This document shows, one piece after another, positions 1-30,633 of a stretch of 30,633 nucleotides of DNA. Location: IMG/VR virus record IMGVR_UViG_3300010348_000185; one strand, written 5' to 3'. The stretch is from a virus. The notes under the pieces are model-generated. The model was not told the origin of the DNA, ran no database searches, and saw nothing but the letters and a program-made list of their open reading frames with translations. Position 1 is the stretch's first letter. Every line of letters starts with the position of its first letter. Made by a program: the position numbers and the translations under genes.

Positions 1-127
1 TTTAATTATATTTCCATATTTTGATGTTTTATATTGCATATCTTATATTTTAATTATTTGTCATTATATAACTTCCATACCAATCAAATCCTGTTGTTGC
101 ATTTGGACCTGTTGTATCTACAATGTA
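1..127. repeat. Terminal direct repeat, left copy, identical to 30507-30633. It indicates a closed circular assembly or terminal redundancy.
   Basis: Base-by-base comparison: 'tttaattatatttccatattttgatg...gtatctacaatgta' occurs at both ends of the window. It contains the first 13 codons of ORF 30123..30545 and the last 25 codons of ORF 50..1753. Confidence 0.95.
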
Positions 128-1753
128 AGCACCGAAATTTAATCCAGTAGAAGTTGATGGTATATCTGATGTTAGTGTTGTTTCATAAGAAAATGCTGTT
201 CCTACTCTTTCTAATTTGATATAAATACCAGTTGTAGTAGATTTAATATAAACAAAATATTTATCAGTTGAAATTGTGTTTGCTGGAAAGTTTGTTCCTA
301 AATCAATAGTTGTTCCAATACCAGTATTATCATTATATACTATATGTAAGTTATCAGATGTTGATAATCTACAAATACCCACACAATTCAATAATGTATT
401 AGGTTCAACGTTTGTAAAAATAATATTAGCTGATATACCGATAAAAAATCTAATAGCAGTATCTGTTGCATTCTCAGCCATATTAAAACCTGTTAACAAA
501 TCAAAACTAGTATTTCTGCTAAAATAAACTATTGTTTGTCTTATTTGAGCTGTATTAGTTGTAACTGAAACATTTATCCCTAGTCTTTGTGTCCTACTCA
601 CTATATCTGTATCAGCCCAGCTTCTAGCTACTGGTCCAGTAATTGGCATAGTCACACCTTCAACATTGTTAATAGATGGATTACCAAAAACAGGAATGTT
701 TATATGTTTTTGATAAATAATTGGTTTTGCATCAAAATAATCAAACAACAAAGATATATCAGGAGCAGGTCCTGTAGCACCGGTAGGTCCTTGGCTTCCA
801 GTAGGTCCTTGGCCTCCGGTAGGTCCTTGACTTCCGGTAGGTCCGGCGCTTATTGTGTTAAATAATTCATCAACATAAGGTTTTGTAGCTATTTCTTCTC
901 CTGCTTGATTTGATGTTTCTGGTATTATTAATAATGCAGATAATATATTTCCACTTCCATCTTTTTTTGGAACTATGGAAGATGATTGATTACCATCTGT
1001 AAAACTTATACTGTCTGCAGCATAATAACCTTGATATGTTACAGAACTTCCAAATTCTTTTGATGTATATATTGATACACCTGGTAAATGTTCTGATTTA
1101 AAAATATCATATAGGTCATCAGGAGTTTGGTTTAAAACTATTATTTGGTCAATAGCACTTGAGCCATTTTCGAGTGTTTGTTGTAAGTCTTGTGAAGCAG
1201 TAGGGCCAGTAGGTCCTTGGCTTCCAGTAGGTCCTATTTCACCTTGAGGTCCAGTTGCACCAGTAGGTCCTTGGCTTCCAGTAGGTCCTTGGCTTCCAGT
1301 AGGTCCTTGGCTTCCAGTAGGTCCTGTAATGCCTTGAGGTCCAGTTGCACCAATACCACCAGACAAAATAGACCAACTACCATCTAACCTAACATATTGA
1401 TTACCATCAATAGGTGCTTCTTCTACTTTAGTATATATTTGATTTTGTAGATTTGTAATCTCAGTATATAAATCAGCAATAGATATATTTTGATTATTTA
1501 ATGTTTGATTAATTGTATAAATAGTTGAGTTTATATCATTTATATCTGATTGTAATGAAGGTATATAAACTAATTGATTGTTTATATTATCTAATGCTGT
1601 TTGTAATCCTTGAACCTGACTAATAGTAAAAGACCCAGTTCCAGTTAATATATCTTGTATAGAAGCAAAATTATCATTTACAATAATAAATGCTTCTCTT
1701 AGCTTATCTCCAAGACCATCATTTGCTGTCAATCCAACATTTATCTGATTCAT
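50..1753 (-). CDS. Collagen-like tail fibre protein (567 aa)
   Basis: It has two G-X-Y blocks ([50 protein letters not shown] and [26 protein letters not shown]). The N-terminus has the motif [19 protein letters not shown] followed by heptad-like N/Q-rich coiled coil. The motif [15 protein letters not shown] precedes the collagen block. The gene lies at the distal end of the structural arm. Confidence 0.75.
765..850 (-). repeat. Tandem 9/18-bp repeats encoding the C-proximal collagen G-X-Y block
   Basis: Repeated 'ggtaggtccttggcttcca / ggtaggtccttggcctccg / ggtaggtccttgacttccg' units. Confidence 0.85.
1199..1352 (-). repeat. Tandem 18-bp repeats encoding the N-proximal collagen G-X-Y block
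   Basis: 'ccagtaggtccttggctt' is repeated nearly perfectly, including three consecutive identical units around 1261-1320. Confidence 0.85.
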
Positions 1754-1887
1754 TCTGTTTTTTCTTTTTTTTCTATACTTGATGACTTCTCATCAAGATC
1801 TTTACTATATTTAACAACCTTATCATATAATTTATTAAGGTTTATAATATGCTTTTCTTTGATTTTATATTCACCTCTTTTATCCAT
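1750..1887 (-). CDS. Small hypothetical protein (45 aa, [45 protein letters not shown])
   Basis: Hand-translated ORF below the size cut-off of the ORF track. It fills the gap between two genes. Its ATG overlaps the upstream stop (ATGGATAA) and its TGA overlaps the fibre ATG (ATGA), the usual translational coupling. Confidence 0.4.
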
Positions 1888-2389
1888 TACAATTACCTTT
1901 CTTTTTCACAAGCCATCCTCCTACTGTATATTTTTTTATTGTATCACAGGTTTTAACATATTCAGGAACGGGATTATTTTTTATCCACTCAAGAAACTGA
2001 CCTTCATACAGTCTATAAAGCTTTCTACTTGCTTCTACTAAATAATCAACTTCTTCTTTTGTTACAGTCTCTGAACTATCAGTTTTAGTTTTAGTAATAC
2101 CATTATTAGATACCATATAAGCTCCTTGTGATAAATAAATCTCTGCTGATCCGTGAATAATCATTTCAGTAATATAATCATCAAACATTTCAAGATATAA
2201 ACCAGATAATGTATTATTTTCATAATCTGAAACAATTTTATCATATAATGTTTTACCTAATAATGGTTTAATATAGATGTTCTGGCAAGCTTTGATTGCT
2301 TGTAAGTATCTATCTGTATCAACATTACCACCAATAATAGTGTTACGTGTTAGCTGTTCTTGCTTAATTAAAATAGTTGTTAATGCCAT
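1880..2389 (-). CDS. Hypothetical virion protein, possibly a head-tail connector or adaptor (169 aa)
   Basis: It lies directly downstream of the portal candidate and is coupled to it by a TAATG overlap. No diagnostic motif was found, so the function rests on position only. Confidence 0.3.
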   Translation of the reverse strand: MALTTILIKQEQLTRNTIIGGNVDTDRYLQAIKACQNIYIKPLLGKTLYDKIVSDYENNTLSGLYLEMFDDYITEMIIHGSAEIYLSQGAYMVSNNGITKTKTDSSETVTKEEVDYLVEASRKLYRLYEGQFLEWIKNNPVPEYVKTCDTIKKYTVGGWLVKKKGNCNG

Positions 2390-3495
2390 TATAAATTATT
2401 ATTTTGTTCTATTTGTTGAGTATTATTAACATTTAATTCCTCAAAATCCTTGAATGCTAATTTAACATTAGGATTATTTTTCTTAAATGCTTTTTCTAAA
2501 CCTTTTGTTAAGATTTTTCTCATTGGGTTTATTCTATTTCTATATAAAATCTTTAATGATTGCTCCATTTGTTCAGCAACTGATGAAAATCCTGATGGCA
2601 TTGGTAATCCAAATAAAGACTTGTCATTTACTTTATGAGCTAACATAATCTTATCAACACATTCAGTAGATAAGAATTGAAACTGAGAATAAGCATCTGT
2701 AATTTCTATACTTTCAACAGTAGTTCTATTCTCATAATTATCATTAAAAGAAACTATAACATTACCAGCATTGTTAGATCCACTAACCTTATTTAGAATA
2801 CTTCTTTCAGCTTCTTCCATTGCTTCTTCACTATCAGTTGTTCCTTGATTGATGTTTATGATTTTACCAGCACTAAAATTATTATTAATATGCTTATTAT
2901 AGTAGTTAGATAATTCTTGTTCTGTTTGGCAGTATTGAATACCTGATTGCCAATCAGGAAGAGCATAAACTGGTTGAGCTGATTGTCTTTTGATATAAAG
3001 TATCTCACTCTCTAAACCATTGCCATATCCAAATGCGGGTATTTTCTCTGGTTTATATCTTGTTCTAAATCTCCAATCAAATGAATACCAATAAGATGTA
3101 ACTTCATCTGTAATGTCTGGTTCTTTATTAACTGCTAATGATTTTGTTGGCACATAATACATTTTACTAACTTGACCACCAAAATTATATATTACTTGAA
3201 AAGCACAAGCTCCTTGCATCTTAAAATCAGTAACAGCATTTCTTAAATCCTCTTCATCTAAAATCTTATTTATATCAACCAATCCATTCTCGTCAATTAA
3301 ACCATCTGCTAATATATAATCAGTGAAATTGTCAATGATTGCTTGGTTAGTTGGAGAACCTAAATAAGCATCCTCTACTGCATAAAAATAAGAATTATCA
3401 GCTCCATTTGTAATCCATTTATTACTTGATATAAGTAAAGATTGTATATCAACCTTTACATATTTATTCATCTCTATAAAATGTAATCTCTTCAT
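2389..3495 (-). CDS. Portal protein candidate (368 aa)
   Basis: The sequence pattern recalls HK97-type portals: 'WITNGADNSYFYAVEDAYLGSPTNQAIIDNFTDYILADGL', 'YSFDW', 'SNNAGNVIVSF' and 'IMLAHKVNDKSLFGLP'. The size fits small siphovirus portals. Confidence 0.55.
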   Translation of the reverse strand: MKRLHFIEMNKYVKVDIQSLLISSNKWITNGADNSYFYAVEDAYLGSPTNQAIIDNFTDYILADGLIDENGLVDINKILDEEDLRNAVTDFKMQGACAFQVIYNFGGQVSKMYYVPTKSLAVNKEPDITDEVTSYWYSFDWRFRTRYKPEKIPAFGYGNGLESEILYIKRQSAQPVYALPDWQSGIQYCQTEQELSNYYNKHINNNFSAGKIININQGTTDSEEAMEEAERSILNKVSGSNNAGNVIVSFNDNYENRTTVESIEITDAYSQFQFLSTECVDKIMLAHKVNDKSLFGLPMPSGFSSVAEQMEQSLKILYRNRINPMRKILTKGLEKAFKKNNPNVKLAFKDFEELNVNNTQQIEQNNNL

Positions 3496-3502
3496 TTATT
3501 AT

Positions 3503-3910
3503 TTATATTTTTATTATACCATTATCATTTTTATGTAGGATATAGTTCTCTAAATCTGTTTGAGTTGTTGATAAGATTTTACCTCTCCAAACTAATTCAT
3601 CATTAGAATCATTAAGAACTTTAACCTCATATGTTTCACCATCTACAAAAGGATAACCAAACTCAAGAACCATTAGTCCTGGTTCATTACCTACTGTAAT
3701 AGTTATAATAGTTTCTGTTTCTTTAATTTCATTCCATATATATAATTTTACAACTGGGGTAAATTTTCTATAAGGTATTTTTAATGTATATAAAGATGGT
3801 TCAATTAATGTTTGGTCTGCTGTAATTAAGTCACTATCAACAGATATAAATGTATTATCTACTGTTAAGTTATCTCCTATATTTTGTAAGTTTATTATTT
3901 TTAATGACAT
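3503..3910 (-). CDS. Hypothetical structural protein (135 aa)
   Basis: The ORF sits in the structural arm and is preceded by a conserved 15-nt motif and a terminator. No motif was recognised. Confidence 0.3.
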   Translation of the reverse strand: MSLKIINLQNIGDNLTVDNTFISVDSDLITADQTLIEPSLYTLKIPYRKFTPVVKLYIWNEIKETETIITITVGNEPGLMVLEFGYPFVDGETYEVKVLNDSNDELVWRGKILSTTQTDLENYILHKNDNGIIKI

Positions 3911-3930
3911 TTACTGTATCTATTTTTATT

Positions 3931-3957
3931 ATATATAGTAAAAACTATATTTTTTAA
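3931..3957 (-). promoter_or_regulatory. Candidate phage promoter or leader element containing ATAGTTTTTACTATA (minus-strand sense)
   Basis: The 15-nt core at 3934-3948 is identical to 16637-16651. Both copies lie 23-24 nt upstream of an ATG at the start of a transcription unit. The core contains TAGTTTTT, a near match to the Bacteroidota -7 box TAnnTTTG. Confidence 0.45.
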
Positions 3958-3974
3958 TTTTGTTTATAAAATAA

Positions 3975-3999
3975 AAACCACCTATTAAATAGGTGGTTT
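3975..3999 (-). terminator. Rho-independent terminator after the tail-tube candidate gene
   Basis: Perfect stem ccacctat/ataggtgg, extendable by A/T pairs. On the minus strand it is followed by tttttatttt. Confidence 0.7.
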
Positions 4000-4022
4000 A
4001 TTTTAATCTTTTAATTCAAGTA

Positions 4023-4565
4023 TTATCCAGCAATAGAAGCTGTTGCTACAAGAGCTAATAAGTTAGTTGATGCTGAACCAGTTAAATACCAGATAGGATC
4101 TTTTTCCATAGCTACTGCTGTTAATGTATATCCATTTAATGAATCCATTGTTCCTTGAATTTGAGAGTTACCAGAAATCTCACATCCGTGTTTTTCTCCC
4201 ATTAAGAAGAAATCACCTGAATTAGCCTCAACGAAAATTTGAGGTCTCCCCCAAGCTAACATTTTAATTTGGAACTCCATTTCAGCAGATAATTTAGTTA
4301 AAACAAAGTTTAATGTTTGATTAAAAAATGTAGTACCATTGTCTCTTGAAGATGTAATATCTTGAGTAAAAGTATTACCACTATTTTTTAATTCATACTT
4401 ATAAACATCTGTTAAGTTTCCTAAATCTGTTAAAATGTGTCCTGCGTCTGTTGAAGATGTAACGAATTGGTAATCGTCATAATTAGCAATATAAATCGCT
4501 TTTAATCCAGATACTGCATCTTTACAAGCTAAAAGGTTTTTACCTTTTGTAATATCACAAGCCAT
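4023..4565 (-). CDS. Major tail (tube) protein candidate (180 aa)
   Basis: It lies directly after the capsid gene and is followed by a strong terminator, which implies an abundant product. Size and beta-rich composition are typical of siphovirus tube proteins. No diagnostic motif was found. Confidence 0.4.
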   Translation of the reverse strand: MACDITKGKNLLACKDAVSGLKAIYIANYDDYQFVTSSTDAGHILTDLGNLTDVYKYELKNSGNTFTQDITSSRDNGTTFFNQTLNFVLTKLSAEMEFQIKMLAWGRPQIFVEANSGDFFLMGEKHGCEISGNSQIQGTMDSLNGYTLTAVAMEKDPIWYLTGSASTNLLALVATASIAG

Positions 4566-4632
4566 ATTATTTTATTTATTTTTTTACTAAAAGGGTTTTA
4601 CGCTTTTGAGTTTTACTAGTTTAAGTTTTTCA

Positions 4633-4673
4633 AGGGACCTTTATTCCAGCCCGACCACCTTTTACAGGTCCCT
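4633..4673 (-). promoter_or_regulatory. GC-rich stem-loop in the 139-nt spacer between the capsid and tail-tube genes
   Basis: An 8-bp stem agggacct/aggtccct encloses a 25-nt loop that is G-rich on the mRNA strand (GGUGGUCGGGCUGG). This is a GC island in an AT-rich genome. No U-tract follows it. Confidence 0.4.
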
Positions 4674-4704
4674 CCAAAAACTCTACTTGTTTTAAGCCAT
4701 ATTA

Positions 4705-5601
4705 TTATGGTCTTGAATAAACGATTTCTGAACCAAATGAGTAACCAACACCTGCTGAGAATACGATTTTAGTTCTGATGTTTCCTGATAAGTCACTTTC
4801 GTCCATATCTTTAACAGAAACGTTGTTTAAGTCTGCTTCTAATCCAGTTAAGAAACCAATGTTTTTAACTCTATAAGCTAAGATAGTGTTAGAAGGTAAT
4901 CCTGCGATAGATACCATTGGAACTCCAATATAATCTAAAGTTTTATCACCAACTGGTGTTCCAACCATATAATTACCAACTTGTGATAATTTGTAGTTTC
5001 TTGCTACGTTTGGAGAAACAGCGATGATTAAATCTTGCTCATTGATGATTTCTTCTGGGATAGCAGCATAAACTTTTGCTAATTCAGATTGAACGTTAGC
5101 TACAGTTGAAGCAGTACCAACAATGTCGATTACATCACCATCAGCTACGAATTGTGCTAATAAACCAGCAAAAGAACCTGTAACACCAGTACCTTGCCAA
5201 ATTTCTCTATCAACTAAAGCACCCATATTATTCATCATAGCTAAAAGGATACCGTCTTGAATAGTAGCTGGGATTTCATTAGCTGCTCCAAATAAACCTG
5301 CTTGTTGTGCTTGGAAAGTTTGGTGAAACTCATCTTTACATAACTCGTGTTTGATTTCGTATTTTTTAGTTGCTACTTCTTTATCAGTATAAGTAACAGT
5401 ACCTGTAGTGTCAAAACCACAAGAGTAAGGTGCTAAACCTGCTGCGTAAGAAAGTTTTGGTAAGTAACCAGAACCAATTACGTTAGGTAAAACAGTGATA
5501 GCATTTTGGTTGATTGTATCAGCTGCCTTAAAAGCTTGAACAAATAACTCTCCTGCTAATGCTCCATTAAATTGAGAATTTACGCTTAATGTTGTTGCCA
5601 T
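4705..5601 (-). CDS. Major capsid protein (298 aa, HK97 fold inferred)
   Basis: It starts 1 nt after the stop of the protease/scaffold gene. Size and composition are typical, and the codon usage suggests high expression (the GC-richest gene by eye). Confidence 0.65.
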   Translation of the reverse strand: MATTLSVNSQFNGALAGELFVQAFKAADTINQNAITVLPNVIGSGYLPKLSYAAGLAPYSCGFDTTGTVTYTDKEVATKKYEIKHELCKDEFHQTFQAQQAGLFGAANEIPATIQDGILLAMMNNMGALVDREIWQGTGVTGSFAGLLAQFVADGDVIDIVGTASTVANVQSELAKVYAAIPEEIINEQDLIIAVSPNVARNYKLSQVGNYMVGTPVGDKTLDYIGVPMVSIAGLPSNTILAYRVKNIGFLTGLEADLNNVSVKDMDESDLSGNIRTKIVFSAGVGYSFGSEIVYSRP

Positions 5602-5602
5602 T

Positions 5603-6823
5603 TTATTTATTTATTTTTTTTGTTATTCTTTCAATAGCAGATACTCTACTATCAACAGATACTTCTTTTGCCTTGAAGTTAATTGGTGATTGACCTTTAA
5701 CTTCTGCTTTTAATTTTGTAGATGCTGCTAAGTTTTTTAACTCAACGTTCTCCATTAAAACTGCTTCTTGTTGTGCTGTTAGTTTTTCAATTTCAGCAGT
5801 AAGAGTTTCAATCTTAGCTTTTAATGCTTCAACATCTACCTCTTCAACTGGTTTAAGAACTTCCTCAGCAATGTCTTCTGTTGCTATCATAACCTCAGCT
5901 ACAATTTCTGTTTCAACATCCTCCATAGTTACTTCTTCCGCAACGACTTCTTCTAATTCATCAGTAACCTCTTCTACTAAATCACTAACCTCTACAATTT
6001 TACCAACTTCATCAGTTTGGTATTGTTTATTGTCAGCAATAAACTCAGCATTCATAACTGGGTTTAACTCTGCGTCATAAACAACATTACCAACCTCAAA
6101 AGAGTCTGCTGTAAATGTTCCTAAATTAGTGTCTAATGATGCTAATGAAACCTCTCCCTCACTAATAAGTTTGATAAGTTTTTTTAATAAGCTCATATTG
6201 TTTCTATTATTTTCTCTGCTAGTATAACTCTCGAAGAAACTTCTTTGAGTATCTTCTTTTACTTCTTGTGTTAAGCAGTCTTCACAAGTTGTTTTTTTCA
6301 TATTTATCTTCTCAAATTCAACAAATGAATCAATTGAAAAACCTTTTGCTTTACCTGTTTCTACATACTCAGACCACAATTCATCTGATAACTTCATTCC
6401 AATAACCCAATCACCATTTTCAACTGGTAATCCAATCTCTGATGCCTTATCATTTTCTTTATTCATTACAATCCAGTTCTCAACTACTGTTGTTCCTTCT
6501 AACCAATTATTATGGTCGTGATTAAAAGTAGAGTTTCTTTGATAACCTTTTTTCATAAAGTCTTGTGAAAATCTCTCAATAGTTGGAGCATCAAACATTA
6601 ATTGAAAAGGTGTTCCATCCTCAAACTCTCTATAAATCTTTTGTTCTGGTCTTAAAACAATACCATACAAAATCTTTTTCTTTTCATCAGAAGATAATTT
6701 TATTACTTGCTTTTGTTTATTAAGAGCAATAAAATCAAAACCATTTGCTGGATCATCTACAATAGAGATACCATAAAGGTCTCCATCATTTTCTCCATCA
6801 TATTTAACTTTATAAAGATCCAT
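5603..6823 (-). CDS. Prohead protease (XkdF-like) fused to a scaffolding domain (406 aa)
   Basis: The N-terminal part 'DLYGISIVDDPANGFDFIAL...' resembles XkdF-type phage serine proteases. The C-terminal half is an acidic E/V-rich region followed by coiled coil (ALKAKIETLTAEIEKLTAQQEAVLMENVELK), typical of scaffolds. It lies immediately upstream of the capsid gene. Confidence 0.55.
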   Translation of the reverse strand: MDLYKVKYDGENDGDLYGISIVDDPANGFDFIALNKQKQVIKLSSDEKKKILYGIVLRPEQKIYREFEDGTPFQLMFDAPTIERFSQDFMKKGYQRNSTFNHDHNNWLEGTTVVENWIVMNKENDKASEIGLPVENGDWVIGMKLSDELWSEYVETGKAKGFSIDSFVEFEKINMKKTTCEDCLTQEVKEDTQRSFFESYTSRENNRNNMSLLKKLIKLISEGEVSLASLDTNLGTFTADSFEVGNVVYDAELNPVMNAEFIADNKQYQTDEVGKIVEVSDLVEEVTDELEEVVAEEVTMEDVETEIVAEVMIATEDIAEEVLKPVEEVDVEALKAKIETLTAEIEKLTAQQEAVLMENVELKNLAASTKLKAEVKGQSPINFKAKEVSVDSRVSAIERITKKINK

Positions 6824-6859
6824 ATTATATAAACTATTTTTTTATTATTTGTTTATTTT

Positions 6860-7429
6860 TCAAGCATAAATAATAGATGTTTTATTTATTCTATAACCGC
6901 TCAAATAACCCCTCAATGTTCTATGATTCATATTTATAGAAATTGCTGCTTCTGTTATAGAATCATAATATATACCTGTCTCTAAATTAATAACTAATTT
7001 TTTACTTTTTCTAGGTCCTTTTAATTTGTCTTTTTGTTCCTGACACATTTTCAATCCTTTATTATATGGTGTAGTTCCTAATTTAGAGTTACTAATTCTT
7101 TTTTTAGTTTCCTCTGAATGTATTTTACCTGTATTACCTATATTACCTTTTAATCCTAATACACCTTCACCACCATCAGTCATATTAACAAGACTACCTA
7201 AACCAAGGTCTCTTCTACCATAATAACTTATTAATAAAATCTCTAAAAAACAAGCTTCTTCCCAAGATATATTATTTTTAATTATTTGTGCCTCATAACC
7301 ATATTTATTGACTATATTATACCAATATTTATTTCGGTTATTTTTAGAATATAGTCTATTTTTATTTTTACCTATACCAATATAAAAAGTCTCACCATTA
7401 GGTTTAATATGTCTGTATATATATGCCAT
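6860..7429 (-). CDS. GIY-YIG homing endonuclease (189 aa)
   Basis: 'YIYRHIKPNGETFYIGIG' gives the GIY...YIG motif, and 'NMTDGGEG' is also present. NUMOD3-like repeats are present ('HSEETKKRISNSKLG', 'QEQKDKLKG'). The C-terminal DNA-binding helix is 'YDSITEAAISINMNHRTLRGYL'. The gene is free-standing between the tape measure and protease genes. Confidence 0.85.
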   Translation of the reverse strand: MAYIYRHIKPNGETFYIGIGKNKNRLYSKNNRNKYWYNIVNKYGYEAQIIKNNISWEEACFLEILLISYYGRRDLGLGSLVNMTDGGEGVLGLKGNIGNTGKIHSEETKKRISNSKLGTTPYNKGLKMCQEQKDKLKGPRKSKKLVINLETGIYYDSITEAAISINMNHRTLRGYLSGYRINKTSIIYA

Positions 7430-7434
7430 AAATA

Positions 7435-9816
7435 TTATATTAAATAATTTAATAACGATATTATTAAAAAAGGATAAAAGGACAAAAACGTAGCATTTGT
7501 TATTCTATTTCTATCTAAACTTTGTTGTGTTGAAACATCTGAACCAACTACATAAGCATTAATAGGTTGTTGTTGCTGTGCTGCTATTTGAGCTGCTAAT
7601 TGATTTGTTCCACTTGCTCCAACTATATTAAATTGAGCAGAAGCACCTCCACCCCCACCAGCATTACCACCACCTCCACCATCAGATCTATTCCAAGATG
7701 TTAATGTTGTTGCTAAAATAGAAGCAATACTTGTTCCTGCTATACCCCAGTTATAAGGTATTTGTGCTAATGACTTAGCAGCACCAGCAGCATAAGATGT
7801 TCCAGCAGAAGCATATGAAGCAGCAGCAATTGGATCAGTAGCAGCTAATGAAGCAGCTAATGCTTTATATAAAGTTGCTTGACTTGAATAATCACCTGCT
7901 CTTTGCTTTAACTTAGCATTTTCTCTTGTTGTTCCTATTACAACTTGTGCTATCTCAGCACCTTTTTGAGCAACTAATAAAACATTTCTTAAATCTTTTG
8001 ACTTAATAATAGCTTCATTTTGTAGTTGGTCCATAAAAGAGAATGAGTTAGCAGTAAGTATCTGAACTTTATCAAAATACTCTTGTTGTGCTTCTAACTT
8101 GGCATCTACTGCTAATTTTTCTTGTTCTATAATAGCCTCAAGCCTTAAATTATTAAGTTCAATCTCTGAATCAGAATCAGATTTTGCTTGATCCTTTTTC
8201 AATTGTCTTATCTGAGTGCTAAAATCTCTTATCTTATCTTCTAAGTCAAAGTATCTTTTAGTCATCTCTTCCATTTCTTTACCATAAATAGATAAGACTG
8301 AACCATCTTTTAGATCTGTTTCTTGTAATCTTTTAACAACATCAGATACTTTTTCACCACCTATTTCAATGTTTCCTAATTGAGATTGTTGTTCTTTTAG
8401 TGATTTTTGTTCTGTTATTAAACTTTGTAATCTATCCTTTCTTGCTGTATTATCAATCTCATATTTCTTTTTAGTTATCAATATATTTTTGTCTAATAAT
8501 TTATTAGTTCTTTCAATTATATCAGCATATCTATTTTGATAAGCACCAAAATCTACCTTCTCAAAGTTCATCATTGACTTATACAATATATCATAACTTG
8601 CTGTCATTTCAGCAAGAACTATATTAGGATCTAAATCCCAAGTATCTTCTCTGGCATCTGGATTTTGTTCTTTTAACCTTTTTATGTTTCTAGAAACTTC
8701 TTTAATAATACTCTCATAAGGTTTATAAGCCTTTATTAATTCATCTAATCTTTTCTTTTGAGTATCATTAAGGTCTTTACCAGCAAGGAAGTTAATCTCA
8801 GTAATTAAAGCCTTAGCAGCATCTCTTGTTGTATAATAAGCATCTGTTAAATTCTTAAACTTAGAATAAACAGGTGTTAAATCATTTAATGTTAAACCAA
8901 CTAAAGCATTATTTATATCAGCAAGAGTTTTACCAGCTTGCTCACCTCTCTGAATAGAAGCATTAATAGCATCTTGTAGTTTCTTTTGTGCTTCTAATTC
9001 TTTGGTTCTTAATCTCTCTCTTCTAAGATTATCTTCTTGTGCTGCTCTAACCTTTGGATCATTAATAGCAGCAGCTCTTACTTTTAATTGCTCATTGATT
9101 GCTTTTTCGTTATCAATATATTTTTGATAAGTCTCATTATATTTATCTGTTCCTTCATCCAATGTTTCTAAAACAGAAGCATACTCTGCTCTTAAATCAA
9201 ATAAGCCTTTTCTTTGACCTTCAATACCAAATAATGCTAAATCTGCTTGTCTCTTTGTTGCTTCAGCTAAATCATTTTGTAAATCAATTATCTCTTGTGT
9301 TGAAGCACCTTCCGCTTCTCTAAGTCTAATCTTTTCTTGAAGGTTTATTATTTCCTCTGCTTGATTTATTTGTGTGACTTGTTGATTTCTATTAAATGTT
9401 TCTTGTTGTGAGTTTAATCTTTCTAAAGCAGCAGTTGAACCATCAATAACACCAACCCATTTATCCCAATTAGTAACTAATTCAAGAACAAGGATTGCTA
9501 ATGCTCCAATACCAGTTGCTATGATAGCACCTCTCAAACCTTTTAGTGAAACACCAGTAAGTTCAATTGCTTCAACAGCATCCTTGAAGTCCATAGCAAG
9601 ACCTCCAGTTGCTGCTGATAATAATCCCATAGCACCACCATTTTTAAGTAAACCATCATTAAGAGTTGTTGTCTCTTTAGATAATGTTCTTGTAGATTGA
9701 ATTATCTTGGTTTGACCAGTTTTCATATTGTCTAAACCATTACCAATTCTATTTAATGCTTCCTCAGCACCATTAGTATTTACATCAATGTTTATTGATT
9801 TATTTATATCAGCCAT
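7435..9816 (-). CDS. Tape measure protein (793 aa)
   Basis: The N-terminal region has a hydrophobic segment (GAIIATGIGALAILVLELV). A long coiled-coil middle follows. The C-terminus is Ala/Gly-rich with GGGGGNAGGGGG and ends '...AYVVGSDVSTQQSLDRNRITNATF', typical of tape measure proteins. Confidence 0.7.
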   Translation of the reverse strand: MADINKSINIDVNTNGAEEALNRIGNGLDNMKTGQTKIIQSTRTLSKETTTLNDGLLKNGGAMGLLSAATGGLAMDFKDAVEAIELTGVSLKGLRGAIIATGIGALAILVLELVTNWDKWVGVIDGSTAALERLNSQQETFNRNQQVTQINQAEEIINLQEKIRLREAEGASTQEIIDLQNDLAEATKRQADLALFGIEGQRKGLFDLRAEYASVLETLDEGTDKYNETYQKYIDNEKAINEQLKVRAAAINDPKVRAAQEDNLRRERLRTKELEAQKKLQDAINASIQRGEQAGKTLADINNALVGLTLNDLTPVYSKFKNLTDAYYTTRDAAKALITEINFLAGKDLNDTQKKRLDELIKAYKPYESIIKEVSRNIKRLKEQNPDAREDTWDLDPNIVLAEMTASYDILYKSMMNFEKVDFGAYQNRYADIIERTNKLLDKNILITKKKYEIDNTARKDRLQSLITEQKSLKEQQSQLGNIEIGGEKVSDVVKRLQETDLKDGSVLSIYGKEMEEMTKRYFDLEDKIRDFSTQIRQLKKDQAKSDSDSEIELNNLRLEAIIEQEKLAVDAKLEAQQEYFDKVQILTANSFSFMDQLQNEAIIKSKDLRNVLLVAQKGAEIAQVVIGTTRENAKLKQRAGDYSSQATLYKALAASLAATDPIAAASYASAGTSYAAGAAKSLAQIPYNWGIAGTSIASILATTLTSWNRSDGGGGGNAGGGGGASAQFNIVGASGTNQLAAQIAAQQQQPINAYVVGSDVSTQQSLDRNRITNATFLSFYPFLIISLLNYLI

Positions 9817-9961
9817 TTTTTGTTCTAATAATTCTTATCGCTTTATCTTTTATATCACTAAGACTTTTTGGTAAAGCGTATTTACCTTTTGCTATTTGGA
9901 TGTATTCATCCCCATCATACCAATTATCTAATTGAAGCATTTGTATTATTTTTTCTAACAT
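9809..9961 (-). CDS. Small hypothetical protein (50 aa, MLEKIIQMLQLDNWYDGDEYIQIAKGKYALPKSLSDIKDKAIRIIRTKNG)
   Basis: Hand-translated ORF. Its TGA overlaps the tape measure ATG (ATGGCTGA). Confidence 0.4.
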   Translation of the reverse strand: MLEKIIQMLQLDNWYDGDEYIQIAKGKYALPKSLSDIKDKAIRIIRTKNG

Positions 9962-9996
9962 AAATTAAAAACTATTTTTATTATCTCTGTTTACTA

Positions 9997-12900
9997 CTAT
10001 AAACCTTTTTGTAAAATAGTAACCCACTTCTCAATACCATCTGCTGTAATTGTTAAAGCCATCTTTCTATCTTGATAAACTTGTGGAGGTACCTGAGATG
10101 CTTTTTCTTCAATTCTAATACATATCTCCGAATTACCACTTCCTGATGGTGTTAAAACATCAATCCAATCAGTTCCAAATCCTAAATCAACTTTAGTAAC
10201 AATCCAATTTGTATCAGAAGATATATTCACAGCATAATACTTAGTTCCAGCATTAGCAATTATATAGTCATTAAATAGATTTAGATTAAGGTCACTTGTT
10301 AATTTAATTATTCTATTATTCTGAATACCATAAACATCATCACCTACATTATAAACAATAGAACAATTGTGATTATTAAATGTTTGGTAAATAGAACCAT
10401 CTTTCTGTATTATAACAGCATTCTTAGTGTTATTACCATTAAATTGACTAAATGAACCACTAATGAAGATTCTATCATTATTTTTAGTATATCTAATAAA
10501 GTTAGCATTACCTGTTGATATACCTGTTCCAGCATCAAATGTTGTATCTATATCACCAGTCTTAGTAATTTTAATAACTCTACCCATAGTCATACCTTTA
10601 TAACTTGTTGCTGAATTACCCATCAAATATATAGATTGTGAGTTATCATATGTAGGTAAAATAAACTTAACTGTGCTTGCTGGTAGAATACCTGTTCCAA
10701 CAGCAAATGTTGTATCAATAGAAGCAGTTGCTGTTAATTTAATAATTGATGGTGCTGTCATACCTTTATAACTTGTAAAGTAACCAGTAGCATATACACT
10801 TTCATCATAATTCGATACAATAGAAGTTACTGTATTATCAAACCCAGAACCAACAGCAAATGTTGTATCAATAGAACCAGTAGCAGACATTCTAACTAAA
10901 CATCTTGAAGATACATTTGAGTAAGAACCAAACAAACCACATAGAAGTATTTTACCATCTGATTGTTGAGCCATATCTTGTGTATATCTAAATCCACTAG
11001 TTTGTGTAAAGTTACCAGGTGTAAAACTTGTATCAATTGTCCCATTAGGATTTAATTTTCTTAAACCATAACCAGTAACACCATTATACGATGAAAAGAA
11101 ACCTGTTACATATAAACCATCTTCTCTACCATAAGAACTACTATCTATTCTATAAAGTCTCATACCTTCATAAGGATCTGAGTTAGGACCGCCTAAGTTA
11201 GCATTAAATGTAACATCTCTTGTTCCATCAGCATTTATTTTAACTACTCTTGATGCTGTCGCTCCATCAAATCTATTAAAGTTACCATAGACAAAGTATG
11301 AACCATCTTCGTTACCAGTTGTATAATCTGTTAAATATAATGATGTAGAAGAGCTAAATGTGCTACCAATGAAATCTCTTTCAATAGTTTCATAAGGATC
11401 ATATATATCTAAAAATAAATTAAACTTAGTCTCACCTGTTGTTAAATTAACTGTATAATCATTTATTTTATATCTATGGTCTCCAATAACAAGTCTATCA
11501 TTTAATGATAATTCTTCAATAAATCTTGGCGGTAAATAAGATGAATATGAGAACTTTCTTTGTTTCAATGAATAAACAGTATTAATCCAATTAGACCAAT
11601 AGTTTAAGAATAAAGAGTTATAAACATCTACTTTATGCCAAGGGTCAATCTCTGAACCAAAGTTTATTGTATTTGTAACTTGATCTATCAGTTCATCATC
11701 AGTATTACCAATAATGTAATTATATAAAACATCAGTAGTTGTTGAACCAAATTTAATCTTGAATGGATAATCTTCATTTATAGAAATCCCATTATTAAAG
11801 AATAAAATTGGTTTAGAATTGTTTCTACTAAATGTTTCATTATCTTGTGTTGAGATAGATTGACCTATTGATATATTAGTATCTTGACCAGCATCAGCAT
11901 TAGGTTCAAGAACAGTAAGTCTCTCAAATAACATATTCTCAAATTGGACACTAACTTCTAAATTATCTTTTGTTGATAAAGAAGCATATGTTGCTTTTAA
12001 GTCACCATAACCTATTTCATCATTTGGGTCATTATCCTTTCTAAACTTAGCACCTAATACATTGTTAGTTTTTTCATACTTAAATGTTATATTTTTATAT
12101 AAAAGAGGTCTTTCAATAACAACATCTTCCATATCAGTATAGTTAGTAATGTCTAATATATTACCTTTAGAATAATAACCATCAATTGTATCTACATAAA
12201 ACTGATTAGATGATAATGGTCTAATAACTAACTTAAACATTTTCATTAAACCTTGTAAGAAATCAATAACCTTTATATTAGGTATATTCTTATATAATGG
12301 GAAATAACTTAGTCTTGTTTGTGAGTTGGGTAATGAATTACCAACTCTATCACTATAAGCAGGTCCTGGAACAGATGGTGTAATAAACATATTAGCAATC
12401 AATCTAAACTTGAATGTTGCTGTTCTATCAGTTCTAATAGAGTATTTTAATCTTTTCACATAAGCCTCATTTCTTTGAAAAAACTTTAGGAATGTAGAAG
12501 TGTTAGAGGTCGTATCATTTCCTGTTCTTAAATCACTCTCTTCTAATAATTCGTTTGTGTTATAATCTCTAACATAAACCTTAAAGCTTGTAGTTGGATC
12601 TGATAAATCATATATCATAACTCTATTCCAGTATTCAATACTATCAAAATCAGTTGTTCCAATAGCAGGAACAGTCATCTCAAAATAGTCATCGATTGTA
12701 TTAAGTGTTTGATAATTAGAATCAACAAATCCAGCAGTTGGAGGTGGTCCATAATTAAAGTCATCTATTATATCTAAACCTACTTCATCACCTAAAACAT
12801 TTTCAGACCTATTCATCCATAAAAATAAATTATTAAACACAGCTCTACCAAAAAAGTCATTACTAAATGATATACCATATTTAGTTTCAATACCTGTAAT

Positions 12901-13899
12901 TATATTTTTAACTCTGATTGCTGGTCTTAATTCAATATCTAATATAGCACCATCTGTTGTAGATATATCTATATCATCAGCAGAACCATAGTTCCAATCT
13001 CTATTAGCATAAGCAATTAAAGGTGTCATTATTTGACCATCTAAAAATGATGGATTATTAATTGTGTTAATAAAATTACCTCCTTCATATTCATACTCAA
13101 ATTGTGATAATGAGTTCCAGGTTTTAGTCTCACTACCATCAGCATTTTTTTTATAATCTAATCTATCAATGGTATCATCACCAAACAAGTCGGTTAATTG
13201 TAAAGTTCCACCATAGAATGTGATTTTATATGATGCTGGTTTATGTGACTTAACTATAACTTGTTCTAATTGTATCTTACCATATCTCAAAGGAAAAGAA
13301 TCAATTTCTATGTATCCAGGAACTCTTATATTAGCATTGAATGTATTATATATATCTACATCATAATAGTGTCTAAAAATGTCACTATTGTTGTCTGTAG
13401 CAGGCACGGTGAATGTATTTGTAAAGTCTGTAAATACACTTGATAGTTTTTCAATGTCTGATAATTTAGATGTTAAATTAACATTTTCATCTTTATATAA
13501 ATCTAATCTTACATAATCTGTTGATACTGTTGTTAATGTAGCTGCTTCTGAGGAACCCCAACCTGTTGTAGAAAAACTAAAATTAAAAACCGGAGACCCA
13601 TTTGTTCTACTTCTAATAATAACATAATTAGTATCATCTACATAATCATCTATAATAAAACTATTACTAAGTGCTGTAATAAATGATCTAAAATCAGAAG
13701 CCATTTGCTCATTAGTATATGGACTTGGTATTGCTAACAAAGGTACACTAAATGTTGCTATAGTAGCAGTACTTGGATAAGAAGGGTAATAATTCCATTC
13801 AATAAAATCTGTATTTGATGGTTCTGATATAAAAGAAACTTTTACACCTTGTTCTATTGTATTTTCAATTTGTTCTCCTAAGTATATTTTTACATCCAT
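9997..13899 (-). CDS. Large tail or receptor-binding protein with C-terminal delta-60-type beta-propeller repeats (1300 aa)
   Basis: At least five repeats of the form '(D/T)G(T/S)IDTTF..G.G' occur: DGTRDVTFNANLGG, NGTIDTSFTPGNF, TGSIDTTFAVGSGF, TASIDTTFAVGTGI and TGDIDTTFDAGTGI. Each is followed by a Y/F-x-G-x-F-x-x-Y motif. The gene is coupled by TAATG to the upstream Dit-like gene. Confidence 0.6.
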   Translation of the reverse strand: MDVKIYLGEQIENTIEQGVKVSFISEPSNTDFIEWNYYPSYPSTATIATFSVPLLAIPSPYTNEQMASDFRSFITALSNSFIIDDYVDDTNYVIIRSRTNGSPVFNFSFSTTGWGSSEAATLTTVSTDYVRLDLYKDENVNLTSKLSDIEKLSSVFTDFTNTFTVPATDNNSDIFRHYYDVDIYNTFNANIRVPGYIEIDSFPLRYGKIQLEQVIVKSHKPASYKITFYGGTLQLTDLFGDDTIDRLDYKKNADGSETKTWNSLSQFEYEYEGGNFINTINNPSFLDGQIMTPLIAYANRDWNYGSADDIDISTTDGAILDIELRPAIRVKNIITGIETKYGISFSNDFFGRAVFNNLFLWMNRSENVLGDEVGLDIIDDFNYGPPPTAGFVDSNYQTLNTIDDYFEMTVPAIGTTDFDSIEYWNRVMIYDLSDPTTSFKVYVRDYNTNELLEESDLRTGNDTTSNTSTFLKFFQRNEAYVKRLKYSIRTDRTATFKFRLIANMFITPSVPGPAYSDRVGNSLPNSQTRLSYFPLYKNIPNIKVIDFLQGLMKMFKLVIRPLSSNQFYVDTIDGYYSKGNILDITNYTDMEDVVIERPLLYKNITFKYEKTNNVLGAKFRKDNDPNDEIGYGDLKATYASLSTKDNLEVSVQFENMLFERLTVLEPNADAGQDTNISIGQSISTQDNETFSRNNSKPILFFNNGISINEDYPFKIKFGSTTTDVLYNYIIGNTDDELIDQVTNTINFGSEIDPWHKVDVYNSLFLNYWSNWINTVYSLKQRKFSYSSYLPPRFIEELSLNDRLVIGDHRYKINDYTVNLTTGETKFNLFLDIYDPYETIERDFIGSTFSSSTSLYLTDYTTGNEDGSYFVYGNFNRFDGATASRVVKINADGTRDVTFNANLGGPNSDPYEGMRLYRIDSSSYGREDGLYVTGFFSSYNGVTGYGLRKLNPNGTIDTSFTPGNFTQTSGFRYTQDMAQQSDGKILLCGLFGSYSNVSSRCLVRMSATGSIDTTFAVGSGFDNTVTSIVSNYDESVYATGYFTSYKGMTAPSIIKLTATASIDTTFAVGTGILPASTVKFILPTYDNSQSIYLMGNSATSYKGMTMGRVIKITKTGDIDTTFDAGTGISTGNANFIRYTKNNDRIFISGSFSQFNGNNTKNAVIIQKDGSIYQTFNNHNCSIVYNVGDDVYGIQNNRIIKLTSDLNLNLFNDYIIANAGTKYYAVNISSDTNWIVTKVDLGFGTDWIDVLTPSGSGNSEICIRIEEKASQVPPQVYQDRKMALTITADGIEKWVTILQKGL

Positions 13900-15566
13900 T
13901 ATAGTATATTATTTATTATATTGTGTGATAACTTAAATTTCATAGTATATTGAATTAACTTATCATTTACTCTTGTTTTATAGTTAAATTGTGTATCTGA
14001 TTTATTTACAGGTGTAATCACATTATATCTATCAACTACCCATATCTCTTCACTCATCATTAGTTCCTTAAATACATCATTCATATATTCTTCCATCCAA
14101 TCTGTATTTAATGTCCATTCTTCACTTGCGAATGTATTTATTGTTTTTCTTGTATGTCTTGCTACATTAAAAGAACCATTATAATCAACTATACCTCTTA
14201 GATAATTTGTATCTTCAATAGATAATGATTTTGTTGATTTCATAGAGAATGATAAGGTTTCTAAAACACCCCATTTATTCTTGAATACAACATCATAATT
14301 TTCATATTTACAAAAACTATTAGTTATATAAGTCCAAACAAATTCACTTGAGTCTGTGTAATTAAAAACATAAGTCATATTTTGATTTGTATCAACTAAT
14401 ATAGATTGTATATACTCATTTGATATATCAGGATTTGCTGTAAATGCTATACTTGCTGTAGCAACACTTGGATAAACATTACCAACATATGTATCAATTG
14501 ATACTAAATCTTTTGTCTTAAAATGTATTCTTGCTTGACTATATTGAGCATATTGTCTTTTAGACCAATTAGTAAGTAAAACTCTTTGAGGCGAACCAGG
14601 TGTAAATGGTCTTATTAAACCTTGTTCTTCACCTGGTTCTGTATAACCATCAACAACAAAGAAATTATCACTAAAAGTTCTACTTAGTTCATTTCCATTA
14701 TAATAAAAATCACCATATACATTTACCCACTTACTTTCTTTCAATCCTATATTTTGTGATTGAGTTGGGTTATTAGATATAATATAATTATCTATATCAC
14801 CTTCTAATTTTTCCTTAACCAAATTAGAAAGATTTATATAAATATTTGTTTGTGAATTAACAACCTTTGGTTTATCTTTAACATATGAAATTGATGATGT
14901 TGGTGTTGTTAAATCACCATCCCAAGTTTTTATATAGTATCTAATAGTATCATAATTTATTGGCTCAGAATATGTTCCACCACAATTATTAACAAGAGAA
15001 TAAGATGGACCTGATATAGAACCAATCAAAACGCAATCTGATAGTAAATTAGTAAACGCTGGAACATCAACAGATGCTTCTGATCCAGAGGCACAATCAG
15101 TAAATAAGAATGTTTCTGATGAAGAACCACTATTTATTAAATTGTAAATGCCACAAGGTCCTATATCAACCGGTTTTATATATAGATAAGGTGATCTACA
15201 TTTGATTTCCTCAACCTCTATAGGAGTATCTTCTGTTACAAACTCAACTAATTGTTCATATGGTGGTTGGAGACCAGTTGAAGCATTAAAAATTGGACTA
15301 CCATTATTAGGTGTAATAATGACAGTATCATTTTCAAGTATAACTGAAAATTGAGATCCATAATCAACTAAAAATGCGTTATAATAGTTTTGTGCTTGTA
15401 AAGCAGGTGTTGATCCTATTGAAAACTCACCTGGGTTTATTCTTGTTACCTTAGCTCTTAGAGTTCTAATAAATTCTGTTGTATCAGGATATAAACCATA
15501 GTATTTAAAATATACAGTCTCATCTACATTTGCTGGTCTAAGGAACTTTATTGAAAGTGTGCTCAT
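13899..15566 (-). CDS. Distal-tail (Dit)-like or baseplate protein (555 aa)
   Basis: It lies directly upstream of the large tail protein. The C-terminal segment ('EEWTLNTDWMEEYMNDVFKELMMSEEIWVVD...VITPVNK...') resembles siphovirus Dit family endings. Support is weak. Confidence 0.35.
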   Translation of the reverse strand: MSTLSIKFLRPANVDETVYFKYYGLYPDTTEFIRTLRAKVTRINPGEFSIGSTPALQAQNYYNAFLVDYGSQFSVILENDTVIITPNNGSPIFNASTGLQPPYEQLVEFVTEDTPIEVEEIKCRSPYLYIKPVDIGPCGIYNLINSGSSSETFLFTDCASGSEASVDVPAFTNLLSDCVLIGSISGPSYSLVNNCGGTYSEPINYDTIRYYIKTWDGDLTTPTSSISYVKDKPKVVNSQTNIYINLSNLVKEKLEGDIDNYIISNNPTQSQNIGLKESKWVNVYGDFYYNGNELSRTFSDNFFVVDGYTEPGEEQGLIRPFTPGSPQRVLLTNWSKRQYAQYSQARIHFKTKDLVSIDTYVGNVYPSVATASIAFTANPDISNEYIQSILVDTNQNMTYVFNYTDSSEFVWTYITNSFCKYENYDVVFKNKWGVLETLSFSMKSTKSLSIEDTNYLRGIVDYNGSFNVARHTRKTINTFASEEWTLNTDWMEEYMNDVFKELMMSEEIWVVDRYNVITPVNKSDTQFNYKTRVNDKLIQYTMKFKLSHNIINNIL

Positions 15567-15596
15567 TATTATTTATTTATTTATTTTATTGTGTTT

Positions 15597-16052
15597 TTAC
15601 CATATTTTTAATGTAATCTCTTTACCATCATACTCATTAAAAAAGTTTTCCCATATTGTGCCTGCTATTAAGTCTGATAAACCTTCTATTTTATCATCAA
15701 TAACAGGTTGTATAAAATCTCTTGGTCGAATACCATTTCTATATACAGAAGCAGCAATAGCAAATTGCTCACTTAAATCTGATGTATATGAAGAAAAGGC
15801 AGAAGAAGGTGGCATTTTATCTCTAAATGAATAAGGTGAACCCCAACTTACATTTATACCATTCACTCCTTGGTCTATAAATCTACCATAATAAAGCATA
15901 TCAAATTGTATTTGAGCACCACTAGATGATGGCACAACAATTGCTTCTATACTATTCTTTAGATCACCAGATAATTCAGGTGCTGCTATTCTTAAATCAT
16001 CAGAAATAGAATCAATATAACTTTGTATGTTTTTCCAATCGTTAATCAGCAT
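15597..16052 (-). CDS. HK97 gp10-like head-tail joining or tail-completion protein (151 aa)
   Basis: 'AAPELSGDLKNSIEAIVV' and 'YYGRFIDQGVNG' match the aP..tG.Lr.SI and YA.f.E.G pattern of the HK97 gp10 family. Confidence 0.5.
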   Translation of the reverse strand: MLINDWKNIQSYIDSISDDLRIAAPELSGDLKNSIEAIVVPSSSGAQIQFDMLYYGRFIDQGVNGINVSWGSPYSFRDKMPPSSAFSSYTSDLSEQFAIAASVYRNGIRPRDFIQPVIDDKIEGLSDLIAGTIWENFFNEYDGKEITLKIW

Positions 16053-16072
16053 TATAGATGTATTTTATATTT

Positions 16073-16612
16073 TTATGGTATTGATTGTGTTCCTGATAAT
16101 GTGTCACAATCAAATAGATTACCTCCTGAACCAGAAGGATTAGTGTCTGTTGGATCAATTACAGGAACCATTAAAACAAACCTACAAACCCATCCATCTA
16201 ATAGATTAAAATCCTTAAATAAAACAGGTGAGAAATCATTTACCTCATCTAATTCAATATTCATATCATTTGGAACTTGTTTCAACCAACTAATTAAATC
16301 ATTTAATATGAAATATGTTATATTAAGATTATCTTGTAGATTGTCATTACCATCAAACTTATCAGTTGCTGCTGAATTACTTATATCTCTTTGGTCTAAT
16401 ACTGCTACCTCAAAAGCAAACATATTAACAGCATTTGTTCTCATTCTTCTTGTTCCCATTGGTGCAGATACGGGAACTATATGTGCTATTGGATAAATAG
16501 ATTTCTTATATAGGTCTTTTTCTTGTGATACTCCAAAAAGAACTGTCTTCACATATGGATTACTTTCTAATCTAGCTTTTATTAAATTTGTGGCACGATG
16601 GAACTGGTTCAT
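16073..16612 (-). CDS. Hypothetical neck or tail-completion protein (179 aa)
   Basis: The call rests on position next to the gp10-like gene. The gene is preceded by the conserved 15-nt motif. Confidence 0.25.
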   Translation of the reverse strand: MNQFHRATNLIKARLESNPYVKTVLFGVSQEKDLYKKSIYPIAHIVPVSAPMGTRRMRTNAVNMFAFEVAVLDQRDISNSAATDKFDGNDNLQDNLNITYFILNDLISWLKQVPNDMNIELDEVNDFSPVLFKDFNLLDGWVCRFVLMVPVIDPTDTNPSGSGGNLFDCDTLSGTQSIP

Positions 16613-16632
16613 ATTTATTTTTATTTTTTATG

Positions 16633-16660
16633 TTATTATAGTAAAAACTATTTTTTATAT
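16633..16660 (-). promoter_or_regulatory. Second copy of the candidate promoter or leader element ATAGTTTTTACTATA
   Basis: The core at 16637-16651 is identical to 3934-3948. It lies 24 nt upstream of the ATG at 16612, inside a 112-nt intergenic gap. Confidence 0.45.
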
Positions 16661-16724
16661 ACTTGTTTAGAGAAACTCAAACCTAAAAAAAAGAATACAG
16701 AGTATTATACCTAATGATACCTTT

Positions 16725-17054
16725 TTATATATATTTTCTATATGATTTTCTCTGTCTTGTTTTTAGATAATCTAAATTATTTTGGTTCTCAAAGGCTTCT
16801 TTCTCAAAAGGTATGTTTCTATATGACCACCAATGTTTAAGTGTCTTAAAACCTTTATATTTTCTTCTATTAGCAAAATACCACTTAAAGTATAAATAGT
16901 AAAATGGTATTACATATAATTCTTTCTGTTGTTTTATATGTATTCTCTCGTGATTTATAAGAACATCATTATTTTCCTTAACAATTATAAAAGGATATAA
17001 AGTAATACCTCTTATACCAAAAAAATCACAAAACCATTTACTCTTAATTACCAT
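16725..17054 (-). CDS. Small HExxH zinc-metallopeptidase-like protein (109 aa), possibly DUF4157-like
   Basis: 'GITLYPFIIVKENNDVLINHERIHIKQQ' carries an HExxH motif followed by QQ, and 'FEKEAF' lies downstream. The ATG overlaps the stop of the frameshift extension (TAATG). Confidence 0.45.
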   Translation of the reverse strand: MVIKSKWFCDFFGIRGITLYPFIIVKENNDVLINHERIHIKQQKELYVIPFYYLYFKWYFANRRKYKGFKTLKHWWSYRNIPFEKEAFENQNNLDYLKTRQRKSYRKYI

Positions 17055-17339
17055 TATCTATTAAATTGTCTTTTTATTCTGGCTGCTTCCAGTTCATTCT
17101 TTCTTTTCAAGAAGTTGATATAAAACAGAAACTCATCTGCTGGTGAATCAACCACATCTTTAATTTTTAGATACTGCTCATTAGCAGCAGCAAATAACAT
17201 AGAGTACCAACCAAATTCCTCAGCAAATATACCTTCATCTGAATATGATGTTACTTGTCTTTCTTCATTTTCTTCAACCTCTTCTGGATATAAGTATTTG
17301 TATGGCTTAATAAACTCTTGCTTAAATTGTAAAAAAAAA
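17054..17339 (-). CDS. -1 frame extension of the chaperone-like gene (GT-like fusion product of about 242 aa)
   Basis: In the mRNA sense, 'g ttt ttt ttt ac' (plus-strand A9 at 17331-17339) is a U UUU UUU slippery site. The -1 frame stays open for about 92 codons (FFLQFKQEFIKPYKYLYPEEVEENEERQVTSYSDEGIFAEEFGWYSMLFAAANEQYLKIKDVVDSPADEFLFYINFLKRKNELEAARIKRQFNR) to the TAA at 17054-17056. Confidence 0.5.
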
Positions 17340-17781
17340 CCATAGCGCCTAAAGCAACTTTACAATCAACCTTTAGCATTACATCACAATGCTTGTCAGT
17401 TCCTTCATACTTTTCTATCTCATAATAATTACCCATCTTAGATGTAACTGGTCTATAAAGTATAGAACATATTTTATGTAATTGTTTATCTTTCTCATTT
17501 AGATAAACATCTAAGTCTATAAACTCACCAGTTGAGATTTTAGATAGATTAGGTATAAAACCATACTCAACACCATCAATCTCAAATCTGTGTATAAGGT
17601 CAAAATCTTCTCTTGAAAGAAGTTCATTTATATCACTCATAGTTTTATCAGATATAGATTTCTCAACATCTAAATTACCGTGAATTAGTTTAATAATTTC
17701 TTTTATAACTTTTGAGTCATCCTGATTATAGGTCGATAGAATCAGGTTTATCTCCATTAATTGTCTGATTGTTAATGTCAT
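17251..17781 (-). CDS. Tail assembly chaperone-like protein, zero-frame product (176 aa)
   Basis: 'FIPNLSKISTGEFIDLDVYL' resembles chaperone families. A T9 slippery run and an open -1 frame lie near its 3' end. Confidence 0.45.
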   Translation of the reverse strand: MTLTIRQLMEINLILSTYNQDDSKVIKEIIKLIHGNLDVEKSISDKTMSDINELLSREDFDLIHRFEIDGVEYGFIPNLSKISTGEFIDLDVYLNEKDKQLHKICSILYRPVTSKMGNYYEIEKYEGTDKHCDVMLKVDCKVALGAMVFFYNLSKSLLSHTNTYIQKRLKKMKKDK

Positions 17782-17821
17782 TTAATTTATTTATTTTTTA
17801 GTATTTCTCTTCTCAAGGATA

Positions 17822-19035
17822 TTATCTAATTTTATATTTTTGTATTGCTGGTTTTTTCAACCTATGCATTATTAAATATCTTGCAGCATCAATTAGGTGG
17901 TTATACATATCAACAGGTTTCTCACCTCTTTCAGCCCATATATAATTATTTAACTCTTTAATTAGATTTTTACTTAGAGGATCTATAATAAGTTTATAAT
18001 CTTGCATTAAAAGTAACCCTTCTTTAACTGAACCAGCACCTTTAACACAAGGTTTTATATTAACACCAGTTCTTTTTATTTCTTCGATAAGTCTTCCTTC
18101 TGCTGAATCAGCAATGATTAGTTTATTACCAGCAACAATTCTAAATATATAAGATAACTCAGATGTGGTCTTACCAATTTCATACAATTCTTCTTTTAAC
18201 CAAATAATCTTTCTTTTATTATCTATACTTACTTTAACTAAGGTAGATGGGTCTTCTGACCAACCAAAGTCAGCACCACATTCCCAATCACTATCCTCAT
18301 TAAAATCTCCAATTTCCCAGTTGTTAAATATAACTCCTTCTGATTTATCTAAGAAACCACCCAATATAATGTGTTTATACTTTTGAGGATTATCTAATTT
18401 CATTCTTTTTACTTGTTTTAAGAAACTTTCTGGTAGTTTATCTTCTATATCCTCATATGTAGTGTGAATGTATGTTATATCGTCTGTAATTAAGTTTGTT
18501 CCTTCTTTAATACCTCTACTCTCATAAAATCTTTGATATAACCAACTTGCTTTACTTGTTGGATTAAACATAAGAATAATTTTATTAAAGTGTCTATTAG
18601 AACGAACTGAAAGGTCTATCTTATCAAATGTTTCTTCATCAGGAATTTCTTCACTTTCGTCTATTACAAGTGTATCAATGTTAGCAATAGATTTAAGGTT
18701 TGCTGTTTGCTGACCAGAACCTGCTTTAATACCCTTAAAAATAATTTTAGAACCTGTCAATTTATTTATGATTTCTGATTTAGTAATCTCAAATAAGTCA
18801 TCAAGTTCTAATGTTTGTATTTTATCTATAAACTCAGGAAAGATAGATATAGCAACCGAGGTCATTGTATAACGAGCAAATAAAATAGTTCTACTATTCT
18901 CAAATGTTAAAAGTAAAAGATAGAGAGCAACAGAATAAGACTTTCCACTCCCTCGGGTCAGCGACCCCCACTTACACAATAATAACGAGTATTATTAGCA
19001 AATAGGGGTTTATACTTTTCATTAATTTTTATCAT
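17822..19035 (-). CDS. terL: Terminase large subunit with an interrupted reading frame inside the Walker A motif
   Basis: The main ORF has RGSGKSYSVALYLL (P-loop), 'LVIDESEE' (Walker B-like) and a C-terminal nuclease region. The true N-terminus MIKINEKYKPLFANNTRYYCVSGGR (19035..18961) lies in another frame and ends at a TGA (18960..18958). Together they reconstitute the canonical ...YxxVSGGRGSGKS motif. Confidence 0.8.
18953..18967 (-). other. Candidate recoding site in terL: CGC-UGA-CC-CGA within the hairpin GGGUC-GCU-GACCC, next to a G5 run
   Basis: Read directly from the sequence: 'agt ggg ggt CGC TGA cc CGA ggg agt gga aag'. Skipping 8 nt from CGC to CGA restores VSGGRGSGKS. Confidence 0.4.
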
Positions 19036-19115
19036 CTAATATTTTCTTAATTTTCTTTACTCTTAAATATACTTTTAATAATTGACCTAATTTAATAGGT
19101 CTTTTATATCTTGAA

Positions 19116-19409
19116 CTACTTATCACTACTTTCATCCTTACTCTCAAATGAAACTAATTTTGATATATCAACATCATTCACAGTTAATGTTGTTGTTTGA
19201 TTCACATTAGTTATAGGTTTCCCATAAATATATTGAAAGTATAATGTAATTGCTTTTGTATCACCTTGTTTAATCTTTTCTAATAATTTAGAAACAACTA
19301 AACCTCTGTCAATATATTCATCAAATAACTTAATGACATCTTGTTCTTCTGATCTTCTTGGACGACCAGCACCCGGCCTAGCACCACCCCAATTTTCTTT
19401 CTTTTCCAT
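19116..19409 (-). CDS. terS: Terminase small subunit candidate (97 aa)
   Basis: 'WGGARPGAGRPRR' is a basic N-terminal DNA-binding motif common in small terminases. The gene lies upstream of terL. Confidence 0.5.
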   Translation of the reverse strand: MEKKENWGGARPGAGRPRRSEEQDVIKLFDEYIDRGLVVSKLLEKIKQGDTKAITLYFQYIYGKPITNVNQTTTLTVNDVDISKLVSFESKDESSDK

Positions 19410-19885
19410 TATATTTTATGGTATATTTTTTTAGCATCTAAATATGCTTGTCTTGCTTCTTCTTCTGTTTTAAAGAAACCAAGGCTTATATTATTATTAT
19501 TATATCCTATCTGTGAATGAAACTTATTTCTATCCTTCCTATAACAATAACCTTTACTATTTTTTGTATTCCATTGATTTTGTTGGTTTGTAACCTTTCT
19601 TAAATTACATATTCTATTATCATCTTTAATACCATTTATATGGTCTATACAATCAACAATTTCTCCATATTTATAGTAGTAGGCAAATTGATGACCTAAT
19701 AAATTGATAATTTTACCTTTATTATATATATTAAGAAATATATAACCTTTTTTATGTCTTCTAGTAATTTCATTACCACTACTTCCGTATATCTTACCTG
19801 TTATACTATCATAAATATAACCTTTACTAATTGCTAATTTACATTTATCTTCTCTTGTCATCTTGAAACTATTTTGTTTATTCAA
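19409..19885 (-). CDS. HNH homing endonuclease with a C-terminal AP2-like DNA-binding domain (158 aa)
   Basis: 'HQFAYYY...DHINGIKDDNRICNLRKVTNQQNQWN' is an HNH_3-type motif. 'RKDRNKFHSQIGYNNNNISLGFFKTEEEARQAYLDAKKIY' is AP2-like. Confidence 0.85.
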   Translation of the reverse strand: MNKQNSFKMTREDKCKLAISKGYIYDSITGKIYGSSGNEITRRHKKGYIFLNIYNKGKIINLLGHQFAYYYKYGEIVDCIDHINGIKDDNRICNLRKVTNQQNQWNTKNSKGYCYRKDRNKFHSQIGYNNNNISLGFFKTEEEARQAYLDAKKIYHKI

Positions 19886-20267
19886 CTACTAAGACACCTA
19901 ATCTTTGTATCATTTTTGCTATTAAACCTGGACACGCACATCTACTTAGTTTAGAACTAAATATATCATTATACAATCTAAATAGGTTATTCACATCATC
20001 ATTGTTTAATGTATGTGTAGAAGTAATCTTTTTGATAAAATCGATCTCTTCCTCTGTAATATCTCTACTTGCTTTTAACCAAGGAAATGCTTTATTAAGT
20101 GCTTCTTTTCTTCTTTTACAAGGTTCGCATTCAGGAATACCAAGTGTTTGTGTTATTGAACTTACTAAATCTCCTAAACCTGAACTTTCTAATTTTTGTT
20201 CTGTTGTTTCCTCTGTTAAACCATCTAATATAATTTCAGGTTCTTCAGTTTTTCTTTTCTTTGCCAT
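19878..20267 (-). CDS. Hypothetical Cys-containing protein (129 aa)
   Basis: The ORF has CEPC...RCACPG cysteines. Function is unknown. Confidence 0.3.
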   Translation of the reverse strand: MAKKRKTEEPEIILDGLTEETTEQKLESSGLGDLVSSITQTLGIPECEPCKRRKEALNKAFPWLKASRDITEEEIDFIKKITSTHTLNNDDVNNLFRLYNDIFSSKLSRCACPGLIAKMIQRLGVLVVE

Positions 20268-20295
20268 ATTATTATTTTATTTTTATATAAAAACT

Positions 20296-20469
20296 CTATT
20301 TATTTATTTTGTTTATCCAGTTCCATTTAACAACTCTTACTACAAAAGAATATAATAATGCTTCTCCATATCCTATTGGTGTGAATAATCTACTTAGTAA
20401 CATAATCACTAAAGGGTATATTACAAATATACCTATTAAAATAAGTAATAATTTAGTTTTTGAATTCAT
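20296..20469 (-). CDS. Small membrane protein (57 aa, MNSKTKLLLILIGIFVIYPLVIMLLSRLFTPIGYGEALLYSFVVRVVKWNWINKINK)
   Basis: Hand-translated ORF that fills the gap between genes and has a hydrophobic N-terminal helix. The plus-strand ORFs here are antisense artefacts. Confidence 0.4.
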   Translation of the reverse strand: MNSKTKLLLILIGIFVIYPLVIMLLSRLFTPIGYGEALLYSFVVRVVKWNWINKINK

Positions 20470-20938
20470 AATTGTTTTTTATTTTTTCTTTAATTTTATT
20501 AATTCTTAGGTTTATAGTCAAGTGATTTACTCCAATCTCTCTTGCTATTTTTCTTTGTGAGATACCAAATATAAAATGTAGTTGATATAACTTTTTCTCA
20601 AAGTGATTTAATTTGGATACAGTTTCAGATATACAATCTAATTTTTTTTGTTTGATTATATCTTCAATCATCATTTGAGTTAATTCTAAGTCTTCTAATG
20701 AATTATCCTCAAAGTTTGATACATCTACATTACTATCTATTTTATTTACTCTTATACGCTCTAAAAATAAGTTTCTTAATGAGATGAATACATAATTATC
20801 TGTTGCTTTTATATCAGGAACATCCTTAAATCTGATAATTAAGTCGTGTAGAAGATCTTGACTTTCTTTATTGTTGGTAATAATTTTTGAGAAGTTATAC
20901 CATTTTTTATAGTTTAGCTCTATATGATTATTAGACAT
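20453..20938 (-). CDS. ECF-like sigma-70 family sigma factor (161 aa)
   Basis: The region 2-like part is 'SQDLLHDLIIRFKD...NYVFISLRNLFLERIR'. The region 4 helix-turn-helix is 'LNHFEKKLYQLHFIFGISQRKIAREIGVNHLTINLRINKIKEKIK'. Confidence 0.7.
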   Translation of the reverse strand: MSNNHIELNYKKWYNFSKIITNNKESQDLLHDLIIRFKDVPDIKATDNYVFISLRNLFLERIRVNKIDSNVDVSNFEDNSLEDLELTQMMIEDIIKQKKLDCISETVSKLNHFEKKLYQLHFIFGISQRKIAREIGVNHLTINLRINKIKEKIKNNYEFKN

Positions 20939-21300
20939 TATATTGGTGATTTTTGATAGTATATTTGAGTAAATATACTTAGATTTTTACAGCTCTCAAA
21001 TAACTCATTATCAATTAGGTAAGTTTCTAATGATAAAAATAATGATGAGTAGTATGCTATAACTTTTAATGTTATATGTCTTGCTGTTATCTCACAGATA
21101 GAATCAAGTAATACTTCTATTCTTTTTACTATATTAAATATAGTTTTTTCTGATAGGAATTTAGGTGTTATGATTTTCATAAACTCATCATTTATATCCA
21201 TCATAGCAATCCAAACAAGGTAATGTGTTTGCGATGTAGTGTCAATAAAATTAGGTATATTACTTAATTTTTCTCTAATATAAGATATATGCTCTTTCAT
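20938..21300 (-). CDS. Hypothetical protein (120 aa)
   Basis: The ORF is coupled by TAATG to the sigma factor gene. No motif was recognised. Confidence 0.3.
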   Translation of the reverse strand: MKEHISYIREKLSNIPNFIDTTSQTHYLVWIAMMDINDEFMKIITPKFLSEKTIFNIVKRIEVLLDSICEITARHITLKVIAYYSSLFLSLETYLIDNELFESCKNLSIFTQIYYQKSPI

Positions 21301-21358
21301 TATATTTAATCTTTTACTATATATTGAAAAGTTTGTGCTCCCTATAAAAAAAAGATGA

Positions 21359-21413
21359 CTATTAGTAATCTAATTACTCGAAGAAGTTTCTTCGAGAGTT
21401 ATACTACTAATAG
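21359..21413. promoter_or_regulatory. Nested palindrome: outer arms ctattagta/tactaatag around the core hairpin ctcgaagaa-gt-ttcttcgag
   Basis: Read directly in a 252-bp ORF-free spacer. The 32-nt core 'tactcgaagaagtttcttcgagagttatacta' (21375-21406) recurs at 24871 and 25365. Confidence 0.6.
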
Positions 21414-21552
21414 CCACTTGAAATAAAGAAATTTATTGCTTTATTTATAGATTGTTTCTATATAAAAGTTTATAATTTATTTTATTTTTTATAATGGTTT
21501 CTTGTATTTCTTATAAATAATAATCCTGTTCCATCTATTAATAACTCTTTAC

Positions 21553-22935
21553 TCATATTTTCTTTTCTGTTTTTATATCTTCTATACTAATCTGTGCGTT
21601 AAGACCAGCAATAAAAAATTGCTCTATTATTTTCATCTGTGAGCGATCTAAATCTTCTTTCTTTATAATTATACTATCGTGTATGAAATGATACTTTATA
21701 TCCATTCTATCAAGCTCTGGTAGTATTCTCTCAACCCATAAAAAACTTTCTGTTCCTTGTAACAATAGAGGTAACATTTTATGCGCTCTTTTTATTTTAG
21801 CAATACTTTTAATGTCATTAAGGAACTTATATATTGTAGGATATATCATAGAGAAAATCTTCTTATATTCATTAGGTGATTTAGAAGGTGAATAAAGAAC
21901 TATGATGAAAATTTGCTTTGCTTCTAATCTTGTCATTTTCTCACCAGTTAAATTAAAAACCTCATTGGCAAAATGTCTATAAATATCATCATTCTCACAT
22001 AAGTTTTTCCACAAATCTAATTCTTTTTTTGATGGTAATTTTACAGTTTTCAATCCTTCTAAAAACCTTACACCGTCTGACTTCCCGAGTGTTTTTTCTA
22101 TAATTCTGTATTCATAAGAGAGATAAGAATTAGAATAAGAATTTACAGGGGACTTTTCACCTCTTAATTCTTTTAATAAATTAAAAAAGATATTTAACAT
22201 TGCTGGTTGAGAAGCAACTATATCCATAGAATAATCATAACCTAAAATAAACTTTTTATAATCACCATTTAGAATAGAAAGATTAGTAGTTATTCTTCCA
22301 TTAGAAGAAGACCTTGATATAAAAAGTTGTTTATCATTTATCTCTAATAATTTTCTTTGTAAAACCGCTTTTGTATATTTAGAAAGTATTCTACCTTTTT
22401 TATCAGGTATTTGATTTACATAACAATTAGTAAGATAGTTCCAAGCAGCAATAAAATCTATCTTAAAATCATTCTTAAAATTATTTTTATGTTTAGTTGA
22501 AACTTTTAGTTTAGTATCTGTTTCATTTATTGCTTTAATAGTTCTATTAAGATAAGTTTTATTCTCCATAGCAATAGAGGTTAAATCATCAACGAAATCT
22601 TCGTTAAGCTTATATGACATAGATTTTTCACCAGGAATATAAAAGTTATCTGTAATAACAACTTTTTCTTGTATTAGATAATCTAAATACAATGAATAAT
22701 CATTATGAAGTATATTATGAAAAGAATTGGTTTGTATTTGTACTAAATTGTTTCTATCTATATCTCTTGAACCCGCCATTCGTAATATAGTATCACATAT
22801 TACTATTAAACCTTCTTTGTCTAAAGAATAAATTTTTGATGATAAATCTTTGTTCCACTTGATATAGACGTGTAGTTTGTTGTCTATAAAGTTTTTAATC
22901 GATACAGGTATGTATCTGTTAAGTTTTTTTTTCAT
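21553..22935 (-). CDS. Miniature family-A-like nucleic acid polymerase (460 aa)
   Basis: Motifs by eye: 'NGRITTNLSIL' (compare TGRLSSxxPNLQNIP), 'YDYSMDIVASQPAML' (motif A) and 'DDIYRHFANEVFNLTGEKMTRLEAKQIFIIVLYS' (motif B, R..AK...F...Y). Also 'LLQGTESFLW' (compare QGTAADL) and 'HFIHDSIII' (motif C). Confidence 0.6.
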   Translation of the reverse strand: MKKKLNRYIPVSIKNFIDNKLHVYIKWNKDLSSKIYSLDKEGLIVICDTILRMAGSRDIDRNNLVQIQTNSFHNILHNDYSLYLDYLIQEKVVITDNFYIPGEKSMSYKLNEDFVDDLTSIAMENKTYLNRTIKAINETDTKLKVSTKHKNNFKNDFKIDFIAAWNYLTNCYVNQIPDKKGRILSKYTKAVLQRKLLEINDKQLFISRSSSNGRITTNLSILNGDYKKFILGYDYSMDIVASQPAMLNIFFNLLKELRGEKSPVNSYSNSYLSYEYRIIEKTLGKSDGVRFLEGLKTVKLPSKKELDLWKNLCENDDIYRHFANEVFNLTGEKMTRLEAKQIFIIVLYSPSKSPNEYKKIFSMIYPTIYKFLNDIKSIAKIKRAHKMLPLLLQGTESFLWVERILPELDRMDIKYHFIHDSIIIKKEDLDRSQMKIIEQFFIAGLNAQISIEDIKTEKKI

Positions 22936-22968
22936 ATTCGTCTTTTATTTTTTATGTCTTTTTATTTA

Positions 22969-23011
22969 CTTGGGAGACGAACCTGAGGGGATCAATCCTC
23001 AGGAACCCAAG
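22969..23011 (-). promoter_or_regulatory. GC-rich bipartite stem-loop in the 5' leader of the polymerase gene
   Basis: The outer stem is cttggg/cccaag, the inner stem cctgagg/cctcagg, and the loop ggatcaat. It lies 34-76 nt upstream of the ATG at 22935 and is a GC island in AT-rich DNA. Confidence 0.5.
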
Positions 23012-23129
23012 AAGAAGTTTAATAACTTACTTATAGTAGTGTTTATTTTAATAAACAACTCTTTAGTATATATTATATTTTCAAACTCCCTTTTGTTGTT
23101 TTTTTAATTTTTTTTAATTTTTTTTATAA

Positions 23130-23161
23130 AAAACCCTAACCAAATAATTGATTAGGGTTTT
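23130..23161 (-). terminator. Rho-independent terminator (potentially bidirectional)
   Basis: The stem is aaaaccctaa/ttagggtttt with a 12-nt loop. It has a U-run on the minus-strand transcript and T-rich flanks on both sides. Confidence 0.65.
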
Positions 23162-23182
23162 AAAAAATAAAGAAGAAAATTA

Positions 23183-23326
23183 TTATTGCTTAGATAAAAT
23201 CACATAAGTGATTAAACCTCCTATAATTGTAAGCCAAAAAAAGAATCTTACATTATTATTTATACTTCTTAAATACTGAGTTTGCTTCTCAAGCAATTGT
23301 CTGTCTGTTAATTTATTAAATTCCAT
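23183..23326 (-). CDS. Small C-terminally membrane-anchored protein (47 aa, MEFNKLTDRQLLEKQTQYLRSINNNVRFFFWLTIIGGLITYVILSKQ)
   Basis: Hand-translated ORF between 23361..23609 and the terminator. Confidence 0.35.
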   Translation of the reverse strand: MEFNKLTDRQLLEKQTQYLRSINNNVRFFFWLTIIGGLITYVILSKQ

Positions 23327-23360
23327 ATTGTATATATTAAAATGTTTGTTGTTCCTTTGT

Positions 23361-23609
23361 TTAATTTTTAATGTATAATTGTTTATTATATAAACCTAAT
23401 TTATTCTCATCAATTGCTTCTGTTAAAGTCAATTTTACCTGATTTGCTATCCAACTAAATGGTGAATTAATTATTTCATCTATAGTTAAATACCTAACCA
23501 CACCATCGGCAAATGTAAATCTATATTCTATAAGATTAGGATCTACCGAAGTTAATCTAGATATCCAAATGTTAATCTCTGGTTGCATAATCATAATTGT
23601 ATGTGCCAT
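23361..23609 (-). CDS. Hypothetical protein (82 aa)
   Basis: ORF with an ATG start, on the same strand as its neighbours. Confidence 0.3.
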   Translation of the reverse strand: MAHTIMIMQPEINIWISRLTSVDPNLIEYRFTFADGVVRYLTIDEIINSPFSWIANQVKLTLTEAIDENKLGLYNKQLYIKN

Positions 23610-23712
23610 ATTTTCTATTTTTTAATTATTACTCGATCATCGATAGTGCTTTCTAAACAAAGATAGTGTTTATATTTAATATAAACAACTTTTAGTACTA
23701 CTATTATTTCAA

Positions 23713-23937
23713 TTAATCTAATACTAACTCCAACTTTTTATTTCTAATATAAACAATATATAAAGCATACTCATATCTACTAACTTCATCATAACTAATT
23801 TTACCGTTACTATAATCTAACCACATAGCATTACAAGTAGTATCATTTTTACTATAAGTTAGAAAATCATTCCAATCATCATAACTTAACAGCTTTTGCC
23901 AATCATTTTTGTAACCTTTGACTTGCTCTATTTTCAT
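23713..23937 (-). CDS. Hypothetical protein (74 aa), first gene of the minus-strand arm
   Basis: The ORF lies 20 nt downstream of a Bacteroidota-type promoter. Confidence 0.35.
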   Translation of the reverse strand: MKIEQVKGYKNDWQKLLSYDDWNDFLTYSKNDTTCNAMWLDYSNGKISYDEVSRYEYALYIVYIRNKKLELVLD

Positions 23938-23956
23938 ATTTTTTAATTTAACTCTA

Positions 23957-23987
23957 CAAATTTACAATTATTTTATGATCTAGCAAA
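23957..23987 (-). promoter_or_regulatory. Bacteroidota sigma-A type promoter: -33 TTTG, 19-nt spacer, -7 TAAATTTG
   Basis: The minus strand reads TTTGctagatcataaaataattgTAAATTTG. This matches the TTTG-N19-21-TAnnTTTG consensus, and the ATG lies 20 nt downstream. Confidence 0.6.
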
Positions 23988-24090
23988 ATATTTGTAAAAA
24001 AATTAAAAAAAAATCAAAAAATAGCAAAAGGGACTGAACATATATTAATATATATAATATAATATATATAAAAAATAAGAAATAAAGAAT

Positions 24091-24240
24091 ATGACAACAA
24101 AAGAACAATTAAGAAAACTTCAAGATGAATGGGATAGATTATCACTTTATTCATCAAATCCAGAAAAGAAAATGGATAAAATAGAAAAGAAAATGGAAGT
24201 TTTAGAAAGACAATTAAAATTAGAGAGTTTAGGAATTTAA
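24091..24240 (+). CDS. Small hypothetical protein (49 aa, MTTKEQLRKLQDEWDRLSLYSSNPEKKMDKIEKKMEVLERQLKLESLGI), first gene of the plus-strand arm
   Basis: Hand-translated ORF. It is preceded by the leader 'ataaaaaataagaaataaagaatATG', which is shared with other plus-strand genes. Confidence 0.45.
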   Translation: MTTKEQLRKLQDEWDRLSLYSSNPEKKMDKIEKKMEVLERQLKLESLGI

Positions 24241-24251
24241 CCTAAACTCTC
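24223..24251 (+). promoter_or_regulatory. Perfect 11-bp stem-loop overlapping the stop codon of the first early ORF
   Basis: The stem is gagagtttagg/cctaaactctc with the 7-nt loop aatttaa. It is followed by an A-run, not a U-run, so it may be an attenuator or processing site rather than a classical terminator. Confidence 0.4.
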
Positions 24252-24270
24252 AAAAAAATAAATTATTAAT

Positions 24271-24423
24271 ATGAAAAACTCAAAATTAATAAACATTAGC
24301 ACAAAAACAATAGAAGAGTTAGATACTCTAAGAAATAAGTATAATTTATCATATGATAAAATTATCACATCTCTTATTATAGAATACTATAAAAACAAAA
24401 ATAATAATAACAAAGATGAATAA
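24271..24423 (+). CDS. Small ribbon-helix-helix-like DNA-binding protein candidate (50 aa)
   Basis: MKNSKLINISTKTIEELDTLRNKYNLSYDKIITSLIIEYYKNKNNNNKDE has a strand-helix-helix pattern like CopG/Arc family proteins. Confidence 0.35.
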   Translation: MKNSKLINISTKTIEELDTLRNKYNLSYDKIITSLIIEYYKNKNNNNKDE

Positions 24424-24574
24424 AGAAGTTTTAAGAGAGAAAATAATTGAAACCTCATATTACATTACACAAGCAGTAATGAAGTCTAATATAGAAGATA
24501 TAGAGCGTTTAAGAGCAGAGATGAATAACCTAATCGAGCTATATAAAAATGAACTAAACAATAATGGCTTGTAA
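24416..24574 (+). CDS. Small hypothetical protein (52 aa)
   Basis: Hand-translated: MNKEVLREKIIETSYYITQAVMKSNIEDIERLRAEMNNLIELYKNELNNNGL. It overlaps both neighbours in the usual coupled manner. Confidence 0.4.
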   Translation: MNKEVLREKIIETSYYITQAVMKSNIEDIERLRAEMNNLIELYKNELNNNGL

Positions 24575-24854
24575 CATATATAAATACTCTCAAAACGAGA
24601 GTGCCTCGCACTATACAGAATATGAAATGGAAAAATATAGCGAGTATATGACTTGGGTTGAGGATGAAGTAAATAAATCTGATCTACCAACTACTATTAA
24701 ACATAAAATGATGAGTAAAAGAAATCTTCATAAAAGAAAAAATGGTATGTGGTTTCTTGAAGAAGCCAGTTATGAATTTGAGTTTCTACCATTTAAGCAA
24801 TGGTTATTACAAACTGAAAGAGATGAAAAACTACAATCACTTTTAGGTGATTGA
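24564..24854 (+). CDS. Hypothetical early protein (96 aa) ending in ...RDEKLQSLLGD
   Basis: The last 12 codons lie inside the 95-bp perfect repeat. Confidence 0.4.
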   Translation: MACNIYKYSQNESASHYTEYEMEKYSEYMTWVEDEVNKSDLPTTIKHKMMSKRNLHKRKNGMWFLEEASYEFEFLPFKQWLLQTERDEKLQSLLGD

Positions 24855-24912
24855 TTTCTGTAAAACAGAATACTCGAAGAAGTTTCTTCGAGAGTTATAC
24901 TATCCCAATTGG
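24818..24912 (+). repeat. 95-bp perfect direct repeat, copy A (gene 3' end plus two hairpins)
   Basis: It is identical to 25312-25406. It contains 'RDEKLQSLLGD*', the hairpin ttctgt-aaa-acagaa, the hairpin ctcgaagaa-gt-ttcttcgag, and 'agttatactatcccaattgg'. Confidence 0.95.
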
Positions 24913-24963
24913 TACTACTCGATTAACGTGAGTGCGAAGCACTATAAAAAATAAATAAGAAAT

Positions 24964-25146
24964 ATGAAAAATAATATGAAAAAAATAATAGTAAATTTAA
25001 GATATGATATTAATTCAATAAATGAAAATGAAAAATTAGTAATTATTGAAGAATTAAAAAAAAACTTAAATAGTGATAATATAATGGTATTTTTTAACTC
25101 ATTAGAAAATAGAATATATACAATTGATATACCAAAATATGAATAA
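24964..25146 (+). CDS. Hypothetical early protein (60 aa)
   Basis: ORF with the conserved leader 'ctataaaaaataaataagaaatATG'. Confidence 0.35.
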   Translation: MKNNMKKIIVNLRYDINSINENEKLVIIEELKKNLNSDNIMVFFNSLENRIYTIDIPKYE

Positions 25147-25348
25147 ATTAAACCTATTTTATAATAATAATTTAATTGTAACTATTTATAGAAGTGATAT
25201 TCTTTGTAAAGGAAGCCTAATATCATTTGATGGTAATTTAGAATATATTGTAGTTAATGTAAATGAAAATGAAAATATATATGATGCTTTTTTAATGACT
25301 ATTCAAGAAGCAAGAGATGAAAAACTACAATCACTTTTAGGTGATTGA
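25139..25348 (+). CDS. Hypothetical early protein (69 aa from the ATG; the ORF track starts at a TTG at 25124) ending in ...RDEKLQSLLGD
   Basis: The ATG at 25139 overlaps the upstream stop (ATGAATAA). The last 12 codons lie inside the 95-bp repeat. Confidence 0.4.
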   Translation: MNKLNLFYNNNLIVTIYRSDILCKGSLISFDGNLEYIVVNVNENENIYDAFLMTIQEARDEKLQSLLGD

Positions 25349-25406
25349 TTTCTGTAAAACAGAATACTCGAAGAAGTTTCTTCGAGAGTTATACTATCCC
25401 AATTGG
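25312..25406 (+). repeat. 95-bp perfect direct repeat, copy B
   Basis: It is identical to 24818-24912. Confidence 0.95.
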
Positions 25407-25428
25407 GACTATAAAATAAAATAATAGA

Positions 25429-25671
25429 ATGAATATATTAACAAAAGAGTGTATTACACATTCAACTGATGTAAATGGAATAATTAAGATAGAAGGAATA
25501 ATTACAACACTTTTATTTAATTTCATAATTATAAAAAGAGAAAAGATTCGTTTAGACCTTTGTAAAAAAGACTTAGAGTTTATATGTTTTAGAGATGGTA
25601 TTTCTATAGAACAAGTAATTATAAATATGATAGAAGAACGTTTAGAAGGATTTAGATTTGTAGGTATGTAG
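25429..25671 (+). CDS. Hypothetical protein (80 aa) whose last residues run into a methyltransferase remnant
   Basis: The ORF ends ...EERLEGFRFVGM followed by TAG. Confidence 0.3.
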   Translation: MNILTKECITHSTDVNGIIKIEGIITTLLFNFIIIKREKIRLDLCKKDLEFICFRDGISIEQVIINMIEERLEGFRFVGM

Positions 25672-25752
25672 TTAGACGAAGATTACTTTAAAATTGCAGA
25701 AGCAAGAATAAACTCTTTTGAAGAGTATAGAAAATTACTTAAACAAAAATAA
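25648..25752 (+). pseudogene. C-terminal remnant of a DNA methyltransferase (GFRFVGM*LDEDYFKIAEARINSFEEYRKLLKQK)
   Basis: It matches the conserved methyltransferase ending 'GR.FIGIELD..Y...A..RI'; compare the intact neighbour's 'NRNFIGIELDQKFFNLAKERI'. The in-frame TAG sits where the conserved Glu (GAG) is expected. Confidence 0.6.
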
Positions 25753-25779
25753 ACAAACAGAAAAAGAAAAAGAAAAATA

Positions 25780-26598
25780 ATGAATATAAATTTGATAAAC
25801 GGAGATTGTTTAGAACTTATGAAATCTATACCAGATAAAAGTATAGATCTTATTTGTTGTGATTTACCATATGGGACGACAGATACACACGGTGGTAAAA
25901 AAAGCAAAAATAGATTTTTAGAATGGGATAATATAATACCACTTGATAAACTATGGATTGAGTATAAAAGAATTATTAAAGATAAAGGAGTTATTTGTTT
26001 GAATGCCGATCAACCATTTACCTCTAAATTGATAATTTCAAATTTAGAGTGGTTTAGATATGAATGGATATGGAAAAAAAATATAACAACTGGTTTTTTA
26101 CACGCTAATCATAGACCTATGAAACAAACCGAAGATATTGTTATTTTCTCACCTGCAGGAGCATCACCATCAGCGACAAAAGGCAATAATTCTATGACAT
26201 ATAATCCACAAGGATTAATAGAAAAGGTTGTTCAAAAAAAGAATAGTAAAAATAGATTAGGTAAATTTTTACTAAATGAGGAGTTTTTGGGTAAAAATAA
26301 TAAATTAATAAGTGGAAAAGAATATACTCAAAGATTCACAAATTATCCAAAAGAAATAATAGAATTTGATATGGATAAAGATACCATACATCCCACACAA
26401 AAACCAGTTTCTCTAATAGAATATTTAATAAAAACATATTCTAATGAAGGTGATACGATACTTGATAATTCTATGGGTTCTGGAACAACAGGTGTTGCTT
26501 GTGTAAGAACTAATAGAAATTTTATAGGAATTGAATTGGATCAAAAATTCTTTAATCTTGCTAAGGAAAGAATTAATAGAGAAAAAGATAAAGTATAA
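25780..26598 (+). CDS. DNA methyltransferase, beta-class N6-adenine/N4-cytosine family (272 aa)
   Basis: Motif IV is 'DLICCDLPYGT' (DPPY-like). 'HPTQKP' is present. Motif I is 'ILDNSMGSGTTGVAC'. The C-terminus is 'NFIGIELDQKFFNLAKERI'. Confidence 0.85.
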   Translation: MNINLINGDCLELMKSIPDKSIDLICCDLPYGTTDTHGGKKSKNRFLEWDNIIPLDKLWIEYKRIIKDKGVICLNADQPFTSKLIISNLEWFRYEWIWKKNITTGFLHANHRPMKQTEDIVIFSPAGASPSATKGNNSMTYNPQGLIEKVVQKKNSKNRLGKFLLNEEFLGKNNKLISGKEYTQRFTNYPKEIIEFDMDKDTIHPTQKPVSLIEYLIKTYSNEGDTILDNSMGSGTTGVACVRTNRNFIGIELDQKFFNLAKERINREKDKV

Positions 26599-26642
26599 AA
26601 ACTATTACTCGAAGATGTAAAATATAAAAATAAATAAAGAAT

Positions 26643-26825
26643 ATGAAACCATATATAATACCAAATTTTATTAATCATAGATATGAAATATATTTAGATG
26701 ATAAAGTAAGATATTTAGATTTTACAAAATCTTCTCAAATCGAAATTATTATGAATGAAATGATTAAGGATAGAAGAGATATACTAATAGATAAAATATT
26801 AATGATGTGTGAATTAAATAAATAA
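26643..26825 (+). CDS. Hypothetical early protein (60 aa)
   Basis: The ORF is preceded by TACTCGAAGA and the conserved leader. Confidence 0.35.
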   Translation: MKPYIIPNFINHRYEIYLDDKVRYLDFTKSSQIEIIMNEMIKDRRDILIDKILMMCELNK

Positions 26826-26836
26826 TAAATAATAAT

Positions 26837-27361
26837 ATGAGTGATATAAAACAAAAATATATAGTAACCAATAAGAATGGTAGTTACCAAGTGATGGTTT
26901 GGTTAAATGGAAAACATCATTATATAGGCATCTATAAAACAATAGAGGAAGCAATTATTGAAAGAGATAAGTTTATAAAAAAGTATAATGTAGTACCTAA
27001 ATATAATAATATATACTTTGATAATAAAGAAGCTTATAAAGAAATTATTATATCACAAGCACAAGGTAGATTAACACCTAAATTAATGTCTCAATTATTA
27101 AAAATAGTTAAAGGTGTTTCTAAAAAGTTTTACTATAAAGACCAAGATGATAGATTAGATTGTGAAGCTTATGCGGTTGAGATGATAATGAAAAACTGGT
27201 ATCACTTTGATGAAAATAAATATGATAATGTCCTTTCCTATTTTACTGAGATAGTAAAACGTGCTTTTGCTTTTCAATGGAAGCAATTACAAAAAAGCAG
27301 AATAAATACAATTAGTTTAGATTATACTAATGAAGATGGTGATAGAATAATTAATATATAA
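26837..27361 (+). CDS. T4 gp55-like late sigma factor with an N-terminal AP2-like domain (174 aa)
   Basis: 'SQLLKIVKGVSKKFYY...EAYAVEMIMKNWYHFDENKYDNVLSYFTEIVKRAFAFQWKQLQK' parallels T4 gp55. From memory, gp55 reads 'LIAEGLSKRFNF...[41 protein letters not shown]'. The N-terminal 'GSYQVMVWLNGKHHYIGIYKTIEEAIIERDKF' is AP2-like. Confidence 0.6.
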   Translation: MSDIKQKYIVTNKNGSYQVMVWLNGKHHYIGIYKTIEEAIIERDKFIKKYNVVPKYNNIYFDNKEAYKEIIISQAQGRLTPKLMSQLLKIVKGVSKKFYYKDQDDRLDCEAYAVEMIMKNWYHFDENKYDNVLSYFTEIVKRAFAFQWKQLQKSRINTISLDYTNEDGDRIINI

Positions 27362-27365
27362 TAAA

Positions 27366-27797
27366 ATGGGTAGAAAAAGAGAAATAACAAAAGAAGATAT
27401 AGAATCAGGTTATTTAACTTGTAAAAAATGTAATCAAAGAAGAAAACTTATATTTTTTTATAGTAAAAGATATAATTACAATGGACTAAACGAAGTTTCA
27501 TATCAAATCTCCAAATGTAAAGTATGTAAATCTAAAAATAATTCATATAAAGTAAAAAATATAGAAGTTTTAGATATATCAAAATTTAATCTAACAAAAG
27601 AAGCAAGATTATTTATAAAAAGATTAATTTTATTAAAAGGTAAAATAGGTGTTATAGATGCTTATAAATTAGTTCATTACCACTTAGAAACTTTTAATTA
27701 TATAGAAAGACAATTTGATAGTGTAGAGCAAGAATTATCAATAATGTATAAAGAATTATTAAAAGTTTATGATAAAGATCAGGAAACCAGATTATAA
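27366..27797 (+). CDS. Zinc-ribbon protein (143 aa), function unknown
   Basis: The cysteine pairs CKKC...CKVC are present. Confidence 0.35.
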   Translation: MGRKREITKEDIESGYLTCKKCNQRRKLIFFYSKRYNYNGLNEVSYQISKCKVCKSKNNSYKVKNIEVLDISKFNLTKEARLFIKRLILLKGKIGVIDAYKLVHYHLETFNYIERQFDSVEQELSIMYKELLKVYDKDQETRL

Positions 27798-28014
27798 CTT
27801 ATTAAGAGTACCCGAGTTAAATTTGTTTAAATGGACAAAAAATGGTATAATTATGACTTATGGGATAGGTTTTAATAAAAAAATTATCAATATTAGTGAT
27901 AATATATCAAAAGATAAAGATGGTTGTTTAGATTGGCTTTATTCACTTTTAGATAAAGATATACCTAAACAACAAAAAAGAGATATAAAAGAAGTTATTT
28001 CTGAGTTTCTATAA
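27769..28014 (+). CDS. Hypothetical protein (81 aa; the start is uncertain and an internal ATG at about 27853 is possible)
   Basis: The ORF overlaps the upstream gene by 29 nt. Confidence 0.3.
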   Translation: MIKIRKPDYNLLRVPELNLFKWTKNGIIMTYGIGFNKKIINISDNISKDKDGCLDWLYSLLDKDIPKQQKRDIKEVISEFL

Positions 28015-28039
28015 AAAATCCTTATATTATAAAAAGAGA

Positions 28040-28080
28040 AAAAGTTTATTTAATATATAGTAATAAACTTTTTTATTTTT
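28040..28080 (+). terminator. Rho-independent terminator immediately upstream of the nuclease-like gene
   Basis: The stem is a perfect 11 bp, aaaagtttatt/aataaactttt, with an 11-nt loop. It is followed by ttttattttt, and the ATG of the next gene is at 28081. Confidence 0.65.
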
Positions 28081-28659
28081 ATGAACTTAACAAACAACTT
28101 CCAAAGAGACGAATTTTATGCAAGACAGGGTCTTTTAATACTACAAGAACTTTACCCAAATACATTTAAGTATAAAATAGAATTCACACAAGGTGAATAC
28201 GACCCATATGATGCAATGTTTTTTATAATTGATACAAATACTCAAAGTATTATTAAACGTGTCTGGATCGAACTTAAAATAAGAAAAACAGCATATGATA
28301 CATATCTACTAGAAACCAAAAAGATGAATAGTTTATTAAAATTAAGAAAAGATATGTTTTTTACAGAAGATGAAGTAACTTTACTCTATATTAATTTCAC
28401 TCCAAATGAAACAATAATCTATAATTTAGATAAAGTCAAGAATCTACCAATAGAGAAAAAAGTAATGAATAAATGCACAGCTATATCAAGAACTAATAAG
28501 ATTGAAAAAAATGTAATAATGTTGAAGCCAGAAGATGGTAAAATATTAAATTATATTCTTAATGAAGAAAAAATTAATAATAGGAATAAAATAAACAATA
28601 TAGTAGATAATAAAGTTAAAGAATTAAAGAATGATTTGTTTAGAACTTTATTTGGATAA
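28081..28659 (+). CDS. PD-(D/E)xK-type nuclease candidate (192 aa)
   Basis: 'YDPYDAMFFII' followed about 19 residues later by 'VWIELKIRK' fits the D...ExK arrangement. Confidence 0.4.
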   Translation: MNLTNNFQRDEFYARQGLLILQELYPNTFKYKIEFTQGEYDPYDAMFFIIDTNTQSIIKRVWIELKIRKTAYDTYLLETKKMNSLLKLRKDMFFTEDEVTLLYINFTPNETIIYNLDKVKNLPIEKKVMNKCTAISRTNKIEKNVIMLKPEDGKILNYILNEEKINNRNKINNIVDNKVKELKNDLFRTLFG

Positions 28660-28748
28660 GTAAGCATTAATAGCCTCCTGTTCTGTTGAAAAATAACCTA
28701 TAAACTTTTTATTCTTCACGACCTTATATGTTATTATATATAAAAATT

Positions 28749-29069
28749 CTATCTAAGACTTCCTCCTCTTGAATAATTATATCTACTCAAATATTTATGT
28801 ATTCCTGCACCCACTGATGGTTTTCCTATCCACCATTTACCATATCTATTTTCACCATTTGTTTTTGCTAATGCTGCGGGTTCTATTAATTTTAAGAATA
28901 TATCAAAATCTATATCATAATAAGTGTAATAAGCACCATCATTAAACTTAATAACCAACTCATTTGTTTCATCATTAAACATTAATCTATCAACATTAGA
29001 TGAATTTGCTTGATTTCTCCATTTCTTTAGGATAATAGGAGACTTTCTTGGACCATCAAATTTAATCAT
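28749..29069 (-). CDS. KTSC domain protein (106 aa), last gene of the minus-strand arm
   Basis: 'SNVDRLMFNDETNELVIKFNDGAYYTYYDIDFDIFLKLIEPA...' follows the KTSC pattern (S..i..v.Yd.....L.v.F..G..Y.Y..v....f..l). Confidence 0.5.
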   Translation of the reverse strand: MIKFDGPRKSPIILKKWRNQANSSNVDRLMFNDETNELVIKFNDGAYYTYYDIDFDIFLKLIEPAALAKTNGENRYGKWWIGKPSVGAGIHKYLSRYNYSRGGSLR

Positions 29070-29070
29070 A

Positions 29071-29262
29071 TTAAATATCTTCTTTTTTATCAGAAAGACC
29101 TATTAAAGAGTCTTTGCTTCTTAAAAACATAAGAGCCACTGTTATCCAACCACTCATTTCACTAGCAGTTGATTTACCTTGGTAAATTATTACACCCGTA
29201 AATGCTAATAATCCTAAACCTATTAAAGTTGTTACTAAGCCTTCTTTATATAATCTCTTCAT
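29071..29262 (-). CDS. Two-TM small membrane protein, holin candidate (63 aa)
   Basis: It has the hydrophobic segments LVTTLIGLGLLAFTGVIIY and GWITVALMFL and a charged C-terminus. It lies at the end of the late arm. Confidence 0.4.
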   Translation of the reverse strand: MKRLYKEGLVTTLIGLGLLAFTGVIIYQGKSTASEMSGWITVALMFLRSKDSLIGLSDKKEDI

Positions 29263-29368
29263 ATTTATCTTTTCTTTTTTTCTTTCGAGTATACTTTTTC
29301 TTATTCTTGTGTATATTCGACCTCGATGCTTGCCACCTCTCTTGTAGAGTAAATTCTATTTTTTTCAA

Positions 29369-29623
29369 TTAAATATCTTTTTTTTTTTGAAGTGCAATAT
29401 TTAAGTTTTTTATTTCGTTGGTTAAATCACGAACAGCTTCATATAACTTTTCAAACTTATCATCCATATGTGTTTGATTATTTTCAACTAAATTAAGTCT
29501 AATTATTGTTTCGTCAGTCTTTGATTTTAACTCTTTAATAGATAAAAAGAAATCACGTAAAAAGTATATTAATATACCTGATGCTATCGAACCACTTACT
29601 ATTATTTCACCGCCTATACTCAT
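29369..29623 (-). CDS. N-terminally membrane-anchored coiled-coil protein (84 aa), lysis-associated or unknown
   Basis: The TM segment is IIVSGSIASGILIYFL, followed by a coiled coil. Confidence 0.3.
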   Translation of the reverse strand: MSIGGEIIVSGSIASGILIYFLRDFFLSIKELKSKTDETIIRLNLVENNQTHMDDKFEKLYEAVRDLTNEIKNLNIALQKKKDI

Positions 29624-29638
29624 AATTAAATTTATTTT

Positions 29639-30076
29639 TTATATTCTTACCCAAGCACCATTCTGTCTCCCATAAATAAATCCATCATTAGGTGCATCAT
29701 CAATCTTATTATCTATATCATTTTGTTGAGCAGAAATAGCATCATTAACATTAGCTATGCTATTATTTAATTGTGTTGAAGAAGCTTTACCATTTAATGA
29801 TAATGTTAAATTATCAACATTTGTTTCTAGAGAATTTATATCACTCTGATTAGTATTTAACCTACCATTAATAAAATCTATTTGATCTTGTAAATCAGCT
29901 TCTATATTATCAACATATGTTTTTGTAGCATAGTTTGATAGTGTTGCTGTTATATAAGTAGCATCTACTATTGTTCCAATAGAAGAAAAATTATCATTAA
30001 CTATGATAAAAGCATCTCTTAATTTATCTCCTAAACCATCATTAGGATTACTTACATTTATATTACTAAAAGTCAT
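29639..30076 (-). CDS. Short paralogue of the tail fibre N-terminal module (145 aa)
   Basis: '[22 protein letters not shown]' compares with the fibre's '[22 protein letters not shown]'. An N/Q-rich coiled coil follows. The protein ends 'DDAPNDGFIYGRQNGAWVRI', compared with the fibre's '[20 protein letters not shown]'. Confidence 0.6.
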   Translation of the reverse strand: MTFSNINVSNPNDGLGDKLRDAFIIVNDNFSSIGTIVDATYITATLSNYATKTYVDNIEADLQDQIDFINGRLNTNQSDINSLETNVDNLTLSLNGKASSTQLNNSIANVNDAISAQQNDIDNKIDDAPNDGFIYGRQNGAWVRI

Positions 30077-30122
30077 TTCTTATATATTATTTTTTATTTT
30101 TCTTCTTAATTGTTATTGATTA

Positions 30123-30545
30123 TTATATCATAATTTTATTAGCTTGTATAAAAATATCATTAACCTGTAAATCAGTCAATCCTAAAGATGATTGAATAAA
30201 AAGCACAGTCGGACTATTTCTATCTATCGCTGTTCCATATTCCCATATATACTTAGCAGCAGTTCTATTAGGCTCTTGTAATAATTCTAATGCATTTTCT
30301 ATAGCAGTTTCTAAATTCATTATTCTTAAAACAACTCTTAATCTCCATAATGGTATTTCAATAGGACAATTATGTCTTATTTCTTCTTCTTCAGTAAATA
30401 AATTACTTGGTTCTACAGTACCTCCAGCTGTTAAAAACTGAACATAGTCTTGATAAAGTGATGAGCCTTCGTCCATCGGAATTAAAGTGATAGTATCGTT
30501 ATCACATTTAATTATATTTCCATATTTTGATGTTTTATATTGCAT
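30123..30545 (-). CDS. Hypothetical protein (140 aa), possibly a fibre-associated accessory or chaperone by position
   Basis: It lies immediately downstream of the fibre gene on the circular map. Its first 13 codons are also present at 1-39 because of the terminal repeat. Confidence 0.25.
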   Translation of the reverse strand: MQYKTSKYGNIIKCDNDTITLIPMDEGSSLYQDYVQFLTAGGTVEPSNLFTEEEEIRHNCPIEIPLWRLRVVLRIMNLETAIENALELLQEPNRTAAKYIWEYGTAIDRNSPTVLFIQSSLGLTDLQVNDIFIQANKIMI

Positions 30546-30633
30546 ATCTTATATTTTAATTATTTGTCATTATATAACTTCCATACCAATCAAATCCTGT
30601 TGTTGCATTTGGACCTGTTGTATCTACAATGTA
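30507..30633. repeat. Terminal direct repeat, right copy, identical to 1-127.
   Basis: Same comparison as for 1-127. The length of 127 bp fits a k-mer overlap left by an assembler on a circular contig. Confidence 0.95.

Follow-up and report, generated by a model that had tools for sequence, protein, structure and literature searches.

A break by a stop codon, conserved within the Walker A motif of phage terminase genes, suggests short-range ribosome hopping

How could a phage make its large terminase subunit when the gene is broken by a stop codon and a change of frame inside the codons for its P-loop? This question is raised by a 30,633-nt stretch of viral DNA (IMG/VR record IMGVR_UViG_3300010348_000185; hereafter the window), which represents a 30.5-kb genome, closed into a circle and carrying structural genes. 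An earlier note, made from the sequence alone, had reported that terL is split within the Walker A motif, and our check of the window confirmed both its coordinates and its reading of the mRNA: on the minus strand, 25 sense codons are followed by TGA and the remainder of the gene lies in the -1/+2 frame (junction mRNA GUA AGU GGG GGU CGC UGA CC CGA GGG AGU GGA AAG). The parts of the gene are as follows.

19035..18961, minus strand: terL segment 1, ATG at 19035 plus 24 codons, the last being the putative take-off codon CGC; translation MIKINEKYKPLFANNTRYYCVSGGR
18961..18963, minus strand: putative take-off codon CGC (Arg); CGY in every interrupted allele
18958..18960, minus strand: UGA stop, placed by inference in the A site at take-off
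18953..18960, minus strand: coding gap TGACCCGA, 8 nt, putatively untranslated; its last three bases, CGA (18955-18953), are the proposed landing codon
17822..18952, minus strand: terL segment 2, from the resume codon GGG (18952-18950) to the stop; 376 codons

Segment 2 encodes the remaining ATPase domain and the RNaseH-like nuclease domain, and the long ORF in the -1/+2 frame (18979..17822) has the translation ...WGSLTRGSGKSYSVALY. The Walker A motif GGR[GA]SGKS is not contiguous in the window DNA: TGACCCGA interrupts it after GGR, and leaving out these 8 nt restores the P-loop GGRGSGKS exactly. The predicted junction peptide is CVSGGRGSGKSY for a hop (...VSGGRGSGK... at the junction) and CVSGGSLTRGSGKSY for a -1 frameshift (...VSGGSLTRGSGK...). 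The hop product matched Terminase_3 (PF04466; 1.9e-40, 139.1-141.2 bits against a cut-off of 23.2, residues 17-223) and Terminase_3C (PF17288; 4.4e-13, 50.3 bits against a cut-off of 26.7). With both domains above the gathering score, the terL product is a Terminase_3 / PBSX-type large terminase, as the earlier note had assigned it, and its C-terminal RNaseH-like domain also matched the SPP1-type nuclease domain 2WBN (E=2.9e-10). The hop product aligned without gaps to Sf6 gp2 (PDB 4IDH) from residue 2 and to Terminase_3 from model position 3, segment 1 falling on Sf6 gp2 residues 22-46; the -1 frameshift product scored 134.0 bits on Terminase_3 and aligned from position 10 only, compared with 141.2 bits and position 3 for the hop product. 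Gene callers report a 385-aa protein from a TTG at 18979 in the window.

The junction is out of character for this genome. Window GC is 27.7%, CGC accounts for one of the 297 Arg codons elsewhere in the window, and a scan of the 30.6 kb found only three G5/C5 runs and a single GGGGGYCGY. A Shine-Dalgarno (SD) motif was found in 0/29 window genes and the leaders are 66% A; on this sequence evidence, the lack of SDs together with A-rich leaders is a Bacteroidia signature for the host. Bacteroidia ribosomes are SD-blind (PMC10798248). An alternative genetic code or a suppressor tRNA was considered and rejected: no tRNAs were found in the window, TGA, TAA and TAG each end normal genes there, and a reassigned stop would in any case leave the frame unfixed.

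The earlier note had proposed comparing related terL genes for conservation of the 8-nt element; the break and the CGY-stop arrangement proved to be conserved, while the gap length varied from 5 to 8 nt. We found terL broken at the same codon in 21 loci, the window included, from differing samples and assemblers, with the interrupted TerLs spanning amino acid identities down to 31–36%. Their gaps measured 5, 6, 7 or 8 nt, and eight junction types were present: TGAGT (5 nt), TAACGA and TGACGA (6 nt), TGACTGA, TGACCGT, TGACAGA and TGACCGA (7 nt), and the 8-nt gap of the window. Gap lengths not multiples of three apart occurred even inside the window's own clade (69–96% amino acid identity), and the downstream frame stayed intact through these changes. 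In every interrupted allele, skipping exactly the gap gave GGR[G/A/D]SGKS, the consensus of that allele's own lineage; for L019 the hop product GGRDSGKS is the motif of its intact relatives at 95, 94, 85 and 68% identity. As the four gap lengths 5, 6, 7 and 8 would need shifts of -1, 0, +1 and -1, respectively, no single frameshift fits them. One 7-nt allele (L012) carries a UGA in the +1 frame within its gap, so only full skipping works there; no other allele formally rules out a +1 shift, and L012 is known from one contig only, which could have arisen by a recent CGA-to-TGA mutation.

The earlier note had also held that an uninterrupted GGRGSGKS in relatives would argue against recoding. This proved too simple, as close intact relatives occur beside conserved interrupted alleles. 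Three leads were discarded. The assumption that all 347-aa calls starting at MTSVAISIF are interrupted genes was wrong, L202/P0046 being an intact gene with a mis-called start; the 15-mer AGTGGGGGTCGCTGA by itself gave mostly chance matches; and in a Polaribacter phage paper, 'frameshift' was only a RAST setting. A loose-pattern scan of genome contigs for prophage copies returned chance matches in GC-rich genomes, with no terminase junction among the matches listed (at least 120). The cassette was not found in any cultured phage or genome of an isolate, the genome scan for it being uninformative with so loose a pattern.

Both terL halves are under purifying selection, as judged from their substitution patterns. 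Downstream ORFs were complete (374–395 codons) in 15/15 fully sequenced alleles, and dN/dS among interrupted alleles was 0.08–0.34 in this part, with dS saturated. In the upstream 25 codons, per-site synonymous changes far exceeded non-synonymous ones, and the frame was open in all interrupted relatives. Against this saturated synonymous divergence, GGGGGY-CGY-stop was invariant in 21/21 interrupted loci, with UGA or UAA directly after CGY in each (UAG was included only in the last viral scan). By comparison, GGGGGYCGY was present in one of 79 distinct intact contexts and CGC at the take-off position in none of the 79. The 5-nt gap TGAGT was likewise unchanged across lineages with saturated dS, including at what would be synonymous third positions of the -1 frame. 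The triplets at the proposed landing site all fit NG[A/U], with a spacer of 0–2 bases from the stop. In the window, L199, L029, L108, L120, L113, L200 and L328 they are cognate (CGA or CGU); near-cognate triplets are AGU (L002, L003, L167, L019, L179), AGA (L196) and UGA (L012). At the non-cognate ones only positions 2–3 can pair with tRNA-Arg(ICG), if this is the tRNA in use, as we assumed.

Directly upstream of the take-off codon lies a conserved structure that the earlier note had missed.

18964..19009, minus strand: 46-nt 5' stem-loop in coding sequence (5' arm 19009-18990, loop CUCGU 18989-18985, 3' arm 18984-18964)
18964..18969, minus strand: GGGGGU (Gly-Gly, GGG GGU), closing strand of the 5' stem-loop; also SD-like
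18969..18965, minus strand: G5 run, part of GGGGGU

The stem-loop covers codons 9–24, and its GC-rich base (ACCCCU/GGGGGU) directly adjoins the take-off codon, with 0 nt between them; in the window it has an MFE of -21.8 kcal/mol (z -5.1). It was present in 14/14 interrupted alleles tested and in one of 63 distinct intact ones (Mann-Whitney p=8e-9). Its arms covary: 84% of cells were paired as against 42–54% in slid controls, 8/20 pairs were altered on both sides, and none of 500 shuffles matched the observed score; the RNAalifold consensus comprised 12 bp. The pattern was replicated, at 46–47 nt, in two more deep TerL lineages (three in total). Between the window and its close relative L197, nine mostly synonymous differences are concentrated at the hairpin, and the downstream sequences are 95–100% identical. 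In each lineage the hairpin is formed by that lineage's own coding sequence, with no transferred block. The correlation of the stem-loop with interruption could mirror another role, such as pausing or mRNA stability. In place of this structure the earlier note had invoked a small hairpin, GGGUC-GCU-GACCC (18967..18955), which fared poorly: the 5-nt and UAA classes lack it, its local stability does not exceed that of shuffled sequences (z about -0.65), and pairing of the G run within it would be at the expense of the conserved 46-nt stem-loop. On the 3' side of the take-off codon, no structure proved to be conserved (mean z -0.9 versus 0.0, driven by two alleles).

We also considered pairing of GGGGGU with the anti-SD as the main stimulator. 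The predicted duplex with an assumed anti-SD tail has -9.6 kcal/mol, compared with -10.3 for the E. coli prfB site. This candidate was downgraded because the window genes lack SDs and Bacteroidia ribosomes are SD-blind, and because the G run is fully accounted for as the closing strand of the stem-loop. With ribosomes of this type, the hairpin makes sense as the stimulator.

Taking the relatives together, we consider it probable that interrupted terL is decoded via programmed short-range translational bypassing (a stop-hop), and the hop from CGC to CGA over 8 nt suggested by the earlier note is, after this comparison, the best-supported reading of the window. The ribosome would make 25 codons and stall when peptidyl-tRNA-Arg is paired to CGC in the P site and UGA fills the A site. 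At this pause the lower ~12 bp of the stem-loop would have their 3' strand in the mRNA exit channel, and the loop and upper stem (from -26) would already be outside the ribosome. Re-zipping of the lower stem behind the ribosome, of the kind demonstrated by experiment for hairpins that refold upstream and for the 5' stem-loop of gene 60, would pull the mRNA forward, the anticodon would leave CGC, and the mRNA would slide by 8 nt (5–8 nt in relatives) until the tRNA re-pairs at CGA and decoding restarts at GGG, giving a normal TerL with its P-loop GGRGSGKS intact. After landing, the P-site codon would lie 5–8 nt from the base of the hairpin, whose geometry may therefore determine how far the ribosome hops. 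Considering the ribosome footprint, a slide of 5–8 nt would free the lower stem only in part, and the energetics of such a 'zipper' are qualitative. The role of the arrangement would most likely be to limit or time TerL synthesis via RF2 competition and ribosome traffic.

Several other explanations have to be weighed against a stop-hop. The simplest, that the break arose in sequencing or assembly, or that an inactivating mutation has made terL a pseudogene in a defective phage, is what a single window would leave standing, all the more as the sequences are all metagenomic; we regard it as scarcely credible, since three contigs share the window allele (one of these, the ENA MEGAHIT contig L374, was read and has an identical 25-nt junction), 20 further loci are broken at the same codon with differing gaps, the covarying RNA structure goes specifically with interrupted alleles, the genome in the window is circular and complete, and selection holds both halves at saturated dS without secondary stops. 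Conservation across the 21 loci, selection and the range of gap lengths thus disfavor the alternatives that the earlier note had listed, namely an indel or assembly error, an inactivating insertion and a simple -1 slip. A more elaborate form of the last, in which each allele uses a conventional event of its own (-1 in the G run for the 8- and 5-nt gaps, readthrough for the 6-nt gap, +1 at CGY-U for the 7-nt gap), is in our estimation unlikely, even though every such event is known singly, the -1 frame is open across the window junction, the P-site codon with UGA resembles the prfB shift site, and the -1 product loses only 7 bits on Terminase_3. It would require one conserved cassette (hairpin, GGGGGY, CGY and stop) to promote shifts in opposite directions, and hairpins that refold upstream dampen -1 shifts (PMC6321510); an X XXY YYZ heptamer is lacking, U GGG GGU not being tandem-slippery, as is a consistent 3' stimulator. 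The UGA in the +1 frame of L012 and the invariance of TGAGT at would-be synonymous positions also oppose it. The resulting TerLs would gain 1–3 residues in the P-loop (e.g., GGSLTRGSGKS in the window), breaking a G-x4-GKS spacing that is contiguous in 79/79 distinct intact contexts and in Sf6 gp2.

Repair at the nucleic acid level, whether RNA polymerase slips on the G run, the transcript is edited or a mini-intron is excised, has some appeal in that certain bacterial and viral genes have their frames restored by transcriptional realignment and a hairpin could in principle signal RNA processing. We judge it highly improbable: the G5 run is short for slippage, gain or loss of a G would leave the in-frame stop of the 6-nt class and the second UGA of L012 in place, precise excision of 5–8 nt is known from no bacterial system, an Rfam search of the window gave no match, and a conserved stop right behind an Arg codon is a translational rather than a splicing signal. 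There is equally little to recommend termination at UGA followed by reinitiation, or a split protein made of the 25-mer and a truncated TerL (from TTG 18979 or a downstream ATG). The 385-aa call from TTG is compatible with it, and 70S scanning and reinitiation exist in bacteria, but the P-loop would be cut, with beta-strand 1 and Gly-Gly-Arg on a separate 25-mer; moreover, the 6- and 7-nt classes have no start codon near the stop (callers use a Met 54 codons downstream), and selection on the first 25 codons and a hairpin abutting the stop would be left unexplained. A minor idea, compatible with bypassing as it concerns origin, is that the insert is a selfish or protective element that spoils a homing-endonuclease site in the Walker-A DNA and is made tolerable by the bypass. 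An HNH_3+AP2 gene (19409..19885) lies 374 nt upstream of the window terL start, an unrelated HNH_3 gene immediately upstream of the interrupted terL in L200/L201, and the gap of T4 gene 60, linked to MobA, is a precedent (bioRxiv 2022.08.31.505936). This too seems very unlikely: no homologs of either HNH gene were found near other interrupted loci, the genes upstream of terL in L002-L004 have no Pfam family match on record, and the hairpin comes from each lineage's own coding sequence, so that, unlike gene 60, the terL cassette has no consistent homing-endonuclease link.

Programmed bypassing is among the rarest of decoding events; to our knowledge, it is established only in T4 gene 60 and its homologs and in the byps of yeast mitochondria, with one Streptomyces phage terminase as a candidate. 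In gene 60 a 5' stem-loop and pairing within the exiting mRNA act as the forward driver, with the loop 26 nt 5' of take-off (bioRxiv 2024.12.09.627546). The terL cassette also has its loop 26 nt 5' of take-off and joins two out-of-frame parts of an essential phage gene over a non-coding gap, with a peptidyl-tRNA that would be kept and re-pair at the landing codon. It differs from gene 60 in its gap (5–8 rather than 50 nt), in a much longer and stronger 5' stem-loop placed 0 rather than 9 nt upstream of take-off, in having no conserved A-site/take-off stem-loop 3' of the take-off codon, and in taking off from Arg CGY, with landing codons not always matched, rather than Gly GGA; gene 60 is a topoisomerase gene, the host phylum is another one, and there is no sequence homology. 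The 25-residue nascent peptide at take-off is the normal TerL N-terminus, common to intact alleles. The byps of Magnusiomyces capitatus are mobile mitochondrial elements of 27–55 nt, as a rule with an unassigned or hungry codon behind them, and have no relation to the cassette in sequence or context.

Another close parallel is the candidate bypass in the terminase of Streptomyces phage Hau3 (Smith 2013; Antonov et al. 2023, PMC10732093), whose short 10-nt bypass has mass-spectrometry support in E. coli. There, too, short frame-disrupting inserts lie at highly conserved large-terminase junctions whose flanks are contiguous in relatives, a 5' stem-loop, internal SD and landing codon have been proposed, and the argument was made that with a +/-1 shift an invariant site would gain residues. 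In Hau3, by contrast, the trigger is a rare sense codon, UUA, which leaves the A site hungry, and the gaps are of 10 nt and lie at two other positions, whereas the terL cassette has a stop and 5–8 nt in Walker A; Hau3-type bypass is found in only 3/100 Streptomyces ter genes, of another terminase family and host phylum, and the terL cassette is conserved and covaries across lineages down to about 31–36% identity. Hops over stops, among them +5 and +6 hops, have been described for synthetic constructs in E. coli (Weiss et al. 1987; O'Connor et al. 1989). The 6-nt class (CGC UAA CGA; CGC UGA CGA) has the same layout, with matched codons around a stop and 9 nt read as one amino acid, but the synthetic hops are artificial, of low efficiency and without stimulators, whereas the terL cassette is natural, conserved and equipped with a dedicated stem-loop. 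A 2016 review held that natural in-frame stop hopping has no known occurrence (PMC5009743).

The +1 frameshift of prfB (RF2) shares with the terL cassette a P-site codon followed by UGA (UGA C in the window), a GGGGG just 5' and RF2 competition at the stop, so that the design could be autoregulatory or sensor-like. The two differ in that prfB shifts by +1, while the terL cassette would move by +5 to +8 to a non-overlapping landing triplet, and in that the G run of the cassette lies 1 nt from the shift codon, inside the hairpin. A prfB-type +1 event does not fit the alleles, the window needing +2/-1, the 6-nt class being in frame and L012 having its UGA in +1. Bacteroidia prfB frameshifting itself works without SD-ASD pairing (PMC10798248). 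An upstream refolding hairpin can mimic an SD duplex, boosting forward shifts at CUU-UGA on 70S ribosomes and attenuating -1 shifts (PMC6321510); the conserved structure of the cassette, being 5', is thus in a position reported to attenuate the canonical -1 shift. Such hairpins (Cho 2013; Huang, Cho and Chang 2018) likewise sit at the E/P site and give a forward bias, but they are engineered or viral attenuators and involve +/-1 shifts only. None of them is known to drive a hop of several nucleotides in any natural gene of a bacterium or phage.

Judged by its sequence record, the terL cassette seems to be one of the few natural instances in which ribosomes hop over a stop, and it is present in many distantly related phages. 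A broader reading is more tentative, its chances in our judgement falling slightly short of even: the cassette would be the first natural, evolutionarily maintained stop-hop family, ancient among terminases of Bacteroidia phages, in which a refolding 5' hairpin, not SD-anti-SD pairing, drives the slide and serves as a landing ruler even for near-cognate triplets. It would have been kept for tuning TerL synthesis to RF2 and ribosome traffic, and intact alleles would have arisen by repeated loss, with L198 (gap lost, hairpin kept) as an intermediate.

To the known bypass systems the cassette would add one that is short (about 60 nt), widespread and rich in natural variants: eight junction types, gaps of four lengths, landings both cognate and near-cognate, and dozens of covarying hairpins, with close intact alleles as built-in controls for them. 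The source of unidirectional forward movement, pairing of the exiting mRNA as a motor and the strictness of the landing codon are questions of long standing that could all be tested with the cassette. In practice, gene callers systematically mis-annotate interrupted terminases, as N-terminally truncated proteins of 347–385 aa. Finally, the cassette would bear on translation in Bacteroidia, whose ribosomes ignore SD sequences.

The terL gene of the window is split into two parts on the minus strand:

ATG 19035 to TGA 18960-18958, minus strand: first part of terL, encoding MIKINEKYKPLFANNTRYYCVSGGR
18979..17822, minus strand, -1/+2 frame: second part of terL, a 385-codon ORF reading ...WGSLTRGSGKSYSVALY

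When both parts are joined without TGACCCGA (18960-18953) a 401-aa protein results, which matches Pfam Terminase_3 (1.9e-40, from residue 17) as well as Terminase_3C, and which aligns without gaps from residue 2 with the Sf6 terminase gp2 (4IDH), the GGRGSGKS P-loop being identical. The earlier note's description of a split terL, of its frames and of a GGRGSGKS obtained on skipping was correct. The genome has a GC content of 27.7%, and CGC, the codon preceding the stop, accounts for only one of the 297 Arg codons elsewhere in the window. As nucleotides 1..127 are identical to 30507..30633, a 127-nt terminal overlap typical of assemblers, the window is a circularly closed, complete genome of ~30.5 kb; tail and protease genes are present. 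Leftward structural and packaging genes are separated from rightward genes by a strand-switch region (22936..25779) with a single ORF of at least 90 aa (24564..24854); regulatory elements or an origin may be located there.

A protein search identified intact 401-aa relatives (96, 92, 90 and 88% identity) and several shortened calls with the same break. By reading the DNA of shortened calls and of pattern-scan matches in IMG/VR and JGI metagenomes, we gathered 21 loci, the window counted, that are broken at exactly one common codon: the window (also in L374), L001, L004, L199, L002, L003, L167, L029, L130, L144, L012, L019, L179, L108, L110, L328, L120, L113, L196, L200 and L201. These come from differing samples and assemblers, and their TerL proteins diverge down to 31–36% aa identity. 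In every interrupted allele of complete sequence the downstream ORF is uninterrupted over 374–395 codons; among interrupted alleles dN/dS is 0.08–0.34 (with dS saturated), and in the first 25 codons per-site synonymous change far exceeds non-synonymous change. From these patterns we infer that the break is neither an error nor a dead gene. The TerLs P0009, P0013, P0043, P0049 and P0083 are mosaic, with an ATPase domain nearly identical to the window type and a C-terminal nuclease domain of another lineage (…DFTNELDYGFGMDFGFSTDP…), which shows that recombination within terL is frequent and can carry the cassette between related phages.

The gap itself is variable, with eight junction types.

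Junction types at the 21 interrupted loci (take-off codon, then gap)
CGC UGA CC CGA, 8 nt gap: window clade
CGC UGA GU, 5 nt gap: L002, L003, L167, plus the distant L019/L179
CGC UAA CGA, 6 nt gap: L029, L130, L144
CGC UGA CGA, 6 nt gap: L108, L110, L328, L120
CGC UGA C UGA, 7 nt gap: L012
CGC UGA C CGU, 7 nt gap: L113
CGC UGA C AGA, 7 nt gap: L196
CGU UGA C CGA, 7 nt gap: L200, L201

The flanks are fixed: GGG GGY CGY followed by a stop occurs in all interrupted alleles, the 79 distinct intact contexts containing GGGGGYCGY once and CGC never, and in every interrupted allele the resume codon is preceded by an NG(A/U) triplet (CGA, CGU, AGA, UGA or AGU). To explain these junctions by conventional recoding, -1, 0 and +1 events would be required, each in different alleles; in L012, however, a UGA is met at once in the +1 frame. 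If the gap is skipped exactly, each lineage regains the P-loop typical of it, e.g., the L019 product GGRDSGKS is the sequence encoded by its intact relatives at 95, 94, 85 and 68% identity. Programmed bypassing is accordingly the decoding that we consider probable for terL, all of the support being computational. The core of the hop proposed in the earlier note stands on the 21 loci, the selection and the exact restoration of the P-loop, while its structural component had to be replaced.

Folding of longer stretches revealed a 46–47-nt hairpin within codons 9–24 that ends, on its 3' side, with the GGGGGY; in the window it is:

19009..18964, minus strand: 5' stem-loop with 5' arm ACCCCUAUUUGCUAAUAAUA, loop CUCGU and 3' arm UAUUAUUGUGUAAGUGGGGGU, its base abutting the take-off codon

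The hairpin was found in 14 of 14 interrupted alleles tested (MFE and z averaging -22.9 kcal/mol and -5.6, with the last 6 nt paired), whereas 63 distinct intact alleles lack it as a group (-8.9 and -0.4, respectively; Mann-Whitney p=8e-9). The contrast was repeated in two other deep lineages, those of L019 (-19.6 versus -5.7 to -11.3 in intact relatives) and L108 (-22.9 versus -7 to -13). The arms vary by lineage with pairing kept: 84% of cells are paired versus 42–54% in slid controls, both sides changed in 8 of 20 pairs, and none of 500 shuffles reached the observed score; the RNAalifold consensus is the outer 12 bp. Between the window and locus L197 (96% aa identity) nine differences, mostly synonymous, cluster in the hairpin region, and the next ~200 nt are 95–100% identical. 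The single intact allele with the full hairpin and GGGGGT, L198 (L198:63-173, Logan SRR32367546), matches the window nucleotide for nucleotide up to and including GGGGGT, has AGA GGG TCA in place of the gap and is L197-like from there; it appears to be a recombinant that has only just lost the gap. The earlier note had missed this conserved 5' stem-loop, and the small hairpin GGGUC-GCU-GACCC that it offered proved neither conserved among interrupted alleles nor unusual in stability. No consistent 3' structure was found in the interrupted alleles. Only in the L200/L201 lineage is the landing codon closely followed, on its 3' side, by a very strong hairpin (L200:~2160-2210; GCAAGUGGUAAGAGUUACACUGUAGCUCUUUACUUGC; -22.8 kcal/mol, z -5.8). 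This hairpin recalls the gene 60 3' barrier and has no counterpart in the other interrupted lineages.

In the window an SD-like core precedes 0 of 29 genes and the 20 nt upstream of the 29 ORF starts are 66% A, the Bacteroidia-type initiation signature. It agrees with the nearest cultured phages (Nonlabens and Riemerella phages), which infect Flavobacteriales. The SD-like G run is predicted to form a duplex as stable as that of prfB. Because Bacteroidia ribosomes are SD-blind, with prfB frameshifting there needing no SD pairing (PMC10798248), the hairpin is the more plausible stimulator.

In the bypassing that we propose, the ribosome would pause with peptidyl-tRNA-Arg on CGY while its A site is occupied by the stop codon. 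The 3' strand of the conserved lower 12 bp would then be at -12..-1, the stretch expected within the ribosome at take-off (the geometry being approximate), and on mRNA exit the lower stem would refold and pull the mRNA forward. Pairing of exiting mRNA was proposed to drive forward bypassing in gene 60, whose 5' stem-loop has the same quoted distance as the present hairpin loop, at -26..-22 (bioRxiv 2024.12.09.627546); with 70S ribosomes, an upstream refolding hairpin next to CUU-UGA increased forward shifts, attenuated -1 shifts and mimicked an SD duplex (PMC6321510). After landing, 5–8 nt would lie between hairpin base and P-site codon, and this geometry may therefore define the hop. Near-cognate landing triplets could pair at positions 2–3 with the anticodon, which we assume to be ICG. 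The model is weaker in its details, because some landing triplets are non-cognate, L012 is a single contig and the ribosome geometry is approximate.

Natural bypassing is established in the Magnusiomyces mitochondrial byps. The other established case is that of T4 gene 60 and its homologs, with 50 nt and a MobA element (bioRxiv 2022.08.31.505936). The closest precedent is the Streptomyces phage Hau3 terminase, a candidate for UUA-initiated bypass of two 10-nt gaps (3 of 100 ter genes) with mass-spectrometry support in E. coli (PMC10732093). Hops between matched codons around a stop had so far come only from synthetic constructs; according to a 2016 review, none is known from nature (PMC5009743). 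Our literature search found no published description of the present cassette. It differs from the gene 60 family in gap size and gene and has no A-site stem-loop or MobA; it differs from the Hau3 type in its stop instead of UUA, its site and its host. By analogy, it would work like both bypasses yet belong to neither class. A homing-endonuclease-like gene lies nearby:

19409..19885, minus strand: HNH_3 + AP2-domain endonuclease gene, 374 nt upstream of the terL start, between ORF 19878..20267 and a small terS-like ORF (19116..19409)

In L200/L201 the interrupted terL is immediately preceded by an HNH_3 gene that is not related to this one, and no HNH gene was found by terL at the other interrupted loci; the association is suggestive and not general.

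Public gene calls of interrupted terminases (P0002, P0006, P0008, P0011, P0043, P0075, P0083 and P0104) are systematically shortened to 347–385 aa, beginning at spurious TTG/GTG or internal Met codons; on the other hand, a call of 347 aa may also stem from an intact gene whose start was placed wrongly, as in P0046. Due to the shortened calls, the TerL database entries of this clade are mis-annotated. As to the biological role of the interruption, candidates are dosage, timing, a sensor of RF2 or traffic, and a tolerated selfish insert.

What the first reader, a model, noticed from the sequence alone, without database searches (positions are those of the whole stretch)
21553..22935. 460-aa family-A-like polymerase with an RNAP-type HDS motif C and no steric-gate Glu; the only polymerase in the genome
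The protein carries the full order of Pol I-family palm and fingers motifs in about 260 residues. 'NGRITTNLSIL' corresponds to TGRLSSxxPNLQNIP. 'YDYSMDIVASQPAML' is motif A, with Asp234 encoded at 22234-22236. 'DDIYRHFANEVFNLTGEKMTRLEAKQIFIIVLYS' is motif B; compare Taq 'RDIHTETASWMFGV...RRAAKTINFGVLYG'. 'LLQGTESFLW' corresponds to QGTAADL. 'HFIHDSIII' is motif C, with its Asp at 21676-21678. Three things are unusual. First, only about 230 residues precede motif A, so there is no room for an exonuclease domain and little for a normal thumb. Second, motif C reads HDS as in T7-type single-subunit RNA polymerases (IHDS), not the HDE of family-A DNA polymerases. Third, motif A reads DYSMDIVA rather than DYSQIELR, so the Glu that excludes rNTPs is missing; the D..S........AML spacing also resembles T7 RNAP 'DGSCSGIQHFSAML'. 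No helicase, primase or other replication gene was recognised, and the phage also encodes two sigma-like factors. The enzyme's substrate (DNA versus RNA synthesis, or primer synthesis) is therefore open. It may represent a minimal, undescribed branch of the Pol A / ssRNAP superfamily.
Basis: partly seen in the sequence, partly recalled or inferred. Interest (0 to 1): 0.85.

Follow-up and report, generated by a model that had tools for sequence, protein, structure and literature searches.

The report
Minimal TV-Pol-like family-A polymerase
This small phage's only recognisable replication enzyme is a stripped-down relative of DNA polymerase I, from a very large, unannotated family that Bacteroidota phages and integrative elements carry; it probably starts DNA replication, and a family of this type was predicted in 2008 but never tested.

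Summary
Six residues (R214, D238, Y319, K340, E396, D420) are invariant in 176 relatives that average about 20% identity. An AlphaFold model (pLDDT 90.6) matches only family-A DNA polymerases among its top 45 PDB hits.

Three details of the finding are wrong:
- The motif A aspartate is D238, not D234.
- The steric-gate glutamate is not simply missing. It is replaced by a near-invariant glutamine, Q243.
- The "T7-like AML" resemblance is not conserved.

HDS is not an RNA-polymerase signature. CcPol, a proven dNTP-using polymerase-primase, reads HDA at that position.

The family is not an undescribed branch. Its size, architecture, Bacteroidota hosts and integrase/resolvase neighbourhoods fit the TV-Pol family (Iyer, Abhiman and Aravind 2008), which was predicted to be a primase-polymerase. 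My direct sequence tests of TV-Pol membership were only marginal. Pfam, NCBIfam and PHROGs have no model for the family.

The family is very large: at least 6,466 clusters at 50% identity. Of 169 genome matches to its motif C pattern, 166 were confirmed relatives, and all 80 loci examined were Bacteroidota.

Most likely function (inferred): an exonuclease-less DNA polymerase/primase that initiates replication of the element. The verdict is a new variant of a known kind, of moderate interest.

The parts
21553..22935 (-). Complete ORF of 460 aa: the minimal family-A (TV-Pol-like) polymerase
   Evidence: ORF and translation. 39 close and at least 6,466 distant homologue clusters. AF2 model pLDDT 90.6, pTM 0.85. 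Foldseek finds family-A DNA polymerases only in the top 45 PDB hits.
22561..22935 (-). N-terminal alpha/beta domain (residues 1-125) with conserved P10, Y80, Y83, Y86-L87, D96, Y99, K104-S105, Y108. Winged-helix-like; function unknown.
   Evidence: Conservation. Secondary structure from the models. A separate model of residues 1-205 has pLDDT 91.3. Its PDB fold search gave no significant hit (best E = 0.14). The weak list is dominated by winged-helix DNA binders: plasmid RepA_N-DNA complex 5kbj, MarR, ScpB, PadR.
22324..22560 (-). Helical region (residues 126-204, four helices), the candidate reduced thumb
   Evidence: DSSP of the models shows helices 126-142, 147-156, 161-173 and 186-200. It sits directly before the Arg hairpin, as the thumb does in Pol I and TV-Pol. 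The assignment as thumb is inferred, not superposed.
22270..22323 (-). Beta-hairpin 'FISRSSSNGRITTNLSIL' carrying invariant R214 (equivalent to Klenow R668 in TGRLSS..NLQN)
   Evidence: Strands 206-208 and 215-217. R214 is present in 176/176 members; family consensus GR[LI]H[ST]NLT. hhalign pairs R214 with R668 and N218-L219 with N675-L676.
22186..22248 (-). Motif A 'ILGYDYSMDIVASQPAMLNIF'. Catalytic D238 is at 22222-22224. Gln243 at the steric-gate position is at 22207-22209.
   Evidence: D238 176/176, Q243 175/176, P244 169/176; D234 is not conserved. The motif aligns without gaps to Klenow D705...E710 and to CcPol 'TIDFKSFEP', where E174 = Klenow E710.
21700..22185 (-). Fingers subdomain (residues 251-412), all-helical, inserted between the palm strands. 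It includes invariant Y319, in the 'DIY' string that lines up with Pol I 'DIH'.
   Evidence: Helices in the model. Y319 is invariant. Colinear alignment to Klenow.
21880..21942 (-). Motif B (O-helix) 'EKMTRLEAKQIFIIVLYSPSK': R336, K340, I344, Y348
   Evidence: K340 176/176 and R336 158/176. Position K+4 is Phe in 118/176 (Ile in this protein). Position 348 is Tyr 90 / Phe 85. These pair with Klenow R754/K758/F762/Y766 and with T7 DNAP and T7 RNAP motif B.
21736..21774 (-). 'LPLLLQGTESFLW' motif (Q393, E396, S397), equivalent to Pol I QGTAAD
   Evidence: Q393 171/176 and E396 176/176. Q393 pairs with Klenow Q849.
21661..21699 (-). Motif C 'IKYHFIHDSIIIK': H419, catalytic D420 (21676-21678), S421
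   Evidence: H419 174/176 and D420 176/176. Position 421 is Ser 153, Ala 10, Cys 9, and never Glu. These pair with Klenow H881-D882-E883. CcPol has HDA here.

Best explanation
The gene encodes a catalytically competent, exonuclease-less, minimal Klenow-fold (family-A) polymerase of the TV-Pol type. Its order of parts is: an N-terminal alpha/beta, winged-helix-like domain; a short helical thumb; an Arg-bearing beta-hairpin; and a palm with a small helical fingers insert.

The most likely function is replication initiation for this phage, and for the many Bacteroidota integrative elements that carry relatives. The enzyme would copy DNA with dNTPs and probably make its own primer (primase-polymerase). 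The fused N-terminal domain would hold the template or origin. The host replisome would do the bulk synthesis.

Shown: the fold, the conserved active-site residues, the lack of an exonuclease, the family size, the host range and the gene neighbourhoods.

Inferred: DNA rather than RNA synthesis, de novo priming, the role of the N-terminal domain, and hand-off to host enzymes.
For: Fold and active site:
- The AF2 model has pLDDT 90.6. PDB Foldseek ranks 1-45 are all family-A DNA polymerases, E = 1.7e-5 to 1.4e-3.
- The best BFVD matches are 400-450 aa phage proteins; a few of the matches are labelled DNA polymerase.
- hhalign against a Klenow/CcPol profile gives P = 7e-4 with every motif colinear.
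- R214, D238, K340 and D420 are invariant across 176 members.

DNA rather than RNA:
- The single-subunit RNAP profile aligns only at motif B, P = 0.08.
- The first RNAP in the PDB fold list is at rank 46.
- The gate position holds a bulky Gln.
- K+4 is Phe, as in Pol I, in 67% of members. The Tyr639-equivalent position is Tyr or Phe about 1:1.
- CcPol (HDA; Phe where Pol I has the motif B Tyr) strongly prefers dNTPs and, with its partner MP, primes with dNTPs only.

Replication-initiation role:
- It is the only polymerase-like enzyme in the window and in related 31-35 kb phage contigs. No helicase, primase, SSB or integrase was detected.
- The window has a 127-nt terminal overlap and encodes a terminase, so protein-primed linear replication is unlikely.
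- In 80 Bacteroidota chromosomal loci it sits with a tyrosine integrase in 59. An HTH_17 excisionase-like gene lies directly upstream in 28. AAA_24 and DUF3871 genes recur. A resolvase is present in L001.
- This is the position that Rep or primase genes occupy in integrative elements. It is also the context from which TV-Pols were predicted to be primase-polymerases.
- No conserved small partner gene was found next to it. This fits a fused template-binding domain.
Against: - There is no biochemistry for any member of this family.
- Plain sequence HMMs do not link it to Pol A or to TV-Pol. The assignment rests on a predicted structure and on one marginal profile-profile score.
- Full-length TM-scores to Pol I are low, 0.2-0.38.
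- The active site deviates from every characterised DNA polymerase A: Gln instead of the gate Glu, and HDS instead of HDE. Sugar selectivity therefore cannot be read off.
- The N-terminal domain has no significant structural match, so its DNA-binding role is a guess.
- Relatives also occur in 595-735 kb phage genomes. Whether those genomes have their own replication genes was not checked here; if they do, the role there is not simply 'sole replicase'.
- CcPol needs a separate OB-fold partner to prime, and no such partner was found here.
Confidence: 0.5

Rival explanations
1. A primer-dependent, exonuclease-less DNA polymerase with no primase activity. It would either replicate the whole 30.5 kb genome with host helicase and primase, or serve repair or gap filling.
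For: It has the same fold and motif evidence as the main explanation. CcPol alone, without MP, is strictly primer-dependent. No MP-like partner is conserved next to the gene. Relatives in 595-735 kb phage genomes fit an accessory polymerase. divPolA2, a structural neighbour, was proposed as a repair DNA polymerase.
Against: No processivity factor, clamp motif or helicase is linked to it. A reduced thumb and the absence of proofreading are poor features for a bulk replicase. The strong link to integrase and excisionase genes puts it where initiators or primases normally sit. An extra N-terminal domain conserved family-wide has no obvious role in simple gap filling.
Confidence: 0.2
2. A DNA-dependent RNA polymerase. 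It would be either a miniature transcriptase or an RNA-primer synthase acting at the origin, as T7 RNAP and mitochondrial RNAP do.
For: Motif C reads HDS, as in T7 RNAP (IHDS). There is no Glu at the steric gate. UniProt automatically names one member 'DNA-directed RNA polymerase'. Mitochondrial RNAP appears in the fold hits at rank 46. The N-terminal domain could recognise a promoter. The related divPolA2 was also considered a possible RNAP.
Against: DNA polymerases outrank RNAPs in the fold search and in profile comparison: score 37, P = 7e-4, against score 23, P = 0.08. The RNAP profile was less diverse, which weakens this comparison. HDA occurs in the dNTP-preferring CcPol. The gate residue is a bulky, invariant Gln. 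As I recall from the literature, T7 RNAP has Gly542 there. The Tyr639-equivalent position is Phe in about half of the members. As I recall, the Tyr hydroxyl is required for rNTP selection in T7 RNAP. The phage carries sigma-like factors for the host RNAP. The integrase/excisionase context argues for replication.
Confidence: 0.15
3. Not a working polymerase in vivo. It would be a DNA-binding initiator (Rep-like) or a regulatory or defence-related protein that merely keeps a polymerase-like scaffold.
For: The N-terminal domain gives weak winged-helix / plasmid RepA_N-like matches. The family is undetectable by polymerase HMMs. Some loci lie next to restriction-modification genes.
Against: Both metal-binding Asp residues, the O-helix Arg and Lys, and the primer-terminus Arg are invariant or nearly so across about 20%-identical sequences. 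That pattern indicates selection for catalysis. There is no match to any PADLOC defence model.
Confidence: 0.05

Closest known systems
TV-Pol (Transposon-Virus polymerase) family, Iyer, Abhiman & Aravind 2008, Biol Direct 3:39 (PMC2579912)
   Same: Proteins of 400-600 aa with a minimal family-A core and no nuclease. They share the helical thumb, the beta-hairpin with an absolutely conserved Arg, two conserved palm Asp residues and RxxxK in the fingers. A subset has an extra N-terminal globular domain. They are found in Bacteroidetes among other phyla, and in neighbourhoods with lambda-type integrase or resolvase. They were predicted to be primase-polymerases. All of these features are seen here.
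   Different: The direct sequence link was not established. The family HMM does not detect the likely TV-Pol of Microcystis phage Ma-LMM01, and profile-profile P is about 0.05. The paper predicts the N-terminal TV-PolN domain to be all-helical; here the domain is alpha/beta. No D5-like helicase is linked. The 2008 paper does not describe a tailed phage in which this is the only replication enzyme; its case with a TV-Pol as the only replicative enzyme is the Sputnik virophage. I could not see its alignment figure, so I do not know whether the Gln gate / HDS signature is shown there.
CcPol-MP primase-polymerase of staphylococcal SCCmec (Bebel et al. 2020, PMC7581432; Rice 2023, PMC10061031)
   Same: An exonuclease-less family-A polymerase (369 aa) encoded by a mobile element and counted as a TV-Pol. 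Its motif A 'DFKSFEP' aligns without gaps to this family's 'DIKNSQP'. Its motif C is HDA, so it also lacks the HDE Glu. It has Phe where Pol I has the motif B Tyr. hhalign of this family against CcPol gives P = 0.0025.
   Different: CcPol keeps the gate Glu (E174). It is recognised by Pol I HMMs (NCBIfam E = 1e-8), whereas this family is not. It lacks the N-terminal domain. It needs a separate OB-fold protein (MP) to prime and is linked to a helicase (Cch2). It occurs in Bacillota, not Bacteroidota.
divPolA2 of barbaviruses and related phages (Virol J 2024, PMC11348598)
   Same: A phage protein of about 430 aa with a Pol A palm and fingers, no exonuclease, no canonical thumb and an N-terminal globular domain of unknown fold. 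Its function is openly debated (repair DNA polymerase or RNAP). It is a structural neighbour: a Rheinheimera barbavirus protein of this type is BFVD hit 8, E = 3e-6.
   Different: Its motifs differ: 'YDFKAFET' (Glu gate), 'RNICKMIMTRIYY' and 'VFDEV'. The family HMM barely touches it, and hhalign gives P = 0.08. It always accompanies a regular PolB in 80-130 kb phages, whereas here the protein is the sole polymerase of a 30.5 kb phage.
Canonical DNA polymerase I polymerase domain (Klenow, Taq, Bst; Pfam PF00476)
   Same: Same fold by Foldseek. Colinear equivalents exist for R668, D705, R754, K758, F762, Y766, Q849, H881 and D882.
   Different: No PF00476 hit, even at E = 10. No exonuclease domains. 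The thumb and fingers are much smaller: motif B Lys to motif C Asp is 80 residues, against 124 in Klenow (K758 to D882). Gln replaces the steric-gate Glu, and Ser replaces E883.
T7-like single-subunit RNA polymerases (Pfam PF00940)
   Same: Same superfamily. The motif B spacing R-x3-K-x7-Y is identical, and motif C reads IHDS in both.
   Different: No PF00940 hit. Only motif B aligns in the profile comparison. The protein is half the size or less. No promoter-specificity loop or N-terminal RNAP domain was detected. The gate residue is Gln. The Tyr639-equivalent position is not conserved as Tyr.

Membership tests
Family-A (Klenow-fold) polymerase superfamily | Right-hand palm/fingers fold shared with Pol I, T7 DNAP and T7 RNAP | tested here: met
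   The AF2 model (pLDDT 90.6) gives 39 PDB matches at E <= 1e-3. All of ranks 1-45 are family-A DNA polymerases. TM-scores are low (0.2-0.38) because of the extra N-terminal domain and the smaller subdomains.
Family-A (Klenow-fold) polymerase superfamily | Two metal-binding Asp residues (motifs A and C) plus the O-helix R-x3-K-x7-Y, in the canonical order | tested here: met
   D238, D420 and K340 are invariant; R336 is 90% conserved; position 348 is Y or F. They align colinearly to Klenow D705, D882, K758, R754 and Y766.
Family-A (Klenow-fold) polymerase superfamily | Recognition by curated sequence models (Pfam PF00476 DNA_pol_A, PF00940 RNA_pol, NCBIfam Pol I models) | tested here: not met
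   No hit for the window protein at E <= 10. None for 10 distant members. None in NCBIfam. Profiles A1 and A2 found nothing in PDB sequences.
Canonical DNA polymerase A (DNA-dependent DNA polymerase) | Steric-gate Glu five residues after the motif A Asp (Klenow E710), and the HDE triad in motif C | tested here: not met
   The gate position is Gln243 in 175/176 members. Motif C is HD[S/A/C] and never HDE. CcPol, an active DNA polymerase, also lacks the HDE Glu (HDA) but keeps the gate Glu.
Canonical DNA polymerase A (DNA-dependent DNA polymerase) | dNTP-dependent, template-directed DNA synthesis | not testable with these tools
   Needs a purified-protein assay.
TV-Pol family (Iyer et al. 2008) | Minimal domain: helical thumb, then a beta-hairpin with an absolutely conserved Arg, then an RRM-like palm with two conserved Asp residues, with the fingers (RxxxK) inserted after the first palm strand | tested here: met
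   Helices 161-173 and 186-200; hairpin 206-217 with R214 invariant; D238 at the end of strand 235-239; helical insert 242-410 with R336-x3-K340; strands 415-424 with D420. The additional 'conserved aspartate' of the fingers is not conserved here: position 316 is Gly in 93% of members, and the invariant residue is Y319.
TV-Pol family (Iyer et al. 2008) | No fused or linked nuclease. Occurs in viruses and mobile elements with an integrase, resolvase, transposase or D5-like helicase. | tested here: met
   Tyrosine integrase in 59/80 loci and HTH_17 directly upstream in 28. Resolvase plus integrase in L001. Phage genomes (window). No D5-like helicase was seen.
TV-Pol family (Iyer et al. 2008) | Sequence-profile connection to named TV-Pol members (Ma-LMM01, Sputnik V13, CcPol, Bacteroidetes proteins) | tested here: inconclusive
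   hhalign of A2 against CcPol gives P = 0.0025, and against the Klenow/CcPol profile P = 7e-4. Against the presumed Ma-LMM01 TV-Pol (MAP_030) and six relatives, P is about 0.05, and the family HMM finds nothing. That MAP_030 is the TV-Pol is my inference. The Bacteroidetes sequences of the 2008 paper could not be retrieved.
TV-Pol family (Iyer et al. 2008) | N-terminal TV-PolN domain, predicted all-helical | tested here: inconclusive
   An N-terminal conserved domain exists, but the model is alpha/beta (five strands plus helices in residues 1-125). There are weak, non-significant N-terminal alignments to MAP_030.
T7-like single-subunit RNA polymerase | Profile or structural closeness to single-subunit RNAPs, an invariant Tyr at the T7 Y639 position, and a small residue at the gate position | tested here: not met
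   hhalign against the T7-like RNAP profile gives P = 0.078 and aligns motif B only. The first RNAP in the fold list is at rank 46. Position 348 is Tyr 90 / Phe 85, and the gate is Gln. The roles of Y639 and G542 in T7 RNAP are from my own knowledge of the literature.
CcPol-MP type PolA-SSB primase | A small OB-fold partner gene (MP) and a helicase in the same operon | tested here: not met
   No flanking small ORF is conserved among related phages. No helicase appears in the window or in related contigs.
divPolA2 (Virol J 2024) | Sequence membership with the representative AUR84708 | tested here: not met
   The family HMM scores 0.9 bits. hhalign gives P = 0.08. The motifs differ (Glu gate, FDE).

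The most novel reading that the evidence does not exclude
The family is a self-contained, single-chain primase-polymerase of the Klenow fold. The fused winged-helix-like N-terminal domain would recognise an origin or hold ssDNA. The Gln-gated, HDS active site would start chains de novo, possibly accepting both rNTPs and dNTPs. That would make it a third kind of replicative primase, beside DnaG and the archaeo-eukaryotic primases. It would be used by thousands of Bacteroidota integrative elements and by a group of small tailed phages as their only replication enzyme. It would also be a living approximation of the ancestor of Pol I and T7-type RNAPs.
Probability: 0.3. Interest if true: 0.75.

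Novelty: new variant of a known kind. Interest (0 to 1): 0.55.

Why it matters
If the inferred function holds, a very large family supplies the replication start for much of the Bacteroidota mobilome and for a group of about 30 kb tailed phages. The family has at least 6,466 clusters at 50% identity, and all 80 genome loci examined were Bacteroidota. It has no model in Pfam, NCBIfam or PHROGs. NCBI labels the members checked 'hypothetical protein', and UniProt's automatic names for two members contradict each other (RNA polymerase versus DNA polymerase).

It would also provide a natural family-A enzyme with Gln at the steric gate and Ser after the catalytic Asp. That is useful for understanding, and for engineering, sugar selectivity and de novo initiation in Klenow-fold polymerases. 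It would finally test the 2008 TV-Pol primase-polymerase prediction outside the atypical CcPol.

In practice, a curated model for this family would let annotation pipelines stop calling such phages 'replication-gene-free'.

Tried and rejected
1. Direct HMM searches found nothing. This covered the single protein, the 38-sequence profile and the 136-sequence profile against Pfam, PHROGs, NCBIfam and PDB sequences.
2. hhalign against single T7 DNAP and T7 RNAP sequences aligned only motif B and was not significant.
3. tblastn of the window protein against 50,697 phage records gave no hit. One distant member gave no hit against plasmids. Two distant members hit only unannotated 595-735 kb phage genomes.
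4. The N-terminal domain was modelled alone and searched against the PDB. No significant match was found, so a 'replication initiator winged helix' is only a weak hint.
5. I tested the link to a named TV-Pol carrier, Microcystis phage Ma-LMM01. I picked ORF MAP_030 (506 aa, next to transposases) as its TV-Pol and spent the last large homology search on it. Only 6 relatives were found, the profile had low diversity, and the result was non-significant.
6. divPolA2 as the same family: rejected on motifs and scores.
7. Defence-system component: rejected, with no PADLOC hit.
8. Protein-primed linear replication: rejected, because the contig has a 127-nt direct terminal overlap and encodes a terminase.
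9. Conserved MP-like partner ORF: none found by BLAST among four related phage contigs.
11. A first genome scan with the broad alignment failed because no stretch was conserved enough. It succeeded with a tighter sub-alignment.
Full report
**The object.** The window is a complete, circularly assembled phage genome. Its ends overlap by 127 nt and its G+C is about 22-35%. The ORF at 21553-22935 on the minus strand encodes 460 aa. The rest of the genome encodes:
- a large terminase (17822-18979);
- a portal (2389-3495);
- an XkdF-type protease (5603-6823);
- a tape-measure-like protein (7435-9816);
- collagen-like and beta-propeller tail proteins;
- HNH endonucleases;
- an N6/N4 DNA methyltransferase (25780-26598);
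- two sigma-like proteins (20453-20938 and 26837-27361).

No other polymerase, helicase, primase, SSB or integrase was detected. The only caveat is a weak PHROG hit of ORF 17251-17781 to 'replication initiation protein' (E = 9e-5).

The protein alone hits nothing in Pfam, PHROGs or PDB sequences. It does have 39 close homologues. A profile search of 1.84 billion cluster representatives found 6,466 relatives at E <= 1e-3 and 979 at E <= 1e-30, typically 420-500 aa long.

In an alignment of 176 members that mostly share 20-25% identity with the window protein:
- R214, D238, Y319, K340, E396 and D420 are invariant;
- Q243, P244, P366, K376, Q393 and H419 are at least 96% conserved.

The family consensus motifs are:
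- GR[LI]H[ST]NLT;
- [LV]S[IV]D[IL]xNSQP[YFL]L;
- RxxxKxxxFxxL[YF]S;
- LLQxIES;
- [FT]IHDS.

This pattern is selection on an active site, not chance.

Three details in the finding are wrong. The conserved motif A aspartate is D238, not D234, which is Leu in 70% of members. The 'AML' likeness to T7 RNAP is not conserved. The steric-gate position is not vacant (see 'Active-site peculiarities').

**Fold.** An AlphaFold2 model built on the 38-sequence alignment is confident (pLDDT 90.6, pTM 0.85). Foldseek against the PDB returns only family-A DNA polymerases in ranks 1-45. These include the apicoplast polymerase, Aquifex, Bst, Klenow and Taq Pol I, T7 DNAP, Pol theta and Pol gamma, with E = 1.7e-5 to 1.4e-3. 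The first RNA polymerase, yeast mitochondrial RNAP, appears at rank 46. TM-scores are low (0.2-0.38), as expected for a protein with an extra domain and shrunken subdomains.

In the viral structure library the best matches are uncharacterised phage proteins of 400-450 aa. One of the top two is labelled 'putative DNA polymerase I', and the top two have query-normalised TM-scores of 0.65-0.68.

**Motif mapping.** From the published Promals3D alignment in Rice 2023 I rebuilt a 13-sequence Klenow/CcPol polymerase-domain profile. I compared it locally with the broad family alignment. hhalign gives score 36.9 and P = 6.8e-4 over motif B to motif C. With a greedier setting it lays all motifs colinearly:

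| This protein | Klenow |
|---|---|
| R214 | R668 |
| N218-L219 | N675-L676 |
| D238 | D705 |
| Q243 | E710 |
| R336 / K340 / I344 / Y348 | R754 / K758 / F762 / Y766 |
| Q393 | Q849 |
| H419-D420-S421 | H881-D882-E883 |

A T7-like single-subunit RNAP profile aligns only motif B (score 23.2, P = 0.078). That profile was built from 76 relatives and has low diversity. Structure and sequence therefore agree that the protein lies on the DNA-polymerase side of the superfamily. Plain HMMs cannot see this.

**Active-site peculiarities.** The comparison with CcPol changes that reading. CcPol is the SCCmec polymerase shown to be an A-family DNA polymerase. It prefers dNTPs strongly, and with the small protein MP it makes DNA primers de novo using dNTPs only.
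- Its motif C is HDA.
- Its motif B ends in LFGG.
- Its motif A 'DFKSFEP' aligns without gaps to this family's 'DIKNSQP'. The authors equate CcPol E174 with Klenow E710.

So a small residue after the catalytic Asp is compatible with DNA synthesis. The gate position here is occupied by Gln in 175 of 176 members. Gln has nearly the same shape as Glu, so steric exclusion of a 2'-OH is plausible, but this is inference.

Two further features argue against an RNAP-type mechanism. The position equivalent to T7 RNAP Tyr639 is Tyr in 90 members and Phe in 85. Position K+4 is Phe, as in Pol I, in two thirds of members. The Gln-gate plus HDS combination is, as far as I could find, not described for any characterised family-A enzyme.

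**Architecture upstream of the palm.**
- Residues 1-125 form a conserved alpha/beta domain.
- Residues 126-204 are four helices, a plausible reduced thumb.
- Residues 205-217 form the hairpin that carries R214.

Modelled alone (pLDDT 91.3), the first 205 residues have no significant PDB neighbour. The weak list (E >= 0.14) is dominated by winged-helix DNA binders, led by a plasmid RepA_N-iteron complex. A DNA-binding role is therefore a hint, not a result.

**Distribution and context.** No cultured or annotated phage carries a detectable relative. Distant members hit only unannotated 595-735 kb metagenomic phage genomes.

A scan of one genome per GTDB species with the motif C pattern found 169 matches, of which 166 were confirmed relatives. 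All 80 retained loci are Bacteroidota: Flavobacteriales, Chitinophagales, Bacteroidales, Cytophagales and others, including Riemerella, Chryseobacterium, Winogradskyella, Tenacibaculum, Alistipes and Prevotella.

A clustering census of the neighbours in those 80 loci shows:
- a tyrosine integrase in 59, most often two genes upstream on the same strand;
- an HTH_17 excisionase-like gene immediately upstream in 28;
- divergent DUF3871 (16 loci) and AAA_24 (14 loci) genes;
- Cro/CI-type HTH genes (12 loci).

Individual look-ups show the same picture, with a resolvase in one case.

In related 31-35 kb phage contigs the gene is again the only large non-structural enzyme. It sits next to a divergent promoter region. 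No small flanking ORF is conserved among these phages.

**Comparison with what is known.** These properties match the TV-Pol family defined by Iyer, Abhiman and Aravind in 2008:
- proteins of 400-600 aa;
- a minimal superfamily-A core, with a helical thumb, an Arg hairpin, two palm Asp residues and RxxxK in the fingers;
- no nuclease;
- a subset with an extra N-terminal domain;
- presence in Bacteroidetes;
- neighbourhoods with lambda-type integrase, resolvase or transposase;
- a predicted primase-polymerase function.

As of 2020 no TV-Pol other than CcPol had been characterised. I found no later work on a Bacteroidota branch. Recent surveys of family-A polymerases and of bacterial polymerases do not mention this family.

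My direct membership tests were only partly successful. The link to CcPol is marginal (P = 0.0025 to 7e-4). The link to the presumed TV-Pol of Microcystis phage Ma-LMM01 is not significant. That clade has its own motif flavour: GLRxYE..GGLQG, D..KCHATIA, LQxxEV and QHDGA. The N-terminal domain is alpha/beta, whereas TV-PolN was predicted to be all-helical.

divPolA2, described in 2024 as an exonuclease-less phage PolA of uncertain function, is a structural neighbour. It has a Glu gate and FDE, and it is not a sequence relative.

NCBI names the members I checked 'hypothetical protein'. UniProt's automatic names for two members contradict each other: 'DNA-directed RNA polymerase' and 'DNA polymerase family A palm domain-containing protein'. 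The family is in no defence catalogue.

**Most likely mechanism.** Shown: a Klenow-fold polymerase with an intact two-metal site and a template/primer-contacting Arg and Lys set, no proofreading, a small thumb and small fingers, and a conserved extra N-terminal domain. It is the sole replication-type enzyme of a terminase-packaged 30.5 kb phage. It is a core gene next to the integrase and excisionase of Bacteroidota islands.

Inferred: it uses dNTPs, it can start chains de novo (primase-polymerase) with the N-terminal domain holding the template or origin, and the host replisome extends the product.

| Explanation | Confidence |
|---|---|
| Primase-polymerase that initiates replication | 0.5 |
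| Plain primer-dependent DNA polymerase | 0.2 |
| RNA polymerase or RNA-primer synthase | 0.15 |
| Non-catalytic role | 0.05 |

**Verdict.** The RNAP-leaning reading and the claim of an undescribed branch are not supported. The protein is best filed as a new variant of a known but essentially unstudied kind: TV-Pol-like minimal family-A polymerases. Its points of interest are a distinctive Gln-gate/HDS active site, a very large distribution restricted to Bacteroidota in the loci examined, and no curated model. Interest is moderate (0.55). It would rise if single-chain priming or relaxed sugar selectivity were demonstrated.

Noticed in passing
window 21377-21396, 24873-24892, 25367-25386 (and 6230-6249 with one mismatch): The perfect 20-nt palindrome CTCGAAGAAGTTTCTTCGAG occurs three times in intergenic DNA; none is expected by chance. 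One copy lies about 160 nt downstream of the polymerase stop codon, nested in a larger inverted repeat (21356-21373 / 21399-21416). Two copies lie inside a 100-nt, 99% identical direct repeat (24818-24917 / 25312-25411) in the plus-strand early region. They could be terminators, operators or origin elements.
   Followed up: partly
window 1-127 and 30507-30633: The two ends of the window are identical over 127 nt. The contig is therefore a circular assembly, or carries a direct terminal repeat, of a complete genome of about 30.5 kb.
   Followed up: yes
window 17251-17781 (minus strand, 176 aa): This ORF lies just downstream of the large terminase. It has a weak PHROG hit to 'replication initiation protein' (phrog_1408, E = 9e-5, residues 19-82) beside a stronger hit to an unknown-function PHROG. 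It is a possible second replication-related or DNA-binding protein.
   Followed up: no
window 26837-27361 (plus strand, 174 aa): One small protein matches both a 'late sigma transcription factor' PHROG (residues 55-149, E = 1.6e-10) and HNH endonuclease PHROGs (residues 11-101, E = 1e-8). The two matches overlap, so this 'sigma-like factor' may be an HNH/HTH protein rather than a sigma factor.
   Followed up: no
L002 4726-6969, L010 2949-5220, and 14-16 of the 80 Bacteroidota loci L011-L090: A three-gene block recurs divergently next to the polymerase-like gene in chromosomal islands. It comprises a beta-rich protein of about 113 aa, an AAA_24 RecA-like ATPase, and DUF3871. It may be a recombination or ssDNA-handling module that works with the polymerase. 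The 113-aa protein could be an SSB/MP analogue.
   Followed up: partly
LR756511.1 395209-396363; LR756501.1 525522-526586; LR756504.1, LR745206.1, LR756502.1: Distant members of the family are encoded in unannotated metagenomic phage genomes of 595-735 kb. The protein is therefore not confined to small elements. Whether those genomes carry their own replication genes was not checked.
   Followed up: no
L171 22746-24266 (Microcystis phage Ma-LMM01 ORF MAP_030, minus strand): This 506-aa hypothetical protein lies next to two transposase genes and is probably the phage's TV-Pol. With six metagenomic relatives it shows its own conserved motifs: GLRxYE..GGLQG, D..KCHATIA, TVKTAxLAxINGA, LQxxEV and QHDGA. 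It also has an N-terminal 'PYIQTNL' that resembles this family's 'YIPxNL'.
   Followed up: partly
window 6860-7429, 19409-19885, 26837-27361: This 30.5 kb genome carries three homing-endonuclease-type ORFs: a NUMOD3 ORF, an HNH_3+AP2 ORF and an HNH-like ORF. One of them (19409-19885) lies just upstream of the terminase.
   Followed up: no

What the first reader, a model, noticed from the sequence alone, without database searches (positions are those of the whole stretch)
24818..25406. 95-bp perfect direct repeat with two hairpins brackets a two-gene cassette; its core recurs in a third locus
24818-24912 and 25312-25406 are identical over 95 bp, while the flanking sequence is unrelated. Each copy covers the last 12 codons of a different small ORF (...RDEKLQSLLGD*). 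Each also carries the hairpin ttctgt-aaa-acagaa, the hairpin ctcgaagaa-gt-ttcttcgag, and 'agttatactatcccaattgg'. The 32-nt core 'tactcgaagaagtttcttcgagagttatacta' appears a third time at 21375-21406 in the other arm, embedded in a larger palindrome (21359-21413). The architecture resembles the promoter-stem-loop (PeSL) elements that flank mobile gene cassettes in the hyperplastic regions of T4-type phages. It could mediate cassette gain and loss by recombination between copies, which would delete ORFs 24964..25146 and 25139..25348. It could also act as a terminator/promoter unit or as a protein or RNA operator. Perfect identity across coding and non-coding DNA implies recent gene conversion or strong selection on the nucleic acid itself.
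Basis: seen in the sequence. Interest (0 to 1): 0.65.

Follow-up and report, generated by a model that had tools for sequence, protein, structure and literature searches.

The report
Tiny hairpin insertion elements in a phage
The 95-base repeat is real, but it is not a promoter unit: it is a conserved gene junction present twice, each copy carrying the same 69-base hairpin insert, whose 28-base core belongs to a family of very small, probably mobile elements that land at TA sites, even inside genes, in this wastewater phage.

Summary
24818-24917 and 25312-25411 match at 99 of 100 bases. The 32-nt core has four copies, not three. The fourth (6220-6251, minus strand) lies inside the protease-scaffold gene.

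Related contigs supply a clean empty site for every copy:
- The protease copy is a 30-nt in-frame insertion.
- The 21375 copy is a 30-nt insertion in the loop of an ordinary intrinsic terminator. Filled and empty alleles coexist in single metagenomes.
- Each copy in the 95-nt repeat is a 69-nt, three-hairpin insertion in a conserved junction (...ERDEKL|SQLGL*, leader, ORF80).

Every filled site reads TA-[element]-TA where the empty site has one TA.

A sister element (E2, 27 nt) shares the ends TACTC...GAGAGT...ACTA. It shows the same presence/absence pattern, including in-frame copies in two unrelated proteins. Stems covary across the family.

No promoter motif, Rfam family or transposase was found, and the core is absent from IMG/VR, JGI metagenome contigs and GTDB genomes.

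Best reading: 22-37 bp non-autonomous hairpin insertion elements, closest to REPs, MITEs, Rickettsia palindromic elements and yeast mitochondrial GC clusters. The junction, not the element, is the older cassette-shuffling substrate. The PeSL reading is only partly supported.

The parts
24818..24917 (+). Repeat copy 1. It holds the native 3' end of ORF96 (AGAGATGAAAAACTA), the 69-nt insert, and TCCCAATTGGTACTA.
   Evidence: 99/100 identity to copy 2; the ORF96 family ends ...QTERD(E/K)KL..L
25312..25411 (+). Repeat copy 2. It is the same junction, grafted onto the end of ORF69 and followed by the ORF80 leader.
24834..24902 (+). 69-nt three-hairpin insertion (37-nt X, TA, 28-nt E1, TA), copy C. 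It supplies the new C-terminus QSLLGD* and the stop codon.
   Evidence: Absent from empty sites in L017, L020/L021 and L013; fold
25328..25396 (+). The same 69-nt insertion, copy D.
   Evidence: L018 has it with one change in a loop
24871..24902 (+). E1 core, copy C: TA + CTCGAAGAAGTTTCTTCGAGAGTTATAC + TA.
25365..25396 (+). E1 core, copy D.
21375..21406 (+). E1 core, copy B. It is a 30-nt insertion in the loop of the terminator that lies between the 460-aa gene and the 120-aa gene.
   Evidence: Empty in L025, filled with a variant tail in L024; empty and filled alleles coexist in runs X2 and X5
6220..6251 (-). E1 core, copy A. It is a 30-nt in-frame insertion (10 codons, ...DTQRSFFESY...) in the linker of the protease-scaffold gene, 25 nt upstream of a conserved internal Met. 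One G>A change breaks the stem.
21346..21417 (-). Pre-existing intrinsic terminator, read on the minus strand: outer stem 21357-21374 with 21407-21417, T-run 21346-21353. It now carries E1 at its tip.
   Evidence: plain form in L025
24585..24613 (+). E2 copy inside ORF96, in frame (YSQNESASH). It is a 27-nt indel relative to homologs that lack it.
24916..24944 (+). E2 copy directly 3' of repeat copy 1. It is absent from repeat copy 2 and from L017. L013 has a homologous copy.
23630..23655 (+). Degenerate E2-like 24-nt insertion (TA + 22 nt + TA) in the leader of the 82-aa early gene.
   Evidence: Clean gap against L029
24964..25348 (+). The bracketed block, ORF60 (24964-25146) and ORF69 (25139-25348). 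ORF69 is a truncated form of a 91-aa ORF seen in L018.
24564..24854 (+). ORF96, the early gene whose 3' end is the source of the coding part of the repeat.
25429..25671 (+). ORF80. It is always preceded by the conserved junction, with or without the insert.
1776..1807 (+). Candidate diverged family member (TA-CTTGATGA-CTTC-TCATCAAG-ATCTTTAC-TA) inside a 45-aa ORF. It is unconfirmed because no empty site was found.
   Evidence: (family D5)

Best explanation
The window is a complete phage genome of about 30.5 kb from wastewater or activated sludge. It is 28% G+C and is distantly related to Nonlabens (Flavobacteriia) phages.

The 32-nt core is a 28-bp hairpin insertion element (E1) plus a duplicated TA. 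It belongs to a family of 22-37 bp elements with conserved ends: TA|CTC-stem-loop-stem-GAG-AGT...AC|TA. The second type is E2. These elements encode nothing, are richer in G+C and CpG than the genome, and have been inserted at TA dinucleotides at unrelated places. Those places are the linker of the protease-scaffold gene, the loop of a terminator, the 3' end and the 5' part of early gene ORF96, and a 5' leader.

The 95-nt repeat exists because a conserved gene junction is present twice. That junction is the last codons of the ORF96 family plus the leader of the next gene. Both copies carry the same 69-nt composite insert (a double hairpin X followed by E1). The ORF60/ORF69 block between them arrived by recombination in this junction, which is the old cassette-exchange substrate. 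The two identical repeats can now recombine and delete the block.

Shown here: the insertions, their exact ends, the TA duplication, the population polymorphism and the structural conservation of the hairpin.

Inferred: the elements are, or recently were, mobile. They would be moved in trans by an enzyme that recognises the hairpin and its conserved foot, either a host HUH/RAYT-like or IS630-like enzyme or a phage nuclease. Their effects on expression would be side effects.
For: Filled versus empty sites, each with a single TA at the empty site:
- Site A: L001 and L002, with 74% aa identity in the protease, lack exactly 30 nt.
- Site B: L025 has the plain terminator. L024 is filled, with tail AGTATTAC. 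In run X2 the empty allele has depth 41.8 and a filled allele with 3 substitutions has depth 22.9.
- Sites C and D: L017, L020 and L021 have ...AAAAACTA|TCCCAATTGGGACTATAA... uninterrupted. L018 and both window copies carry the 69-nt insert.
- E2 in ORF96: a 27-nt indel, L013 versus L017.
- E2 after copy C: absent from copy D and from L017.
- The 24-nt E2-like insert at 23630: absent from L029.

Six of six targets end in TA, where the genomic TA frequency is 0.122. That gives about 3e-6 by chance.

Coding copies:
- All are in frame (30 and 27 nt).
- E2 gives YSQNESASH in ORF96 and YSINESAEH in an unrelated 86-aa protein of L016.

Family alignment A3:
- Invariant TACT...A...CTA and near-invariant GAG-GT.
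- 93% of cells are paired. Five pairs show compensatory changes, reached by 1 of 500 shuffles. Slid controls give 28-46% paired.

E2-like copies with a different first stem occur in other, larger phage contigs L026-L028.

Copy A has lost its hairpin (z = -0.6). A passenger in coding sequence is expected to decay like this.

Negative results that fit this reading:
- No promoter motif in the element.
- No Rfam family.
- No transposase or RNA polymerase in the phage.
- A separate conserved motif already sits upstream of the late gene blocks (families D8, D13, D18).
Against: - No act of transposition was observed, and no mobilising enzyme was identified.
- The elements have no terminal inverted repeats, so they do not fit any known transposase's substrate.
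- Copy number is small (four E1 and three E2 in this genome). The exact E1 was found only in this phage lineage. IMG/VR, JGI contigs and GTDB genomes gave only this phage itself or chance hits.
- A 2-bp TA 'duplication' cannot be told apart from insertion 3' of TA by an element that itself ends in TA.
- The X part of the 69-nt insert was never seen alone, so its nested origin is conjecture.
- Every copy lies 25-76 nt upstream of a start codon in the direction of transcription. The protease copy lies just before the conserved internal Met. A selected role in RNA processing or translation is therefore not excluded.
- The covariation set is small and hand-assembled, and it includes one unconfirmed member.
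Confidence: 0.65

Rival explanations
1. PeSL-like regulatory cassette. The repeat would be a terminator/promoter (or terminator only) unit that insulates early genes. It would spread with gene cassettes by recombination and be kept by selection for expression control.
For: - The hairpins lie between early genes in a hyperplastic region and flank a variable two-gene block.
- The first hairpin on the plus strand, and E1 read on the minus strand, score as weak terminator-like sites. Nine such sites were found where 0.1 were expected, though most are the same few hairpins counted in both repeat copies and on both strands.
- At site B the insert strengthens an existing terminator stem, from -6.1 to -14.5 kcal/mol with DNA parameters.
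Against: - No sigma-70-like or Bacteroidetes-type promoter lies in the element.
- There is no U-tract after E1 in the sense direction at sites C and D.
- In the empty relative L017, ORF96 and ORF80 are 15 nt apart and evidently co-transcribed, so no unit is needed there.
- One copy is in frame inside the protease-scaffold gene, upstream of the essential scaffold part. E2 copies lie inside ORFs.
- Recombination does not explain precise 28-nt + TA insertions at unrelated sites.
Confidence: 0.13
2. Binding site or RNA-processing site under selection. The 9-2-9 palindrome would be an operator for a dimeric phage regulator, or an RNase III-type processing hairpin. It would be placed upstream of selected start codons, including the internal scaffold start.
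For: - It is a perfect 20-bp palindrome with four copies, and none is expected by chance.
- Each copy lies 25-76 nt upstream of a start codon in the sense of transcription.
- Copy A lies just before the conserved internal Met of the scaffold part.
- Stems are conserved while loops vary.
Against: - Copy A carries an uncompensated stem mismatch and no longer folds.
- Strains at 90-95% identity lack sites B, C and D yet keep the same flanking genes.
- The conserved asymmetric tail and the TA ends have no role in a symmetric operator.
- In a genome this compact, almost any intergenic point is within 100 nt of a start codon.
Confidence: 0.12
3. Plain recent tandem duplication of a 494-bp segment, with the other core copies arising by chance or by local gene conversion.
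For: The two copies are identical over 95 nt and lie 494 nt apart.
Against: - The sequence between and around the copies is not duplicated.
- The second copy's context (ORF91/69 - junction - insert - ORF80) exists independently in L018 without ORF96.
- The core occurs at two distant loci as exact 30-nt insertions.
- Chance expectation for the core is 0.
Confidence: 0.03

Closest known systems
REP (repetitive extragenic palindromic) elements and their RAYT (TnpA-REP) transposases in bacteria
   Same: Same size class (20-40 bp). Both are an imperfect palindrome with a short conserved tag at its foot, here TACTC...GAGAGT. Stems are conserved while loops vary. Both are non-coding and occur as several subfamilies in one genome (PMC3733652).
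   Different: The tag is not GTAG or CGTC. The elements are in a phage, not a bacterial chromosome, and only a handful of copies exist. Some copies are inside ORFs. No RAYT gene is in the phage. The core is absent from 185,579 representative bacterial and archaeal genomes.
MITEs with TA target duplication (IS630/Tc1-mariner derivatives, e.g. Correia elements of Neisseria; viral MITEs)
   Same: Non-autonomous elements in multiple copies, with presence/absence polymorphism and a 2-bp TA at both ends of filled sites.
   Different: Prokaryotic MITEs are 50-800 bp with terminal inverted repeats of at least 10-15 bp (PMC11602168). These elements are 22-37 bp with no terminal inverted repeat; the hairpin is internal and offset. 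That survey found MITEs in only about 0.01% of viral sequences.
Yeast mitochondrial GC clusters (e.g. GC42) and fungal mitochondrial double-hairpin elements
   Same: Short (18-42 nt) hairpin elements that are G+C-rich relative to a very A+T-rich genome. They are flanked by 2-3 nt direct repeats (AG, ACT), show rapid presence/absence turnover, keep stems more conserved than loops, and merge with neighbours into composites, as X+E1 and E2+E1 do here (PMC4478555).
   Different: They occur in organelles, not viruses, and the sequences are unrelated. Their mechanism is likewise unknown, so the analogy is descriptive only.
Rickettsia palindromic elements (RPE)
   Same: Palindromic selfish DNA inserted in frame in protein-coding genes, adding a peptide segment at permissive sites. 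The same peptide appears in unrelated proteins. This comparison rests on my own knowledge of Ogata et al. 2000. Here the cases are E1 in the protease linker and E2 in ORF96 and the L016 86-aa protein.
   Different: RPEs are about 100-150 bp and occur in a bacterial genome. No sequence similarity was tested or is expected.
PeSL (promoter-early stem-loop) motifs of T4-type phages
   Same: Short conserved hairpin-containing repeats at the borders of variable ORFs in hyperplastic regions of a phage genome. Recombination between copies could add or delete the ORFs (PMC2839356, PMC4122927).
   Different: PeSLs are defined by a near-consensus early promoter next to the stem-loop and are intergenic regulatory units. 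Here no promoter is present. Copies also lie in coding sequence and in a terminator loop, and each copy is a discrete TA-flanked insertion.

Membership tests
PeSL (T4-type promoter-early stem-loop) | Early promoter (-35, N17, -10 near consensus) adjoining the stem-loop | tested here: not met
   16 sigma-70-like sites in 24000-25800 against 15 +/- 4.2 in shuffles. None lies within E1 or X, and the nearest (25403-25430) lies in the junction that is also present at empty sites; the only match to the Bacteroidetes TTTG...TAnnTTTG pattern in the whole window lies elsewhere (23957-23987), so none is in the element.
PeSL (T4-type promoter-early stem-loop) | Intergenic position flanking variable ORFs in hyperplastic regions | tested here: inconclusive
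   Met for copies C and D. Not met for copy A, which is inside the protease-scaffold ORF, or for copy B, which is inside a terminator hairpin.
MITE | Terminal inverted repeats of at least 10-15 bp | tested here: not met
   The ends of E1 are CTCGAAG... and ...GTTATAC. The ends of E2 are CTCG... and ...GCAC. They are not complementary. The inverted repeat is internal.
MITE | Target-site duplication flanking the element | tested here: met
   TA on both sides at six independent filled sites, and a single TA at each empty site. About 3e-6 by chance.
MITE | Length 50-800 bp in prokaryotes | tested here: not met
   22-28 bp for E1 and E2, 37 bp for X, and 67 bp for the composite, all without the TA. 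Size range taken from PMC11602168.
MITE | Cognate autonomous element or transposase available in trans | not testable with these tools
   There is no transposase in the phage. The host is unknown, and the core is absent from GTDB representative genomes.
REP / REPtron | 20-40 bp imperfect palindrome with a conserved tetranucleotide tag (GTAG or CGTC) | tested here: not met
   The size and the palindrome requirement are met. The tag is TACTC with a 3' AGT...ACTA, not GTAG or CGTC.
REP / REPtron | Associated RAYT (Y1 HUH) gene in the same genome | tested here: not met
   No such gene appears among the window's ORFs in PHROGs or Pfam scans. A host copy cannot be excluded.
IS200/IS605-type palindrome-associated elements | Subterminal hairpins, insertion 3' of a fixed short target, no duplication | tested here: inconclusive
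   The sequence data fit equally well with insertion 3' of TA by an element that ends in TA. The target beyond TA is not conserved. No TnpA was found.
Rickettsia-type palindromic elements in coding sequence | In-frame, stop-free insertion in protein genes, with the same peptide in unrelated proteins | tested here: met
   E1 adds 10 codons to the protease-scaffold protein. E2 adds 9 codons to ORF96. A similar peptide is found in the L016 86-aa protein.
Intrinsic (rho-independent) terminator | G+C-rich hairpin followed directly by a U-run on the transcribed strand | tested here: not met
   E1 is followed by AGTTATACTA in its own orientation. Only the pre-existing outer hairpin at site B has the T8 run, and it has this without E1 in L025.
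Any described RNA family (Rfam 15) | Match at or near the gathering score | tested here: not met
   the only hit in 20500-26500 is a chance-level CRISPR-DR13 match (E = 0.79) to a different hairpin at 24213-24242.

The most novel reading that the evidence does not exclude
A previously unrecognised class of ultra-small (22-37 bp) hairpin transposable elements is active in phages of Bacteroidetes. The elements would be recognised by their hairpin plus conserved foot (TACTC...GAGAGT...ACTA). They would insert at TA, tolerate or exploit in-frame insertion into essential genes, and fuse into composite units. Those composites would then serve as portable homology for gene-cassette gain and loss. They would be the smallest mobile DNA known in any virus, and they would point to an unidentified structure-specific enzyme that mobilises them, encoded either by the host or by one of the phage's free-standing HNH/NUMOD3 nucleases.
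Probability: 0.45. Interest if true: 0.8.

Novelty: new variant of a known kind. Interest (0 to 1): 0.62.

Why it matters
Transposable elements are rare in phage genomes. The survey I read found MITEs in about 0.01% of viral sequences (PMC11602168), and the smallest recognised prokaryotic MITEs are about 50 bp.

This 30-kb phage carries seven or more hairpin insertions of 22-37 bp. They have exact ends and a TA at both ends, both alleles coexist in nature, and some copies sit inside an essential structural gene. If they are mobile, three things follow:
- They extend the lower size limit of mobile DNA in viruses.
- They give a concrete, testable case for how hairpin elements of the REP or GC-cluster type move, which is still unresolved for those families.
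- They show how identical non-coding units come to flank variable genes in phage 'hyperplastic' regions without being promoters.

There is also a practical point. Such elements create in-frame indels and short perfect repeats. These break short-read assemblies, as several related contigs end in them, and they can be mistaken for regulatory motifs.

Tried and rejected
- Exact 32-nt core in IMG/VR: no hit.
- 20-nt palindrome in IMG/VR: one hit, in a 61% G+C phage coding region, judged chance.
- 20-nt palindrome in JGI metagenome contigs: this phage itself (L007) plus unrelated matches. Two are ordinary terminators and the others lie in unrelated contigs of much higher G+C.
- 19-nt arm plus tail in GTDB genomes: one hit, with no complementary arm, that looks like coding sequence of a Bacteroidales MAG. 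Judged chance.
- GenBank phages by blastn: only methyltransferase similarity.
- Relatives of the 460-aa protein in IMG/VR: none.
- Run search with the 69-nt insert alone: too few sampled words, and only X1 was returned.
- Laying Logan contigs: these cannot link across a 95-nt repeat, so the deletion product could neither be shown nor excluded.
- One cluster look-up was wasted on wrong minus-strand coordinates.
- The phage-sigma promoter idea was dropped. A different conserved 33-nt motif sits upstream of the late gene blocks (D8/D13/D18), and E1 is absent from those positions.
- The N4-type hairpin-promoter idea was dropped because no phage RNA polymerase is encoded.
- The CRISPR-repeat hit in Rfam is chance level and lies on another hairpin.
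- A homing 'protective insertion' next to HNH genes was considered. The same 28 nt at three unrelated targets does not fit site-specific homing.
- Possible remnants (TACTCGAAGA at 26604-26613, and a similar TACTCGAAAGA on the minus strand at 29281-29291) and the candidate at 1776-1807 were not resolved.
Full report
**1. The observation**

The window is a circularly assembled phage genome of about 30.5 kb. Bases 1-127 equal 30507-30633. G+C is 23-35%.
- The late and structural genes lie on the minus strand, from 50 to about 23,900. They include portal, protease-scaffold, large terminase, an ECF-like sigma factor and a collagen-like fibre.
- A block of small early genes and a methyltransferase lies on the plus strand, from 24,091 to 28,659.
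- The closest cultured relatives are Nonlabens phages P12024S/L, matched only at protein level. Public runs that hold the sequence are wastewater or activated-sludge metagenomes.

The reported repeat is real. 24818-24917 and 25312-25411 match at 99 of 100 positions, and the first 95 are identical. Both named hairpins are there, and both copies end a small ORF with RDEKLQSLLGD*. The 32-nt core is also at 21375-21406.

Shuffled sequence gives no match to the 20-nt palindrome. A third hairpin in the repeat, CAATCAC-TTTTAG-GTGATTG, spans the stop codon. The whole 69-nt stretch folds as three hairpins with z = -6.4.

**2. Each copy is a discrete insertion**

*Site A.* The copy at 6220 lies inside the 406-aa protease-scaffold ORF. 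Two IMG/VR relatives, L001 and L002, share 74% aa identity with it. They lack exactly ten codons there. The DNA alignment gives ...AAATA|GCAGAG in the relatives and ...AGATA[CTCAAAG...GTTATACTA]GCAGAG in the window.

*Site B.* Homologs in the 90%-identity clusters of the flanking proteins led to two contigs.
- L025 has GGTGGCTATTAGTA|ATTAGATTATTAATAGTCATC-T7. This is a plain intrinsic terminator upstream of the 120-aa gene.
- The window has the same terminator with 30 nt inserted in its loop.
- L024 has the insert with a slightly different tail.
- In runs X2, X4 and X5 a contig reads straight through the empty site (...AATCTAATTACTAATAGCCAC...). A second contig in X2 and X5 carries a filled site with three substitutions. 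Depths in X2 are 41.8 and 22.9, so both alleles coexist in one community.

*Sites C and D.* Homologs of ORF96 all end ...QTERD(E/K)KL..L. The coding part of the repeat is therefore native to ORF96.
- L017 shows the ancestral arrangement...GAAAGAGATAAAAAACTA|TCCCAATTGGGACTATAA, a 15-nt leader, then ORF80.
- L020 and L021 show the same junction behind a 25-codon mini-ORF in a differently organised genome.
- Both window copies, and L018, carry 69 extra bases after CTA.
- In L018 the upstream gene is a 91-aa ORF. The window's ORF69 is a truncated form of it, and no ORF96 lies next to it on that 3-kb contig.

The junction is thus an older, conserved boundary. Different genes have been exchanged at it: ORF80, ORF104 in L013, and methylases in L015 and L029. 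The hairpin insert is a later addition to that junction.

**3. A family of elements with common ends**

Comparing relatives exposed a second element, E2: TA-CTCG-N5-CGAG-AGTGC-N3-GCAC-TA.
- It is a 27-nt in-frame indel in the 5' part of ORF96. It is present in the window, L017 and L029, and absent from L013 and five other homologs.
- It follows repeat copy 1 but not copy 2.
- In L013 it sits next to an inverted E1 at a contig end.
- It lies in frame in an unrelated 86-aa protein of L016. The peptide there is YSINESAEH, against YSQNESASH in ORF96.
- A degenerate 24-nt version sits at 23630-23655 and is cleanly absent from L029.
- Versions with a different first stem (CTCAC-ATA-GTGAG, CTCAGCA-CCT-TGCTGAG) occur in L024 and in larger phage contigs L026-L028.

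Aligned together, E1 and E2 share TACTC at the 5' end, GAGAGT after the first hairpin and ACTA at the 3' end.
- On that alignment 93% of cells pair.
- Five pairs show changes on both sides, which 1 of 500 shuffles reaches.
- Slid controls give 28-46% paired.
- This set is small and hand-assembled, so I treat it as supporting evidence only.

At all six filled/empty comparisons the empty site has one TA and the filled site has TA on both sides. With a TA frequency of 0.122 that is about 3e-6 by chance.

The elements are compositional outliers. CG is the rarest dinucleotide in the genome (0.6%), and 11 of the 27 TCGA sites lie in them.

**4. What it is and how it works**

The simplest account is a family of very small non-autonomous insertion elements. 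They land at TA and survive where they do little harm. Such places are linkers and ends of proteins (always as multiples of three and without stops), loops of existing hairpins, and leaders.

The 69-nt unit looks like two such elements nested at a TA (X, then E1). X was never seen alone, so this is inference.

The perfect 95-nt identity follows from the same insert lying in two copies of an already conserved junction. I cannot tell which of these produced it:
- two junctions that already carried the insert were brought together by recombination between co-infecting genomes (an L018-like one and an ORF96-bearing one);
- the insert was copied from one junction to the other.

The repeat can now mediate loss of ORF60/ORF69. 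I could not test this, because Logan contigs collapse the repeat. All three contigs that encode the exact ORF96 protein have the full arrangement.

The enzyme is unknown. The phage encodes no transposase, recombinase or RNA polymerase. It does encode three free-standing nucleases of the HNH/NUMOD3 type. The conserved foot plus a structurally conserved hairpin points to a structure-specific enzyme of the kind that acts on REPs or IS200/IS605 ends. That is a resemblance, not a result.

**5. Rivals**

*PeSL-like promoter/terminator unit.*
- It fails the defining promoter test.
- It does not explain copies in coding sequence.
- In L017 the two genes are 15 nt apart without the unit.

*Operator or RNA-processing site.* This is not excluded.
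- Every copy is 25-76 nt upstream of a start codon, and copy A precedes the conserved internal Met of the scaffold part.
- Against it, copy A has an uncompensated stem mismatch and no longer folds.
- Closely related strains lack sites B, C and D.

*Simple duplication.* The independent L018 context and the distant 30-nt insertions contradict it.

**6. Comparison with known systems**

In size and build the elements are most like bacterial REPs (PMC3733652), but without their tags or a RAYT gene.

In behaviour they are most like yeast mitochondrial GC clusters. Those are short, relatively G+C-rich hairpins in A+T-rich DNA. They have 2-3 nt flanking repeats and rapid turnover, and they merge with neighbours (PMC4478555).

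In their in-frame invasion of genes they resemble Rickettsia palindromic elements (my own knowledge).

They share the TA duplication with IS630-type MITEs, but they lack terminal inverted repeats and are below the 50-bp lower size of prokaryotic MITEs (PMC11602168).

I found no description of such elements in phages in the searches I ran. That is a limited search, not proof of novelty.

**7. Verdict**

- The PeSL interpretation is partly supported: the cassette context and the recombination potential hold, the regulatory unit does not.
- The better explanation is a family of miniature TA-flanked hairpin insertion elements, with confidence about 0.65.
- I rate it a new variant of a known kind, with moderate to high interest.

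Noticed in passing
window, whole genome: The tetranucleotide CATG is completely absent (0 sites against about 75 expected). CGCG is also absent, and ACGT, GTAC and CTAG are 4-5 fold depleted. CG is the rarest dinucleotide (0.6%). This looks like restriction-site avoidance.
   Followed up: partly
window 19409-19885: The HNH_3 + AP2 endonuclease gene next to the terminase genes is precisely absent (a 450-nt skip) in the variants of this phage in runs X2, X4 and X5. That is the pattern of a free-standing homing endonuclease polymorphism.
   Followed up: partly
window 25672-25752; L007/L011 1528-2402: Directly after the ORF80 stop lies a remnant of a methyltransferase C-terminus (LDEDYFKIAEARI...), followed by an intact N6/N4 methylase at 25780-26598. 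A contig that is 100% identical up to 25676 continues instead with a different methylase gene that appears to be split by an HNH_3 ORF. 25676 is therefore a mosaic breakpoint.
   Followed up: partly
window 3934-3966, 6823-6855, 9961-9993, 16637-16669 (read on the minus strand): A conserved 33-nt motif (TAAACA...ATAGTTTTTA on the coding strand) sits upstream of four late gene blocks. It may be the late promoter, possibly for the phage sigma factor at 20453-20938. It is unrelated to the hairpin elements (families D8/D13/D18/D19).
   Followed up: no
window 23087-23124 and 23996-24033: A 38-nt A/T-rich inverted repeat (89% complementary) brackets the three small minus-strand genes at the divergent early region. 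L013 has a similar pair (4496-4555 / 4879-4938). These could be duplicated divergent promoter or origin sequences.
   Followed up: no
window 24223-24251: An 11-bp-stem hairpin (GAGAGTTTAGG-AATTTAA-CCTAAACTCTC) spans the stop of the 49-aa first early ORF and is also present in L017. That ORF ends ...KLESLGI*, which resembles the ORF96-family end ...KLEELGI*. This hints at an older copy of the same junction.
   Followed up: no
window 5603-6823: The protease gene has a protease domain (aa ~36-197) fused to an acidic, coiled C-terminal part that begins at a conserved internal Met (aa 210). This looks like a nested scaffold gene. A NUMOD3 homing-endonuclease-like gene (6860-7429) lies directly upstream.
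   Followed up: partly
window 1776-1807; 26604-26613; 29281-29291 (minus strand): A 32-nt sequence with the family's ends but a different stem (TA-CTTGATGA-CTTC-TCATCAAG-ATCTTTAC-TA) lies inside a 45-aa ORF. Two short stretches, TACTCGAAGA at 26604 and TACTCGAAAGA on the minus strand at 29291, resemble the 5' end of E1. They may be diverged or truncated copies.
   Followed up: partly
window 50-1753: The 567-aa fibre gene carries long collagen-like Gly-X-Y repeat arrays with an 18-nt period. Its N-terminal region is paralogous to the 145-aa ORF at 29639-30076: 1659-1723 matches 29979-30043 at 85%.
   Followed up: no
L022, L023 (ENA and Logan contigs): The 460-aa protein (21553-22935) is more than 90% identical to a protein in phages with a quite different, single-strand gene order. 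The module has therefore moved between genome types. A 448-aa ORF in L020 that may be its counterpart has a weak BT4734-like_N (PF08800) hit.
   Followed up: no
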